DNA of 61,056 nucleotides. Origin: a virus (lineage: Duplodnaviria > Caudoviricetes). Shown here piece after piece: positions 1 through 61,056 of the stretch (position 1 is its first letter; each line of letters opens with the position of its first letter). Position numbers and translations under genes: made by a program. Location of the stretch: positions 1 to 61,056 of IMG/VR virus record IMGVR_UViG_3300043256_000368; one strand, written 5' to 3'. The notes under the pieces were generated by a model. The model made no database searches. It saw only the letters and a list, made by a program, of their open reading frames with translations, and had not been told where the DNA came from.

Positions 1-75
1 ACCCTGCGCGCGCGGGGACCAAATTAGGAGTTTTCAGTTACCCACCTTTTTCAGATGCCAGAAATCGCGCGATTA

Positions 76-465
76 TTACGTTTTTTCGTCCATTTGCGCG
101 CGATTGTGTGCCATTTGCGCGCGATCTTGCGCTGTTTTGAGATCGTGATGATGCCAGCACAGGGATTGGAGATTATCGAGCGAATTTGCGCCTCCGAGCC
201 CGAGCGCGAGGATGTGGTCCACGGATTCGGCTGGCCGGCCACACGTTTCGTGCTGACATATAGGGTTTCGCTGGAGCCTGATGCTCCGGAGTCTCTCGTA
301 GGCTCGGGTGTAGCCGCGGGCGCGCGAGTGGGGTCGTTGGCGAGAAAAGTCGGGTTTCTCGGGGGTCGTTTTCTTGGCGCCGGCGTGTTTTGCGCAGAAT
401 TGACCGACGATGGCTGGTTCGGAGCACCTCGAGTAGGCACACAGGCTTTGTGTTCGCCTCTTCAC
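76..465 (-). CDS. HNH endonuclease, phage packaging-associated type
   Basis: RGYTRAYERLR...PICQHETC...VDHILALGLGGANSLDNLQSLCWHHHDLKT is the typical terminase-associated HNH pattern. GTG start chosen at 465, downstream of an extended -10. Confidence 0.9.
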   Translation of the reverse strand: MKRRTQSLCAYSRCSEPAIVGQFCAKHAGAKKTTPEKPDFSRQRPHSRARGYTRAYERLRSIRLQRNPICQHETCGRPAESVDHILALGLGGANSLDNLQSLCWHHHDLKTAQDRAQMAHNRAQMDEKT

Positions 466-480
466 GTTGGTATTGTAGCA
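466..480 (-). promoter_or_regulatory. Extended -10 promoter (TGcTACAAT) for a leaderless HNH transcript
   Basis: Minus strand reads TGCTACAAT-accaac-GTG; no SD upstream of the GTG. Confidence 0.5.
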
Positions 481-805
481 ACAGGTTTGCGAGTCCCACC
501 TATAGGCCCCAGGGGGGAGGAATTGCCCTGGCGCTTCCCCCGGGGCGACGGTTATGTAAGCCAATTCCGATTCGTATGCACCTGCTTTACCGTAGTTCGA
601 AGCACAATTTCCGGAGACTATCCTGGGCAATCATCCCGTATAGTTGTCGCGGAGTGGGCTGAGGCGGACTGTAGCGAGCCGAGCTGGGCTGGGAAGGCCC
701 ATTCCTGCAAACATCCGGCGATCGTCGCCTACGCGTCGATTCTATGCGTCCTGGAGCATCCTGGCGCCGTTGGTGGCTGGCGATCAGTTCGATGTGTCGG
801 AGTCG

Positions 806-1018
806 TTTCTTTTCTTGTCTGCCTTTGTGTGCAAACACCATTCTGCACCATGGTGTTTTTATACCATAGATACCAACCAGGATGGTAGACTCCGATTTTC
901 GGAGTGTGCCCACTCCGATTTTCGGAGTGGGGGTACTCCGATTTTCGGAGTGGGGTTACATTGATCCTCTGGATATCACAGAAGAATTCACAGGACGAAC
1001 GTCGGAGCGGTTCAGATC
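806..1018 (-). repeat. Diverged inverted copy of the origin segment of the replication initiator gene, with 3 intact palindromic iterons
   Basis: Reverse complement aligns to ~12210-12440. ACTCCGATTTTCGGAGT occurs at 889-905, 912-928 and 935-951 (23-bp period). Confidence 0.92.
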
Positions 1019-1078
1019 GGTGTACGGGAGGACCCGATGCGGAGGCGATTCCCTCGTAAGAGGGCGCGTAAATGACGC

Positions 1079-2194
1079 TCACCGGAAGTTGTTTTGGATT
1101 GCGGCGTAGTCTCTGAGGTCCACGAACCCATCGAGGTGCCGATCGAAGGCTTCGCAATCTTCGCTGGCATCTATATCGGGGCCGGCCACGCACGGCGCGA
1201 AAAACTCGAAGGCGAGGATGCTCTCGATGCGGAGGAGGAGGCAGATTATCAGATCGTATGGTGGCGATGGTTGACGACGGGCCTCGCCTGTGGCAACAAT
1301 GTGCCCGTGTCGATTGATTCCCCAGGCAATAGAAAGACTGACATTACTAGGCTTCGCGGTCACCGTATTGAGGTTGTACGGCGATCCACTGATCCACACT
1401 ACGGGGTTCGTCTCTGTAGACTTCTCCAACTTCTCCACACAATAGCCGACTATTTCGTTCGCGGTGGTTAGATCGGTCAGATGAACGGTATCGCATCCGG
1501 GCAATCCCAAGAACTCGATCCGTTCGGTGCCTTTCCATCCAATTCCAAAAGGCCTACGCCACAGGTCGCCAATAACGAATCCATCTTCGCCGATTCCAAC
1601 TGCGAACTCGCTCGAATCGCCGAACAGGATGAGGTCATCGTCAGTCAACAGAAAATTGGTCGGAAGCCCCGACTCGGCAACGTGGCCAACGATCATTCCG
1701 TCATCGTTAATATCGACCGCTTTACCGCCATAAATGAAAGATCTGGAATCGACCGTCCAGCGGACCGAGACTTGGTTGCAATCTCCAACGGCAATGCGAG
1801 CGTTGTTCATAGCGTTAACGTTCTGCGTCCACCAGCTTGGGGCAGGCGCTGGACATCCTAGGTCGATAAACTCAGTACCGTCGTAGATGAAGCCACTCCC
1901 AGAGATGTCTCCGCGATCATTCATGTCAGTGACGTGGTGATCGATTGGAGAGAATGGAAGCTGACGCGGATGCCAATCTTTCCAGAGAAGGTACGCGCTA
2001 CCGCGCTCATCGGTCGCACGAGCGATGACATCCCCGCGGGCGTTTACCGGTATAATTAGCCAAGACAAACGTATTAGCGGGTAGATGTATCCGCCGCCCG
2101 GGTTTGGCAATTCTCGGTAGAGGTAGTGGGGCGGTTCGGCCAATGCGGAAGATCCCCACACAGCTAGCCCCAGGCAGGGACCGATCAACCGCAT
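1079..2194 (-). CDS. Secreted HAF-repeat-like protein with C-terminal dockerin-like motif
   Basis: Signal peptide MRLIGPCLGLAVWGSSALA; repeated (I/M)N(D/N)xGxIVG motifs; C-terminal CEAFDRHLDGFVDLRDYAAIQNNF. Confidence 0.8.
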   Translation of the reverse strand: MRLIGPCLGLAVWGSSALAEPPHYLYRELPNPGGGYIYPLIRLSWLIIPVNARGDVIARATDERGSAYLLWKDWHPRQLPFSPIDHHVTDMNDRGDISGSGFIYDGTEFIDLGCPAPAPSWWTQNVNAMNNARIAVGDCNQVSVRWTVDSRSFIYGGKAVDINDDGMIVGHVAESGLPTNFLLTDDDLILFGDSSEFAVGIGEDGFVIGDLWRRPFGIGWKGTERIEFLGLPGCDTVHLTDLTTANEIVGYCVEKLEKSTETNPVVWISGSPYNLNTVTAKPSNVSLSIAWGINRHGHIVATGEARRQPSPPYDLIICLLLRIESILAFEFFAPCVAGPDIDASEDCEAFDRHLDGFVDLRDYAAIQNNFR

Positions 2195-2427
2195 CTCACC
2201 GATTCCTTCAAGTTCGATCCCGCCGGCGTGATCTCGAGCACGGCCGAGACCGGATCCGAGAGCCTGCCCCCTTCTTGGACCCAGCAACCCATTAAGTCAA
2301 CTGTGTGGGGATCCAGGTCCCGTCCGTCATAGGCGACCAGGACGCGGCCGTCCTCGATCGAGACGATCAGGATCGGGTAGGTTGCAGTGCCGGCGAAGTC
2401 GATGTCCTTGACGGCGTTGCGATTCAC
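2185..2427 (-). CDS. Hypothetical protein
   Basis: GTG preceded by GGAGG; 3' end overlaps the start of the downstream gene. Confidence 0.45.
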   Translation of the reverse strand: MNRNAVKDIDFAGTATYPILIVSIEDGRVLVAYDGRDLDPHTVDLMGCWVQEGGRLSDPVSAVLEITPAGSNLKESVRCG

Positions 2428-2556
2428 TCTTGACCTCCAGCGTGATCTTCACGTAGGGACCGGACGCCCCAGAACCGTCCTGGAGGGATGGTAGCGAGCC
2501 GGACGGAGGGCTGCAACGACAATCACACATAATAGCGATTTTTATCGTGATTTGTC

Positions 2557-2585
2557 TTGACGGCCCGGCCGGGCTGGCCTAACTT
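2557..2585 (+). promoter_or_regulatory. Sigma70-like promoter TTGACG-N17-TAACTT, leaderless for the 2592 ORF
   Basis: -35 at 2557-2562, -10 at 2580-2585, ATG 6 nt later. The spacer holds the palindrome GCCCGGCCGGGC. Confidence 0.6.
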
Positions 2586-2591
2586 GCGGGC

Positions 2592-2828
2592 ATGGCAACG
2601 GACCCAACGGCTCCGATAACGCTCAAAGCTACGGTCGCAGACGGGAAATACGTCGACGTGATGCGGAGGGCGACGGAGCTGGCCGACGATGACCTGGGGA
2701 CGCGGGCGAACGCCCTATACGTGATGGCGCGTGCTGGCATGGAAACCCCGAGGTTCAAAAAGGCCAAAAAGGTCAAAAAAACCAGGCTAGGGAACATCCC
2801 TAGCCGAAACGGGAAACCCTCTAGGTAG
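2592..2828 (+). CDS. Small basic protein, possible transcriptional regulator
   Basis: 78 aa, Lys-rich C-terminus, sits at the strand switch behind a leaderless promoter. Confidence 0.55.
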   Translation: MATDPTAPITLKATVADGKYVDVMRRATELADDDLGTRANALYVMARAGMETPRFKKAKKVKKTRLGNIPSRNGKPSR

Positions 2829-2876
2829 TCCTATAAAATGGAGGTTTTCGGAGCGCGGAATATGTCCGATAAGGGA

Positions 2877-2904
2877 GTACTACGTAACATATATTATGCG
2901 ATAA
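2877..2904 (-). other. dif/XerCD-like recombination site
   Basis: Minus strand TTATCGCATAA-TATATG-TTACGTAGTAC has the 11-6-11 layout of E. coli dif GGTGCGCATAA-TGTATA-TTATGTTAAAT; located in an AT-rich intergenic patch. Confidence 0.6.
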
Positions 2905-2907
2905 AAT

Positions 2908-2924
2908 GTGCCACAACGTGGCAC
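2908..2924. promoter_or_regulatory. Palindrome GTGCCAC-AAC-GTGGCAC, candidate operator or accessory site
   Basis: Perfect 7-bp arms immediately next to the dif-like site. Confidence 0.45.
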
Positions 2925-3099
2925 TTTGTTGCGTGACACTCTCTGGCACTACCGAACGTGGCGCGATTCGGAAATGAGAAATCATTATACATCACTCGCA
3001 AAACGCGGCCTCCCTATTTTTGAGGGGACAGACGTTTGTGCGTCCTACGGGGATGAACGACGTTTGAGTCGAGAGCGCTCGGAAAACCTGAAATGTGAC

Positions 3100-3660
3100 G
3101 ACGGGTGTCACCAGAACAGGTGACAGCGCAAGGGACGGAGCCTTGAAGTGTTAGTGATTTCTATCCGGTCGTGTCTGCGTATCCGCAGTGTAGCAGATGG
3201 CAGCGCGGCACACTCTGGATGATTGCCGTGTTTAAGGAAGATGTCTTGAGGGCGCGGGAGACAGACCAACAACCGAGTATCCTGGTCGTCCGACCCCTGG
3301 CGAGTCGCCATGGGACGTTCCAAAGTCCTCGGCTTCTTTCCCCTCCGACCCGGGTGTGTTCCCCTTCGGGGGGGCCGCCCGGGCTTGATTTGAACCTACC
3401 GGCGGGTCCGACGTTCGTTTCCTCGTCTCCATGCGAAATGGCCCATACCGCGCCCCGAGGGTACGTCAAACTGTCGTGTACGCGGGTCGGCTCGACCATG
3501 GCCCCCGGATGTCGTCGGGCCCGTCGTTCATTTTCGGCAAACCTTTCGTTTTGGGTTCGGGGCGAGTCGGCTTCACGAAATCTAAACCCCCTCGTGGGAC
3601 GGCTCTCCCGAACACTTTGAAGATGGCCCCGTGGGGACGTTCCCTTCGGGGATGGAATAT
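3100..3660 (+). ncRNA. Candidate structured RNA or long structured leader
   Basis: Several hairpins, including two cUUCGg tetraloop stems (3349-3383, 3638-3653) and a long stem 3554-3613; no convincing CDS. Confidence 0.4.
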
Positions 3661-3682
3661 TCAGGAAAAACGGAGTGATACG

Positions 3683-4054
3683 ATGAAAAAGATCATGGCG
3701 GCGATGTTGGCTTTGAATACGTTGGGCATCGGACTCTGTACCGGAGCGGGGTTGATGGCCGTGGCGGGATGTTCGTACTCCCACAAGGTGACGGGAGGTA
3801 CGAAAATCCATGCCGAAGTTGCAGGAACGGAGGACGATAAGGCGGCGTTAAGCGCGAAGTTGGAGATGACTGATTACAGCTTGGTTCTCAAGGGAGATCC
3901 ATTGGCCTTCTTCAATCGGGTCGTCCAAGACATCGGATCGTTCGTGGGCGGGATAATTTCCCAGTTCACGAAGCCGCGCACAACACCGGCACCGTCAAGT
4001 GCGCCGGTGTCAACAGACGCGACACAGCCGGATGGAGTGTCCGGAACGTCGTGA
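3683..4054 (+). CDS. Predicted lipoprotein
   Basis: MKKIMAAMLAL...MAVAG|C lipobox; GGAG SD at 3672. Confidence 0.7.
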   Translation: MKKIMAAMLALNTLGIGLCTGAGLMAVAGCSYSHKVTGGTKIHAEVAGTEDDKAALSAKLEMTDYSLVLKGDPLAFFNRVVQDIGSFVGGIISQFTKPRTTPAPSSAPVSTDATQPDGVSGTS

Positions 4055-5277
4055 ACTCCGACCTGGCCACAATCGAAGCCAAGCCCCCTCGTGCCGCGAA
4101 GGAATCGACGGTGAGACTCGTCGTAGTTCCCTCCGCACGAGAGGGGCAGCCAGCCAGCGTTGGTTTGGTGCGGCTCGGTCCGCGTGGACTGATTAGGTCA
4201 GTTCAAACGACCGTTCAACTCGATGATAAGCTAGGTCACCTTTATGACCTGGGCAGCCACGGCGGCATGAACATTTCGGCCCATGGTTGTAATCACATCA
4301 ACAAGGCGATGGGTGTGACTCGCTACATGCCACCGACGCTTATTGGAGACGATGGGAAAATCCACTCTAATCCTTGGGTCGTGCGTGACCGCGGGAATAC
4401 CATCAAGCGCATCAACGTTCGTATGTGCGGATTCGGTCGAAATGCAGTCGCCAGTTGGCAACTCGTCGTCACCACCCTCTACTACGATCTGGACCCGATG
4501 CTCGCCCAGGACGTGATGAATAAATGGCGCGTCTGGGACGGAAAGGACAAACCAAAGCTCAAACGTGATTGGGGCACGTTGCTGTCCTCGGAAAATGTGC
4601 CAGACGCGGACAAGCATGACAAGACGAAAAAGTGCATCGTGATCCCACCGGGATTCGTTCTCGTCGTTGACTTGTCTAATGATGAAGTCCTGGATCTCAT
4701 CGAAAATCACGTTCACAGGATCAGATTTTGTACCCGACTCGCCGAAACAATCGCTTGGCGTCGGATCCTAACCGTATTCATTGGGCAACAGAAGCTCGAC
4801 CCAAAGAACCCGAGTGTCGTGGTGACTTCGTGGCCGCAATCGGACCGCGAGGGCATGAGCGACATCGAGGAACTGGTCCGACAAGCCGCCAGCGGACAAG
4901 CCATGGTCGATGGTGAGCCAGTGCAATTTCAGGCAGAGACCGCGAAATTGGAGGATGTCGAAGAGGCCGACCTCGAATTGCACTCTGAGCGCGACGACGG
5001 CGGTGGTGGTGGCGCTTCCGCTTCTCCATCCGGCGCGCCCGGCCAGGCTGGGGACCGCGACCTTCCGCTTGCGAGGACTCAGATCAAAACGTACGCGAGC
5101 AAACTTCCGCCTGATGTCGTCGACCGCATTTTGGGAGAGGCCGGTTTGAGCGGCATCAACGAAGTGATGACGACGGGCGATATTGATCTGTTGCGCCAAG
5201 GTGGTGAAGCACTCAGGCAGGCGATCGATCGACGCGCTGGAAGCAAGTCGGGCGGGCAACAAGAATTCAGTCGGTAA
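4051..5277 (+). CDS. Hypothetical protein, possibly a recombination/ssDNA-annealing protein
   Basis: 408 aa, coupled to the upstream gene, acidic/Gly linker plus small C-terminal domain; function inferred only from position before the SbcC-like and UvrD-like genes. Confidence 0.55.
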   Translation: MNSDLATIEAKPPRAAKESTVRLVVVPSAREGQPASVGLVRLGPRGLIRSVQTTVQLDDKLGHLYDLGSHGGMNISAHGCNHINKAMGVTRYMPPTLIGDDGKIHSNPWVVRDRGNTIKRINVRMCGFGRNAVASWQLVVTTLYYDLDPMLAQDVMNKWRVWDGKDKPKLKRDWGTLLSSENVPDADKHDKTKKCIVIPPGFVLVVDLSNDEVLDLIENHVHRIRFCTRLAETIAWRRILTVFIGQQKLDPKNPSVVVTSWPQSDREGMSDIEELVRQAASGQAMVDGEPVQFQAETAKLEDVEEADLELHSERDDGGGGGASASPSGAPGQAGDRDLPLARTQIKTYASKLPPDVVDRILGEAGLSGINEVMTTGDIDLLRQGGEALRQAIDRRAGSKSGGQQEFSR

Positions 5278-5280
5278 TCC

Positions 5281-5541
5281 ATGACCGCAGAACTATCAGC
5301 CGAACAACGAGAACAACTTGCGTTGGCGCAGGGCAGAGCGCAAGAATTGCGGGTCGACGAAGATCCGCGAAAAACTGCGGCGAGGAAGGAAGCGCAAAAG
5401 GCAGCCGATCGCACCCGGAAATATCACTTCTTATGGGGCTGGGAGTACCTAGACGGCCAGCCAACCACTTACTGTTTCGATCTGAAACCTCCGACAACGG
5501 TTGGGTACGAGACCATCCGACCCGCCAAATTGGAGGGATGA
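5281..5541 (+). CDS. Hypothetical protein
   Basis: Fits between operon neighbours. Confidence 0.55.
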   Translation: MTAELSAEQREQLALAQGRAQELRVDEDPRKTAARKEAQKAADRTRKYHFLWGWEYLDGQPTTYCFDLKPPTTVGYETIRPAKLEG

Positions 5542-5563
5542 TTTTTCGTATTTGGTGAATTCC

Positions 5564-7816
5564 ATGCTGATAAAGACGCTCACGCTAACGCAGTTCAAGG
5601 GCATAACCGGTTCAAGGGCTTTTGGTCCCTTGAACATACTCGTCGGTCCCAATCGTTCCGGTAAGACGGCGCATGCACAAGCGATACAACTCGCGCTTAC
5701 CGGTGCGGTCGACGTCGGTGCAACGCTCGACGCCATTCAGCAGCTAGGGGGAGCGACCGGGTTGGGCGTACAGGTGCAATTGGATGACGGGTTTGGGTGG
5801 TCACGCGAGTTACGCAGGGACAATCTAGTGGGATCGCTTTCAAGGGGGGTGAAAGTCTTTGGCAGGGAGCAGCTCGGTCTCAAAGAGGCACAGGCAGCGG
5901 TAGTTGCTCACGTTGGCGACTTCGCCACGATTCTGGATGTGAGTGTATTTCTCGGTTTATCTGCTGATAGGCGCCGAGATTACGTGTTGGACCTTTGTTC
6001 TCGTGCTATGGGCGTTCCCATCGTGGCAACGGCAGTCTGGAATGATATCGCAATCGAATTCTGCCGCGAACGGGAAGGAATGTTGGGAATCGATGCGCTT
6101 AAGGATGCCGGATTGTCGGCCGCAGAAATCGTGCGGAAACTGCCCCCCGAAGTCCAGGTCGCCCTTGGCAAGATAGAAGTTCAAATCATACCCACCCTCC
6201 AGGGCGATTTGTCCATGTCGATCCAGGCGGCCCTTGTTCAGGCTAAGGAAATCACCTCGGCAAGTCGTCAAGCGGCTATCGGTGCGTCCGAGAGTGTCCG
6301 AACGATGACGGACCGACGGCAAGAACTCCAAACCGTTGCGGAATCCACGGAGGAAATGAGCGCTCGTATCGAGGCTCATCAAAAAACGAAGGATGGAATC
6401 GTTCATTCTCTAGGGGCCATCACGGGTATTAAGGCGAGCGAGGAGGATCTGCGAACGCGGATTCAACAGGCCGGAGAACGTGAGAGCAAATGGCAGATGA
6501 CTGTCGATGCGCTAGGGACTGATCCAGATAGCAAGATAGTCGAGAGCATCCGAGAAGCCGAACAAAAGGAACAGGCAAGTCGAGAGGTAGTCGGTTCGCT
6601 CGTTGACGTGACCCAGGAGACCGTCCATGCCAAGCAGCAAGAGGCGATCGGGAGTACACGCCTTGCAGATCAGGCGCGGCGCCTTGTAGTTGAACTCAAA
6701 GAATTTTCGTCGAATGCGTGGCGCAGGGTACACAGCCTGGCGGAGACCGTCCACGATGGTTGGGGTGGTGTATTAGACGACTGCCCGGAATGGGCGTCTC
6801 TGCGCGATCAGGTTCGCGGTAACGCCGAACGGCAGTGCCCATCAAATCTCCCCAGCGGCGCTTTGCTCAAAGTGAATGATCTCTCGCCCGAAGCCGAACG
6901 GCGCCTCACGGAGCTAGAGGCGGTTCAGCTTCAAACAGATCGAGATGCGACAAACGAACTGGCGCAACTGACCAAAAAACTAGAGGCGACGGAGCACCAA
7001 GGATCATTCCATCGTCGGGCGGGCGAGTTGAAGTTGACGCTCCAGCAGCAGTCCGAAGAACGGTTGACGGCTTCGGAACACGTCCAAACAGCCACAAAGG
7101 ACCGCACGGATTGCGAGCGTCAACTGGTCGAATTGACGGTGAAAGCCGAGACTGGTGTTGGCGAAGCCGCCCTCCAGGAGCAACTAGGGGCCGTCCACGC
7201 AGAAATTCTTGCTTTGGGCTCGCGAATTGACGCCAAACGCGCCGAGGTCGCGCTTGTGCGAGAGTTGACGGTGACGATTGCACGCGCGACGGCCGAGCGC
7301 GTTCTGAACGATGTTTCCAAGAAAATCGAGTCTGCGATCAAAATACTCCGCGAACGCCTCATGCTGGAGTTGATCAGTCCACTACTGGTTCGGATCAACC
7401 ATTTCTTGAAAACGGGTGAGCCCGGTTCACGCGCCTATTGCGAACTGGTGAATCTTCGCCAACGTCCTATTTTCGAATTGGGTTTGATCCAGGATGGCCG
7501 TTCACGAGTGTCCCTGCCCGCGATGAGTGGCGGTCAGTCGTGCGTTTTCTGTACTGCCCTTCTGTTCGCCCTGATGGACCTAGCGGACCCGCCCTTGAAG
7601 ATTGTCATCGTAGAGGTGGACCGCGCTGACGTTAAAACGTTTCCCGCCATCATTGGAGCCATAGAGGCTATGGCGAACCGCATGGTGGGCGGAGTGCAGG
7701 TTTTTGTCCTGACGCACCGGTTGCCGCAAGACATCTCACTGGAAGCGTGGGATGTGCACGTCCTCGGTGAGCCAATCAAAGACGACAGGGTGGTTCACGA
7801 AATAGAGACAACTTAA
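5564..7816 (+). CDS. SbcC/Rad50-like ABC ATPase with coiled coil
   Basis: IKTLTLTQFKG, Walker A GPNRSGKT, long coiled coil, signature MSGGQ, C-terminal VLTH. Confidence 0.85.
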   Translation: MLIKTLTLTQFKGITGSRAFGPLNILVGPNRSGKTAHAQAIQLALTGAVDVGATLDAIQQLGGATGLGVQVQLDDGFGWSRELRRDNLVGSLSRGVKVFGREQLGLKEAQAAVVAHVGDFATILDVSVFLGLSADRRRDYVLDLCSRAMGVPIVATAVWNDIAIEFCREREGMLGIDALKDAGLSAAEIVRKLPPEVQVALGKIEVQIIPTLQGDLSMSIQAALVQAKEITSASRQAAIGASESVRTMTDRRQELQTVAESTEEMSARIEAHQKTKDGIVHSLGAITGIKASEEDLRTRIQQAGERESKWQMTVDALGTDPDSKIVESIREAEQKEQASREVVGSLVDVTQETVHAKQQEAIGSTRLADQARRLVVELKEFSSNAWRRVHSLAETVHDGWGGVLDDCPEWASLRDQVRGNAERQCPSNLPSGALLKVNDLSPEAERRLTELEAVQLQTDRDATNELAQLTKKLEATEHQGSFHRRAGELKLTLQQQSEERLTASEHVQTATKDRTDCERQLVELTVKAETGVGEAALQEQLGAVHAEILALGSRIDAKRAEVALVRELTVTIARATAERVLNDVSKKIESAIKILRERLMLELISPLLVRINHFLKTGEPGSRAYCELVNLRQRPIFELGLIQDGRSRVSLPAMSGGQSCVFCTALLFALMDLADPPLKIVIVEVDRADVKTFPAIIGAIEAMANRMVGGVQVFVLTHRLPQDISLEAWDVHVLGEPIKDDRVVHEIETT

Positions 7817-7822
7817 ACAGCT

Positions 7823-9682
7823 ATGGAATTGACCAGAGAACAACGGGACGCGGTAAAGACGAACGCCTGGGAGGTCGTCGTGATCGCCGGTGCCGGTAGC
7901 GGTAAGACTCGTGTGATCACCGCACGCATTCGCCACCTACTCTCGAAAGGGGCCTCGCCCAGCGAGATTCTCGTGCTGACGTTTACCCGCAAGGCGGCTG
8001 GTGAGATGCGCGATCGCCTTGAACAATCGATAATGGCCGACGGTGGTGACGTCCGTCGCTCCACAAACGGGTTGCTGATGGGGACGTTCCACTCGATCGC
8101 CCTGCACATCCTCCGGCAAAGCGGGCACATGATTGGGTACACGACCGGCACCATCACCATGTTGGATCCGGCCGACGCCGACCTACTTCTGGAAGATTGC
8201 TGTCGGGACATCGGGCTCATTCAAACGGACATCGACGGAACCGATCATTGGTCATTCGGTCTCTCGTGGAAAGCTGTGCGAAATGCGCGCGAAAAGCTGT
8301 ATCAGACAGGCGATGAACCCGGCAATCGACACCTAGCGACCTTGATGCGTCGGTATCAGTCCGAGATGTTCGGCATGAACGTGGTCGACTTCGGGACTCT
8401 TTTGGTTCAATGCCACCGAGTTCTCGAAATTCCGAAGGTGCGCGCCGGCTGGCAGGCAAAGATCCGGCACGTACTCTTGGATGAGGCCCAGGATTGCGAC
8501 ACGATGCAATACCGGCTCCACAGATGTTTCGCACCGCCGGCGACGTTCTTCTCGGTCGGGGATACCCGTCAGTGCATCTACACGTGGCGAGGCGCTCGAC
8601 CCGACCTGATGGTCACGAAGGAGCACACGCGCACGACACCGTTAGCGATTCACTCCTTGACAACCTGTTTCCGATCCGGGACCGAGATCGTCCGGTGTGC
8701 AAACAATCTGATCGCCAACAACGTCGATCCCTTGGTTCATCCGATGGTCAGTGCCCACGACTGGCCGGGAGAGGTTTCGCTTCAAATCGGTCGATCGCAG
8801 GATGTGGCTGAACTTGTCAAGCGATCGCACGGCGGTGGGTGTGCCGTTGATAGGACAGTACCGTTCTTCGGCTGGAGTGACATAGCCGTCCTCTCCAGGA
8901 GGCACCTACCGCTCAAATCGCTAGGTCGGTGCTTGGACGAGATGGAGATCCCTTTTCAGCACGTCGGCCGAGGGTTCGAAGTCTGCCAAACGGAAGAATT
9001 TCGCCAGATGCACGCATGTTTGCGACTGGCAATCAACGACCGCGATGAGATGGCCTTTCGACGGGTGCTCGCCATCTATGACCCTAACTGTCATCCGGTA
9101 TACACACGAATTCGAGCACGCGCATCGGAATTGGGTATCCCGAGCGTACAGTTCTTATTATCAGAACGAGACACGTATACGGCGGATGTCCGCGCGTTGA
9201 TTGCGGCCGTTACCAAAGCTGCCCAGACGCAGACGATTGGCGAGTTGATGCCGGGGCTTCGCGCCCGTCTCCCGGACCACGGGGTTGCAAGCCAAAACGC
9301 CGAGTGGTTCTGGATGAACCACTGTTTCGAGTTGACGGTTGCGGACGCTCTGATGTGGTATGGCCTGTCCGACGCGCAAGATGACATCCGGGATGGAGAC
9401 CACGTCACCCTGTCAACGATCCACGCGGCGAAGGGACTCGAGTGGCCGTTAGTAATCGTGCTCGATCTCAACGAAGGAAATCTGCCGTCCTCGCAATCGG
9501 TCAAAGACGCCAGGCTGGTACCTGATGAACGCAGAGTGTGCTACGTGGCCATGACTCGTGCGAAAGAACGGCTGATCTTTCATTACCGCACACGGAACGA
9601 ACAGAAGGACCGAGTTCAACCGCCGTCTCGCTTTCTGGATGAGATCCGTTGTGACGAAGGGGCGCTGACCCCGGAGGTGTAG
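7823..9682 (+). CDS. UvrD/PcrA-like SF1 helicase
   Basis: AGAGSGKT, TFTRKAA, GTFHS, LLDEAQD, VGDTRQCIY, STIHAAKGLEW, YVAMTRA. Confidence 0.95.
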   Translation: MELTREQRDAVKTNAWEVVVIAGAGSGKTRVITARIRHLLSKGASPSEILVLTFTRKAAGEMRDRLEQSIMADGGDVRRSTNGLLMGTFHSIALHILRQSGHMIGYTTGTITMLDPADADLLLEDCCRDIGLIQTDIDGTDHWSFGLSWKAVRNAREKLYQTGDEPGNRHLATLMRRYQSEMFGMNVVDFGTLLVQCHRVLEIPKVRAGWQAKIRHVLLDEAQDCDTMQYRLHRCFAPPATFFSVGDTRQCIYTWRGARPDLMVTKEHTRTTPLAIHSLTTCFRSGTEIVRCANNLIANNVDPLVHPMVSAHDWPGEVSLQIGRSQDVAELVKRSHGGGCAVDRTVPFFGWSDIAVLSRRHLPLKSLGRCLDEMEIPFQHVGRGFEVCQTEEFRQMHACLRLAINDRDEMAFRRVLAIYDPNCHPVYTRIRARASELGIPSVQFLLSERDTYTADVRALIAAVTKAAQTQTIGELMPGLRARLPDHGVASQNAEWFWMNHCFELTVADALMWYGLSDAQDDIRDGDHVTLSTIHAAKGLEWPLVIVLDLNEGNLPSSQSVKDARLVPDERRVCYVAMTRAKERLIFHYRTRNEQKDRVQPPSRFLDEIRCDEGALTPEV

Positions 9683-9683
9683 G

Positions 9684-9956
9684 ATGATGGCACACATGAG
9701 CACTATGGATCGGGCCATTGGAGCCGCTATCCTTCTTGCCCTCCTCGCGTGGGTGTGCCTCGCTCCGCGGCGTGACGGCAAACCACCGCATTTTCGGATC
9801 GTCGATGATCCACGGTTAAAGGTCCAGGTTCAGTTCGAGTGGAAGGATTTGTGGGTCGGCGCCTTCGCGCGTAGATCGCAGGTCGGCCTCCACATCTACA
9901 TCTGCCTCATTCCCTGTTTCCCGATCCACGTCACGATTGCGAGGTTCCCGAAATGA
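9684..9956 (+). CDS. Hypothetical membrane-anchored protein
   Basis: N-terminal hydrophobic helix; DLWVG...YICLIPCFPI. Confidence 0.6.
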   Translation: MMAHMSTMDRAIGAAILLALLAWVCLAPRRDGKPPHFRIVDDPRLKVQVQFEWKDLWVGAFARRSQVGLHIYICLIPCFPIHVTIARFPK

Positions 9957-10138
9957 CCTCGCATAACAGTAGACGACGCCGTTCCCGGTTGCCGGATCAG
10001 GTGGTTGTGCACGCGGACGGCAGTTTTTCACCACTGCCGCCTTCGCTCAAGCGCTGTACGGAGTGCGGGGAAATGTGTTTGGTGGGTTGGGTTCACTGCT
10101 ATCCGTGTGGAGCACTATTGCCACGTAACAAACGATGA
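9953..10138 (+). CDS. Small zinc-ribbon protein
   Basis: CTECG...CYPCG; ATGA overlap with the upstream gene. Confidence 0.55.
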   Translation: MTSHNSRRRRSRLPDQVVVHADGSFSPLPPSLKRCTECGEMCLVGWVHCYPCGALLPRNKR

Positions 10139-10490
10139 AAAAGGGAGGGACGATCCACAAATGGCTGAGATGGGAAGAACTCCCTCTGGACGACCGTCGT
10201 GGTTGGGCGGCATGTGGTGTCAATCTACTGGCGCACGGAAGGTACAGAAAATCTTGGAAGGGCGTCAGGTGCAAGAACTGTCTCCGCCGTAAGACCACGA
10301 CAAGGACCTAGACGGGAGCGGCGCGGACGTCCAGCTTCGACAACGCGGCCAACTGGTCTCCTCGCGGTAAGCCGCAGCGTGGAGACATTTGCGTATTCCC
10401 GGCAAGCAGCGTGGTGGCCCAAGCAGTCGGTCAGGAACCGACCGTGTTGGAGCGAATCCACGTGGACCGGCACTGTGGGAGGATCGGTCG

Positions 10491-10793
10491 GTGAAAACTA
10501 CCTTGAAGCAAATCGGGCAAACTGTGGAATGGCTGTCCGATGTTAAGGACTTCTTGGAGGCGATGCGCTTACTTGCAAACGTGACGCTCGGCCTGCCGGC
10601 ACGGTTGCGTTTCTTTCACCGGAGTTGGTACACCTGCACGTTTTGCGGTCACAGGTTCAACCGGGAACTTCATATTCCGAACAAGGCTGCGCGCCGGCAT
10701 CCGCGCACGGATGGCTCGCATAGGCGTTACGCTGGTTGGAATCCTCCGGATCAAGTTACGTGGTGGTGTCCTGTTTGTTTACCCATTGATTGA
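10491..10793 (+). CDS. Hypothetical Cys-motif protein
   Basis: GGAGG before GTG; CTFCG and CPVC motifs. Confidence 0.5.
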   Translation: MKTTLKQIGQTVEWLSDVKDFLEAMRLLANVTLGLPARLRFFHRSWYTCTFCGHRFNRELHIPNKAARRHPRTDGSHRRYAGWNPPDQVTWWCPVCLPID

Positions 10794-10805
10794 GGAGCGG
10801 ATTTT

Positions 10806-11033
10806 ATGCTAAGAGAAGAACTGCATGTCGGGTTGCCCGTCAAGATTCGAATGAGAATAACGGGGCGATATGAGGTGGCGCGTGTCATCCATATTCCGAC
10901 GACCGCCGGTGAGCAAGTCAGGCTAAGTTGTGGGGATAGGATGATTCACCGACACGACGGTGACATCGAACCACGTGACTATGTTCCCCCGGATCGCGGT
11001 CCAAGAATCGATGTGCAACATGGTTGCCGGTAA
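10806..11033 (+). CDS. Hypothetical protein
   Basis: GAGGAG SD upstream. Confidence 0.55.
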   Translation: MLREELHVGLPVKIRMRITGRYEVARVIHIPTTAGEQVRLSCGDRMIHRHDGDIEPRDYVPPDRGPRIDVQHGCR

Positions 11034-11065
11034 GCCGGCGATCCAGATCGAGGAGTAACCCGTGG

Positions 11066-11138
11066 TGCGGGGTAGAGCAGTTGGTAGCTCGCTGGGCTCA
11101 TAACCCGGAGGTCGCAGGTTCGAGTCCTGCCCCCGCTA
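11066..11138 (+). tRNA. tRNA-Met(CAT), initiator type
   Basis: Cloverleaf with acceptor GCGGGG/CCCCGC and a T1:T72 mismatch, anticodon loop CT-CAT-AA, three consecutive G-C pairs in the anticodon stem, T-loop TTCGAGT; CCA not encoded. Confidence 0.95.
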
Positions 11139-11187
11139 TTTTGGTTTTTGGTGCACTGATGCTGTTGGAAAAAAAGGAGTTGAACTG

Positions 11188-11733
11188 ATGGCTACCGATC
11201 TCGGACCTTGTTGCGTGTGTGAATCCAACGTTGATGTCTACGTTGTCATGCTGCCCGTGAGGGGCTTGGTACCCGGCCATGGCTGGGGATGTGTCGTCTG
11301 CGGTTTACGTGCTGACGGAGCGTTGGCCGTGCTTTGTCGCATTTGCCTTGGCAGACAACCCGTCTACGCATGTCAGGGATTCCTGGGTACGGAGGCGCGG
11401 GTTTCTATTGAGGAACTCCGAAAGCCACACACGCACCGCGCATCGAGGCATCCTGAACTATGTGGACAAACAACTGCCCATCCGGGCGGGGAGGCGCCTC
11501 TAGGTGATGCGGAATTCGTCAGAGTCGCAACGGTGCGCTTCTTGGATCAGCGACTTGCGAGGGTCGAGGAAAGGATGCGGCGGTATGAGACCCACATCAC
11601 CGCCCTGGAAGATCGGTGTGCTAGTCTTGAGCAAGCTTTTCCGATCGAAGCCGGTATCGCCCAACGCAGATCACCGCCGGCGCCTCCCAATGAAACTACC
11701 ACCCAGCGTGCGCCGGAGTCACTATCACGATGA
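11188..11733 (+). CDS. Hypothetical Cys-rich protein with C-terminal coiled coil
   Basis: CCVC, GWGCVVCG and CRIC motifs; AAGGAG SD. Confidence 0.65.
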   Translation: MATDLGPCCVCESNVDVYVVMLPVRGLVPGHGWGCVVCGLRADGALAVLCRICLGRQPVYACQGFLGTEARVSIEELRKPHTHRASRHPELCGQTTAHPGGEAPLGDAEFVRVATVRFLDQRLARVEERMRRYETHITALEDRCASLEQAFPIEAGIAQRRSPPAPPNETTTQRAPESLSR

Positions 11734-12842
11734 ACCAACCGGCCCAGCGTCCAGCGAGCGCCACCCGCGGGCGTTGGCACAACCACCTTCCGGAGTGGGT
11801 TGAGGCGTCCGATCTCTACGCGCGGCTGCCGCAAACCGGCAAGAGGTTTCTCCAGGCGGTTGCCGATGCGTGTCAACCACCAGGCCCCGACGGATCCCTC
11901 GTGGGTGCGTTCGGTGGCCACCAGTTGATTACGAGCATCGGATGCCAGCCGTCGACGTTTTGGGCCTACGTCGAGCTATTGGAAGCGGTGGGACTGCTCG
12001 TGACGCTCAATCGTGGCGGCCGGTTGACGTTCAGGGTTGGCGGTGACACTCGCAACGTCGGCAACGTCTACGGGATTCCTGGCACGCGTGGAGCGCTGAA
12101 CGCGCGTCGTTGCCAGAGGGAAGTGTGTCGCATGGTTCGGACGGCCGACGGTGCTCTCCATCGACAAGTGCTGCAGCCGGGAACGCAGGCGACACTCTGG
12201 CATCCCGACGACCTGAAGCCCGAAGCGCCACCTGTGCATTGCTCTGTGAAGTCTCCCGAAATCGGAGTGGGGGTACTCCGAAAATCGGAGTGGGGGTACT
12301 CCGAAAATCGGAGTGGGGGTACTCCGAAAATCGGAGTGGGGGTACTCCGGGAATCGGAGTCTACCATCCTGTCTGGTATCCCTGGTAAAAAAACCATGGT
12401 GCGGAGAGATGGTGTTTGCACACAAACTCACAGAAAGAAAGTTCCCCTGGCCGATCTCGTGAAGGCGGATCTGACGAACACCGGCCGGCTAATGACGCTA
12501 TTTGCAGAGGCCGTGCAGAACGGGCTGATCGACGATACGGAGGCGCGCCAACTCGATTGGGTTGGGATGGCCGAACGTGCGATCCGGGTTGCTCGAAACC
12601 CCGTAAAGATGTTCGTTTCAAACATCAAGCACGGTGACCGTTGGCACTTTATCGCCATCGAAGATGAACAAGCCGCACAAGGACGACTCAAGCAATATCG
12701 CCATGACGACGGCCAGGCAGACGACATGGAGGGCGAAGACCCTCGACTTGTCGGCGGAGATTTTCGTCGTCTATTGATTGCCGAATTGGAGTTGGAACAA
12801 ACAGGAACAGTGAACGGCCGCCCCGGGGCCGCACCCCGATAA
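11730..12842 (+). CDS. Replication initiator-like protein with internal origin (lambda O-like architecture)
   Basis: N-terminal HTH-like region (LITSIGCQPSTFWAYVELLEAVGLL), central iteron array, helical C-terminal domain. Confidence 0.75.
   Translation: MNQPAQRPASATRGRWHNHLPEWVEASDLYARLPQTGKRFLQAVADACQPPGPDGSLVGAFGGHQLITSIGCQPSTFWAYVELLEAVGLLVTLNRGGRLTFRVGGDTRNVGNVYGIPGTRGALNARRCQREVCRMVRTADGALHRQVLQPGTQATLWHPDDLKPEAPPVHCSVKSPEIGVGVLRKSEWGYSENRSGGTPKIGVGVLRESESTILSGIPGKKTMVRRDGVCTQTHRKKVPLADLVKADLTNTGRLMTLFAEAVQNGLIDDTEARQLDWVGMAERAIRVARNPVKMFVSNIKHGDRWHFIAIEDEQAAQGRLKQYRHDDGQADDMEGEDPRLVGGDFRRLLIAELELEQTGTVNGRPGAAPR
12252..12360 (+). repeat. Iteron array, putative origin: 5 x palindromic ACTCCGAAAATCGGAGT separated by GGGGGT (23-bp period)
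   Basis: Units start at 12252 (degenerate), 12275, 12298, 12321 and 12344; followed by an A-rich tract and a DnaA-box-like GTTTGCACA. Confidence 0.9.
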
Positions 12843-12894
12843 TCCGCCCGCCGTGGGAGGAGACGTCCGCCAAATACCCAGAAAGGAAATACAT

Positions 12895-13419
12895 ATGCCA
12901 ACGGCAACGAAAAAGAGAGCCAAGAAAAAGACTGCGAAAAAGGCGCGAAAGCAATCCGGCTCACGGGCGGCCGGTAGACCGCGACACGAAGCCAATAAGA
13001 GTCTTGGCCGAGGTCTCGATGGGCCGCGCCTCGCGGCTCCGCCCGACAATGGAGGTTTTGATCATGGACTACTCGAGGATAATCCGGCTGATGATGTCAC
13101 TGTCGACACGAGTGACGCCATGGATGAGGGCGAACAGATCCCGCTATTTGAGTATGAGGAGGCGGACGCGAAAGAGATTGCCAAGATGGCCCGTCAATAC
13201 TCTCGAGCGATGAAAGCACGCGTAAAGCTGCTCGAGGAAGAGAAGAGATTTAAGGTGGCGCTCAGCGAGAAGATCAAGGGTTCCGGCGCAAAACCCACCA
13301 AGGAAGGGAAATACAAGGTGCACGCAGGCGACTTGACAATCACGATCACTCCGCAAGTGGTCAGCGAGTCGGTGCGAGTCGCGTTCGATAAGGATGCCAA
13401 GAGTAAAGACACCGACTGA
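12895..13419 (+). CDS. Hypothetical protein with Lys-rich N-terminus
   Basis: AAAGGA SD; MPTATKKRAKKKTAKK. Confidence 0.7.
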   Translation: MPTATKKRAKKKTAKKARKQSGSRAAGRPRHEANKSLGRGLDGPRLAAPPDNGGFDHGLLEDNPADDVTVDTSDAMDEGEQIPLFEYEEADAKEIAKMARQYSRAMKARVKLLEEEKRFKVALSEKIKGSGAKPTKEGKYKVHAGDLTITITPQVVSESVRVAFDKDAKSKDTD

Positions 13420-13427
13420 TCCTAGCG

Positions 13428-13802
13428 ATGACCAATCGAATTGATTGCCAAACGGCGGAGGCGCGTGTCGAGTTCGTGGCGGCTATGCGGAAAGAATATC
13501 CGGCCGATCCTGAGATTGCCGAGTTGTGCCGGTTGTTGATGCGACTATCGGCGACACATCATCGTTTGCAAGTTGCGTATTGCAATCGAGGAGCGACCCT
13601 AGCGCGGCAACAGCAAGAGCATCGTTGCGAAAGGAAAATCGTCGAGTTGTGCAGCCGGTTCGGATGTGACGGCGCTCCAGTACCGTCATACCCGATGTTC
13701 ATTCGGAATCTTCGCGGTGCTACGGTCAAGCTGGTTGTGCCGAGTGGATCAACGAACGACTCCGCCCAAATCGGCATCGTCGTTCCTGCTGGCCGTTCCT
13801 GA
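13428..13802 (+). CDS. Hypothetical phage protein
   Basis: Operon fit; RLQVAYCN...RGATVKL. Confidence 0.6.
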   Translation: MTNRIDCQTAEARVEFVAAMRKEYPADPEIAELCRLLMRLSATHHRLQVAYCNRGATLARQQQEHRCERKIVELCSRFGCDGAPVPSYPMFIRNLRGATVKLVVPSGSTNDSAQIGIVVPAGRS

Positions 13803-13821
13803 AAGGAGAGTGTGCGTAAGG

Positions 13822-14016
13822 ATGCCACAACTTCCATGGCAAGAGTTACAAGAGGCTGCCCGGTTGGCTGTGCGGAAATCATACTGCGAGGGCGACCCGA
13901 AATTCGAGAGCCTATACGCCAACGTTTGCAACGCCGAAAGGTTCATCTGCTACCTCTTGGCTGAGGTTGTAGAGTTAGGTAAGCGCAACCTGGTGATGGA
14001 ACGACGGAGATCCTGA
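13822..14016 (+). CDS. Hypothetical protein
   Basis: SD-like sequences upstream; operon fit. Confidence 0.5.
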   Translation: MPQLPWQELQEAARLAVRKSYCEGDPKFESLYANVCNAERFICYLLAEVVELGKRNLVMERRRS

Positions 14017-14017
14017 G

Positions 14018-14512
14018 ATCAGCGCAAACGAAATAACGGTTCTGGGTATCGACCTCGGTCTCAATTGTGGATGGTGTTTCTACCGCGTAGGCAAAGGCAT
14101 GGTGAGCGGCGTATGGGACATCACGGGTTCAGCAGTGGAGCGCGATGGCGTGAGATACTGTCGGTTTCTCCGATGGCTCGACTGGATCTTGAAGGAGCAC
14201 GGCCTACCCAATGAGATCGTCTACGAAAAGGTGCGCTTCCACGGTAGGAACGCCGGCGTCGACGCCCCGCATTTGTACGGGGCGTTGAAGGGGCTGCTGT
14301 TGGTGTGGTGCGAGATCCACAAAGTACGGTACAGGGGTTTGTGGGTGGCTACGGTTAAGAAATTTGCTACTGGCAACGGAAATGCCAAGAAGGCGATCGT
14401 GCTAGAGGCAGCGCAGCGCCGGTGGCCACAGGCGTGTATCGAGGACGATAACGAAGCCGACGCGCGATGGGTCGCTGCAACTCACGCCGCCAAAATGGTG
14501 CAACGAACGTAG
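14018..14512 (+). CDS. RuvC-like Holliday junction resolvase (non-canonical start needed)
   Basis: VLGIDLG, IVYE, TVKKFATGNGNAKK, DDNEADA. The GIDLG motif lies upstream of the first ATG. Confidence 0.85.
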   Translation: MSANEITVLGIDLGLNCGWCFYRVGKGMVSGVWDITGSAVERDGVRYCRFLRWLDWILKEHGLPNEIVYEKVRFHGRNAGVDAPHLYGALKGLLLVWCEIHKVRYRGLWVATVKKFATGNGNAKKAIVLEAAQRRWPQACIEDDNEADARWVAATHAAKMVQRT

Positions 14513-14516
14513 GAAG

Positions 14517-15737
14517 GTGAAACGAACCATGGACGACAAACCGAGGCCGACGACTCACGTTGACATATTCGGTCCCAAGTGCCTAGCAGAAATGTTCGAC
14601 GAATGGTGGTTGTCGGAGACCACCAATCATCCAAACAAGCAGTTTGGAAAGGGCTACGCCTATTGGTGTTGGTGCGCAGCCTTGGGATTTGATCTTCGGA
14701 AGGGTGGGGCGTTGGAAAAAAGGGAAGGGGATTCGCCGGTCACGGCCGACCCGGAGGCTGCCGCATTTGAGCGGTGGTGGCAGGAACGTACGCTGATCGA
14801 TTACGAAACCACGAAGCGATTGGTGTACCGTGCCTGGTGCGCGTCGGCCGCACAGCCGCCGCGCGTCGCCTTCCCGACGGAGTTCCCGTTAGGTTCGGAA
14901 GGCCCTTCATCGATGACACAGCCGGCGTCGGGATTGCCGGTGCAGCCTGAGCCGATCAATACGGCTAAAAACGATTTCGAAGAATGGTGGGATGAAGCAA
15001 CCCGGGGCTCCCCCGGAACCGTCGAACTTGTCGACCGTATGGCGTATCGGGCGTGGTGCGCAGCGTTAGGGTTCGACGTCGAGGGCGAAACCCTCGTCAA
15101 GCGCGGCGGCCGATCAACGTCTGGCTCTGACCCAGAGGCTCCCGATTTCGACCATTGGTGGACCCAAATGGCAGAACGTGATCCGCTGGGAGACAAGAAG
15201 AGCCTCGCGTACCGAGCTTGGTGCGCCGGCGCGGCCACGGGGACAGTAACGCCAAAACTAGATAATTTGGAAATGCTCTACCGCATTGCTCGTGAGCAGG
15301 GCTGGTGTGCGGAGGCGCCGGCGTCCGGATTGCCGGTGCAGCCTGAGTCGGTGCGTGAACGGATGAGCCTGCCACCCCTTGAGACCACGCGCCGATTCGA
15401 CGAATGGTGGGAAGCATTTCGGGAGAAAGAGGTGCGTCCAAATTTTACCTCGATGTATTTCGCTTGGTACGCATGGTGCGCCGCACACAAAAAGATGGGC
15501 GCCTCGATGGCGAATGACAACCTGCCGAGCAAGCCTGCCTGGCTGTGTCAGTGTGGAACTGCTTATGAAGGCGCTAGGTCGAAGGTGCGAATGGATCTTG
15601 CACCGGACAGGCTTGCCAAAAGCGGCATCGACGTCTGGATTTGTCAGTGTGGTCTTGTTTATGAGGGCGATAAGCCTCGGGTGTGTGATCCGGCCAGAAC
15701 CCGGTTTGAGGCCCAATCCCGGGGGTTGAACAGCTAA
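14517..15737 (+). CDS. Trp-rich repeat protein
   Basis: Five F(D/E)xWW...xYxAWCA modules and two W(L/I)CQCGxxYEG modules. Confidence 0.75.
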   Translation: MKRTMDDKPRPTTHVDIFGPKCLAEMFDEWWLSETTNHPNKQFGKGYAYWCWCAALGFDLRKGGALEKREGDSPVTADPEAAAFERWWQERTLIDYETTKRLVYRAWCASAAQPPRVAFPTEFPLGSEGPSSMTQPASGLPVQPEPINTAKNDFEEWWDEATRGSPGTVELVDRMAYRAWCAALGFDVEGETLVKRGGRSTSGSDPEAPDFDHWWTQMAERDPLGDKKSLAYRAWCAGAATGTVTPKLDNLEMLYRIAREQGWCAEAPASGLPVQPESVRERMSLPPLETTRRFDEWWEAFREKEVRPNFTSMYFAWYAWCAAHKKMGASMANDNLPSKPAWLCQCGTAYEGARSKVRMDLAPDRLAKSGIDVWICQCGLVYEGDKPRVCDPARTRFEAQSRGLNS

Positions 15738-17527
15738 TGGCCGCCACACTTTATCTTGGTAAGTCCGGCCGTTCCAGGTTCACCATCCCGGTAGGCGCAG
15801 CAACGGAAACAATCGCCATTCTTGCCAAGCGTGGTGCCGGCAAGACGTACCTCGCGTCGGTAATGGCTGAGGAGATGCTGAGGGCCGGGGTGCAGGTCGT
15901 CATCATCGACCCATTGGATGTCTGGTGGGGACTGCGATCGTCCGCAGACGGAAAGTCGGCCGGCATTCCGATCATTGTTTTCGGAGGTGATAAGGCGGAC
16001 ATCCCGATCGAGGGATCGGAAGGCGCCGCCACGGCGGACGCCATTGTCGACAACGGACTCTCCGCGATTCTGTCGATCCGCCACCTATCGAAGGGCAAGC
16101 AATTGGCTTTCGTCACCGCGTTTGCGACCCGGTTGTATGAGCGAAAAGGCCAACGTGGGAACCGTTCGGCGTTGCACCTGATGATCGATGAGGCGGATGC
16201 GTTCGCTCCACAACGACTTCGACCCGAAAGTGCTCGTTGTATGGGGGCCGTTGACGATCTCGTGCGCCGCGGTCGAGCGAGCGGTATCGGTGTCACACTC
16301 ATTACCCAACGGTCCGCTGCGCTGAATAAGGACCTGTTGACGCAAACCGAACTTCTGATCTGTATGCGGACCACCGGACCGCAAGACCGTAAGGCTGTAA
16401 AGGCATGGATCGATGAACATGATGTGGATGAGGACGCCAAACACCGCCAACGGATGTTCATGGGATCGTTGATTCGATTGGCCGTCGGTGAGGCTTGGTT
16501 CTGGTGTCCTGGGTGGCTCAGTATATTCGAGCGCGTCAAGGTGCGACGTCGTACGACGTTCGATTCGTCCGCAACGCCGAAGATGGGTGCCCGGACGCGT
16601 CAACCTAAGCGGATGGCCAGTGTCGATCTGGAGGTTCTTCGAAAGAGCCTCGCTGCGTCGATCGAGGCCGCCGAGAACACGGATCCATCGGCGCTCAGAA
16701 AAAAGCTGGCACTGCGGGACAAAGCCATTGCGCATTTGCAAAGCAAGTTGGACCAGGGTAACGGCTGCGCCGACCCGCGTGCGATCGCGCAAGCAGTCGA
16801 GAAAGAAGCAACCCGAATTCACGCTCAATGCCGAGACGATTTCTCCGCGTGGGTTGACCGGGCCCGCGCCCGTCTGCGCGACGCCTTTAACGCATCGGTG
16901 CTCGACGGATTGCAGGGAGATAGTCCCGTAGAGCCGGCATGCGCAAAAGGTCGGCAAATTATTCCAAATCCTATTCCTCCTCAACCCACGCAGAGGTCGA
17001 AGGTTACGACACCTCACAGGCAAAATGACCAAAGTTTCCCAGCAAATGCGCAACGGCCGCGTTCCGGAAAACTACGGATGTTGGTGGCCTGTGCACAGTT
17101 TCCTGATGGGATCCCGGATCGTAAGGTCGCAATGCTGGCCGGCTTGAGCAGCAAGTCAGGAACGTTCAGCACTTACCTAGGCAATCTGCGAACCCTCGGG
17201 TTTATCGAAGGGCCCAATATCTGCATACGTGTGACGCAGGCCGGAATCGATTCCGCCGGCGACTTCCAACGGTTACCAGTGGGAGACGCGTTGCGGGAAT
17301 TTTGGCGGACCAAGCTACCGGGTAGCGGGGTTATGCGACTGTTTGACGCCATCTGTAAAGCCTACCCAAAGGCGATTTCTAAAGAGGCTGCAGGAAGTGC
17401 CGCTGCTCTATCGTCTGTCAGTGGGACGTTCAGTACCTATCTGGGAAAACTGCGAACCTTGAACCTCCTCGATAGGGCAGATGGTGGTCCTGACTTTTTG
17501 CTCGCCAGCGGAGAACTGTTCGGATGA
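15737..17527 (+). CDS. HerA/FtsK-superfamily ATPase with tandem C-terminal wHTH-like repeats
   Basis: AKRGAGKT, IIDP, IDEAD, ITQR; SGTFSTYLGxLRTL occurs twice. Confidence 0.85.
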   Translation: MAATLYLGKSGRSRFTIPVGAATETIAILAKRGAGKTYLASVMAEEMLRAGVQVVIIDPLDVWWGLRSSADGKSAGIPIIVFGGDKADIPIEGSEGAATADAIVDNGLSAILSIRHLSKGKQLAFVTAFATRLYERKGQRGNRSALHLMIDEADAFAPQRLRPESARCMGAVDDLVRRGRASGIGVTLITQRSAALNKDLLTQTELLICMRTTGPQDRKAVKAWIDEHDVDEDAKHRQRMFMGSLIRLAVGEAWFWCPGWLSIFERVKVRRRTTFDSSATPKMGARTRQPKRMASVDLEVLRKSLAASIEAAENTDPSALRKKLALRDKAIAHLQSKLDQGNGCADPRAIAQAVEKEATRIHAQCRDDFSAWVDRARARLRDAFNASVLDGLQGDSPVEPACAKGRQIIPNPIPPQPTQRSKVTTPHRQNDQSFPANAQRPRSGKLRMLVACAQFPDGIPDRKVAMLAGLSSKSGTFSTYLGNLRTLGFIEGPNICIRVTQAGIDSAGDFQRLPVGDALREFWRTKLPGSGVMRLFDAICKAYPKAISKEAAGSAAALSSVSGTFSTYLGKLRTLNLLDRADGGPDFLLASGELFG

Positions 17528-17695
17528 GGACCGGTCATGTGCACGCTGAGACGATGTTCGAAATCACGATGGTCGAACATCGTCAACCTCCTCTGCCAAT
17601 CTGTTGCCCGGAGGAAGGATGGTTGATGTTGTTCCGACGGAGCGTGTTCTTTGTAACGTTCAAAACAGTTTCGGAAACCTGTAAAGGAGAAAACC

Positions 17696-18730
17696 ATGAC
17701 GGGTTGTGATCAACACCGTTTCGGAACAATGTCGTTTTACAGAGCCAACAGGCGATTAGGAGGTCTGATCGCCTTGTCCCTGCTGACGTCGTACCTGTGC
17801 TGCACGACGCCAGTGTACCACGCTTGGGAGCCTACATTGCCTCAAGCGGCGAAGTCAGTACCAACACAAGCCCGTCTACGCGCACCGGTGGAGCCGAAGG
17901 GGGACGTACTGGCGGTCTACCTGTATCTCCAACTCACGGATAAGTCAGAGGAGAAAGATGTCGCAATCCTGCGGGCGCTACTCAAGGTTAAGCGCAACGC
18001 ATTTACTCATGCGGTCGTTGTCGTGCCGTCGTGGCAAAGGATGCCCTACGCGTTTCGCAATCCAATCGTGCGGCGCATCATCACCACCTGCCGTGCAAAA
18101 GGCATTGCGCTGGTCTGGGGGCGGTGGCTCTGGGTGGCGCGGCCTTCGGACAAGCTGGACGCACCGATGCCCAATTCCATAAGCCACCTTGACGCCAGCT
18201 ACTACGCAGCGGCTCTTGCGAACGTGCGTGCGGAGGCCCGTTTCCTCGGGGCGGTTGGCTCATTCCTCGACGCCGAGCCCTACGGAGATAGCGCTCAGAA
18301 GCCGACTCTCAAGTTCGTTGCCCTTAACGACGTTGAGCGAGTGCTGATCAGTCTGGCAATCGCGGAGGCTGTGGCCGCGGCGGGTCCGGTGGATTGGATC
18401 TATCCAACAAGTTCGGCGAGTCCAACACGCTATCCCTGGCCAATGGCGCGTTTGGGGCGTGTCCGGCTTGACGCCAGGCCATACTACACACGTGAATCAG
18501 ATGGGGAGGTCATTGCTAGGCCGCCGGCGGGCTACAAGCACCGGCTCCAGTTGTGGGGAGCATTCGTTCTGCCAAAGCGCACGGAGATAAGTCCCGGACT
18601 GTGGACGTTGAACATTAGTGATGCGAAACGGCTGGATCCTAATGTGATGCGACAAAAGCACGAGCATTGCATGGGTATTTGGCTCTACACCGGCAACGAA
18701 ACCGCAAAAGTCCTGGCCGCTTGGAACTAA
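17696..18730 (+). CDS. Membrane-anchored or secreted protein, possibly a glycoside-hydrolase-like barrel
   Basis: N-terminal hydrophobic segment; FLDAEPYG motif; AAAGGAG SD. Confidence 0.55.
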   Translation: MTGCDQHRFGTMSFYRANRRLGGLIALSLLTSYLCCTTPVYHAWEPTLPQAAKSVPTQARLRAPVEPKGDVLAVYLYLQLTDKSEEKDVAILRALLKVKRNAFTHAVVVVPSWQRMPYAFRNPIVRRIITTCRAKGIALVWGRWLWVARPSDKLDAPMPNSISHLDASYYAAALANVRAEARFLGAVGSFLDAEPYGDSAQKPTLKFVALNDVERVLISLAIAEAVAAAGPVDWIYPTSSASPTRYPWPMARLGRVRLDARPYYTRESDGEVIARPPAGYKHRLQLWGAFVLPKRTEISPGLWTLNISDAKRLDPNVMRQKHEHCMGIWLYTGNETAKVLAAWN

Positions 18731-18748
18731 CTCAAAGGAGGGCAACGT

Positions 18749-19474
18749 ATGAACCTTGCAGGAGTGACCTTGACTGGTGCTGACCAATCGATCGGCCCAT
18801 ACCGGCTGGTGCAAATCGCCGCCGAGTTTCCGTTCGTAGAGTGGGGGATCCTAGTCGGATCCTCAGTCGGCTATCGATTCCCCGCAACGACGTGGGTCTC
18901 GAACCTCGGTTTGGAGTCGTGCAACCGCCAGACGCCGCTAAGGTTGTCATTGCACCTGTGTGGTCGTCCGTTGCGTCACATACTAGATCATGGGGCCTTG
19001 ATGCTACCTGACAATTTCCCGGATCACCTTTTTCAAAGGGTCCAGTTGAATTTCCACGGGCGCCGTATTGGGCAAGCCGAGGTAGAGAGTTTGCTTGCCG
19101 CGCTTCTGGGGGCTTGGCCCTTTCAAGAAACCATTGTTCAGTTGGACGGGCAGAACGACTCCGTCCTAGACACCGTATTGCGGGTTGGGCTAGCCGCCAG
19201 CGGACTCTACGATCGCTCACATGGGGCAGGTGTCCTGCCGGGTGAGTGGCCGACCGCTAATCCTGATTGGGAGGTTGGCTATGCCGGCGGATTGAGCCCA
19301 GAGAACGTGGTGGTCGAACTGCCAAAGATTTCGAAGGCTGCTGGATCGCAACCTTTCTGGATTGACATGGAGACCCATCTGCGTAACGCAGCCAATCAGT
19401 TCGACGGCGGTAAGGTGCGTTCTGTGTTACGCGCTGCACGAGCTTATGCACAAGGGGACGACGTTGGATCCTGA
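18749..19474 (+). CDS. Phosphoribosylanthranilate-isomerase-like TIM-barrel protein
   Basis: TLTGAD, VEWGIL, SLHLCG, RVQLN, DRSHGAG, GYAGGLSPENV, WIDME. Confidence 0.8.
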   Translation: MNLAGVTLTGADQSIGPYRLVQIAAEFPFVEWGILVGSSVGYRFPATTWVSNLGLESCNRQTPLRLSLHLCGRPLRHILDHGALMLPDNFPDHLFQRVQLNFHGRRIGQAEVESLLAALLGAWPFQETIVQLDGQNDSVLDTVLRVGLAASGLYDRSHGAGVLPGEWPTANPDWEVGYAGGLSPENVVVELPKISKAAGSQPFWIDMETHLRNAANQFDGGKVRSVLRAARAYAQGDDVGS

Positions 19475-19760
19475 TACGGCTGGCGACTTGGGTCGCTTCA
19501 TGGCACTCATGGGCGACAAGCTCGCAGAGAACGATCATAAATTGGGCTGGGACAGTGTGACGTTGACGTACCACCTGCGACGAATGTATCAGGAGGTGGT
19601 GGAGCTTCACGGGACGCTCACGAACCTCAAGGTCAATCTGAATAAGTCGGGGCACCACCCTCTAAATGCTACCGACGCGAAGTCGGTTGCGCGCCAGTGT
19701 GCGGATATAGCCAATTTCGCAATGTTCATCGCAGACCTGACCGGAGGTTTGGCCCACTGA
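19446..19760 (+). CDS. Hypothetical protein (all-alpha, dATP/dGTP pyrophosphohydrolase-like pattern)
   Basis: KLAENDHKLGW...QEVVEL...CADIANFAMFIAD. Confidence 0.55.
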   Translation: MHKGTTLDPDTAGDLGRFMALMGDKLAENDHKLGWDSVTLTYHLRRMYQEVVELHGTLTNLKVNLNKSGHHPLNATDAKSVARQCADIANFAMFIADLTGGLAH

Positions 19761-19813
19761 AAGCGTGTGCGTGAGGTGGAAAGAGAAGTGTAAGGATTGA
19801 AGGAGCATATTAA

Positions 19814-20329
19814 GTGGCAGCACTAGGCAGTACGCAGACACAATGGAACCGATCGGCGATGTTCAGCGATGACCGGAGGTACCGCTACTGCCTTCGGAGG
19901 TGGAGCCACTCAGGAAATCCGAGGAGTTTGGCAATCGTCATGCTCAATCCATCGACGGCGGATGACAAAGTCGATGATCCGACAACCAGTCGTATGCTGA
20001 GATTCTGTGAGCGCGACGGATTCAACGACTACACCGCTGTAAACCTTTTCGCTCTCGTATCGCCGCATCCCCGCGATTTGCGCAGGGCTCCTGATCCGGT
20101 TGGTCCGGACAACGATCGTTGGGTACGCACCTGCACGGCGCAATATGACGTTGTGGTTGTGGCGTGGGGGACAAACGGAGAACTGATGGGTCGGGCGCGG
20201 TGTATCCTCGAGACGCTCACGCGAGAATTATGGTGCTTCGGGCAAACGCAAGACGGGCACCCGAAGTTTCCGCTGTACATTCCTTCGGGAACACCGCTGG
20301 AGAGGTTCAGATCACCATACGGCGCTTAA
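19814..20329 (+). CDS. DUF1643-family protein
   Basis: YRYCLRRW, MLNPSTAD...DDPT, VNLFA, VAWG, GHPKFPLY. Confidence 0.85.
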   Translation: MAALGSTQTQWNRSAMFSDDRRYRYCLRRWSHSGNPRSLAIVMLNPSTADDKVDDPTTSRMLRFCERDGFNDYTAVNLFALVSPHPRDLRRAPDPVGPDNDRWVRTCTAQYDVVVVAWGTNGELMGRARCILETLTRELWCFGQTQDGHPKFPLYIPSGTPLERFRSPYGA

Positions 20330-21420
20330 CGATTGGCAGTGTGTTCAGCGGCATAGGTGGATTCGACGAAGGGTTCCGTCGCGCGGGTGGTTTTGAACTG
20401 ATATGGCAGGTGGAAACGGACAAGTTCTGTCGGGAAGTGCTGAGGCGGCGGTTCCGGCCTTGCACGCGGACATCCGAGACGTCGGACGGCACAACCTGCA
20501 ACTGTGCGACGTGCTTGTCGGCGGATTCCCATGCCAAGACCTGTCCGTCGCCGGGAAGCGTGCAGGTCTATCAGGAAAGCGGAGCGTGCTGTTCTGGGAG
20601 TTTGTTCGAGTTGCACGCGAGCTCCGTCCCACCTGGCTGGTTATCGAAAACGTACCCGGACTACTCTCGTCGAATGGCGGACGGGATATGGGCGCCGTCA
20701 TCGGTGGGCTGGAAGACGCAGGGTATTGCTGTGCGTGGCGAGTGCTGGACTCGCAGTGGTTCGGAGTCGCCCAACGACGTCGTCGTGTGTTCATTGTCGG
20801 ACACGCTGACGCCCGATGTGCCGGAGCGGTTCTATTTGAGCCGGAAGGCGGCGCGGGGCATCCTGCGACGGTGCGAAAAGCGGGGACGGACATTACCCAC
20901 GCACTTGATGCTGTCACTGGAGGAGTTAGCGCAAAGGAAAACCAACAGACCATCATCCCCTACACAATCCACGGAACCCGGAGCGGTGAAAGCAGAGATC
21001 CGCAACGCACCGAGCGGCACGAACCGCTTTGCGCTCGATCACCCTCTCCTTCCCGGCAGGGAAACCAATCCGCCACCGTTATCGCCTACAACGTCGTCGG
21101 GACGGGTCAGGAGGGAGCAAACCACGCCTACGCAACAGACCGAACCGGCGCCTTGCAACACAAGGGGAACGCGGCAAGCGGGAACGAAGCAGGAACCGTC
21201 ATCGCCTACACCTTGCGAGAGAACGACCGGAACAAGAGCCAAGGGCCGGCGAACCTTGTTGGGTACGCCCTTAACGCCCACGGCGGAAGCCACGAACGGA
21301 TCGACGGAGAAAGCGAGACCTTTGTTGGTGCGCCGCCTCACGCCCATCGAGTGCGAGAAGCTACAGGGCTTCCCCCTGGGATGGACGGCAAGCGGTATCG
21401 GGCACTCGGCAACGCGGTGA
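20311..21420 (+). CDS. Overlapping alternative-frame methyltransferase polypeptide (motif I plus beta-like chain with motif IX)
   Basis: SVFSGIGGFD, SLSDTLTPDVPERFYLSRKAARGILRR and VRRLTPIECEKLQGFP in one open frame; start uncertain. Confidence 0.7.
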   Translation: MTIRRLTIGSVFSGIGGFDEGFRRAGGFELIWQVETDKFCREVLRRRFRPCTRTSETSDGTTCNCATCLSADSHAKTCPSPGSVQVYQESGACCSGSLFELHASSVPPGWLSKTYPDYSRRMADGIWAPSSVGWKTQGIAVRGECWTRSGSESPNDVVVCSLSDTLTPDVPERFYLSRKAARGILRRCEKRGRTLPTHLMLSLEELAQRKTNRPSSPTQSTEPGAVKAEIRNAPSGTNRFALDHPLLPGRETNPPPLSPTTSSGRVRREQTTPTQQTEPAPCNTRGTRQAGTKQEPSSPTPCERTTGTRAKGRRTLLGTPLTPTAEATNGSTEKARPLLVRRLTPIECEKLQGFPLGWTASGIGHSATR

Positions 21421-21488
21421 CGGTGCCGGTGATCGAGTGGTTAGCGCGGAGGATAATGGCCGTACAGATGATGGAAGATTCCGGATGA
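20403..21488 (+). CDS. C5-cytosine DNA methyltransferase, frame carrying catalytic motifs IV-VIII and X
   Basis: GGFPCQD, IENVPG, FGVAQRRRRVFIVG, RYRALGNAV; motifs I and IX are absent from this frame. Confidence 0.85.
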   Translation: MAGGNGQVLSGSAEAAVPALHADIRDVGRHNLQLCDVLVGGFPCQDLSVAGKRAGLSGKRSVLFWEFVRVARELRPTWLVIENVPGLLSSNGGRDMGAVIGGLEDAGYCCAWRVLDSQWFGVAQRRRRVFIVGHADARCAGAVLFEPEGGAGHPATVRKAGTDITHALDAVTGGVSAKENQQTIIPYTIHGTRSGESRDPQRTERHEPLCARSPSPSRQGNQSATVIAYNVVGTGQEGANHAYATDRTGALQHKGNAASGNEAGTVIAYTLRENDRNKSQGPANLVGYALNAHGGSHERIDGESETFVGAPPHAHRVREATGLPPGMDGKRYRALGNAVTVPVIEWLARRIMAVQMMEDSG

Positions 21489-22447
21489 GCAATATCGCAT
21501 GGACAAATAGGACCTGGAACCCGGTCACGGGATGCAGTGCGGTGTCTGAGGGGTGTACGTATTGCTACGCGGCAAAGATGACCAAGCGGCTCGCGTCGAT
21601 GGGAACTCCCGAATACCAGGACCTGCTGCACGAGCACCACTTCAACGGCAAGGTGAAGTGCCACGAGCACAAGCTGGAAATCCCGCTGCGTTGGGAAAAG
21701 TCGCGCATGGTTTTCGTCAACTCGATGAGCGACCTGTTTCACGAAGCGGTGCCATTCGGGTTCATCGACAAGGTGTTCGCGGTGATGGCGTTGCGTCCGC
21801 AGCACACGTTCCAAATTCTCACGAAGCGCCCGGAGCGGATGGCGGAGTATTTGTGCTCCCGATCACATCCAGAACACGGCCAAGACGATCTTATTCACGG
21901 TGATTATGTGCCAGTGGCGATGGAGAAGCTGGGAGAAGATTACTCGTTTGCTGCGGAAATGATTTGGCCGCTCCCCAATGTCTGGCTCGGCACGTCGTGC
22001 GAGGATCCGAAGACGCTCCATGAACGAGTGCCACACTTGCTCAACTGTCCTGCAGCTGTGCGGTTCCTGAGCCTCGAGCCGTTGCTTGGGGAGACCATTC
22101 TGCATAAGCATCTCGCCGAGTGTGGATGTGGCCACGGGCATGGGTTTACGGCCTGCCCCAACACTGGCGGCGTCGCCAAGACCTGCCATCGTTGCGACTG
22201 CATGAACGTGAATCCGAAGATCCAATGGGTCATCGTCGGTTGCGAGTCGGGTGCGAAGCGTCGGCCATGTCGCTGGGAGTGGATCGATTCAATCGTCGGT
22301 CAGTGCCGGGATGCGGGCGTGTCGGTGTTCGTGAAGCAGCTTGCGACACAATCGGATGGGTCTGGCACGGTCTACAAGCACAAGCCGGGCGACGACTGGC
22401 CAGCGTGGGTGGCACCTAGCCTAAGGGTTCAGGAGTTTCCGAAGTGA
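21485..22447 (+). CDS. Phage Gp37/Gp68 (DUF5131) family protein
   Basis: TWNPVTGCSAVSEGCTYCYA, VFVNSMSDLFH, QILTKRP, FLSLEPLL, WVIVGCESG, FVKQ. Confidence 0.9.
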   Translation: MSNIAWTNRTWNPVTGCSAVSEGCTYCYAAKMTKRLASMGTPEYQDLLHEHHFNGKVKCHEHKLEIPLRWEKSRMVFVNSMSDLFHEAVPFGFIDKVFAVMALRPQHTFQILTKRPERMAEYLCSRSHPEHGQDDLIHGDYVPVAMEKLGEDYSFAAEMIWPLPNVWLGTSCEDPKTLHERVPHLLNCPAAVRFLSLEPLLGETILHKHLAECGCGHGHGFTACPNTGGVAKTCHRCDCMNVNPKIQWVIVGCESGAKRRPCRWEWIDSIVGQCRDAGVSVFVKQLATQSDGSGTVYKHKPGDDWPAWVAPSLRVQEFPK

Positions 22448-22607
22448 CCGATCAGCACCGCAACATGCTGAACGAGCTACTGGCCGACGACAGCGACACG
22501 ATGACCGAGTGGGAGATCGGATTCATCGAGAGGATTGACGAGTGGAGGGGTGACCTGCGGGTTGCGCAGGTCAAGAGCCTCGAAAAGATTTGGGCTAAGG
22601 TGTTTGG

Positions 22608-22979
22608 ATGAAAGCCTTAACGATCTGCCAACCGTACGCGCACATGATCGCCATTGGTGTCAAGGGGATTGAGAATCGAACGTGGTGGACGGCTTATCGT
22701 GGGTTGCTCGCAATGCATGCCGGCAAGTCCAAGAAGATGATTGAGGCTAGCGATCTCGCACAATGGCCGGAGATGTCCTTTGGGTCAATCGTCGCAGTCG
22801 CGTCTCTTGGATGCTGTATTCGTGTAGAGCACCTTAATCCCGGATTGCCGCACGCCGAAGGCCCTTGGTGTTGGCTGTTAGAGGGGGTAAGGCGACTGGA
22901 ACGTGCCATTCCGTGTACGGGCCATCTTGGGTTGTGGAATTTGCCGGCGGATGTCGCGGCTAAGGTGATTGGAGGTTGA
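22608..22979 (+). CDS. ASCH-domain protein
   Basis: MKALTICQPYA...GVKGIENRTW..YRG.L.MHA...GHLGLW. Confidence 0.9.
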   Translation: MKALTICQPYAHMIAIGVKGIENRTWWTAYRGLLAMHAGKSKKMIEASDLAQWPEMSFGSIVAVASLGCCIRVEHLNPGLPHAEGPWCWLLEGVRRLERAIPCTGHLGLWNLPADVAAKVIGG

Positions 22980-23140
22980 CGAAGTGAACAGTTCGACCTT
23001 GGTGATGTGGATTCTGATCGCTTTCTATGCTGTCGTCATGGGCTTGGCCGCGTGGGAGCGGAACTGGTATCGGTCGCTCTACTACTTCGCGGCGATCCTT
23101 ATCAGCCTGGCGGTGATGGCATGACGGCGGAGCACCGGGC

Positions 23141-23428
23141 GTGATCGCTTCAAACGCCAAATGTATGCCCGCCTGGATCCGCTTCGGTCTCATTCTCGCC
23201 GTGTGGGCTCGGGGCGCGGCATGGGGTCTTTGGGAATTGCATGACAAGGATGCGGTCAAGTTTGCGTCCGCGATGGATGAGGCACCGATCAGGATGGTCT
23301 TGATGGCAGCCGTCTGGTCGGGTTGGGTGCTAACAACCTTGTGGTGCATATTCCTGGGACCGTTTCTCGACCCTGTTGTCGGCCCGTATTTTTCCTCGGA
23401 CCGGCGCTACGGAGGATGGGAGTCATAA
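23141..23428 (+). CDS. Small membrane protein
   Basis: Two hydrophobic segments. Confidence 0.45.
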   Translation: MIASNAKCMPAWIRFGLILAVWARGAAWGLWELHDKDAVKFASAMDEAPIRMVLMAAVWSGWVLTTLWCIFLGPFLDPVVGPYFSSDRRYGGWES

Positions 23429-23432
23429 CAAC

Positions 23433-23972
23433 ATGGGTACGGTAGCGTGGATAGGACCGCTCGATCGATATGTCCGTGCGTTCGGCGAAAACCGTGATGC
23501 GCCTCCAGGGCCTCCGCCGGATCCACCGCCCGCGCCGCCCGAACCTCCCGGAGTGAAAGAAGTGTGCCGGGCGGAGGCCAAAGCGGCCGAGCGTACGTGG
23601 GCCCTACACAAGGCTGGCTTTATGAGCGTCGACGACGTGCGCGCAGCGGAAGGTTTGCCTCCCGTAAGACCGCCGAGGGTCGAGCCGCTGAGAATTAAGT
23701 CGCTGAGTTGCGACCAAGGTGGCCAGGTCGAGGTCACCATGGTGTGGGGGCCGGCGCCAATCAAGACTCAGGTGGATGGGCTTACGCCTCACTTTCGTTT
23801 GGGCTCTTCCGGTCGTTGTTTCTGCGGGGATTCCAACTGTGCGTACGGAAAGGTCGTCCCTACCGCGAAGGTCCCCCAAGCAATCCCGTGGTGGTCCTAT
23901 CTCGTGATGCTTTTCGTACTCGCCGCAGATGTCGTCACGTTTTATGCGTTTTTGCAATTGCTAAAACCCTGA
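23433..23972 (+). CDS. Membrane-anchored protein carrying a portal-like C-terminal motif
   Basis: Pro-rich linker, AGFMSVDDVRAAEGLPP, C-terminal transmembrane helix. Confidence 0.6.
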   Translation: MGTVAWIGPLDRYVRAFGENRDAPPGPPPDPPPAPPEPPGVKEVCRAEAKAAERTWALHKAGFMSVDDVRAAEGLPPVRPPRVEPLRIKSLSCDQGGQVEVTMVWGPAPIKTQVDGLTPHFRLGSSGRCFCGDSNCAYGKVVPTAKVPQAIPWWSYLVMLFVLAADVVTFYAFLQLLKP

Positions 23973-24043
23973 GAGAGAGCACCCGTGGAGTATGCCTGGC
24001 TAAGACTCGATCTGCCTATTCGTTTTGAGGAGACGGTGGCGTC

Positions 24044-24496
24044 ATGGAACTGAATGAGACAATACTTACTCGCGCTAATCAAGTTTTAGAGACATTTATT
24101 GGCCGTACGCCACGTTTGCGGGTGAGCGGCTTTGGCCGCTTAGAGGTGCGATCAGCCTGGGGAAGCATGAGTGCTCGCGTCTCTCCGAACAATGGAAGCC
24201 TGGCGGGCCGTTATGGGAATCACGGGATGGGCGGAACCAGCGCGATGGCCGTTGGACAGCTCATACGGTGGTATCGAAACCAGTCGCGCCTCCCGATTGA
24301 CAGTTGGCGATATTGGGCAAGCGACACGATAAAGCTCTGTTCGCTGGACACCGTGGCATTGCTTGAGGATTCGACGTACAGCGATCCCAAGAAGGTGTGC
24401 TGTGTGTTGTGCGGATCGAGCAAGGTGGGGGATTGGTGGAACTTGAACGGGAAAACTGGGCCATGTTGTCACATGGGTAGGTGTCGGAAGGATTGA
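24044..24496 (+). CDS. Hypothetical protein with Cys-rich C-terminus
   Basis: GAGGAG upstream; CCVLC...GPCC...C. Confidence 0.65.
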   Translation: MELNETILTRANQVLETFIGRTPRLRVSGFGRLEVRSAWGSMSARVSPNNGSLAGRYGNHGMGGTSAMAVGQLIRWYRNQSRLPIDSWRYWASDTIKLCSLDTVALLEDSTYSDPKKVCCVLCGSSKVGDWWNLNGKTGPCCHMGRCRKD

Positions 24497-24509
24497 GACC
24501 CACGGCGCG

Positions 24510-24821
24510 GTGCCGGCGGGTGTCAAGTTCCAGCAGTTTGGAAGGAGGTTCGTTTTGAAGTTCATCACGCGATTGTTCAATAGGAGGGCACCTAATTTCT
24601 GCCGTGATTGCCGTTGGATGCAAGAGCAACGCAACACGGCAAACGGGCTTGCGCCACCGATCTGTACGCACCCGAACACGCAACCGTCGCCCGACTCGGT
24701 GACAGCTAAAATCGATACTCGTCTTTGCGAGCACGTCCGCCATTCGAATACGTTAAATAGTTTGGTGTATTGCAAGCACTGGGAGCCGAGGGCGGGAAAG
24801 GTTGCCGGCCGTAGCCTGTAG
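24510..24821 (+). CDS. Hypothetical Cys-motif protein
   Basis: FCRDCRW...CTHP...C...CKHWEP. Confidence 0.55.
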   Translation: MPAGVKFQQFGRRFVLKFITRLFNRRAPNFCRDCRWMQEQRNTANGLAPPICTHPNTQPSPDSVTAKIDTRLCEHVRHSNTLNSLVYCKHWEPRAGKVAGRSL

Positions 24822-24898
24822 CCCGGCTTCGGCGGTTGCACTGTATTCGTTTCTGCAATTGATAAACTGAGAGAGCACCCGTGGAAGTCGTTCCCCCA

Positions 24899-25834
24899 AT
24901 GAAACTAAAGGCGATCGTGCCCTACTTTGGGGGCAAGAGAAAGCTCGCAGAGAAGATCGTGGCGGAATTAGGTCCGCACAATTCTTACTTTGAACCCTTC
25001 TGTGGGTCGCTCGCCGTTCTCCTGGATAAGCCTGTGGTACCGATTGAAACCGTCAACGACTGTCACGGTGATCTGATCAATCTAGCAATGGTGTTAGCTT
25101 CCGACCATTGGGAGGATCTTTATCAGGCCGTCGACCGAACATTGATTTCGGAGGAGTTGACTCGTTCGACTCAGAGAGAATGCTCCGTTGACTTTACACC
25201 TGCCGAGAGCCCCAGCGCGGTGACAGAAATCCATTGGAAGCGGGCGGCGCTCTACATGGCCCTATCATGGCTTTCCCGTAACGGTGCAGCCGGGACGGCT
25301 CGCATCAACTATCAAATCGCCGTTCGTTGGACTCAGGGCGGCGGCAGCCCGGGAATTCGCTGGAGATCCGCCGTCGACAGTGTCCCGGCGTGGCACGACC
25401 GACTCAAGGGCGTCGTGATCATGCGACGTGATGCCTTCACAATTCTGGAAAGGATCGCTGACGAAGAGGGGGTGGCTATTTACGTCGACCCGCCCTACTT
25501 CACATCGACTCGCGGAACGGGTGGGGGTAGCAAATATCTCTACGATTTCGGGCAGAATGACAATCCTCTTCCCGGGGGAACCGACGATCACGATCGTCTT
25601 GCGAACATCCTAGTCAATCGCTTTAAGGGGGCTGGGGCTAGGGTCGTCGTTTCGTATTACGCACACCCTCGGCTTAAAGCGCTCTACGTCGACAGAGGTT
25701 GGACCTTACGGTCGGTGGAAACCAACAAGAATTTGGCGGCGCAAAACAAGCGAGGTCGCCCGGCGCAGACCAAGGCGCCCGAGGTGCTACTGATGAACGG
25801 ACCGAGTGTCTGCGCAGATGGGAGCTTGTTCTGA
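24899..25834 (+). CDS. DNA adenine methyltransferase (Dam/D12-like)
   Basis: PYFGGK, YFEPFCGS, VND, YVDPPY, EVLLMN. Confidence 0.92.
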   Translation: MKLKAIVPYFGGKRKLAEKIVAELGPHNSYFEPFCGSLAVLLDKPVVPIETVNDCHGDLINLAMVLASDHWEDLYQAVDRTLISEELTRSTQRECSVDFTPAESPSAVTEIHWKRAALYMALSWLSRNGAAGTARINYQIAVRWTQGGGSPGIRWRSAVDSVPAWHDRLKGVVIMRRDAFTILERIADEEGVAIYVDPPYFTSTRGTGGGSKYLYDFGQNDNPLPGGTDDHDRLANILVNRFKGAGARVVVSYYAHPRLKALYVDRGWTLRSVETNKNLAAQNKRGRPAQTKAPEVLLMNGPSVCADGSLF

Positions 25835-26157
25835 TGTTGGACGATGATGCACTCCGGGATGTGTTCTCACGCGCCGTGAAAGAGCTTGGACCGCCGACGT
25901 TTGAGGGCGTGGTCCTCCAGGAACGACTTGCAATCCAAGAACGTCATGGAAAGAATTGGGGGTACCCCGATTTCTTTTACAAATGTAGGACGAACGGAAC
26001 GGGCGTCAAATATATTGCTGTATGTTGGGTCCCGGCGATCAGGGTGTGGTTTGAGCGTCCGCGGTTTCCGCGCGGTTTGTACTGGTTAAGGAAGCACGCG
26101 TTTACCTTTCTTAGTGATTTTGTCGAGGCGGAAGGGTTGAGGATCGTGTCATGCTAA
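25834..26157 (+). CDS. Hypothetical protein (paralog of the next gene)
   Basis: Aligns end to end with 26151-26501. Confidence 0.7.
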   Translation: MLDDDALRDVFSRAVKELGPPTFEGVVLQERLAIQERHGKNWGYPDFFYKCRTNGTGVKYIAVCWVPAIRVWFERPRFPRGLYWLRKHAFTFLSDFVEAEGLRIVSC

Positions 26158-26501
26158 CCGATGTTGACCTCCGGGATATATTCGCGCGCGCCGCGAAGGC
26201 GCTTGGGGTTGCGATGGTGGACGGATTCGAAGTCGACGAATCCTTCAAATTTCTAGCCGGGCATGACAAGGACAAGGGGCCTGCCGTCGTCATCTATACC
26301 TGTGCGACCAACGGGGTGGGAGCAGAACGTTTTGGACAGACTGAGATGTCGCTATTACGGGGGCACTTCGATGGTTCCGACGTTGGGAGTTTTTTGTACG
26401 AACTCCGTCGCGGTGCCGCCTTTATTCTCAATGGGTTCGTCGAAGGGCGAGGGCTCAAGATTGTTGCTCCCCCGGTAAGCAAGAGAAGGCCGGGCGGCTA
26501 A
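26151..26501 (+). CDS. Hypothetical protein (paralog of the previous gene)
   Basis: Shared LRDxFxRAxKxLG, YxCxTNGxG and LYxLR..FVExxGLxIV. Confidence 0.7.
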   Translation: MLTDVDLRDIFARAAKALGVAMVDGFEVDESFKFLAGHDKDKGPAVVIYTCATNGVGAERFGQTEMSLLRGHFDGSDVGSFLYELRRGAAFILNGFVEGRGLKIVAPPVSKRRPGG

Positions 26502-26702
26502 AAACAACAGGGGATCGCAATGAGGTGGTTGAGAAAAATATGGTTTAAGTTCTATATCTGCCCTTGTGGTAATTGGAGTCTGCCTGGGGTGGGCTATGAG
26601 ACTCAGGAAGGCATCCAGTGCGGTCGGTGCTTCCACCTACTCGTTACCTGGGAGGTCTACGATCGTCTAGTGGGTTGAGGATCTCCCTAGGGGTCACAGG
26701 AT

Positions 26703-27029
26703 ATGTGCACGGACGCACCAAGAGATCGTACAGGTGAGGATCAGGCCATGGAGTTGTTGTGCCTATTGGGTCGTGAACCGCACTTTACTCCGATGACTAC
26801 TTTGGCGCGGGACTTGGATCTGCCCGTAAAGAGAGGACGCTATCACGGGGGGACGACCGTTGGCGATCTGGTTATTGAACTGAACCGGCGCGGGTTCGCG
26901 GTGGTCACCAAAAATGGTCACGGCGATGTCGGGATGGTAGCCTCCGTCACAAAGGAAGCGTGGGTCCGCGCTAAAATTGGAGCGTCAAACTATTGGGCGG
27001 CTGTGCATGGTAGCGATAACCAGGAGTAG
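26703..27029 (+). CDS. Hypothetical protein, possible HTH
   Basis: MTTLARDLDL...LVIELNRRGF. Confidence 0.5.
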   Translation: MCTDAPRDRTGEDQAMELLCLLGREPHFTPMTTLARDLDLPVKRGRYHGGTTVGDLVIELNRRGFAVVTKNGHGDVGMVASVTKEAWVRAKIGASNYWAAVHGSDNQE

Positions 27030-27032
27030 CTA

Positions 27033-27572
27033 ATGAACAATTGGACGATCGAGATGACAAGCAAGGCAATCGAGCTAGAGCCCCCGTTGGTTGGTCCTGC
27101 CTATGCGGTTGCGAACCAGATTGTTGACGGTCCGGCGCTCTACCATCAATTGACACCGGGGTACCTGGTAACGTTGGTCTCTGCGGCCGGCGCCAGAATA
27201 CGCATCTCGGGGGACGTGGAGATTCAGCGAGCGTTCAGAGCAGTAGCTTCTAGGGATCAGGATCTCTTAGATCAAGTAATCGCATCGGGGACGCCCTTAT
27301 CGGAGAACGAGCCGGATAAAAAACCGACAATTGTGGGAGAACTAAATCGGTTGGAGTTTCACGAGTGTGTTGTGAGTGGTATCGATTATCGCACGCCGGG
27401 AGGTAGCCGGTTCGACGGTGGCGACTTCGCTATAACGTTGAACGTTGCGCTTGATCCGGGATGGAGTCAAGCCGATATCGATCGAATCGCCCACGTCATC
27501 CTTGGACATCGGGTGAAAATGACGTTGGACGTTATCGTGGAGACAGACGGTGGCGCGCGGTCGCAAGCCTAA
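27033..27572 (+). CDS. Hypothetical protein
   Basis: AGGAG SD; 179 aa. Confidence 0.6.
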   Translation: MNNWTIEMTSKAIELEPPLVGPAYAVANQIVDGPALYHQLTPGYLVTLVSAAGARIRISGDVEIQRAFRAVASRDQDLLDQVIASGTPLSENEPDKKPTIVGELNRLEFHECVVSGIDYRTPGGSRFDGGDFAITLNVALDPGWSQADIDRIAHVILGHRVKMTLDVIVETDGGARSQA

Positions 27573-28050
27573 AACGGTTACGGGGCTGCAACTTGCCGGA
27601 AGCCGACGCGTTCCAAAGACGACTGCTACTCGGCCCGCCGACAGAAGGACTTCACCACCGGCCCGGGAACCGGAATGGCTGGATGCAACGGGCAAGAAGA
27701 AATGGAGAGAACTGCACAGGTTGCTGAGCTTGCACGGGGTCATCGACACGACCGATGCAGGCGTGTTGGCGCGATATTGTGACACGTATGCCCGATGGCG
27801 AGCCGCGCGACACCACACGCACGTTTACGGAGAATGCTACTCCGTCACCGATAAGAATGGGAACGTCCGGTGGATCCGGTACCACGAATCTCGCGTCTCG
27901 TCGGAGTTGCTGAGGGCGTTGTCGGATATGGAACAACAGATGGGTCTCACGCCGATGTCCCGACCACGGATTCAAACGAACCCGGGTGAGTCGCCGGCGG
28001 AAGAGGGCGACGGCAAAGGGAGGCCGACGGGGTTGGAGAAGTATTCCTGA
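27550..28050 (+). CDS. terS: Terminase small subunit, P27 family
   Basis: MARGRKPK...PEWL...KKW...D...LARYC...MGLTPMSR. Confidence 0.9.
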   Translation: MARGRKPKTVTGLQLAGSRRVPKTTATRPADRRTSPPAREPEWLDATGKKKWRELHRLLSLHGVIDTTDAGVLARYCDTYARWRAARHHTHVYGECYSVTDKNGNVRWIRYHESRVSSELLRALSDMEQQMGLTPMSRPRIQTNPGESPAEEGDGKGRPTGLEKYS

Positions 28051-28052
28051 CA

Positions 28053-28277
28053 ATGGGTAGGCTGCAAGACGTTCCGAAACAGACACCATCACCGAAGCCT
28101 GTCGCTTGCCCAAGGTGTAGACGGCGAGATGTGCCGATCGTGTGGGGCGTCAACCCTTACGTGCGTGTCGTGATGGGCCATATTACCTGGGACTGGCGGT
28201 GCAAGCCGTGCCGGGACAAAGCGGAAGATGAACTGGTCACAAGACCGGTGAAGTCTAACAACGAAAGAACAACGTGA
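28053..28277 (+). CDS. Small zinc-finger protein
   Basis: CPRC...CKPC. Confidence 0.5.
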   Translation: MGRLQDVPKQTPSPKPVACPRCRRRDVPIVWGVNPYVRVVMGHITWDWRCKPCRDKAEDELVTRPVKSNNERTT

Positions 28278-28462
28278 GGTCTCGGGAGAAACGTGTCTGG
28301 TGAAACGTGGCGCAAGTAGGCGCGGCGGTCGATGCCTACGCGAAGAAATCAATGAGCGGTCGAACTTGGGAAATCTGCGTGGTTGGATGACCGCACAGGC
28401 AGCGCAGCCCAAGAGAACCCATTTCGATCCGGTCGGTTCGATTCCGACCTCCTGAGACCCCT

Positions 28463-28741
28463 ATGAAAGTCGAGTTACTCAGAACCGATTGGAACATGAA
28501 CCAACTCATCATTAAGGTTCTTGCAAGGATGCGCGTCCTAGACCCGGCGTTGCGTTACCCAAGCATAATGTTCATCGATTTGGTAATCAGCCACAATCTT
28601 CGGTGTGTCGACCTCGAGCTGCTTCTCGCTTCCGCAGACGCGAACTTCTGGGAGGATGTGGTGTTCATCGCTCAGAATTTGGACCGAAGGACCGGAACTC
28701 TAGGAGCCTGTCCACACTCGTGCCCCCGCGGTGCGCCATGA
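28463..28741 (+). CDS. Hypothetical phage protein
   Basis: DLELLLASADANFWEDV...LDRRTG.L..C pattern. Confidence 0.6.
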   Translation: MKVELLRTDWNMNQLIIKVLARMRVLDPALRYPSIMFIDLVISHNLRCVDLELLLASADANFWEDVVFIAQNLDRRTGTLGACPHSCPRGAP

Positions 28742-29001
28742 GGAGTGGCTACGAGCGCGCGGCGATTCTTCACTTGCGCACATCCGGTCCCTGTAGCATC
28801 CACACCCTCGCGCGACTTGCACAGATCGATTGTGAGCAGATGTACCGAGCGGTGTACCGTCTGCGTGCGAAGAACATCGCCTCCCGACTCGGCTCATCGA
28901 CCTATGATTTGACTCGAAGGGGGGAGCGGGTGTTCCGGGAAATGTTCGTGGAGCCGGCGGCCCTACCTCTTTGGCAAGGTGCATCTACGGGGGCGCCGTG
29001 A
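28738..29001 (+). CDS. Winged-helix DNA-binding protein
   Basis: ILHLRTSGPCSIHTLAR...MYRAVYRL...YDLTRRG. Confidence 0.7.
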   Translation: MRSGYERAAILHLRTSGPCSIHTLARLAQIDCEQMYRAVYRLRAKNIASRLGSSTYDLTRRGERVFREMFVEPAALPLWQGASTGAP

Positions 29002-29216
29002 TGGACGAAGAAGCATTCCAGATTGCCGAGAGAGTTCTAGTGGCAGCGGACGGAGGCGACTCTCCCCACTGGTACTCAGGTACCATTCGTAAGGTTATCC
29101 AGTGCGAATCGGGCCTGAAAGCTTACGAGATTGTGGTCCACCGGAACAATGAAAGGGTTCGCGTTGGTTATCCCAGTATCCGTCGCTACAATCGGGACCA
29201 CTGTTCGGACTTGTAA
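29001..29216 (+). CDS. Small beta-barrel-like hypothetical protein
   Basis: FQIAERVLV...WYSGTI...YEIV. Confidence 0.5.
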   Translation: MDEEAFQIAERVLVAADGGDSPHWYSGTIRKVIQCESGLKAYEIVVHRNNERVRVGYPSIRRYNRDHCSDL

Positions 29217-29337
29217 GCGGGCCAATATGCTTTTTAGTTATTAGCATAACTTCCCGGTACCGCTCGATCCGACCTTGGACCTTGGACCTTCCGACCTGCG
29301 ACCTCTGGACCCCGGCTGTATACAAATCCTGTGAGGT

Positions 29338-31083
29338 GTGCATCCTGGACCGTCGATGGTAGCCGCGAAAAGTCCGCGAAAACGTCGCACACCGGTCAAG
29401 AAGCCCCGTACTCCATCCAAACCAAGTCGTCTCGCCAAGGCGAAACTAGCATTCGTAGAGCAAGGCGCCGACTGGAAAACCTGGGTTCGCAACGGAAACG
29501 ATGAGCGGGCAGCGTTCGAGGGGTGTGTGCCCGACGTTCTCGAAGCAGATAAGAAAGTAGCCTTTTTCGAGGAAGTCCTTGTCCTGACCAAGGACGGTCC
29601 GGTTCGGCCTTTCAAACTCGCCCCGTTTCAGGAACACGCCATCATCCGCCCACTGTTTGGCTGGAAGCGAGCCGACGGCCGGCGACGTTTCACCCACGCC
29701 TCCATCTGGATGCCACAAGGCAACGGGAAAACGACGTTAGCCGCAGGCATCACCGCGGTGCTCCTGTTGGCCGACGGTCAACGACGGGCCAAAATCTATT
29801 CCGCCGCCAACGACCGGGACCAGGCCGCATACATTTTCGATGAGTTGGCGATGATGGCGACCTGCTCCCCGATTCTGAAAAACCGTCTGAGTATCTGGAA
29901 GTCCACCAAAACCATCGTCTACAACGAAGTCTTGAACAGGTACAAGGCGATTTCCGCTGACGCCGCCTCCGCGGAGGGCAAGGCGCCGCACGGTCTAGTG
30001 ATCGATGAGATTCACGCATTCAACGACGCGGGCCGACGTCTCTTCGAAGCCCTCAAGTTCACGATGACGAAGTGCTTCAACAGCTTATGGGTGACGATCT
30101 CCACCGCCGGCAGAGCAATGGAGGGGATCGGGTGGGAGGAATATCAAAAGGCCCGCTCCGTTTGGGCCGGCCAGAACGAAGAGTCTTGGTGGAAATTCGT
30201 CTTTATCGCGGAAGCCGCAGTCGAGGATGATTGGACGGATCCGAAGGTTTGGAAGTCATCGAACCCGGCCATGGGGGTCACAATCACCATGGATCGTATG
30301 AAAGAGGACTTCCTGGAGGCATCACAATCGCCTCACGATGAGCTTATCTTTCGGCAGCGAAGGCTAAATCAGTGGACCAGCATCTCGGAGGATTTCATTC
30401 CGGCGAAGGCCTGGGACAAGTGCGGACGTGATCTGACGTTGGACGATTTGAAGGGAAAACGTTGCTGGGCCGGGTTGGATCTGTCGAGCGTATCCGACAC
30501 CAGTTGCCTATGCCTGGTGTTCAAACTGGAGGCGGACCTTCCTTTTGTGTGGCCGTTCTTCTGGATCCCCAGGTACGACAAGGTGAATCGTCCGCGCTCG
30601 GATATTGCTGAATTCATCGCGTGGGGGCACGCGGGTCATATCGAAGTGGTCGAGTCAAATGTGATCGACTATGCCGCCATCCGGGCCAAGATCAACGTCC
30701 TGAGAACGGAGTTCGGAGTCGAGGGGGTGGCTGCGGATCCGATGTTCGCCGGCCAGCTTCTACAGGAGCTCGAGGACGACGACCGAATACCGTCCTATGA
30801 GCACAAACAGAATTTCACTCAGATGACGGAACCGTGCCTGGATTACCAGCGCCGGTGCGTTTCGCAGAGATTGGCCCATGGCCGACATCCGGTACTTGAT
30901 AACCAAATGAGTCATGTCACACTGAAGAACGGGCAGGGAGACACGGTGATGCCGAAACGCGACAAAAGCCGCTGGCGAATCGACGGGCCTGTGGCGGCCA
31001 TCATGGCTCTGAATATGTTTATCAAGTTCAAGGACAAGCCTAAACCCCGCGGCGGGATGACTCGAGGCGTCGTATGGGTCTAA
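29338..31083 (+). CDS. terL: Terminase large subunit
   Basis: LAPFQ, PQGNGKT, VIDEIH, ISTAG, GLDLSSVSD, RIDGPVAAIMA. Confidence 0.95.
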   Translation: MHPGPSMVAAKSPRKRRTPVKKPRTPSKPSRLAKAKLAFVEQGADWKTWVRNGNDERAAFEGCVPDVLEADKKVAFFEEVLVLTKDGPVRPFKLAPFQEHAIIRPLFGWKRADGRRRFTHASIWMPQGNGKTTLAAGITAVLLLADGQRRAKIYSAANDRDQAAYIFDELAMMATCSPILKNRLSIWKSTKTIVYNEVLNRYKAISADAASAEGKAPHGLVIDEIHAFNDAGRRLFEALKFTMTKCFNSLWVTISTAGRAMEGIGWEEYQKARSVWAGQNEESWWKFVFIAEAAVEDDWTDPKVWKSSNPAMGVTITMDRMKEDFLEASQSPHDELIFRQRRLNQWTSISEDFIPAKAWDKCGRDLTLDDLKGKRCWAGLDLSSVSDTSCLCLVFKLEADLPFVWPFFWIPRYDKVNRPRSDIAEFIAWGHAGHIEVVESNVIDYAAIRAKINVLRTEFGVEGVAADPMFAGQLLQELEDDDRIPSYEHKQNFTQMTEPCLDYQRRCVSQRLAHGRHPVLDNQMSHVTLKNGQGDTVMPKRDKSRWRIDGPVAAIMALNMFIKFKDKPKPRGGMTRGVVWV

Positions 31084-31262
31084 TTATCTCAGCCATCCGG
31101 AACCTGGCTTTTCTGGGGGGCTTGGGTCTACTGTATTGGGGCCTTTCCGGCATCGATCCTCGTTGGGCAAAGGTCGCCGTTGGAATCATCCTGCTCGTTC
31201 TGGGTGTCCTGTCGTCACGAGGACGCGCTCAGAAGCCCGTCGACCCGAGGAGTCATTTGTGA
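31074..31262 (+). CDS. Small two-TM membrane protein
   Basis: Two hydrophobic helices; lies between terL and portal. Confidence 0.65.
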   Translation: MGLIISAIRNLAFLGGLGLLYWGLSGIDPRWAKVAVGIILLVLGVLSSRGRAQKPVDPRSHL

Positions 31263-31269
31263 GACTGCG

Positions 31270-33396
31270 ATGATTATCGAAGCCTTGGTCAGCGCGCGCT
31301 CAGCCGTTCCACGGGGTCGGCTCCGTAGCCCCGGCAGCACGTACTTCAATCAACTGCTGGAATTCATCGACCCGATGCAGCGCACCGTTGCCGGTGTCTC
31401 GGTTAGCGATGACCTGGCCTGGAACACATCCTGCTTCTATTGTGGTGTGAACGTAATAGCTAACGGCTTCGCCTCGGCGCCGCCGGTGCTCTATCGTAAG
31501 GAAGATAACGATGATCGGGTTCCGGCGACGGAACACCACCTATTCGACATGGTGCAATCCGCACCGAATCCCGAACAAACATCCTTTACGTGGCTGCACA
31601 CGGCGTTGGCACACGTCTTGAGTTGGGGAAACTTCTACGCGGAAATCGAACGTGATCGATCGAGGCGCACCGAGTCTCTGTGGCCGCTCAGTCCGGACAG
31701 AGTCAAACCGCGGCGTGTGCAACCCGGGGAAAAACTGCGGGTGCACGGTTGGGACAACCGACGGATGACCGCGGAGACGGGTCGGATCGTTTATGAAGTA
31801 AAGACCGATGATCACCGGCGCCCGATTTTCCTGGATCGTGACAAGATGTTCCATGTGCCTGGGTTGGGCTTTGACGGGATCCAAGGATTCTCCGTCCTGC
31901 AACGGGCGCGTGAAAGTCTTGGTCTTGACATAGCGGCACAGAAATTCCAGAGCGCGTTCTTCGGTAACCATGCCGTGCCGGCTGGCTTCCTTAATGTGCC
32001 CGAAGGAACGGATGTCACGGCGGAAGATAAACTGATCGCGTCTCTTGAGGAGCACCATGCGGCCGCCGAGCAATCTCATCGGCTTGGGATTCTACCGGCG
32101 GGCGTCACCTTTCAGAAACTCACGATCGATCCTGTTGACGCACTGCTCATGGACGTGCGGAGGTTCACTACCGAAGAGTGGGCCCGTTGGTTGAACATCC
32201 CGATCCACTTTCTGAAAGACCTGACCAATTCAGGGACTCGTGCAAACATCACGCAAGAGACGCTCAACCTTGCGACGCATACGATTCGTCCACACCATGT
32301 CCGTTTCGAACAGGAACTCGGCCGAAAGCTGCTCACGGTGGATGAGCGCAGGAATAGGCGCTATTATTTCGAAGCGCGGACAGATTCGATCGTACGAAAC
32401 GACCTGCTGACCCGCTACAAGGCGTTCTGGCAGGCGGTCCAGGGTGGGTGGATGAGTGTCAACCAGGTGCGCAAGATGGATAATCGTAACGGGATCGGTC
32501 CGCAGGGCGACTTGTACCGATGGCCCGTCAATTCCGTCCCAGCGGACAAGGTTGCATCGGGCGAATACATGCCCGGCGGTCGCGCCCAACAGCGCGGTGG
32601 AAAGACCGACGATGGTCGGGGCGGTGGCGGAAGCGACGGAGGTAAGGGCCGGCGCGCTTCGAGCGTCTTAGGTCGTGCAACCCCTGCGGAGCCAGCGACT
32701 CAGATTGAGATCGTTGCGAAACCCGCACCCGCCGCGGTCATGTTTTCGTTGGCCAAGAGACTTCGCTTGATCAACGATCAGTTACCGGCATTTGACTACG
32801 CCTTCACCAGGGTAGTTGCGAAGGAGGTCAAGATCCTGACCGGGTTGCACCGCCGACACCAAGATCCAACCGAATTTCAGGAGAAGGTGGCTGCGTTCTA
32901 TGACGACCACCGTAAGGGCGTGGCGTTGTACGTGAAGCCGCTCTCAGCGGGCATCCTGGGTATCGTCAGGGTGGCGTTGGGATGCAAGGAAGAAATCGTC
33001 TGGTCATCCCTCGACAGCATTGCTGAGTCCATTGCTTCGATGCACTGCGATCGAATGCAAAGAGACGTGACGAACGAATGGTGGACGCCGTGGGATGGAC
33101 AACCGTTCACAATGCGTGGGGTACCCTCTGCTGAGTACGCGCTTAGCCGGTTGCACAATTGCGCGGTTGTAGAAGTCTGCAGGAGCTTGAATCTCAAGAT
33201 TGCGTGGACGTGCCTTTGCCCGCAGAATGAATTGGTGCGCGTTTGCCATGACCTCCAGGGCAAGATTGTAGTCGCCGGTGAACGCTTCACGGATGATATG
33301 GTTCCGATGTGGATGACCCACGGACTGAGGAGTCCACCGGTCGATTTGGGATGCAAGTGCCAACTCGAAGTCTTGGATTTAGGAGAAATCGTATGA
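31270..33396 (+). CDS. HK97-family portal protein fused to a MuF-like C-terminal domain
   Basis: PNPEQT, WGNFY, GFDGIQGFS, FFGNHAVP, GWMSVNQVR; C-terminal CHDLQGK...PPVDLGCKC. Confidence 0.92.
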   Translation: MIIEALVSARSAVPRGRLRSPGSTYFNQLLEFIDPMQRTVAGVSVSDDLAWNTSCFYCGVNVIANGFASAPPVLYRKEDNDDRVPATEHHLFDMVQSAPNPEQTSFTWLHTALAHVLSWGNFYAEIERDRSRRTESLWPLSPDRVKPRRVQPGEKLRVHGWDNRRMTAETGRIVYEVKTDDHRRPIFLDRDKMFHVPGLGFDGIQGFSVLQRARESLGLDIAAQKFQSAFFGNHAVPAGFLNVPEGTDVTAEDKLIASLEEHHAAAEQSHRLGILPAGVTFQKLTIDPVDALLMDVRRFTTEEWARWLNIPIHFLKDLTNSGTRANITQETLNLATHTIRPHHVRFEQELGRKLLTVDERRNRRYYFEARTDSIVRNDLLTRYKAFWQAVQGGWMSVNQVRKMDNRNGIGPQGDLYRWPVNSVPADKVASGEYMPGGRAQQRGGKTDDGRGGGGSDGGKGRRASSVLGRATPAEPATQIEIVAKPAPAAVMFSLAKRLRLINDQLPAFDYAFTRVVAKEVKILTGLHRRHQDPTEFQEKVAAFYDDHRKGVALYVKPLSAGILGIVRVALGCKEEIVWSSLDSIAESIASMHCDRMQRDVTNEWWTPWDGQPFTMRGVPSAEYALSRLHNCAVVEVCRSLNLKIAWTCLCPQNELVRVCHDLQGKIVVAGERFTDDMVPMWMTHGLRSPPVDLGCKCQLEVLDLGEIV

Positions 33397-34571
33397 CGAC
33401 CGACAACAACACCGCCAACAACACCGCAGCAAGGCCGACGCACAACGTAGATCCTCCGGTACCGGGGACTCTGGCAGGCGTCAATGATGTCGTTGAAATG
33501 CTTAATGATCGTCAGGATGACTCTGCGCCCGAGGCGGATACGACAGGACCGGACCGTTGTGTCAAGTTTCGTGCCGACCCGATCGCTGGATCATCGCTCA
33601 GCGCGTTGCGCGCGTTGGATCCGGTGTGGCAAATACAATATGCGGCTGTCCCTGATTTATGCGCAGCCTGGCACTGGATCAACGCGATGAGCCAAGGGGT
33701 TAGCGATGACACGATCAAAGAGGCGATTGCAAACAGTGCGGAGCCCGCGGTCATAGCCGCGCGCCACCGGCGGATGCGGTCGTTGGAGCGCGTTGAAGGT
33801 GCGGTAGCCGTCCTTCCTATTCGGGGCGTCATTTTCCACCGTCCCAATATGTTCACGCGATGGGGGTTTGGCGTCTCTTCCGAAGAGTTCGGGCGTGTGT
33901 TCGATGAGATGGCCGCCAACTCCGACGTGGGCGCCATCGTCCTCGACATCGATAGCCCTGGCGGGATGCACGCGGGAACGGAGGACCTGGCGAACAAAAT
34001 CTTCCTAGCTCGGAAGGCTGGCCGACCGATCATCGCCATCTCGAACGACATGATGGCGAGCGCCGCTTACTGGATAGCCAGTGCGGCGGACGAAATAGTC
34101 GCATCGCGTGGGAGCATCACGGGAAGCATCGGTACGATTTTGATCCACACCGAATACAGCAAGGCACTCTCCGATGCGGGGATCGTTGTCAACATCATTC
34201 ACGCTGGGCAGTTCAAAAAAGAGGGCAACCCCTATGAACCATTGACGGAGAGTGCACGGAAACACATGCAGTCCCTCGTGGACTCGGCGTATGCCGACCT
34301 TATCAAGAGCGTGGCCAAACATCGGGAAGTAGAATTAGAAGTCGTCACGACGAAATATGGCCAGGGGAGGGTATACGGCGAGGCACAAGCGGTTCAACGC
34401 GGGTTGGTCGACCGCGAAGCAACGCTGGATGCCGTCTTGATTCAGTTGGGCGTGAAAAGTCCAGGAAAAGGTCAATCAATCGGCGGTGGAGATCACGGAC
34501 ACGGCTACGATTCGGCCCGACGCAGGGCCGCGCTCGGACGTCCGTTGCACTCGCCGGCGAGCACGAAATAA
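33393..34571 (+). CDS. S49 (SppA/lambda gpC-like) prohead protease
   Basis: IVLDIDSPGG, MASAAYWIAS, GSIG, AGQFKKEGNP. Confidence 0.92.
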   Translation: MTTDNNTANNTAARPTHNVDPPVPGTLAGVNDVVEMLNDRQDDSAPEADTTGPDRCVKFRADPIAGSSLSALRALDPVWQIQYAAVPDLCAAWHWINAMSQGVSDDTIKEAIANSAEPAVIAARHRRMRSLERVEGAVAVLPIRGVIFHRPNMFTRWGFGVSSEEFGRVFDEMAANSDVGAIVLDIDSPGGMHAGTEDLANKIFLARKAGRPIIAISNDMMASAAYWIASAADEIVASRGSITGSIGTILIHTEYSKALSDAGIVVNIIHAGQFKKEGNPYEPLTESARKHMQSLVDSAYADLIKSVAKHREVELEVVTTKYGQGRVYGEAQAVQRGLVDREATLDAVLIQLGVKSPGKGQSIGGGDHGHGYDSARRRAALGRPLHSPASTK

Positions 34572-34638
34572 ATCCTCGGTAAAGGTGCCGGCCGCGGCGG
34601 GTGGTGATTCCCGCCCGGCCGGTTTGGGAGTTCCGAAC

Positions 34639-35193
34639 ATGATCACTGATTGGAATCAATTTCTACTGGACGGACCGATCGCGGGGTTAATCCTCTCGGG
34701 GGGTGCTGTGGTCGCCGCTGTCTATTGTGTGCTTTGGGACTGGTGGTACCGGGCTAGTAGGTCACGGCGCCTCCATTTCCTGGAGTTGCAACGCAAATGG
34801 TCAGGTTCGGGATTATCGGCGCTCCACCCCACCGCACGCGCGCTAGTGTCCCGCGACATCGCGGCTTGGCGACGTCGTCACCTGAGAATGGATAGAGGCG
34901 CGTTGTGCCTGGACTTTAGGTGCGGATGCGGGTACCAGCGGCAGGCCGGCGCCAAACGATGGATTCCGATCTCGTGTGCGCAGCACCTGTCCAAGGTTCC
35001 GGGAACCTTCGGGAACCTAGTTGGAACTCCGCGACGAATACCCCTACGGGCGGAGCCACTCAAGACTGATTCGGACGGTGGGATCCTTATTGACGCAGAT
35101 TGTGCGAGAGACATCCTGAAACGGGTGAAACTCCACGGGTGGGTTAGGTGGCGCACCTGGGCTCGGCGGCTATTCTCCCGGACGGCCCACTGA
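34639..35193 (+). CDS. Membrane-anchored hypothetical protein with capsid-N-arm-like motif
   Basis: N-terminal TM helix; TDSDGGILIDADCARDIL. Confidence 0.55.
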   Translation: MITDWNQFLLDGPIAGLILSGGAVVAAVYCVLWDWWYRASRSRRLHFLELQRKWSGSGLSALHPTARALVSRDIAAWRRRHLRMDRGALCLDFRCGCGYQRQAGAKRWIPISCAQHLSKVPGTFGNLVGTPRRIPLRAEPLKTDSDGGILIDADCARDILKRVKLHGWVRWRTWARRLFSRTAH

Positions 35194-35205
35194 GAGGGGC
35201 GATCG

Positions 35206-35445
35206 ATGTGGATACTCGGGTGGGTTGTGTTCTGTATGACGGGGCCGTGCGCTGAGTTAGGATACACGCCCGAATACTGTGAGAATCGATGCCTGGCGCG
35301 GTGTGCTCCTAGGTTGCCGGGAGACTATTGGGGTGCCTGTGGCCCGGGTGATCTCGATGGAGACTTCGACGTGGACTTGGCCGACTATGCAATCGCCCAG
35401 CGAATTGGGAAACCGGAAACCGGAAAGTGGCCTGACGGGCCCTAA
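35206..35445 (+). CDS. Small Cys-rich protein with dockerin-like motif
   Basis: Hydrophobic N-terminus; GDLDGDFDVDLADYAIAQ. Confidence 0.7.
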   Translation: MWILGWVVFCMTGPCAELGYTPEYCENRCLARCAPRLPGDYWGACGPGDLDGDFDVDLADYAIAQRIGKPETGKWPDGP

Positions 35446-35561
35446 TCGCTCGCCGGTAACGAAACCGGAATAATTGCGACGCATCGAAATTGGAATAATT
35501 ACCACTTGTTTGCGCCGCGTCGGCGCCGGCGCGCCGTAGCATCTAAGAGAGGACTCAGCTT

Positions 35562-35939
35562 ATGGCACTTTCCCAACCGATCGTAGCGCCCGTAAGCAAT
35601 AGGCGCGTGAAGATGGTCTACATCGCTTCGGACCTAGTCGTAGCCATGATGTCCGGGATCAACTGTCGGCTCCCAGATGGCCGACGTTTGCGGACCTTGG
35701 GGACCGACGTACCTGAATTCTGCGACGTGGATAATGTGACCTGGGACCATTCGCGGGGCTGCTTCGCCGTTCTTATAAGGCACAAGAGCTTCCCGGAGAT
35801 CCCGCACGGCGACCGCGTAGGGCTTTTGCGTGGCCCGGTGATGCAGATCGAGGGCGCTCGGTGGCGATTCCTCCTGAGCGCCAGGGTTAAGATTCGCTCC
35901 TGGTTGCGCAGTTGGCGTTTCGCCAGAACTGCCGAATGA
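35562..35939 (+). CDS. Hypothetical protein
   Basis: GAGGA SD; 125 aa. Confidence 0.65.
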   Translation: MALSQPIVAPVSNRRVKMVYIASDLVVAMMSGINCRLPDGRRLRTLGTDVPEFCDVDNVTWDHSRGCFAVLIRHKSFPEIPHGDRVGLLRGPVMQIEGARWRFLLSARVKIRSWLRSWRFARTAE

Positions 35940-36189
35940 CGGTGCGATCGATCGTTTGAGCGTTTGTCCCCCGCTGTGCCCCGTCTCGCCCCGTCCATGG
36001 CCCATAGCCGCTCGCGGGGTCATTTTTTATCCGACTTTTGGTTTGTCGTGTCCTGCTTTACTGTCAGTGGGCCGTTGGGGCGACGTATGCGCAACCGTTG
36101 CCGTTAGGCAAACACCTCTACGGCATTGCGTTCAACCTTTGAATCTGCCAACCTTCGAACCACGTGAATAGGAAATATGCTCTGCCGAT

Positions 36190-36217
36190 TTGACAGGGCC
36201 CATCGGCGCAGTATACT
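36190..36217 (+). promoter_or_regulatory. Near-consensus sigma70 promoter TTGACA-N16-TATACT inside an inverted repeat
   Basis: -35 at 36190-36195, -10 at 36212-36217; palindrome arms GCCGAT/ATCGGC and GGAAATATGCT/AGTATACTTCC. Confidence 0.7.
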
Positions 36218-36312
36218 TCCCTCAGTTTGAAGCTGTCCGAGACGTGTGGGTGTCAGCCCCGATCTTAGATGATCAAACGCGTAGCGGCGGCGGTGGAAAA
36301 CGATCCGATTAG

Positions 36313-36362
36313 ATTCGGCGCGGACTGCCATCATAGGTGATGGTCCGCGCCGAATTTCTTTT
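36313..36362 (+). terminator. Intrinsic terminator 1 in the capsid leader
   Basis: 13-bp stem ATTCGGCGCGGAC/GTCCGCGCCGAAT with an inner CATCA/TGATG stem, followed by TTCTTTT. Confidence 0.7.
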
Positions 36363-36374
36363 GCGCAAATGCGG

Positions 36375-36415
36375 CGGCTCGGACCCTCAATTGAGGATCT
36401 GAGTCGTTTTTCTTT
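36375..36415 (+). terminator. Intrinsic terminator 2 in the capsid leader
   Basis: CGGCTCGGA/TCTGAGTCG stem plus CCTC/GAGG, followed by TTTTTCTTT. Confidence 0.65.
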
Positions 36416-36440
36416 GCGCCAAAGCACGGAGAGGCACACG

Positions 36441-37829
36441 ATGGCAACAGCAGCCCCAGCACTCACAACGAAAACCGGTTCGAGGAGCGTAGCGGACGGC
36501 CTGCGGGCTGGTTGGGAGACCACCGAGCGTTGTCAAAACGCCATGGTCTCCATGCTCGACGTCGCGGAGACCGAAAGTCGCCCTCTGACCGATGATGAGA
36601 AACGCGGTTACGACGAATTACAGGCGAACCACCAACGGGCCGTGGACGACATCAGACGGCGCCAGGAAATCCTCGAGATGAGGTCTGCCGCCGGTCGCAA
36701 CTACGGCTCCCCCGAGGGTGCCGATGACGGCGGCGGTCGCGCCGTGCCGGCAGACGGAGTCGAGGACGTTGAAACCGAAGCCGAACTGCCGTTTGGCAAG
36801 TTCGGCGAACAGCTTTTGGCTGTCTGCGCCGCTTCCCATACGGGCACACTAACTGATCCGCGATTGGGACGACTTAGCGCTGCCGCCACCGGGTTGAGCG
36901 GTGGCGTCGACAGCGAAGGTGGTCACCTCGTCCAAAAGGACTTCGCGGAAGGGTTGGTGCAAAAGACCCACCAGACGGGAAGTCTTCTCTCATTCACTCC
37001 GGGCGTGCGGCGGATCCAAATCGGACCTGGAAAGAACGGACTCAAGATTCGCGCTATCGATGAATCGAGTCGGGTGGACGGGGCACGAGCCGGAGGTGTT
37101 CAGGCTTATTGGGAGGGTGAAGCCGACGCCGTTACGGCGACCAAACCAAAATTCCGCGTCCTGGAGTGGACGCTCAAAAAGCTCACCGCCATGGTGTACG
37201 TTACTGAGGAACTCTTGCAGGACGCGGTTGCTCTCGAACAGGTGATTCGGGAGACCTTCGCCCAGGAGTTCGCGTTCAAGATCGAGGACGCCATCATCAA
37301 CGGTGATGGTGCTGGAAAACCGTTGGGAATTCTGTCCAGCGGTGCTCTGGTCACGAACGCCAAGGAAGGTTCGCAGGTCGCGGCCACGATCGTCGTCGAA
37401 AACCTGGTCAAGATGTGGGCTCGCCAGCACTCGCGTTCGAAGCGCAACTCCGTGTGGATCCAGAACGGGGATCCGTTCCCGCAGCTTGCGGTGATGAAGC
37501 TCGGCGATCACGGGATTTTCCTGCCTGCCGGCAACATTTCGGGCACCCCCTTCAACATGCTCCTCGGTCGTCCGTTGCTCGAGGCTGAGTACCTGCCGAC
37601 CGTCGGCGCGAAGGGTGACCTCCTGCTCTGCGATCTCAGCGAATACTGGATGATCGAGAAGGAGGCGTTGCAATCGGCAAGTTCCATTCACGTGCGTTTT
37701 GTCGAGGGTGAGGTTGCGTTCCGATTCGTATGGCGATTGGACGGGATGCCGATGTGGGACAAGCCACTCACGCCATACAAGGGTACCAAAACCCGTTCTC
37801 CGTTTGTTGTGACCGACGTACGGGCCTAG
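36441..37829 (+). CDS. Major capsid protein, HK97 family with N-terminal delta domain
   Basis: Coiled-coil N-terminus, DSEGGHLV, AYWEGE, VTEELLQD, AIINGDGAGKPLGIL, LLGRP, GDLLLCDLS. Confidence 0.95.
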   Translation: MATAAPALTTKTGSRSVADGLRAGWETTERCQNAMVSMLDVAETESRPLTDDEKRGYDELQANHQRAVDDIRRRQEILEMRSAAGRNYGSPEGADDGGGRAVPADGVEDVETEAELPFGKFGEQLLAVCAASHTGTLTDPRLGRLSAAATGLSGGVDSEGGHLVQKDFAEGLVQKTHQTGSLLSFTPGVRRIQIGPGKNGLKIRAIDESSRVDGARAGGVQAYWEGEADAVTATKPKFRVLEWTLKKLTAMVYVTEELLQDAVALEQVIRETFAQEFAFKIEDAIINGDGAGKPLGILSSGALVTNAKEGSQVAATIVVENLVKMWARQHSRSKRNSVWIQNGDPFPQLAVMKLGDHGIFLPAGNISGTPFNMLLGRPLLEAEYLPTVGAKGDLLLCDLSEYWMIEKEALQSASSIHVRFVEGEVAFRFVWRLDGMPMWDKPLTPYKGTKTRSPFVVTDVRA

Positions 37830-37896
37830 GCGTTCCGGAGTTTTCCGAACTATGCCGGCGACCGGGTTGTCCGTGTCGCAATTTGGAGACAGCACC

Positions 37897-38391
37897 ATGA
37901 GTTTGGGTTTTTCACTCGCTGAAAACGGTCATATTGTCCAGTCGCACCAACCTCAGACCGTCGCACCGACTACGACGGTCAACGGCGACGTAATCTCGAT
38001 GAAGGACTACGTGCGGGCGGAGTTCCTGCTCAGCATCGGCGACATGGACGGCACGGTATCGGACGGTCTTATCACCGTCGAGGCTTGTGACGATTTCGTT
38101 CCCACGGCTGTCGAGGCCATTCCCTTCCGGATCTACAAGGAGGAGACCCCGGCCGGCGACACGCTCGACGGAGGTGCCGACGTGCTGGCCGCCGGGTACA
38201 CGGTTCCGTTCGCGGACAACATCCATTACCTGATCGAGGTGCTGGACGAGCATCTTCCCGAAGGAAAACCGAACGTACGCCTCGTGTTTCACTCGGTCTC
38301 CGGTGGTACCACGGGATCGCTGATGCACTGCGCTGCGCTCTTGACCGGCGCGCGCTCGGCGAGTCAGGCGTCACCGACGGTGATTGCCTAG
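37897..38391 (+). CDS. Putative head decoration/cement protein
   Basis: Directly after the capsid gene; NGDVISMKDY...ITVEACDD...YVRL-like pattern. Confidence 0.65.
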   Translation: MSLGFSLAENGHIVQSHQPQTVAPTTTVNGDVISMKDYVRAEFLLSIGDMDGTVSDGLITVEACDDFVPTAVEAIPFRIYKEETPAGDTLDGGADVLAAGYTVPFADNIHYLIEVLDEHLPEGKPNVRLVFHSVSGGTTGSLMHCAALLTGARSASQASPTVIA

Positions 38392-38425
38392 ATAGTCGTT
38401 CCGCCTAAGTGAACGGAGACGTCAG

Positions 38426-38752
38426 ATGATTGAGATCGTAGCGTCCATCCGCAAGATGGACATCGCCACTTGTGGTGGCATGAAGGGCTCCGTCAACCTC
38501 CGCAAGGTGACGGTTGGTGGACGGGAATTCGACGCGGGGAAACTTTGGTATGTCGGATTCGCCGGCGGTCTGGACGCCACGAGTGGACTGTATGTAGGTC
38601 ACAATCGCTTCACGGAGGTCAGGCGCAAGGATTTGCTGGGTGATCCCAAGACCGACTTCGAAATGATTCCGGGTGGATTGACAGGAGAAGTTGACGATGG
38701 CCTTCACGCACGAGACGGCGGCCCAGGTGACGGTTTCGGGTCGGACGGTTAA
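38426..38752 (+). CDS. Hypothetical protein
   Basis: GGAG SD. Confidence 0.5.
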   Translation: MIEIVASIRKMDIATCGGMKGSVNLRKVTVGGREFDAGKLWYVGFAGGLDATSGLYVGHNRFTEVRRKDLLGDPKTDFEMIPGGLTGEVDDGLHARDGGPGDGFGSDG

Positions 38753-39104
38753 GGGAAACGTTGCCGTATCGTCCGGGAACAACCGAAGCATCGACGAATC
38801 AATTCCGGATTCGTCAACCGACCTGTTGGTGCTCGAAACGGTTGATGTGTCTCAACTTCGAGCGTTCATTATGGTCTCTGACCAGCCGGTCACCGTCGAG
38901 ACCAACGATGGCACCACACCGCAAGAAACGATCATCTTGAATGCCAACGACCCGCTGATTTTCCGAAAGGGAGGAAATCAGCGAGAGGGTGCGGACTACC
39001 CTGTGATTCCGTTCTCGGCCGACGTAACTGGTTTCTACATCACAAACGCGAGCGGTGCGGCTGCGCAGCTCAAGATGGAGATTCTGCAAGACCCGACAGT
39101 GTAA
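38697..39104 (+). CDS. Hypothetical virion-associated protein
   Basis: AGGAG SD; beta-rich composition. Confidence 0.6.
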   Translation: MAFTHETAAQVTVSGRTVKGNVAVSSGNNRSIDESIPDSSTDLLVLETVDVSQLRAFIMVSDQPVTVETNDGTTPQETIILNANDPLIFRKGGNQREGADYPVIPFSADVTGFYITNASGAAAQLKMEILQDPTV

Positions 39105-39128
39105 CGTGAAGGAGTGTGCGATGGCCGC

Positions 39129-39362
39129 ATGAAAACGCTGCCTCGAACCCATTGGCATGGCGGGTTGCCCAGGAGTGGAAAGCGGACCGCAATAATGACG
39201 TGCCCTGAGTGTGGGCAAGAGTATTCGCTGAGTGGGCACGAGATTGACGACAGCGGTGTCGTGACTCCGTCCGTCGTTTGTGTGACGCAAGGTTGCACTT
39301 ATCACGGGTACATAACTCTCGAAGGTTGGTCCGCCGTACCGCGTGTACCGCGACCACAGTGA
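39129..39362 (+). CDS. Small Zn-binding protein
   Basis: CPECG...VTPSVVC...CTYH. Confidence 0.55.
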   Translation: MKTLPRTHWHGGLPRSGKRTAIMTCPECGQEYSLSGHEIDDSGVVTPSVVCVTQGCTYHGYITLEGWSAVPRVPRPQ

Positions 39363-39377
39363 GGAAGGAAACGACAA

Positions 39378-39572
39378 ATGGCCGCAGAAAAGGAACACCA
39401 GTTCAAGGCGGGTGATATGGTCTTGGTGCCAGCCAAGCTGCTCGAGTTTACCCCGAAGGTGAAAGAGGGGCACGCCCGATTCCAGGTGATCGACGAACAT
39501 GCGGTAGGGGAGGCGCCCGAAATTATCTGCTCGACGCGAGCGGTGCGCCCGATGCGCGCCAGTAAATCGTAA
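39378..39572 (+). CDS. Hypothetical protein
   Basis: AAGGA SD. Confidence 0.5.
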   Translation: MAAEKEHQFKAGDMVLVPAKLLEFTPKVKEGHARFQVIDEHAVGEAPEIICSTRAVRPMRASKS

Positions 39573-39625
39573 TCCCCTGGCCGGGATTGCAGGTGAGACA
39601 CTGGACTGAAAACTGAGCGACCTCC

Positions 39626-39886
39626 ATGAAGCGGCAAGTTGAAATCATCTGGAACATTGGGGTCTACGCTGGTGACCTACGGCGCGTCGACTTCGACGTC
39701 GCTGCTCGGATGATCGCCAACGGAACGGCCCTAGTGGTTGGCGCCGAACCGCGCCTGCACCGAACGGGACGGAAACCCCGTGCGAGCCGAGCGCGTCCAG
39801 CAATGACCCGTAGTAGTAAGGCGGGGAAAGCACCACAGCGCACAGAAGGTAACAGGGGGGCTCCTCAGGCGCGGAGTAAGCGATGA
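39626..39886 (+). CDS. Hypothetical protein
   Basis: YAGD...AARMIANGTA; typical small gene between head and neck genes. Confidence 0.5.
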   Translation: MKRQVEIIWNIGVYAGDLRRVDFDVAARMIANGTALVVGAEPRLHRTGRKPRASRARPAMTRSSKAGKAPQRTEGNRGAPQARSKR

Positions 39887-40485
39887 GCCATCACTCCATC
39901 GCGCATGAATCGCTAACGCGGCTCGACACGCCGGAGCCGGCCGTGACGATCGATGAAGGTCGCGCCTATTTGCGGCTTCGTCACAAGAGGGATGACCCAA
40001 TCATTCAACTCGGGTTGGCGGCCGCGATCGAGGACCATGAAGCGCAGACCGGTCGCCAGTTGATGGCCGCAACTTTCCGGCTCGACCTGGATGTGTTCCC
40101 GGCAGTCATCCGCCTTCGCAAGCCTCCGCTGATCTCAGTCACGAAACTCGAGTACCTCAATACCGGAGGTACGTTGACGCCGTTGGTGGTGGAGACGGAC
40201 TTTGTGGTTGACGCGGGGTCGCCCGACGACGTCGCCAGGATTACACCCGCTTACGGCAAGTGGTGGCCGACGACGCGCCGGCAAGTGAACGCGGTCCAGG
40301 TGACGTACAGTTGTGGGTTCGGTACGGACCCGGAAAAGATTCCCGCAGTAGATCGATTGAGGGTTCTGGCAGTGATGGAGTCATTGTTCACAAACTCCTC
40401 CGGGATGACGAACGCCCGTAGTCCCGTGACGCTGAAAATGGTCTTGCAACAACTCGCTTGGCAGAGGCGAGTGATTCGAACATGA
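39883..40485 (+). CDS. Head-tail connector (gp6/gp15-like)
   Basis: EPAVTIDEGRAYLRL...E.QTGRQL...PPLISV...AVQVTYSCGFG. Confidence 0.88.
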   Translation: MSHHSIAHESLTRLDTPEPAVTIDEGRAYLRLRHKRDDPIIQLGLAAAIEDHEAQTGRQLMAATFRLDLDVFPAVIRLRKPPLISVTKLEYLNTGGTLTPLVVETDFVVDAGSPDDVARITPAYGKWWPTTRRQVNAVQVTYSCGFGTDPEKIPAVDRLRVLAVMESLFTNSSGMTNARSPVTLKMVLQQLAWQRRVIRT

Positions 40486-40817
40486 ACGCGGGCACCATGC
40501 GGGATGTGTTGTCGTTCCGTCGGCCCACGAATACGACCGATGCGATCGGCTCGCAAACTGTGGTCGATGACGAGACCACGCAGTACGTGGAGATCCGCGG
40601 GAAGATTGAGCCGCTTCGAGGGCGCGAACTAGAGCAAGCCCGCAAGGTCGACGCAGAGGCGACGTTCAAGATATTGACGGAGTGGGTCGAGGACGTGAAG
40701 CACGGCGATCTGATCGTGAGCGTTACGGACGGCCGTAAGTTTCAGATCGTCTGGATTGAGAACATCGATGAGATGGATCGGTTGCACAAGTTTCTCGTAA
40801 AGGTGCGGTTTAACTAA
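40482..40817 (+). CDS. Head closure protein (SPP1 gp16-like)
   Basis: MNAGTMRD...IEPLRGREL. Confidence 0.85.
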   Translation: MNAGTMRDVLSFRRPTNTTDAIGSQTVVDDETTQYVEIRGKIEPLRGRELEQARKVDAEATFKILTEWVEDVKHGDLIVSVTDGRKFQIVWIENIDEMDRLHKFLVKVRFN

Positions 40818-41398
40818 TGGCTGTGGGTTCCTCATTCGGATTGGTGCGTCGTAACATCGGCGGTCGGGGTTCGGGTGGAACCGGATTCACCGTATCGATG
40901 ACCGGGCAGGCGGCAATTCTGAGAATGCTCCGTCAGGTTTTGCCCGCAGAGGCCAATCGTGCGTTGCGCACCGCCCTGAACAAAGGTGCCACGATCACGT
41001 TGCAGCGCATGCGGGAGACAGTTCCGGTTCAAACGCCCCCGAAGCATGGGTGGAGATCGGGCACCAACCTCTCGAAGCCACGGCTGGACGCGCCCCGGGG
41101 CGGCCGCTTGAAACGATCGCTCGGTCGCAAGTACATCCATTACCGCAGTTCCGGAAACCATCTGGTGATGATTGGCCCTAGGGTGAACGAAGGACACAAA
41201 GGCCGGCACGGACATTTGGTCGAGGCCGGCACGGGACCTCGTGTTCAGCGAACCACCGGCAGGTCCACCGGCATCATGCCCGCCTTTCGTTTTATGGAGC
41301 GGGCGTTGGACTCGACGCGATTCAGGGTGGAGGGTGAGATTGCGAAAACCTTCCGAACGAAGTTGATGGACGCAGTCCGGAAACGTCGGAGGAGATAG
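40817..41398 (+). CDS. HK97 gp10-like neck protein
   Basis: GRLKRSL...HLVEAGT...MPAFRFMERA. Confidence 0.8.
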   Translation: MAVGSSFGLVRRNIGGRGSGGTGFTVSMTGQAAILRMLRQVLPAEANRALRTALNKGATITLQRMRETVPVQTPPKHGWRSGTNLSKPRLDAPRGGRLKRSLGRKYIHYRSSGNHLVMIGPRVNEGHKGRHGHLVEAGTGPRVQRTTGRSTGIMPAFRFMERALDSTRFRVEGEIAKTFRTKLMDAVRKRRRR

Positions 41399-41402
41399 CG
41401 GT

Positions 41403-41810
41403 GTGTCCGAAGAAGCCTTGCTCTCGCTCCTCAAAGACGATGTCAACATCGGAGTTGACGCCCGTGTGTATCTCGAGTTTGCGCCGACCCCGGCCGCTTT
41501 CCCGTACATCGTGTTCGACGTCGATGGGACCGATCCTGTCCTCGCCCACGATGGTGGTTCCAAGTTGGCGCGTCGTACCTTTAGGATCGAGTGCTGGGGT
41601 ACGACTGCAATACAAAGTAGGTCGGTCGCGGATGCGGTCCGCGCGAAAATACAAGGTTTCAAGGGGACGGCTGCCTCGGTGCGCGTTGATTCAATAATTG
41701 TGTTGGAGGGTGGACGGACCGAATCCACCATGCCCGACGACGGCGGTGACACGCCCTCATCGATGCGTCTCGTTTTGGTGGCGATGTGGTTTGAGGACGC
41801 CAATAACTGA
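41403..41810 (+). CDS. Tail terminator/completion protein
   Basis: RVY..AP....FPYIVF...FRIECW. Confidence 0.8.
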   Translation: MSEEALLSLLKDDVNIGVDARVYLEFAPTPAAFPYIVFDVDGTDPVLAHDGGSKLARRTFRIECWGTTAIQSRSVADAVRAKIQGFKGTAASVRVDSIIVLEGGRTESTMPDDGGDTPSSMRLVLVAMWFEDANN

Positions 41811-41822
41811 CGGAGCTTAATT

Positions 41823-42245
41823 ATGGCGACAGGTGCAATTTCGGCCTACGGGACACTCTTCAAGATGATCAATAGCCCCGGGACTCCGGTGTTGATTGCG
41901 GACATCACCAACCTGGACGGTCCGGCCTTGGAGGCGAATACGGCGGATGTGACTCCTCACGAAGCCGCCGGTTCAGGGTGGCGGCACAAGATCCCGTTGC
42001 TCAAGGACGGTGGACAGATCACCGGTACCATGAACTTCAAGCCGTCCCGAGATCGTGGTGTCGATCAGATGGCTGAGGCATTTGCCAGCGGCACCTTGAT
42101 GGACTGCGAGATGGCGTGGCCTGAAAGTGGCGAGAAGTGGACGTTCAAGGGTTACGTCGTTGGTTTCCAGCCACACGGGCCTACGGACGGCGCGCTGACC
42201 GCCGACTTCACAATCGAAGTGACGGAAACCGTTTCGTTCACGTAA
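41823..42245 (+). CDS. Major tail tube protein
   Basis: ADVTPH...W...IPLLKDGGQIT..MNF...WTFKGYV. Confidence 0.88.
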   Translation: MATGAISAYGTLFKMINSPGTPVLIADITNLDGPALEANTADVTPHEAAGSGWRHKIPLLKDGGQITGTMNFKPSRDRGVDQMAEAFASGTLMDCEMAWPESGEKWTFKGYVVGFQPHGPTDGALTADFTIEVTETVSFT

Positions 42246-42253
42246 GGGTTTGT

Positions 42254-42484
42254 ATGACCGTCGAGGAAATTGCAAATAGATGCAGTCAATACCTCTGGCT
42301 GCATGTTCTCGAGATTCAAGAGGAATCGCCAACGACCAAGGTGATCGTGTTAGCCACACCGTCCGGTGTGGCGTGTTTTTCAGTCACCGTCCAGAAGCAT
42401 GGGACGGATGACTGGAGGTTCATGGGTTTACGGTTTGATTTGGAGGACCACATGACCGAGTTACGTGAGGTGGCGGATGGGTAA
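42254..42484 (+). CDS. Hypothetical protein
   Basis: Fills the gap between tube and chaperone genes. Confidence 0.45.
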   Translation: MTVEEIANRCSQYLWLHVLEIQEESPTTKVIVLATPSGVACFSVTVQKHGTDDWRFMGLRFDLEDHMTELREVADG

Positions 42485-42884
42485 ACCTGAACAGCAGGAT
42501 GGTTTCCTGAGCCATCAAGAAATCGTAGATATCGAAGATGATCGAACAATCGAGTACACGATGCAAACGCAAGGAGCCTGGAAGGGCAAGCGCGTTCGCC
42601 TTCGAAGCATCAAGGCGGATGAGCGAGACATTTTCGAATCGCGTTGCTTCCTGGCCAGTGAGAGGGGTGAGCCGTTTGGAATGCGGGCTGAGTTGGTCGG
42701 AAAGTGTCTCGTTGACGGCAACGGCGATCGTCTGTTCGCGGAGAACCAAATCCATCTACTCGGTGCCAAGAGTGGTGACGCATTAGATGAACTGTTCCAT
42801 GTGTGCAAGAAGCACAATGCAATGAACGTTGCCCAGATGGAGGCGTTGGCAAAAAAATCAGAGGGTCCGAGCGACTCCAATTAA
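42477..42884 (+). CDS. Tail assembly chaperone (G-like)
   Basis: Position before the tape measure gene; LVDGNGDRLF. Confidence 0.8.
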   Translation: MGKPEQQDGFLSHQEIVDIEDDRTIEYTMQTQGAWKGKRVRLRSIKADERDIFESRCFLASERGEPFGMRAELVGKCLVDGNGDRLFAENQIHLLGAKSGDALDELFHVCKKHNAMNVAQMEALAKKSEGPSDSN

Positions 42885-43177
42885 TCGCGGAGTTGTGCTT
42901 GGCGTTCGGAGAACCCTCCCCGCAACGGTTCATGCGATCCATCGACAGCCAGGACCTTACGTTCTGGATCGCCTATTTCGGGGTGCGCCCGTTCGGTGGT
43001 ATCCGCGGCGATATGCAGATGGCTCGCATGTGTACTGTGTTGGCGAAATTGAAGGGCAACAAGACCGCAAAGGATGCCGACTTCATGCTCTTTAGGGGTA
43101 AGGGAGCGCAGTCGGGCCGCGAGATAAGGAACATCTGCCGACAGGTGCACCAAAACGTATTACAACGGAGAGCGTAA
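42851..43177 (+). CDS. Tail assembly chaperone extension (GT-like) via -1 frameshift
   Basis: Slippery A-AAA-AAA at 42851-42857; the -1 frame is open into ...LTFWIAYF..PFG..RGD, directly before the tape measure gene. Confidence 0.8.
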   Translation, partial: KKIRGSERLQLIAELCLAFGEPSPQRFMRSIDSQDLTFWIAYFGVRPFGGIRGDMQMARMCTVLAKLKGNKTAKDADFMLFRGKGAQSGREIRNICRQVHQNVLQRRA

Positions 43178-43180
43178 GCC

Positions 43181-45595
43181 GTGGCCCGCGAATCTATCGG
43201 TACGCTGCACCTGCAATTCAAGGCGAATACCAGGGGGTTCATCGGCCCTATGCGGGATGTCACCCGGGCGGTGCGCGCTGTTGACAGGCAAGTCGCGCGT
43301 TCGTCAGCGGGCTGGAAGTCTCTGGCCAAGTCGGTATTGACTGCCGTTGTCGCCTACAAGGCGCTCCGGTTGGCCTTTCGCGGTGTGGTCGGTTCGATCG
43401 AGGTCGCCGCAGAGTTTGAACGACAGGAGGCTGCCCTCGGGGCGCTTATCGGCAATGCGAAAATAGCTAAGGAACTGACCGACGATTTGATCGCATTTTC
43501 CTTGGCGACTCCGTTTACGTTCAAAGAACTTCTCGCTGGTTCAAAGCAACTGCTGGCATTCGGATTTGCGGCCAAGCAGATCCTACCGGTCTTGGCGGTG
43601 CTGGGTGAAGCGGCGGCGGCGACCGGTACCGCGCTTGCGGATGCGGTGTTCCCGTTCGCCCAGGCACGGACTGAGTCCAAACAGGTGTGGAAGGACATTC
43701 GGCAGTTCACCTCGAAGGGAATTCTGAGCCTCGAGGACCTTGCCGCGGAGATCGGAATAGCCACCGATGAAATACGGGCGTTCTCCGCAGCCGGCAAGCT
43801 GAACTTCACCCAAATTGCCTCAGCGATGAAAAAGAATGCGATCGAGGGGGGCCGCTTCTCAGGTCTCATGGGCACCATTGCGCAGACTACGTTCGGACTC
43901 ATCCAACGGTTTAAGGATTTGTGGCAGCTTATCCAAAAAGGCACCGGTGAAGCCATCATCGAGGTATTCAACCTGCGACAGAATATGCAAGACTTGTTTG
44001 CGACCGTTGGCTCATTGGTGACTTCCGGGAAATTCAAAGACGCGATGGTCGCGTGGATTTCGTTGCTGCGCGACGCGTTCGTTTGGTTCGTTGGACGCAT
44101 CGAACAGACTGTCAGAATTATGGCTCACTTGTTGGGGACGGCGTTTTCAGTGTTGGTGGGCCTCGCCGAGAAATTTGGGGACGTACTCGGTTTATCGAGC
44201 AAGAAGCAATTCATCCTTCGGCAGACGTTCGGTGAGAGCCGCGATGCCTTTATAGACAGGGCAGCGCTTAAGAAGTTTGAATTGGACCAAAGTGGCGAGA
44301 AGGTTCTGGAGTCGAAGATCCGGTTCGTCGATCCGCTTGCGGAAAGTTTGCACCCGGGGGGATCCCTACTTGACGTACTATTCACAGTCGATGCGCGGAG
44401 CGAGATCGGTAAGGTCATCGATCGGATGAAGGAGTTCGGAAAAGAGCTTCAAAATATGCCCACAACGCCTGATTGGGCGCGAAGTCTTGAGTTGATGCTC
44501 AATCCGGATGGGCAGTCAGTGGTTTTCAAGAATATCACTCAGATGTATCGTCATTTCATCGACAGTTCCACAAAGTTTTGGGACGACCTGAACCGAATAA
44601 CCGGCAGCGGTGTGATCGGGACCTCTATCGAGTTGTTGCGAGAGTTGTTGGCTTCAGCAAGGACGGTGCTCACGACCGGAATACCACTGATTGATAGTGC
44701 CGTCAGGCAAACTATTGAGCCCTATCGGGAAATATTGAAGATGGCCCAGGAATTAGCCGCCCAAAGCACATTCGCAAAGGTGCTGAACGCGCCGGTCAAA
44801 TTCATCCAAAATCTCGCTGCAAAGTTCGAGACCGGGTTCGATAAGACAGCACTTTTGTTCGATGAAGTCAGTAAAGTCCTGGAAAAGGCGGTTACGCAAA
44901 TACGCAACGTCGTCGGGCCGCGCGTGACGTTCCGCCAACAGGTTGACGAACTCATCGGCCAAAGCAAACTCGACCGCACGCCGGGGTTTGTATCGCAGGC
45001 ACAGGCCGCGCGGAAGTCTGCTGATATGCTCGACCGACAGCTTCTTCGTGTGCAGGAAATGAAGATGCTCTGGCAGCTATCCCAAAAGGTCATTGCCGAT
45101 ACGGTTGATCCGATGCAGCAACTCCACAGGTTTTCGCTCGATACTCTCATTGCCCAGCAAAAAGGTTTCCTCAACGACAAGCAACGGCTGGCGGGTATCA
45201 GGGCTATGGCTAAGGAGCTTTTCAAAATTGCGGACGCGAAGATCGATCCCTTCGAAGCCTTCGCCAAGCGAAAGGAGGAGCTAGAAACCTTACTCGCCGA
45301 TCAGAGGATCTCGTTGGGGCAATTCACGGCAACGCTGAAGCGCGATCGGGAGGCCATCCTTAACTTAGGTACCGGCAGTGAACTACGGCCGTCCAGTGGA
45401 TTCCGGTTCGCTCGAGCGGCCTTTTCGGGGAAAATTGCTGGAGGGGACACGGCGAGCCTGCTACGTCAACAGAATAAACAGCAAAACGTGCAGATTGTCC
45501 AGGCGCAACAAACCAATCGCACGCTGTCACGTATGGAACAACATTTCTTGCAGGCGTTCACCATCTACCAGCGAACCTTCCCGGGAGGGTTCTGA
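43181..45595 (+). CDS. Tape measure protein
   Basis: IGTLHLQFKANTRGF, TPFTFKEL, helical 804 aa. Confidence 0.9.
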   Translation: MARESIGTLHLQFKANTRGFIGPMRDVTRAVRAVDRQVARSSAGWKSLAKSVLTAVVAYKALRLAFRGVVGSIEVAAEFERQEAALGALIGNAKIAKELTDDLIAFSLATPFTFKELLAGSKQLLAFGFAAKQILPVLAVLGEAAAATGTALADAVFPFAQARTESKQVWKDIRQFTSKGILSLEDLAAEIGIATDEIRAFSAAGKLNFTQIASAMKKNAIEGGRFSGLMGTIAQTTFGLIQRFKDLWQLIQKGTGEAIIEVFNLRQNMQDLFATVGSLVTSGKFKDAMVAWISLLRDAFVWFVGRIEQTVRIMAHLLGTAFSVLVGLAEKFGDVLGLSSKKQFILRQTFGESRDAFIDRAALKKFELDQSGEKVLESKIRFVDPLAESLHPGGSLLDVLFTVDARSEIGKVIDRMKEFGKELQNMPTTPDWARSLELMLNPDGQSVVFKNITQMYRHFIDSSTKFWDDLNRITGSGVIGTSIELLRELLASARTVLTTGIPLIDSAVRQTIEPYREILKMAQELAAQSTFAKVLNAPVKFIQNLAAKFETGFDKTALLFDEVSKVLEKAVTQIRNVVGPRVTFRQQVDELIGQSKLDRTPGFVSQAQAARKSADMLDRQLLRVQEMKMLWQLSQKVIADTVDPMQQLHRFSLDTLIAQQKGFLNDKQRLAGIRAMAKELFKIADAKIDPFEAFAKRKEELETLLADQRISLGQFTATLKRDREAILNLGTGSELRPSSGFRFARAAFSGKIAGGDTASLLRQQNKQQNVQIVQAQQTNRTLSRMEQHFLQAFTIYQRTFPGGF

Positions 45596-46539
45596 TGGCT
45601 ACCAAATGTATCGAGCTTATGGAAGGGCGTACTGATTACTCGCTGGGTATTGGTGGGTGGCAAGGGCTCAAACGGGTGTTCCACGTCAAAGTCAATAGCG
45701 TCAACGACTTTCCGGAAATCATCATGCAGGTGCCCGCCTTGGTGGATGAAGGCACCGCCGTACCATGGGGTTCAACCTACCCCAACGATAGCAGCGGTCT
45801 CGTGGTCGTCCAAATCGATCGTCTCGAACGACTGGACCATCTCAATTACAAGATGGGTGCGGTGTACGGGCCGCCGGTGGTCATCGAAACGTCGAGCAAC
45901 ATCATCGATCACTGGCAGTGGGACATCGAAGGTGGATTGACCTTCGAAAGGATATTCTTCGATCGCAACAGAGTGCCGATTGCTTCGCCACGTTATGAGG
46001 AAATTGGCAGAGACGAAGTAGGTGTTCCACCGGAAGAGACATTTTTCACGAACCACAACAATAAAACGCAACGCCTATTGCGAAAGCCCAACGAATTCGA
46101 GCCATTGCAGGGGGCCGACTTCCCCGCCAAACGGGCAACGCTAATCGGATTTCGGAAGGTCGCCCGGCTGACGGGTACGGTTCCGGGGAGCATCCTTAAC
46201 CATCTCGGTAGGGTCAACCTACGGCCGTTCCAGGGCGCTGAGGTCGCCGCGCTGAGATTCACTGCGCTGAGTGTCCATCCCGTTGGTGGCATCCTGACAC
46301 CATTCGGCGGGTTGGTCATCCGCCCGGATGATCTGCGCCACTTTGAGATTACCATTGTATTCGAGTGGAACCCCGACATTTGGGAGCCCTTTCGTCAGGT
46401 GCACGTGCGCACGTGGGACGATGGATCGTTCTCCGTGATCTATGACGCTGATAACCCAGAAGCCAACTTGGTCGAGAGCCGGCATAGCCTCCATGAATTC
46501 TCTGACTACCTCGTCACGATCCTGGAACCGTTCGAGTAA
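45595..46539 (+). CDS. Putative distal tail/baseplate protein
   Basis: First gene after the tape measure gene; function inferred from position. Confidence 0.6.
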   Translation: MATKCIELMEGRTDYSLGIGGWQGLKRVFHVKVNSVNDFPEIIMQVPALVDEGTAVPWGSTYPNDSSGLVVVQIDRLERLDHLNYKMGAVYGPPVVIETSSNIIDHWQWDIEGGLTFERIFFDRNRVPIASPRYEEIGRDEVGVPPEETFFTNHNNKTQRLLRKPNEFEPLQGADFPAKRATLIGFRKVARLTGTVPGSILNHLGRVNLRPFQGAEVAALRFTALSVHPVGGILTPFGGLVIRPDDLRHFEITIVFEWNPDIWEPFRQVHVRTWDDGSFSVIYDADNPEANLVESRHSLHEFSDYLVTILEPFE

Positions 46540-46544
46540 GCACG

Positions 46545-47510
46545 ATGACATTACATCTACCTCGCTTAAACGTGCCCGGCTATCAGTTGTTGGCCGATGC
46601 GTTCCGCGCACTCGAATCACGAATCGACGGTCTCGACAGTCGACGCGCCATCTCCGAAGGTCCGGCACGACAGCCCCTTATCATCCGACAGAAAACGGTT
46701 GTCGTTGTCGTGCGTCCGACGGCCGAGGACACACGTCTCGTTGTGAGAGAAGTTAGATACGGCACCCTGCCACCGGGCCCGCCGCCAGCGGCTAGCCAAC
46801 AAGAGGCTATTGCGGCCGCGATCGACACACAAATGGCTGAGACGATGCAAGACGCGCTTGGCGCAGAGCGGCGTGACCCGGTTGGGGCCGGGTCCAGAGA
46901 GCCGCCCGTTCGGCTAGTAGGTGATCCGTCTCCGCGTCCAGAGGATTCCGACGACGACGACATCGAAGAACTACCAGGACCGGTCGACCTCGACCCAGAG
47001 AATCCCCTGTACGAATGGGCGGGAAGTCCCTTTGGCGCTTTCCCAGACTACGGGCAAAACGCACTGGCGTACGAATTCGCCTTCTGGGATCCCGATGCGC
47101 AAGGCGTGCCAACGGCGGACACGGCATTTCTACGATGCCGGCGCGAACACGATGCTTGGATTACCGAACTACCTGGAGGTGGTACGGTCGGCTGGGCTGT
47201 GCTGCGGGGTTATCCGGATCCCGAGGGTCACGTCCTCTACGTTCAGCTACTACAAAAGCCGGCACCGTTCGTCGGGAAATGGGCCGTATCGCCTGGCGCT
47301 CCCCTCGTAGAGGTCTTTACCTACGGTGGGCTCAAGGCAATTGAATACGTCCAGCATCTTGTCGCGGTCGATGAGGTGCGACACTTCACTCCTGTACTCG
47401 TCATCGTAAACGACGGACAGCATCGGTTCGCTCTGCATCTGTTCAAGTTTCTGGTCGGGAGCTATCAACCTGCGATCGACGATTTCCGAGTGACGGATTG
47501 TGTGCCATGA
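46545..47510 (+). CDS. Putative tail protein
   Basis: Long ORF in the tail module. Confidence 0.6.
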   Translation: MTLHLPRLNVPGYQLLADAFRALESRIDGLDSRRAISEGPARQPLIIRQKTVVVVVRPTAEDTRLVVREVRYGTLPPGPPPAASQQEAIAAAIDTQMAETMQDALGAERRDPVGAGSREPPVRLVGDPSPRPEDSDDDDIEELPGPVDLDPENPLYEWAGSPFGAFPDYGQNALAYEFAFWDPDAQGVPTADTAFLRCRREHDAWITELPGGGTVGWAVLRGYPDPEGHVLYVQLLQKPAPFVGKWAVSPGAPLVEVFTYGGLKAIEYVQHLVAVDEVRHFTPVLVIVNDGQHRFALHLFKFLVGSYQPAIDDFRVTDCVP

Positions 47511-47667
47511 TGTCCGATAACCACTACAAATGCGCCAATTCTATAGAATGCCTATTTTCAGGGCATTTTATACGAGTCAACGATAGCATCGGTGAAGCAT
47601 CGTTTTGTCAACGTAGGCATCGTAACGCTGGACCCTCGTCAACAGACGCAGATGGAGGCCCTAGCGG

Positions 47668-48708
47668 ATGACCGAAGCCTGCTGCCAATTCCACTTCGAC
47701 GGTAGTTGGATCTGCGAGGATCTTGACCCGTGTGAATGCTTTGACCGTCCGCAGGGTGAGCCGAAGGGGCCGGGCACGACCTGCGCGCTGATGTGTCCGG
47801 AGCACCTGCAAATCGCGTGCGAGCGATGTGGCACCCAGGCGTGCTGCATCCCCGGTGGCGGTGACACGCATATTTGTTCCGACCTGACGGTTCGTGAGTG
47901 CATCGATCAGAATTTCGGTACGCCCGCGGGCCGCGGCTCAATCTGTAGAGAATTCCCGGACCGGATCGTTCCGGGAGACGGAGATTTTCTGTGCGATCCA
48001 CTGTTCACCTGTTGTTTGCCGGATGGGTCCTGTGTGCGCAGCAGCACGTCTTGTTTCAGCTTGGGTGGATTACCCATTCAAGGCGACTTCGTCAGTTGTA
48101 CGGGTATCGATTGCTTCGCGGAGCTTGAAATCAACGAAGCCTGTTGCTCTATGAGCGGCGAGTGCTCGGATGTTCCGTTTCGGGACTGTTGTGACGACGG
48201 CGGTCGACCGCAGGGAGCCGGTACTGATTGTGCCGCCGTTGGTCAGGACTGTGCACCGTTCGTGCCCATCGATTGCCGTGCGGCTCGCGCGGATGAGCGA
48301 GCGACGCACCCGGTAACCGGTGTGCCATACAGGGGGACCACGGCGGATTTATGCGCACTGGCGTTCCTGATTCCCTGGACGTTGGTCCTCACCCGTAGTT
48401 CCCGCATGGTGACCGCGCGCCCCGTTCGAACACACGCCCTTTCGTCCGGGCGCACCGACGACGGTGTCGAGCCGTGTCACTTGCAGGTCACGGACATAGT
48501 TGACAACGGTCAGCGATGGGAAGCGAGGATGTGCGGTGAGCGTATCGCAGGCAATTCACGATCCAAGTATCAAAGTCACGCCGGCGTTGTGTTCGTCCGG
48601 AATTCGGAACTGAACGGTCACTTCTTTGTCGGCGCGTATGAGACTCCGCCTTGGCAGGAGATACAGTTCCACAGCAAGCTCACATACTGCTTCGGAGATC
48701 CGAAATGA
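47668..48708 (+). CDS. Cys-rich repeat protein
   Basis: ACCQFH, ACCIPGG, TCCLPDGSC, ACCSMSGEC, GGRPQGAGTDC. Confidence 0.75.
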   Translation: MTEACCQFHFDGSWICEDLDPCECFDRPQGEPKGPGTTCALMCPEHLQIACERCGTQACCIPGGGDTHICSDLTVRECIDQNFGTPAGRGSICREFPDRIVPGDGDFLCDPLFTCCLPDGSCVRSSTSCFSLGGLPIQGDFVSCTGIDCFAELEINEACCSMSGECSDVPFRDCCDDGGRPQGAGTDCAAVGQDCAPFVPIDCRAARADERATHPVTGVPYRGTTADLCALAFLIPWTLVLTRSSRMVTARPVRTHALSSGRTDDGVEPCHLQVTDIVDNGQRWEARMCGERIAGNSRSKYQSHAGVVFVRNSELNGHFFVGAYETPPWQEIQFHSKLTYCFGDPK

Positions 48709-50387
48709 GTCGTCCATGCCGGCAAGGCCCCAATCAAGACACTGGCCTCGGGTTCGAAGCCTGCGGCGGGCCTGCTTGGTGCGCGGAGATTACCGGAAAC
48801 TTCAATGAGTGCTGGTTTGGATTGGATTTCGAGCCCGAACATTTCGGGCAGGCATGCGCGGATGCCTACGGTGTCGGGTTGGGTTGCATCTCCTGTAATG
48901 ACGTTCCCGAGGCTTGGGTACGTGGCGCACGCACTGATGGTCGCCGGTTCCTCCTCCCGTACACGCGGTTCAGCCCGGAGGCTCCGCTCCACAGCGGTAA
49001 GGACGCCCATGGGGACATGCACGACCTGCGATCGAACGAACCGTGGCGGGTACCCCTGACGATCACCTTCATGCGTGGCAGCGTCTATAGCGACGATCGG
49101 GGGCTCGAGTGCGTGCTGGATGCGTGCGACTTCGCCAGGACGAAAGCCAATTTTTGCGTCGAGGGTCGGGCGGGGTTCGAGGTACCCGGGTTCCTTCCGG
49201 ACGAACGCGGGTTCAGCGGCCATCACATGCCCGATGCACACGGGAATATGTACGTCCGGCACGTGCTCAAGAGGTCCGAGCCCCATGTGCTCACGTTCGG
49301 ACAGAATTACCTATTCCTGCCCAACCTTCATCGAACCTGGGACTGTACGAGCAACCTGTTGCTCGGCTGTATCGCCGCCATACCGCCGGTCGACGGTTGC
49401 AACTGTCAGCGGAGCTACGCCCTCACGTTTGAAGGGCAGCCGTGTGAGTTCATCAATCCGGGCGGCAGTGTACGCCTTGACCCAGAATACTACGACGCCA
49501 ACGTCGCCAACCGGATGCTTTACAATTTCCTCCGCATCAAGAGTAATAACACCTATATCCGTGGAGCGCCACGCCGGATGTTCAACTCGGATGTCGCACC
49601 CACGATCGTTAAGGACGCCGCGCTCAAGATGATCGCCACACAAGAGCTACCAGGGTGGGTTCGAGAACAAGGCGGGCAGCAGCAACCGGTCCGCATGGAT
49701 CAGGTCCACCAAAATAGCCGTGGTACGGCAATCGCCCTGTACGAAGGATGGAGCCGCGACTGGAACCTGTTCGGGGATGGGAGCTTACTAGCACCGGCGG
49801 CGGCACTTCCGATGTTGCCGATCGCCGGCGGAGTGTCGGCGCGTTTGAGGCAGTCGAATGTGGCATTCTCGGTGGAACCGGTGTTGCTCCTTGCCACGAT
49901 CGAAGTTGCGATGATTGCGCACGCCTTGAGGGACATCAATCGACCGGGTCCTCCCTTTTCCCTACGTGTCCAGCCACAAACCCGGGTGCGGATCTCGGCA
50001 CGCTGGGGGCTAAGGTTGGTCGACGACGTTGATTTCACGACCCCCGACGGGCGCACGATAACTGTGACCCAGCCGAACATCTACGCTGACCCATGGCCGA
50101 CCGTCACAGGCGATCGAGCCGAGTATCGGATAGACGGTGCACCGTTGATCCGATTTGAGGATGTCCAGTGGGAGGGTGAGTTGTCCAGTTTCAGCGTGCC
50201 GCGTGTGCCCAACTTGTCGGTGGCCGAATCCGGCCTGTCCGTCACCTGCCGGTTTTTCCGGGAGGCGTTCGCGGCCGCAAACATTCGCGTCCCCGGGTCG
50301 CCGACCTATTCAGACTCGTGGCCCACGGATCCGGATCGGAATAGCATTTACGGTGGCGCTTTGGGATTGGAGTTTCCCCTGTCGTGA
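48705..50387 (+). CDS. Putative tail protein with Cys-rich N-terminus
   Basis: ATGA overlap; ~560 aa. Confidence 0.65.
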   Translation: MSRPCRQGPNQDTGLGFEACGGPAWCAEITGNFNECWFGLDFEPEHFGQACADAYGVGLGCISCNDVPEAWVRGARTDGRRFLLPYTRFSPEAPLHSGKDAHGDMHDLRSNEPWRVPLTITFMRGSVYSDDRGLECVLDACDFARTKANFCVEGRAGFEVPGFLPDERGFSGHHMPDAHGNMYVRHVLKRSEPHVLTFGQNYLFLPNLHRTWDCTSNLLLGCIAAIPPVDGCNCQRSYALTFEGQPCEFINPGGSVRLDPEYYDANVANRMLYNFLRIKSNNTYIRGAPRRMFNSDVAPTIVKDAALKMIATQELPGWVREQGGQQQPVRMDQVHQNSRGTAIALYEGWSRDWNLFGDGSLLAPAAALPMLPIAGGVSARLRQSNVAFSVEPVLLLATIEVAMIAHALRDINRPGPPFSLRVQPQTRVRISARWGLRLVDDVDFTTPDGRTITVTQPNIYADPWPTVTGDRAEYRIDGAPLIRFEDVQWEGELSSFSVPRVPNLSVAESGLSVTCRFFREAFAAANIRVPGSPTYSDSWPTDPDRNSIYGGALGLEFPLS

Positions 50388-51001
50388 GTCATTGGTCGGA
50401 ACAAATCAAGGATCTTGGTGGACAGGTGATGGACCCTGATGTGATGACACAGCGGGACGGTGTGCAACTTCCGCCGGCGAGAAAAGCTGATCCCGGATGT
50501 GGTTCCGGAAAACGCCGCGAAATCGCCGCGAAGATCGAAAGCGGTGGCACGCTGCCGTTCGATCTGAGGGCGGTGAATTGGGTTCGAGTCATGCACCTCC
50601 GCGTGACGTGGTGGGCTCTGTTGGTGTGGGCGGCTCGGCTCCCGTTACGGCTGCCGCTACGCATCGCCTTCTGGGCGGGTCGGTGGTGGATCAAATTCAA
50701 ACTGCGACGACATGCGGAGCGCGGACCGCGCGCGGACACGGCACTCGTCGATTCCAGAATTAAGGTTTGCGAGGCTTGCGAGAAACTTGAAGGGGTTGGT
50801 GTTGGATGGCAGCGCCATTGCGGCGCTTGTTCTTGCCCCAAGACACCGCGTAGCTCGCTCAATCAAACCTGGCATTTCAAAAACTACCGCTGCCCGCTCG
50901 GAAGATGGGATGAGTCCTATGCCAAATGGGTGGTTTTTTCCTTCACCGTGTTGAACGCAAGCTGCAAGACGTGTGGCACGAGGAGTACATCCAATGGCTG
51001 A
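50384..51001 (+). CDS. Cys-cluster protein
   Basis: RIKVCEAC...CGACSCP...CPLGRW. Confidence 0.6.
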   Translation: MSHWSEQIKDLGGQVMDPDVMTQRDGVQLPPARKADPGCGSGKRREIAAKIESGGTLPFDLRAVNWVRVMHLRVTWWALLVWAARLPLRLPLRIAFWAGRWWIKFKLRRHAERGPRADTALVDSRIKVCEACEKLEGVGVGWQRHCGACSCPKTPRSSLNQTWHFKNYRCPLGRWDESYAKWVVFSFTVLNASCKTCGTRSTSNG

Positions 51002-51845
51002 CATCCTCACGACCTGGATATCCCTGAACGGAGACTGGACCGATACGGAATCGTGGAGCAATGGTCTGCCGAACACGGCGGATCACGTTGCGATCTTTCG
51101 GCGTGGCTCCGGCGTTGCTCCCTCAAGGAATCTAAGCACGACGGACACAATTAAAGAATTGCAGATCGGCGAAGGATTCGAGCACCCCATCGGGGCGCTA
51201 GGCAACCCGCTTGTGATCGAATTGACGCGACGGGTGTTCCATTTCGGCAATCGACGGCTCTACTGGACGGCTTCTCCATCAAGCTCTCCAATGCCGGATA
51301 TCTTCCTGGTCTCCCCGGACGGAGCCGATCTTGACTCGGACGACAACACTCTTTTCGTCACAACTCTCTTGGGCGTCTACGCCGGTAGGGTCAGGTTGGG
51401 ACCAAAGTTTCGTGTTGGGCTGGATGTCGGAGGTGTTCAGGGAGGTAATGGCCCTGGCCTCATTATTCGTGGATCTGGTATCCGAGGCGCAGTCGTCGAG
51501 TCACAAGCTCCCACGATTGATCGAGTGATTGTGGACGGTGGCAGATTCAGGATGACCGCGGGGACCGCACCTGCTCGCATAAACATCGTCCGTGGATCCG
51601 CTGACGTGCGCGGGTCACTAACCCTCAGCGAAATCGTGCAGAGTGGCGGACGGGTGAGATGGGACGCACCGCCTGCGGCAACACTACGAGTTTTGCATCT
51701 GTCAGGAGGCTTCTTTGACGGTCGGGTCGGTGCGCCGGATATCACCATTCAAAACGGCGCCGTTATCTCGCCCGGTCGGTTGCTGGTGTCTCAGCAAGCG
51801 GATATCAGCGGTCTGGTGGATTTGCGAAACTTGGGTATCGGGTAG
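50994..51845 (+). CDS. Beta-solenoid-like virion protein (paralog of 52272-53114)
   Basis: TWISLNGDWTDTESWSNGLP...IGALGNPLVI. Confidence 0.65.
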   Translation: MADILTTWISLNGDWTDTESWSNGLPNTADHVAIFRRGSGVAPSRNLSTTDTIKELQIGEGFEHPIGALGNPLVIELTRRVFHFGNRRLYWTASPSSSPMPDIFLVSPDGADLDSDDNTLFVTTLLGVYAGRVRLGPKFRVGLDVGGVQGGNGPGLIIRGSGIRGAVVESQAPTIDRVIVDGGRFRMTAGTAPARINIVRGSADVRGSLTLSEIVQSGGRVRWDAPPAATLRVLHLSGGFFDGRVGAPDITIQNGAVISPGRLLVSQQADISGLVDLRNLGIG

Positions 51846-51857
51846 GAGAATTATCAA

Positions 51858-52259
51858 ATGACAATCAACAACACATTACGGGACGATCCAAAGCTATTCA
51901 CCACGCTTGGTCCTGCGGCTCGGACCGCGACGGCGAATGGCGCCACGGTGGATTTGGCCACGTTCAAATTCCCCTCGCTTCATGCAATCGTCGGGACGAT
52001 CACCGACGGAACGCATACTCTCGATCCGGAGGAAGCGGACGACGACGGGTCGGGCGTGCCGGACACGTGGTCCAACATCGCCGCCGCAGATTTGGAAGGC
52101 GGTGCGTTCGCGGTTCTAGCCTCCGATGTCAATCAGTCGAGGGTGTACCAAGGGACAAAGAGGTTTGTACGTGTCAGTGTGACTATTTCCGGCGCGTCGA
52201 CAGGAGGTGTCTACGCAGTGGGTGCTGAATTAGCTCGCGGGGCGTCGTCGGATCTATAA
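51858..52259 (+). CDS. Decoration/cement-like protein (resembles 37897-38391)
   Basis: NGATVDL...EEADDD...KRFVRV. Confidence 0.65.
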   Translation: MTINNTLRDDPKLFTTLGPAARTATANGATVDLATFKFPSLHAIVGTITDGTHTLDPEEADDDGSGVPDTWSNIAAADLEGGAFAVLASDVNQSRVYQGTKRFVRVSVTISGASTGGVYAVGAELARGASSDL

Positions 52260-52271
52260 GGAGACTCCGAA

Positions 52272-53114
52272 ATGGCTACTAAAACCTGGACAAATGGCGC
52301 GGCGAACGGGAACTTCAATACCGCCGGCAACTGGGCGCCGTCCGGAAAGCCCGTCAAAAACGACGACGTGTTTTTCGTGGCAAGCAATAACTCTCCTGTC
52401 ACGGCCGGTCTGGATCAAAGCGGTGGGGCCGGTCTGCATCTCAACCTGATCCAGACCGAGCGTGGATTCACGTCCAAAATCGGCGTGTCGGGTAGTCCGC
52501 TGATCATCACGGCCAATCGCGTGGTGCATCGTGGTGAGGGAGAGTTCTGGTACAAGGACGGTACCGGTACCGAACTACAATGGACCCGCGAAATTCTCAT
52601 CGCCTCGCCAACGGTCAGCGGCAACGCTGCGGTACTCGATGGCGCGGCGATCGAGAGGGTGTTGCTCCGACGGGGTCGGACGCAGATTGCCGGCTCGACT
52701 GGACCGATCGCACGCCTGGAGCTCGGGTTTCAGGGTAACCCGGCGTCCGATGTTATCTGCGACATCGCGTCCGGGGCGGGGGCCATCGGTCGTCTCATCT
52801 TGAATGCGGCGCAGGAATTGGTCACGGACTGTGCGATCGGGTTCGCCACGTGCAGGTCTGGCGAATGGCGTCACGAAGGTGGGACAATTGGGTTTTTGAT
52901 CAACGCCGGCGCGCTGATCATATTCAATCCCGACGAAACGCAGGGGAGGATCAGCACCGGTATTCTGATGGCTGGTACTCTGGATACGCTCCAAACCCAG
53001 CGTAAGAAGGACATTGGTGTTCTGCTACGGATGCCCGGGGCCACCTTCCTCCGGGATGAGGGCCTGGTCGTTCCGGATGAAACCGTTTACATCGGCGACC
53101 TCGTGGACAACTAA
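52272..53114 (+). CDS. Beta-solenoid-like virion protein
   Basis: TWTNGAANGNFNTAGNW...IGVSGSPLII. Confidence 0.65.
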   Translation: MATKTWTNGAANGNFNTAGNWAPSGKPVKNDDVFFVASNNSPVTAGLDQSGGAGLHLNLIQTERGFTSKIGVSGSPLIITANRVVHRGEGEFWYKDGTGTELQWTREILIASPTVSGNAAVLDGAAIERVLLRRGRTQIAGSTGPIARLELGFQGNPASDVICDIASGAGAIGRLILNAAQELVTDCAIGFATCRSGEWRHEGGTIGFLINAGALIIFNPDETQGRISTGILMAGTLDTLQTQRKKDIGVLLRMPGATFLRDEGLVVPDETVYIGDLVDN

Positions 53115-53119
53115 GCGTC

Positions 53120-53404
53120 ATGGTGCACAACGCTCGAGTTACGATTGCGAAAGCGGGGCGTGCGGTTCCTCTTGGACCGGCGGGCGGTCCCCGAATGGTC
53201 CTTCTTTGGATCGAAGCACCCGAAGCCAACACGAGCCCGGTGTGCGTTGGCGGCGCATCGGTGGTTGCGCTAGTCGACTCGTACAACAGTCCGGAGCTTC
53301 AACCGGGCGATCGTATGTGGCTTAATAACGTCGACATCGGGGACGTGTGGGTCGATGCTCGGACCGACGATGACGTGGTCGTGTGGCGGGGAATGTCCGC
53401 ATGA
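53120..53404 (+). CDS. Hypothetical virion protein
   Basis: NTSPVCVGG...LQPGD. Confidence 0.55.
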   Translation: MVHNARVTIAKAGRAVPLGPAGGPRMVLLWIEAPEANTSPVCVGGASVVALVDSYNSPELQPGDRMWLNNVDIGDVWVDARTDDDVVVWRGMSA

Positions 53405-53823
53405 GGATGTTCGATAGGTTTGGTCAGCTGATCGGTGTGCCGGCAACGTTCCCATACTACTTCGGCGCCAAGACGGTCAGCGGGGCGCTGCGGGCGATCG
53501 GTGGAACGGTGTTCACCGGGACGCGCGGGTACCGTATGCCGGCACCCGGGTGGATTGTGGCGCACTCCTGCCAATACACGGTGGATGTGGCCACGTCCGG
53601 GTTCGGTGCGTTCGAGCTCCTCCTCAACGGCAACCCGCAAACGGTGGGTGTGCTCCGGGTTGAATCCTCAGACGGTACTGGAGACGACGGCAAACATGCG
53701 ATGCTCAAACGTAAGGCGCTCCGCTTCGACGCGGGTGACGTCATTGGCGCGTTTTGGTCTGAAAGTGGGACACTGGAATTGGATGCGATCACGGGATTGA
53801 TCACCGTGGTGTTGGCGCGGTGA
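53401..53823 (+). CDS. Hypothetical virion protein
   Basis: ATGA overlap; FDAGDVI. Confidence 0.55.
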   Translation: MRMFDRFGQLIGVPATFPYYFGAKTVSGALRAIGGTVFTGTRGYRMPAPGWIVAHSCQYTVDVATSGFGAFELLLNGNPQTVGVLRVESSDGTGDDGKHAMLKRKALRFDAGDVIGAFWSESGTLELDAITGLITVVLAR

Positions 53824-53892
53824 CCCTACGGCACGGTCTACACGGCGGCCAAGCTGCCGAGAGTAGGACCGAGGACGACGAAAGGGTGAGTC

Positions 53893-54384
53893 ATGGCTGA
53901 TATTATCCCCAACGCATTATTCAAATCGATGATCACCGCCTATTTAGCGGGCAAGACGATCAAGGCGACGTTGATCATGTCCAACAGCGATTGGCAAACC
54001 GCGCAAGCGGCCATGCGGGACAAGGTCTACGTCGGCGATATTTCGGCAGCGGCGCTGGACGAGTGCGACAGTAGCAACTTCACCTGGGGGCATGGCGGTA
54101 GCGGGCGAAAGACGATCACGTTTACCGGCAAAGTGGATCACACGGCCGATCACGCGACGATGGAGAGCGCGGTCGGTACTTACACCTGGGCAGTTTTGGA
54201 CGAAGACGCATCGCGTAGCATTACGGGCGTGTTGTTTCATGTGGAGGGGACCACTGACGATTCAGACGCCGAGGTACTTGGCTACCAGCAATTCGCGGCT
54301 CCGCGCCAGGCTGACAGCAACGATTTCCTAGTCAACCTGAACGTGGGCGACGGTAGGCTTTTTAAGATCAATCAGGGAGTGTAG
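53893..54384 (+). CDS. Hypothetical virion protein
   Basis: Operon fit; TIKATLI...YTW pattern. Confidence 0.6.
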   Translation: MADIIPNALFKSMITAYLAGKTIKATLIMSNSDWQTAQAAMRDKVYVGDISAAALDECDSSNFTWGHGGSGRKTITFTGKVDHTADHATMESAVGTYTWAVLDEDASRSITGVLFHVEGTTDDSDAEVLGYQQFAAPRQADSNDFLVNLNVGDGRLFKINQGV

Positions 54385-54387
54385 GTG

Positions 54388-54855
54388 ATGGCAGCAGGTG
54401 ATACTCTAATTACGTTGACGGCGTCGCATTCGATCCCCGCGTCGACCGCCCCTTGGGGGGTTGTCAACAACAGTCCGGTTCGCGTCTACGCCGGCGGGTC
54501 GAACAAAACAACCGTCTACGAATTCATCATGCCGCAGCACTTCAATGCGGGCGGGATCAAGGTCATATCACACCTGGATAACCTGGGCACAACGGGCAAC
54601 GTCGATATTGACACAGAGCTCGCGAAGGTCACGGACGCCGTCGACTCTTACGCTGCGGCGCAAAGTACCGACGACACGGACGTGCCGGGCACCGCCAAAG
54701 ACACGTTCAAGGTGGAAACGGATCATACGTCGGCGCAGATCGATGGGATTATCAAGGGCGATCGGTGTCGCTTGCGGATCACGCGCGATGCCGTAAACGA
54801 CACCAATGGCGATGAAACGCGAATCTTCGCTGTTGAACTCAGGGAGACAGCATAA
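54388..54855 (+). CDS. Hypothetical virion protein
   Basis: GD.CRLRITRDA..DT..D pattern. Confidence 0.6.
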   Translation: MAAGDTLITLTASHSIPASTAPWGVVNNSPVRVYAGGSNKTTVYEFIMPQHFNAGGIKVISHLDNLGTTGNVDIDTELAKVTDAVDSYAAAQSTDDTDVPGTAKDTFKVETDHTSAQIDGIIKGDRCRLRITRDAVNDTNGDETRIFAVELRETA

Positions 54856-54857
54856 CC

Positions 54858-57386
54858 GTGTCGCGTAGCTTCGTAGCTGCATCCAGCCAATACCTCCAGA
54901 TCGAGGAGGCGCTTATTGCAGCGTACCCGTTTACGATGGCGTGTCGGTTCAAGTCGAACGATGCTACGGGTGCATACGCAACGATGTGGGTTGGTGACAA
55001 GGATGTTGCTGACTACTGGTCACTGCTCTACCTAAACGGCAGTACGGCAGGCGATCCCGTTTCAGCGTTCAACCATAGTTACGGAGGAGCGGGCAGCCAA
55101 AGGGCTGACACGAGCACGGGGTATTCTCCGAACACGTGGCACCATGCGTGTGGTGTATGGGCCGGGCCGAGCAGCCGCATTGCATATCTGGACGGGGTCG
55201 GGAAGGTCGAAGATACGGACACGGTTGGGTCAATGGCCAACCACGACCGCATGAGTATAGGGCGTTCCGGTGACTCAACGCCTGGCAACTATATGGACGG
55301 CCTGCTCGCCGAACTATGTGTGTGGAAGGATCTTGTACTTACGGATGAACAAGTGCTGGCGTTGGCGTTAGGCATACATCCTCGATTGATCCGACCAGAC
55401 AAGTTGGCGCACTACTGGGACCTCTTGGCATCTAGTCTGACGGACGCGATCGGCGGCAAGGTGTTGTCGAATACCGGTACGACGATGGACACCGACCACC
55501 CGCCACAAACCATATCATGGCCGCCTGCGCCGATTCATGTTCCCGCGATTGATTCCGGGTTCGGTCTGACGCCGGCCGTCGTGGACGTCGTGCCTATGCG
55601 GGCACGGGTTGAACCATACCCGATCGCACGATGGATCATCAACCCGTTTGATCGCATTCCAGACCCGTGGAAGCCGGGCGTGATCGCAATTCACAAAGAC
55701 GGCATTTCGAAAGTGGAATTCACCGTCGCCGGCCAAGGGTTTTCGGGGCCTACGCCGATCGTCGTGACCGACCCGACCTACAACGAGCAAACCGGTGTGT
55801 GGGACTTCCACCCCACGATCAGCCATTCGCAGTTCAGCAGCAACGGCGTGATCACGATCGAAGCTAAGGTGTTTCCCGACAACGCGTTTGGCATGAACCG
55901 CGACAAGAACACGGAGGGCGGTGGTCTTGGGTTGGATCAACTGAGTTTTGTGGTCAATCAAGACGGCACGTTGCGACAGACCGTCGCGTATGTGTCCACA
56001 ACCGGAAACGATGGTACGGGCGCTTTGAACGACCGGTCGAAACCCTATCTGAATCCGCACGCCGCGTTTACCGCCGCCAACACAGCCGATGGGGATTGCG
56101 ACGGTCTGCTCGTTCGTCTTGAGGCCGGCGATTACGATTTCGGAGGCGGCGTCACCGTCACAACGGCTAACGAATGGGCGACGCTCATGCCTGCGCCCGG
56201 GGTATCACAGGCCGACGTGCGGATTACTTCCGTGAACGCGTCACCCAATTCGCCAAAGACGTTGCGGCTGAAAGTGAAGGATCTGTTTGCCGTCGGCGAT
56301 CAACGGCTCAGACCGTGGACAGGGGCGGGTTATGCTTTTTGCGTAGAACGCTGCGTCCTCAACGGCGACAACCGCACCGGGGTTGTGCACCCCATCAAAA
56401 GCATCAGCAGCATTGACAAGGTCTATCTCATCGATACCGAAGTGTTCAACGTCGCCAATGGTGCTGCGGATGTTGATCTGCTTCGAGGGGTTGACATCCA
56501 CGGGTGCAACAATGACGCTACGCGCAACTGCTTTAACGTCGTCAATGCCAACATTGAAGATATCACGCCAGAGGGAACCGGCAACCATTGCGATGGGTTC
56601 CAGATCAACAGCAGCACGCCTTACAATATTATTTGGTACAACGTACGAATGACCCGAATGGAGCAGTCGTTTGTGCAAATGACGACGACTGTGCCTATAC
56701 GCGGGCTCGCGATGATCAATATGTACGGTGTTCAGATCCCGTCTCCGAACGTGACGGGGACCGTCGTATTTCAGCAGAGCGTCGATCATCTCTGCATGTG
56801 GAACTGCTCGTTCCGTACCGTCGCGGGTCAGAAGTCGCGGGCTGAAATGCGGGATGAGTCGGAAAACCCCGGCGCGCCGATCTACTTTTCGAACGTCTCC
56901 ATCAGAGCAAACCATTTTGCCCATTTCGTCTACCACTCGTCTCTGAGTGCTATTGCTACGAACGCGGATCGCAACTTTGAAGCGAAGACCGGGTACGACC
57001 GCAACAACATCTACGACAACATTGACGGGCCAATAGCTGGCGACTTGCTTTGGGGCACGAACCTGACCCAGGGCGACCCGAAACTGACAACAGACGGGTT
57101 CCCCGGTGTCGGTTCGTCGTTGCTGAACACCGTAGCGGCGAACCTTGTGCCCGAAGATGCCGGCGGAAACGAGCGTGCGACGCCGGGAGAAGCGGGCGCC
57201 TACGAACAGAGCCTCGAGGGCAATCTCAATATGGCGGTCGTGAATGTTACTCCGTTTCCCTTCAACGATTTCTTTGCGATGGTTGTGGATGTTACTCCCT
57301 ACGGGATTTCAGGGCCACCCGTTCCACCGCGCGATGAAGGCATGTTGGTGGGCGGGATGTTGCCGATGGCTGGAGGAGTGGGCTGA
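54858..57386 (+). CDS. Receptor-binding/depolymerase-like protein (LamG/ConA domain plus parallel beta-helix)
   Basis: WHHACGVW...YLDG...IG...MDGLLAEL; YVSTTGND.TG; HCDGFQ. Confidence 0.75.
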   Translation: MSRSFVAASSQYLQIEEALIAAYPFTMACRFKSNDATGAYATMWVGDKDVADYWSLLYLNGSTAGDPVSAFNHSYGGAGSQRADTSTGYSPNTWHHACGVWAGPSSRIAYLDGVGKVEDTDTVGSMANHDRMSIGRSGDSTPGNYMDGLLAELCVWKDLVLTDEQVLALALGIHPRLIRPDKLAHYWDLLASSLTDAIGGKVLSNTGTTMDTDHPPQTISWPPAPIHVPAIDSGFGLTPAVVDVVPMRARVEPYPIARWIINPFDRIPDPWKPGVIAIHKDGISKVEFTVAGQGFSGPTPIVVTDPTYNEQTGVWDFHPTISHSQFSSNGVITIEAKVFPDNAFGMNRDKNTEGGGLGLDQLSFVVNQDGTLRQTVAYVSTTGNDGTGALNDRSKPYLNPHAAFTAANTADGDCDGLLVRLEAGDYDFGGGVTVTTANEWATLMPAPGVSQADVRITSVNASPNSPKTLRLKVKDLFAVGDQRLRPWTGAGYAFCVERCVLNGDNRTGVVHPIKSISSIDKVYLIDTEVFNVANGAADVDLLRGVDIHGCNNDATRNCFNVVNANIEDITPEGTGNHCDGFQINSSTPYNIIWYNVRMTRMEQSFVQMTTTVPIRGLAMINMYGVQIPSPNVTGTVVFQQSVDHLCMWNCSFRTVAGQKSRAEMRDESENPGAPIYFSNVSIRANHFAHFVYHSSLSAIATNADRNFEAKTGYDRNNIYDNIDGPIAGDLLWGTNLTQGDPKLTTDGFPGVGSSLLNTVAANLVPEDAGGNERATPGEAGAYEQSLEGNLNMAVVNVTPFPFNDFFAMVVDVTPYGISGPPVPPRDEGMLVGGMLPMAGGVG

Positions 57387-59998
57387 TGGAGCCGATCAAG
57401 GCAGGCAGTACAAACCAGACCATTTATTTTCGGCTTCGGGACGCCACGTCGGGTCTGGCTAAGGTGGGCCTGGCCTGGAACTCGGCGGGTGCGTCCTGTT
57501 ATTACGTGCGAAACCGTGGCTTGGCCACAGCGATCACGTTGGCGACGCTCGCGGCCGCTGATTCGGCTCATACAGACGGCGGATTCAAGGAGGTTCACGG
57601 CACGAACATGAAAGGGCTCTATCGGCTCGATCTTCCTGACGCCGTTGTGGTGTCCGGGTCGCGCGGAGTCGAGGTCTCTATCGAATTCGACGGCGTCATC
57701 GAGGAAACCAAAGAGATCTCACTGACCGGGCAGGCGGACGGACTTCCCACCGTCGATACCAACAATCGAATCGTCGGCATTCAGGGAACCAAGAACAACC
57801 TCGATGCGCTGACTGACATCACGGCGGCGCAGGTCAATAACGAGCTCGACGGGGCGCTGAACACGGCGATCCCCGGCAGTCCCACGGCTGACTCGCTCAA
57901 TCAGCGCATCAAGGCTTTGGATGACTTGTTGCAGTCGGGCGGCACGGGCGATGCGGCGGCGATGAAGGCAAAGTTGGATACGCTCCACGACACACGCCTC
58001 ACGTCCGCGCGGGCGGGATACCTGGCCAAGCTGAACATCACCGGGAATGTGGCGGCTTCGGGTGAGGTCACGGCAATCCAAAACAACACACGGGTGCGGG
58101 TGATCATACCCGGGACACTCGAGCGCCCGGATTCCGGGTCGACGTTGTACCAACTCGATCTCTACATCTACGACACGGATGGAAACATGGAGGCGCCGGA
58201 CTCCTTGCCGACCATCACGGCTCAGAATGAGGCGGGCACGAGCAGGTCCTCGAATCTGGGCACGGTTACTCTCGTGGCGACCGGCGTCTATAAGGTCACG
58301 TACACGGTGGCCTCGAGCCACCTGATCGAACAGATCCGATTCGAGTGGAGTATTGTCGAGGGTGGCGTGACCAAGAAGCACGGGGCCGCATCGCAAATCG
58401 TGGACACAACGGCGGTCGACTTCACGGCTGCCGACCGCACGAAGCTCGACACGCTGCACGACACGCGGTGCACCGAGGTGCGAATGGCAGAACTGGACGC
58501 GGCTAATCTTCCTGCGGACGTGGACACGCTCAAATATGCCGGACCGCGGGGGCCGGGTGTTTACCTCGACGATGCTGCTGCCAACACCAATACCGTAGTT
58601 GGTGTCGATGGTATCGGGAGTAATCCGGTGTCCACGATCGCGGCGGCTACGACCATTGCCGGAAGCCTCGGCATCCAACGCATCTATCTCATCAACGATG
58701 CTGTCATCACCTTGGCACAAACGTACGAGGGTTGGGAGTTTGTTGGAATCGGCCTCGGCAATCAGATCACCCTTGGCAGCCAGGACGTAGACAACTCTAG
58801 CTTCTTCTTTATGACATTGACCGGGACACAGGGCGGCACGGGAATGTTGTGGTGTCAAGATTGCGGCCTCACCGGCCTTCTCGCGCTCGAATGCCTTGCT
58901 TATTTCTGTTACCTCACGGGCAACAACACCCTCAGGGCATCCACTCTAATTATCTTCGACCACTGCTCGAGCGCTGTTCCTGGTAATGCCACTCCCGAAC
59001 TGACCTTCTCAGGTGGTGCGACTGCGGTCAATTTCCGTCATGGTTCGTGCGGGTTGCAGATAAATGCAATGGGAGCTGGCGACGTTATGACTTATGAGGT
59101 AGTCGGCGGCCAGATCATTGTGGATGCAACCTGCACTGATGGGCTCCTTACCGTGCGGGGCGATTGCGACGTCACCGACAACTCCGGTGGGGCCGTCACA
59201 ATCACCCAATCTGCGGCGATCAACCAAGCGAATATCAACGCTGCGGCAGACACAGCGATCAGCGATGCGGCTCTGGCGACTGGGGCGAACCTTGCCACGG
59301 TTGACACCGTCGTCGATGCGATCAAGGCGGTCACCGATCTTCTGCCAAACGGTGGTGCTCTCAGTGACCTGGCGACGCTTGTGACCCGGCTGACGGATGC
59401 TCGTGCGGCGGTGCTTGACGATTTGATCAATGCGGGGCGGTTGGATGTTATTCTTGACGCGATCAACACTGCGACCGGCGGCCTGGCCGGCGCGGCGATG
59501 CGGGGCACGGATGCTGTCGATACGTCGCCGATGCGAGGCACGGACTCGGCGGGTACGGCCGCGAATCTTGCGACGGTTGACACCGTCGTCGACGCCATTA
59601 AGGCAGTGACGGACCTGCTACCGAACGCCGGTGCGCTCAGTGACCTGGCAACGCTGGTCAGTCGGCTGACGGCGGCGCGTGCGACGGCCATGGATGAATT
59701 GCTGGCCGCGAACCTGCCGGCGGACGTCGATACGTTGTTGACCCGGGTACCGGGTGTCGTCCTGATACGTTCAGAGACGATGGCGGAATTGCCCGTTGGT
59801 GTGCCACCGGTGAATCCGACGTTTGAAGAATGTCAGATGGCCTTTTACATGGCCCTACGCAACAGGATGGTGCTCGATACCAGCGGCGCCCCGGATCACA
59901 AATTCATACGGAACAGCGCTGGCGCGGTCATATTCAAGAAGGTCATCACGGACTCAGGCGGCGTCTATGATGAGGCAAAGGCGATCACGGGACCGTAA
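57386..59998 (+). CDS. Tail fibre-like protein with internal repeats
   Basis: GLYRLDLPD; ANLATVDTVVDAIKAVTDLLP x2; KLDTLHDTR x2; AANLPADVDTL x2. Confidence 0.75.
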   Translation: MEPIKAGSTNQTIYFRLRDATSGLAKVGLAWNSAGASCYYVRNRGLATAITLATLAAADSAHTDGGFKEVHGTNMKGLYRLDLPDAVVVSGSRGVEVSIEFDGVIEETKEISLTGQADGLPTVDTNNRIVGIQGTKNNLDALTDITAAQVNNELDGALNTAIPGSPTADSLNQRIKALDDLLQSGGTGDAAAMKAKLDTLHDTRLTSARAGYLAKLNITGNVAASGEVTAIQNNTRVRVIIPGTLERPDSGSTLYQLDLYIYDTDGNMEAPDSLPTITAQNEAGTSRSSNLGTVTLVATGVYKVTYTVASSHLIEQIRFEWSIVEGGVTKKHGAASQIVDTTAVDFTAADRTKLDTLHDTRCTEVRMAELDAANLPADVDTLKYAGPRGPGVYLDDAAANTNTVVGVDGIGSNPVSTIAAATTIAGSLGIQRIYLINDAVITLAQTYEGWEFVGIGLGNQITLGSQDVDNSSFFFMTLTGTQGGTGMLWCQDCGLTGLLALECLAYFCYLTGNNTLRASTLIIFDHCSSAVPGNATPELTFSGGATAVNFRHGSCGLQINAMGAGDVMTYEVVGGQIIVDATCTDGLLTVRGDCDVTDNSGGAVTITQSAAINQANINAAADTAISDAALATGANLATVDTVVDAIKAVTDLLPNGGALSDLATLVTRLTDARAAVLDDLINAGRLDVILDAINTATGGLAGAAMRGTDAVDTSPMRGTDSAGTAANLATVDTVVDAIKAVTDLLPNAGALSDLATLVSRLTAARATAMDELLAANLPADVDTLLTRVPGVVLIRSETMAELPVGVPPVNPTFEECQMAFYMALRNRMVLDTSGAPDHKFIRNSAGAVIFKKVITDSGGVYDEAKAITGP

Positions 59999-60001
59999 AC
60001 G

Positions 60002-60286
60002 ATGGCGATTGACACGAAAGCCAAGAGAGCGTCTTGTATCGCGGCAGGCATCCCGCTCTTACCGGCGTCGCCGATTCCCAACGGTTCGCTTGACGCATCC
60101 GTGCGAGCCGCGGCGTGTTGGTCCTACTCGGGTAACCTATTTGCAGCACCGCTGACGTTCGTTCCACTAACGTTTGCGCTCGAGGCGGGACTGAGTCGTC
60201 TCACGTCATTGGATGCCGGTCTCTCTCAGACGGTCGGTATGACGGCTGAACTCACGCGGACGTTGAGTTTGGAGGCCAAGAGATGA
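60002..60286 (+). CDS. Hypothetical protein
   Basis: MAIDTKAKRAS...YSG. Confidence 0.6.
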   Translation: MAIDTKAKRASCIAAGIPLLPASPIPNGSLDASVRAAACWSYSGNLFAAPLTFVPLTFALEAGLSRLTSLDAGLSQTVGMTAELTRTLSLEAKR

Positions 60287-60675
60287 GTCTGTACTTCCGA
60301 TCATGGTTGTTGGGGGTGTTTGTTGGTGTCATCGGAGCGGGTCAGGTGTGTTGTCTGTCGGCGCGCGGCGCGCGGGCTTTCACGCGGGATCAGGACGTTC
60401 ACAACGAACTGGATGCGGATGATACGATCGCGGCCCAGGCCGGGTCCTCGATCGACGTGGATAAGATCGTCACGCAGGTTACAACGACGGTGAGTAATCA
60501 AATGTGGCCGATCATGGTCCTCTTGATCTGTTGGGTCGTGTTTGACGCGATCAAAACCTTGGGGCTCGGCTGGTTGATTACGCGTCTCCGGTACACGAAT
60601 GAAAAGCGGAAGTGGAATGCCATGTGTGGCAATGGCGGGGCGAATCCGCCCGGAAAGCCCGGGAGAACGCACTGA
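60283..60675 (+). CDS. Membrane protein, possible holin or spanin-like
   Basis: Two hydrophobic segments at the end of the late operon. Confidence 0.45.
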   Translation: MSLYFRSWLLGVFVGVIGAGQVCCLSARGARAFTRDQDVHNELDADDTIAAQAGSSIDVDKIVTQVTTTVSNQMWPIMVLLICWVVFDAIKTLGLGWLITRLRYTNEKRKWNAMCGNGGANPPGKPGRTH

Positions 60676-61004
60676 TGTCGATCGACATTCAAGAAAAGGA
60701 CGTTGGTACCCAGGTCGAGATCACGCCGAAGAAACCGGATGGGTCCAACGATGACATTTCGGGTGGGACCAAATACGAAATCCACTTCCGGAAACCGGAC
60801 GCTTCCACGCTCGTGAAAACGGCGACGATCGAAGGAACGGGAAGCGCGAGTGATCCTTACCGTTGGCGGTACGTCGGTGTGGCCGACGTTTTCACGCCGG
60901 CTGGGATGTGGGGCGCTCAAGGGTACGTCGAATTTACGAGTGGCGCTACAAAGTACAAAACGAGAATCGTGCAGTTTCATGTTGGTCGAAACATAGTTGC
61001 TTAG
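60675..61004 (+). CDS. BppU-N-like small beta-sandwich protein
   Basis: DVGT...IHFRKPD...YV...F..AGMW..QGYV. Confidence 0.65.
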   Translation: MSIDIQEKDVGTQVEITPKKPDGSNDDISGGTKYEIHFRKPDASTLVKTATIEGTGSASDPYRWRYVGVADVFTPAGMWGAQGYVEFTSGATKYKTRIVQFHVGRNIVA

Positions 61005-61056
61005 GTTCCGGGCAAGGACGTGGAACATGGCAAAGGCATTGTGGGCGATCTGGGAG

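Follow-up and report, generated by a model that had tools for sequence, protein, structure and literature searches.

Why would a tailed phage carry, 11.3 kb from the origin-like DNA inside its putative replication initiator gene, an inverted copy of that same DNA? We examined this question in the IMG/VR virus record IMGVR_UViG_3300043256_000368, which comprises 61,056 bases, is classed as 'linear', lacks end repeats and has a CheckV completeness estimate of 100%. The whole record is called the window below, and the two copies are called left and right after their positions in it.

Setting and structure of the two copies

Pfam and PHROG scans recognised the genes of a tailed phage, including those for both terminase subunits, the portal, an S49 head protease, the major head protein and the tape measure. 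The early region encodes an SbcC-like ATPase and a UvrD-type helicase, and DNA methyltransferase genes are also present. Among the 48 ORFs scanned, no integrase, partition or protelomerase family was matched (Pfam and/or PHROGs). The features that frame the two copies are as follows.

76-630, minus strand: HNH endonuclease ORF, downstream of the left copy on the minus strand (Pfam HNH, E 2.4e-6)
1079-2287, minus strand: P0002, a 402-aa ORF flanking the left copy on its upstream side on the minus strand
11066-11138: tRNA-Met gene, the single tRNA gene
11730-12842, plus strand: P0001, putative replication initiator gene, 370 aa
27550-28050: terminase small subunit gene (Pfam/PHROG scans)
29338-31083: large terminase gene, TerL (Pfam/PHROG scans)
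31180-33396: portal gene (Pfam/PHROG scans)

The left copy sits between P0002, a moron-like gene, and the HNH endonuclease gene, whose ORF scored 28 bits against a Pfam cut-off of 21.4 and lies 180 nt away. The P0002 product, called at 281 aa in the source annotation, looks secreted and repeat-containing and had no family match in Pfam or PHROG. A homologue of it, P0158, is 74% identical and is encoded on a 62,168-base contig, possibly from a sister phage; this contig was not found in the viral contigs or in 401 genomes of the class, and a search of 279 genomes of the order returned no more than one weak, unrelated match. P0001 is also encoded, identically, on a 68,345-base contig. We infer that the host is a planctomycete, because relatives of the initiator gene sit in MAGs titled Phycisphaerales and Phycisphaerae. 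The first-pass annotation had set the left copy 'near the packaging end', and this description was dropped, as the terminase genes lie at 27.5-31 kb and the ends of the 'linear' record are undefined.

The right copy lies in the middle of P0001, and its parts are as follows.

12231-12249, plus strand: upstream CCTGTG...CTGTGA pair, read directly
12252-12360, plus strand: five iteron slots at a 23-bp period, all spacers GGGGGT
12361-12441, plus strand: AT-rich flank with CTACCATCCTG, TGGTATC, TGGTA, an A-run, ACCATGGTGC, ATGGTGTTTGCACACAAA and an AAGAAAG tail

Three of the five slots, at 12275, 12298 and 12321, hold the 17-nt site ACTCCGAAAATCGGAGT exactly, while those at 12252 and 12344 depart from it by 3 and 2 mismatches, respectively. 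The right copy thereby combines the design features of an in-gene origin, namely phased direct repeats in mid-gene, an AT-rich flank and a specificity that varies among relatives. The stretch of this DNA that encodes the linker of the initiator lacks the GC pattern of coding sequence. The right module is a predicted origin within the initiator gene, in the style of lambda O or pSK41 Rep. Such an origin would consist of the CTGTGA pair, phased initiator-binding sites, ACCATC boxes, an AT-rich patch and a CCATGG/ATGGTG..TTGCA block.

The left copy repeats this arrangement on the opposite strand.

976-994, minus strand: upstream CCTGTG...CTGTGA pair, from the sequence as read; 16 of 19 bases as in the right copy
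958-975, minus strand: decayed first iteron slot, TATCCAGAGGATCAATGT, assigned by eye; counterpart of the degenerate first slot of the right array
951-935, 928-912 and 905-889, minus strand: three exact 17-nt cores at a 23-bp period
805-888, minus strand: downstream blocks CTACCATCCTG, TGGTATC, TGGTA, an A-run, ACCATGGTGC, ATGGTGTTTGCACACAAA and AAGAAAAGAAA

A second, inverted, non-coding copy of the origin had been claimed in the first-pass annotation, and our alignment bears this out: 805-1018 on the minus strand aligns to 12210-12441 on the plus strand. BLAST of 12200-12450 against the record matched 824-951 (minus) to 12298-12426 (83% identity, E 1.4e-33), and a local alignment of 951-811 with 12298-12440 gave 121 identical columns out of 146. 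With the CCTGTG..CTGTGA pair included, the similarity reaches about 1018 in the left copy and about 12210 in the right. The named motifs were likewise recovered in both copies: CCTGTGnATTnnTCTGTGA at 994-976 (minus) and 12231-12249 (plus), and CTACCATCCTG, ACCATGGTGC and ATGGTGTTTGCACACAAA in the downstream flanks. The left downstream blocks are all identical to those on the right, and only the bases between blocks differ. The AT-rich patches beside the arrays are short and moderately AT-rich (63-67%, right and left), and the AT-richest 30-nt frame stands at the 98.7th percentile of the window in the right copy and at the 99.5th in the left.

The 17-nt site occurs exactly three times in the left copy (935-951, 912-928 and 889-905), as it does in the right. 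With up to 3 mismatches allowed, it was found at 8 places in the 61 kb, 3 in the left copy and 5 in the right, and nowhere else; shuffled sequence gave a mean of 0.26 matches, and none of 100 shuffles reached the observed count. These sites had been described as three perfect 17-bp palindromes. The exact repetition and the 23-bp period were confirmed, but the perfect symmetry was not: the site consists of 7-bp inverted arms around AAA and differs from its own reverse complement at 3 positions.

Comparison of the iterons with their flanks, which had been proposed as a check, showed that the changes between the copies fall outside the cores. None of the 51 core bases had changed, whereas 15 of the 18 spacer bases had (Fisher p 1.4e-12). 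The left spacers preceding the three cores read AACCCC, ACCCCC and GGGCAC, and ACCCCC is the exact reverse complement of the right spacer GGGGGT, so two left spacers may have been inverted between the flanking inverted arms. With each such inversion counted once, the changes amounted to 0 of 51 in the cores against 6 of 18 in the spacers (p 1.5e-4). The left array is also shorter, with 3 good sites against 4 to 5 on the right, and it no longer has the G-run spacers found in most relatives. Overall, the differences between the copies avoid both the repeated cores and the blocks conserved in the family. This block-wise pattern fits selection on the DNA sites, as had been suggested; the suggestion holds for the pattern itself but not for its place of origin, as the selection could have acted in a donor gene before transfer.

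To all appearances, the left copy is non-coding. In a tblastn search with the initiator against positions 1-3500 of the window, only residues 167-237 were matched, at 1031-810, and neither the N-terminal nor the C-terminal domain gave a match at E < 0.1. One frame is open across the copy (ORF 729-1193, minus strand), and neither it nor the other ORFs across the copy matched Pfam or PHROG above threshold. The GC content of this ORF at codon positions 1/2/3 was 0.56/0.57/0.50, compared with 0.58/0.44/0.69 in TerL, and the ORFs crossing the copy lack the GC1>GC2<GC3 pattern of this phage's genes. With the left copy excluded from its construction, a profile of the iteron-independent block recovered 888-844 (minus) with an E of 2.3e-4 in 220 kb, which comprised the window and the related loci. 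Judged by ORF orientation, the polarity of the module relative to its same-strand neighbours is equal in both copies, with P0002 and the HNH ORF on the minus strand and the initiator on the plus strand. The GC skew had no turning point at either copy; it was positive throughout and tracked transcription. A promoter and terminator scan of 1-4200 returned nothing at the left copy.

The putative initiator and its relatives

We modelled P0001 with AlphaFold2 on an alignment of 72 sequences (mean pLDDT 78). The model predicted, with confidence, a winged-helix domain in the N-terminal part (about residues 20-170) and a helical C-terminal domain (about 240-328), joined by a disordered linker (about 175-235, pLDDT < 50) that is encoded by the repeat array. 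The layout in the model is one of a DNA-binding domain, an origin-encoded linker and a second domain. The top 7 rows of the Foldseek search were chains of staphylococcal plasmid RepA, all weak matches (E about 0.03); the rows for 4pt7, 4pql and 5kbj had E values of 0.01-0.15 in two models and a target TM of about 0.5, and concerned the N-terminal domain. VIA-align returned a generic winged helix only (residues 20-122, Z 7-8.6). The N-terminal domain filled the result lists, and these fold searches barely probed the C-terminal domain.

At the sequence level, P0001 matched no Pfam family (E up to 0.01) and no PHROG, Phage_rep_O and RepA_N included, and a profile search against PDB sequences returned nothing below E 1. 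Among the 72 aligned family members, 19 matched HTH_11 and 16 matched HTH_24, both generic helix-turn-helix families. A profile built from five relatives found 1873 cluster representatives at E up to 0.001, of which 128 were at E up to 1e-30. These proteins define a large unnamed initiator family that has no Pfam model, with a predicted in-gene origin whose specificity varies between relatives, and the family should help the annotation of origins in Planctomycetota phages and prophages.

Known initiators offer two close parallels. In phage lambda, the origin lies inside the initiator gene O and comprises four phased sites of inverted symmetry, with an AT-rich region after them; O protein binds DNA through its N-terminal domain and recruits the helicase loader through its C-terminal domain. 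To our knowledge, lambda has a single origin. P0001 resembles lambda O in having its predicted origin inside the initiator gene and differs from it in lacking a Pfam Phage_rep_O match. For the plasmid pSK41, the passages on its ori describe four Rep boxes in the centre of rep, bound by the N-terminal domain of Rep, and a central linker that is encoded by ori and is dispensable (PMC5703833). The central in-gene ori, the N-terminal DNA-binding domain and the ori-encoded linker are thus shared with this RepA_N type as those passages present it, but P0001 has no Pfam RepA_N match and its structural match is weak. The same passages describe no distant second copy of ori (PMC5703833).

The relatives were collected by alignment-based scans, which yielded 12 metagenome loci, 2 genome loci and 1 viral locus. 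A tandem array with a period of 22-24 bp was found in mid-gene in 11 of these 15 loci, and the other four hold only the N-terminal part of the gene; the two relatives in one genome (G165) have two such sites each, in the homologous gene. Together with the predicted winged-helix, linker and helical parts, these arrays support the earlier placement of the right copy within an initiator gene. The dyad cores differ among the relatives (L010, L011, L013, L014, L016, L018, L022, L023, L042 and L071), and the spacers are mostly G-runs. After the array, the relatives share a block with one or two ACCATC(Y)n boxes, ATGG, an A-run and CCATGG, often followed by ATGGGG..TTGCA. TCACAG/CTGTGA motifs lie upstream of the arrays in five of them (L011, L012, L022, L042 and L071). 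In L014, rep is followed about 2.9 kb downstream by an HNH homologue.

A survey of relatives for dual arrays, also proposed earlier, found none among the loci examined. No iteron match (up to 2 mismatches) occurred outside the in-gene array in any of 10 related loci; most of these contigs are short and the absence of a second array is weak evidence there, but G001 and G165 were searched whole. In G001, an 8.5-Mb MAG, only the in-gene sites stood out (14 matches, against 20 for a reversed-pattern control), and a DNA search with the whole module returned nothing else below E 0.5. In G165, the sites of both relatives were found only in their genes, with 0 control matches. A second copy was therefore seen in none of the three full-length relatives with whole-genome context (the one in G001 and the two in G165). 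The block profile run over the 220 kb likewise recovered one module per relative and no second, the single-protein scan of viral contigs gave no relatives with dual arrays, and the exact iteron pair was absent from all other viral contigs searched. These results indicate that the dual arrangement is a peculiarity of this phage and not a property of the family. Because no relative examined has a second copy, the family appears to replicate without one.

Possible roles of the left copy

The arrangement itself is already known: its direct precedent, missed in the first-pass annotation, is the oriL/oriR pair of Bacillus phage SPP1. As described in the passages on its origins, SPP1 has its oriL inside gene 38, the gene for the origin-binding protein gp38 (G38P), and its oriR, at a distance of 12-13 kb on the circle, occupies a non-coding segment that also holds three moron genes (PMC6316719, PMC3485210). 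Each origin combines repeats with an AT-rich unwinding element and is bound by gp38; the protein bound at oriR has been proposed to stall the fork and so bring about the switch from theta replication to concatemers (PMC6316719, PMC3485210). In the SPP1 record, we found a second occurrence of 48 nt of gene 38, at 4901-4948, with 87.5% identity and in direct orientation.

The left copy is, as a predicted site, laid out in this dual-origin manner, with the same organisation as the in-gene module, a distance of kilobases and no apparent coding function. An origin in the initiator gene and a non-coding second origin beside one or more moron genes, kilobases away, are the points of likeness with SPP1 as those passages describe it. 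The differences are equally clear. The SPP1 copies are direct repeats whereas those of this phage are inverted, and the shared stretch is 48 nt in SPP1 but about 210 nt here. Homology between P0001 and gp38 is not demonstrable (pairwise blastp, best E 0.001, 34% identity over 44 residues), and the host phylum differs, with the relatives of P0001 in Phycisphaerae MAGs. In the SPP1 passages, binding is shown and fork arrest is proposed, whereas in this phage both are putative.

On this comparison we lean, with modest confidence, towards the left copy being a maintained second initiator-binding, origin-like site that acts in replication. The three exact 17-nt cores suggest that the initiator binds at both copies, and at the left copy the resident initiator would act in cis on replication. 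By analogy, the copy could be a secondary origin, or initiator bound to it could form a barrier at which forks arriving from the in-gene origin stall. Such a stall would help the phage to pass from circle-to-circle to concatemer-forming replication, the role proposed for SPP1 oriR. That the left copy fires or arrests forks is an inference, as is selection at its present location. A site for the full origin complex is favoured over mere titration because the whole non-iteron part of the origin is intact, and not the binding sites alone. If so, an in-gene origin with a non-coding copy, known from SPP1, would be present with the copy inverted in a group of phages that has received no study. Among tailed phages, very few dual-origin systems have been resolved, and what SPP1 oriR does is itself still described by a model. 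The present phage, unrelated to SPP1, would add a clean second case from nature, with the whole origin module duplicated and a clear footprint of conserved blocks.

The main rival, and a serious one, is that the left copy is a non-functional, decaying relic. It would be a fragment of a rep gene, either the phage's own or that of a close relative with the same iteron specificity, inserted beside the HNH gene by illegitimate or homing-associated recombination. The footprint could then reflect selection in the donor origin before transfer and would say nothing about function here. The absence of a second copy from every relative examined agrees with a chance capture of this kind, as do the decayed first slot, the changed spacers and the loss of the G-runs. 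The HNH ORF 180 nt away and the HNH homologue near rep in L014 point in the same direction, and the homology begins a few bases inside the coding sequence of the right copy (GAYCTGAA), which suggests a copy derived from the gene. However, the limits of the fragment coincide almost exactly with those of the origin module, without a trace of either protein domain, and three exact cores stand beside spacers in which 15 of 18 bases have changed. Every block conserved in the family is intact, and 83% identity with several indels is too low for a recent duplication of the resident origin; the search gave no nearer donor, the iteron pair being in no other viral contig. We therefore give the relic a minority share of our belief, well short of that given to a maintained site and yet too large to neglect.

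The maintained site may also be read more boldly. The two inverted modules could form a working pair that brackets the whole early region, in which initiator bound at the left copy traps or reverses the fork set off by the in-gene origin, or pairs with that origin, and so times the switch to concatemers. We consider this fuller version unlikely. Were it true, it would amount to a convergent re-invention of the oriL/oriR logic of SPP1 in a Planctomycetota phage with an uncharacterised initiator family, and the inverted geometry, which has no counterpart in SPP1, would make the barrier polar.

Clusters of initiator sites away from an origin are also familiar from other replicons. In P1 incA, P4 ori/crr and the R6K alpha-beta-gamma system, distant clusters act in cis on replication, the modes being titration or handcuffing, a required second region, and looping. 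The incA locus of P1 belongs to a plasmid replicon with partition functions, and its extra iterons titrate the initiator or handcuff the origin. The left copy could by this precedent be a copy-number control locus of a plasmid-like prophage, in which extra iterons titrate the initiator or handcuff the origin. A cluster of exact initiator sites away from the origin is what such a locus would look like, and with no integrase among the 48 ORFs scanned a non-integrating lifestyle is conceivable. Nevertheless, no partition or plasmid-maintenance family was found among those ORFs, three sites are few, and the relatives in MAG contigs have no such locus. The clusters of P1 incA, P4 and R6K consist of iterons alone or of partial sites, and titration needs nothing more, whereas here the whole origin module is duplicated, with its non-iteron blocks and AT-rich patch. 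The incA-like titration locus put forward in the first-pass annotation thus fits less well, and we regard it as improbable.

Two further uses of the left copy, as a substrate for inverting the 11.3-kb early segment or as a decoy for the initiator of superinfecting relatives, are very improbable. The copies are indeed inverted repeats with identical runs of about 20 bases, and the sites match those of the resident initiator exactly. But the longest perfect runs, as read from the alignment by eye, do not exceed about 20 bases, and such runs at 83% identity make a poor substrate for homologous recombination. As a decoy, three sites would be weak and would drain the phage's own initiator equally.

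The integrity and orientation of the locus were examined in Logan contigs from one public run, possibly of the source sample, which provide an independent assembly but not independent data. No inverted form or inversion joint was reported among these contigs, in which rare forms would be invisible. The contigs are interrupted at the tRNA gene and, as exact 23-nt repeats would lead one to expect, within the right array (12288-12320). The break in the array is the one point in favour of a chimeric assembly, in which the left copy or its flanks would be misjoined. A chimera had been named earlier as a possible refutation, and we set it aside as extremely improbable: a single Logan contig of 11,039 bases covers 74-11112 and reproduces both junctions of the left copy with 0 differences, at an even depth of about 25 at the copy and 22-24 beyond it. 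The same contig crosses the left copy in the reference orientation, and this shows that the reference orientation is the dominant form.

The initiator family and its C-terminal domain

The putative replication initiator gene of the window (11730-12842, +) belongs to a large family (proteins P0005-P0156; alignment A4) that has no Pfam or PHROG model and is unnamed. The profile search returned 1873 cluster representatives when the cutoff was E ≤ 0.001; tightening it to E ≤ 1e-30 left 128. The origin of this family is located within the initiator gene, and the iteron cores vary from one relative to another.

Among the 301 sampled Phycisphaerae genomes, matches to the family profile were found in 38 (E ≤ 1e-10; loci L043-L070). 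Full-length matches were present only in the metagenome-assembled genomes G001 and G165, and in the majority of the remaining genomes the match was limited to the C-terminal domain (profile positions ~170-318), within ORFs of ~390-630 aa. Given these C-terminal-only matches, the C-terminal domain seems to be a separate module, fused to different N-terminal parts.

Positions of two further genes relative to the initiator gene:
11066-11138, +: phage-borne tRNA-Met (CAT) gene, ~600 nt 5' of the initiator gene
21437-22447, +: DUF5131 / phrog_2045 gene, 8.6 kb past the initiator gene

The tRNA-Met gene stacked with many unrelated contigs of X1, a public sequencing run that may be the source sample, and the depth in that bin was 1672. 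In three relatives, the DUF5131 / phrog_2045 gene lies directly 3' of the initiator gene (L022, 11370-12257; L071, 3477-3878; L024, 4599-5393).

Spacers of the left origin copy and its flanking genes

In the inverted, non-coding origin copy at the left of the window, two spacers of the iteron array (929-934 and 952-957, -) are C-runs. The left-array spacer ACCCCC and the right-array spacer GGGGGT are exact reverse complements, and the iteron centres of the left array retain the AAAA orientation. The C-run spacers look like the product of a spacer flip between the flanking 7-bp inverted arms.

On one side, this copy is flanked by an HNH gene:
76-630, -: HNH endonuclease ORF, at a distance of 180 nt

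An HNH segment 46% identical to this ORF was found in the relative L014 (6594-6800), where the initiator gene lies ~2.9 kb upstream of it. On the other side, the adjoining ORF P0002 (1079-2287, -) looks like a secreted repeat protein; read by eye, its translation seems to begin like a signal peptide and to carry a C-terminal motif resembling a dockerin. Its sole close homologue is P0158 (74% identity), from a contig of 62,168 bases, possibly that of a sister phage; this contig was absent among the contigs listed for initiator-family matches.

Repeats near the record ends

A GC-palindrome motif (TTTGCGCGCGAT-like) occurs three times at 60-131 (+), right after the HNH ORF stop and at most 130 nt from the left record end; the copies include a 21-nt direct repeat (90-131). 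The Logan contig, assembled from X1, likewise stops at base 74. The cluster could be a packaging site, a regulatory site or the reason for the assembly break.

Near the right end of the genome, an 870-aa ORF (57386-59998) contains a repeat pair:
59285-59425 and 59561-59701, +: direct repeats of 141 nt each, 276 nt apart and 79% alike
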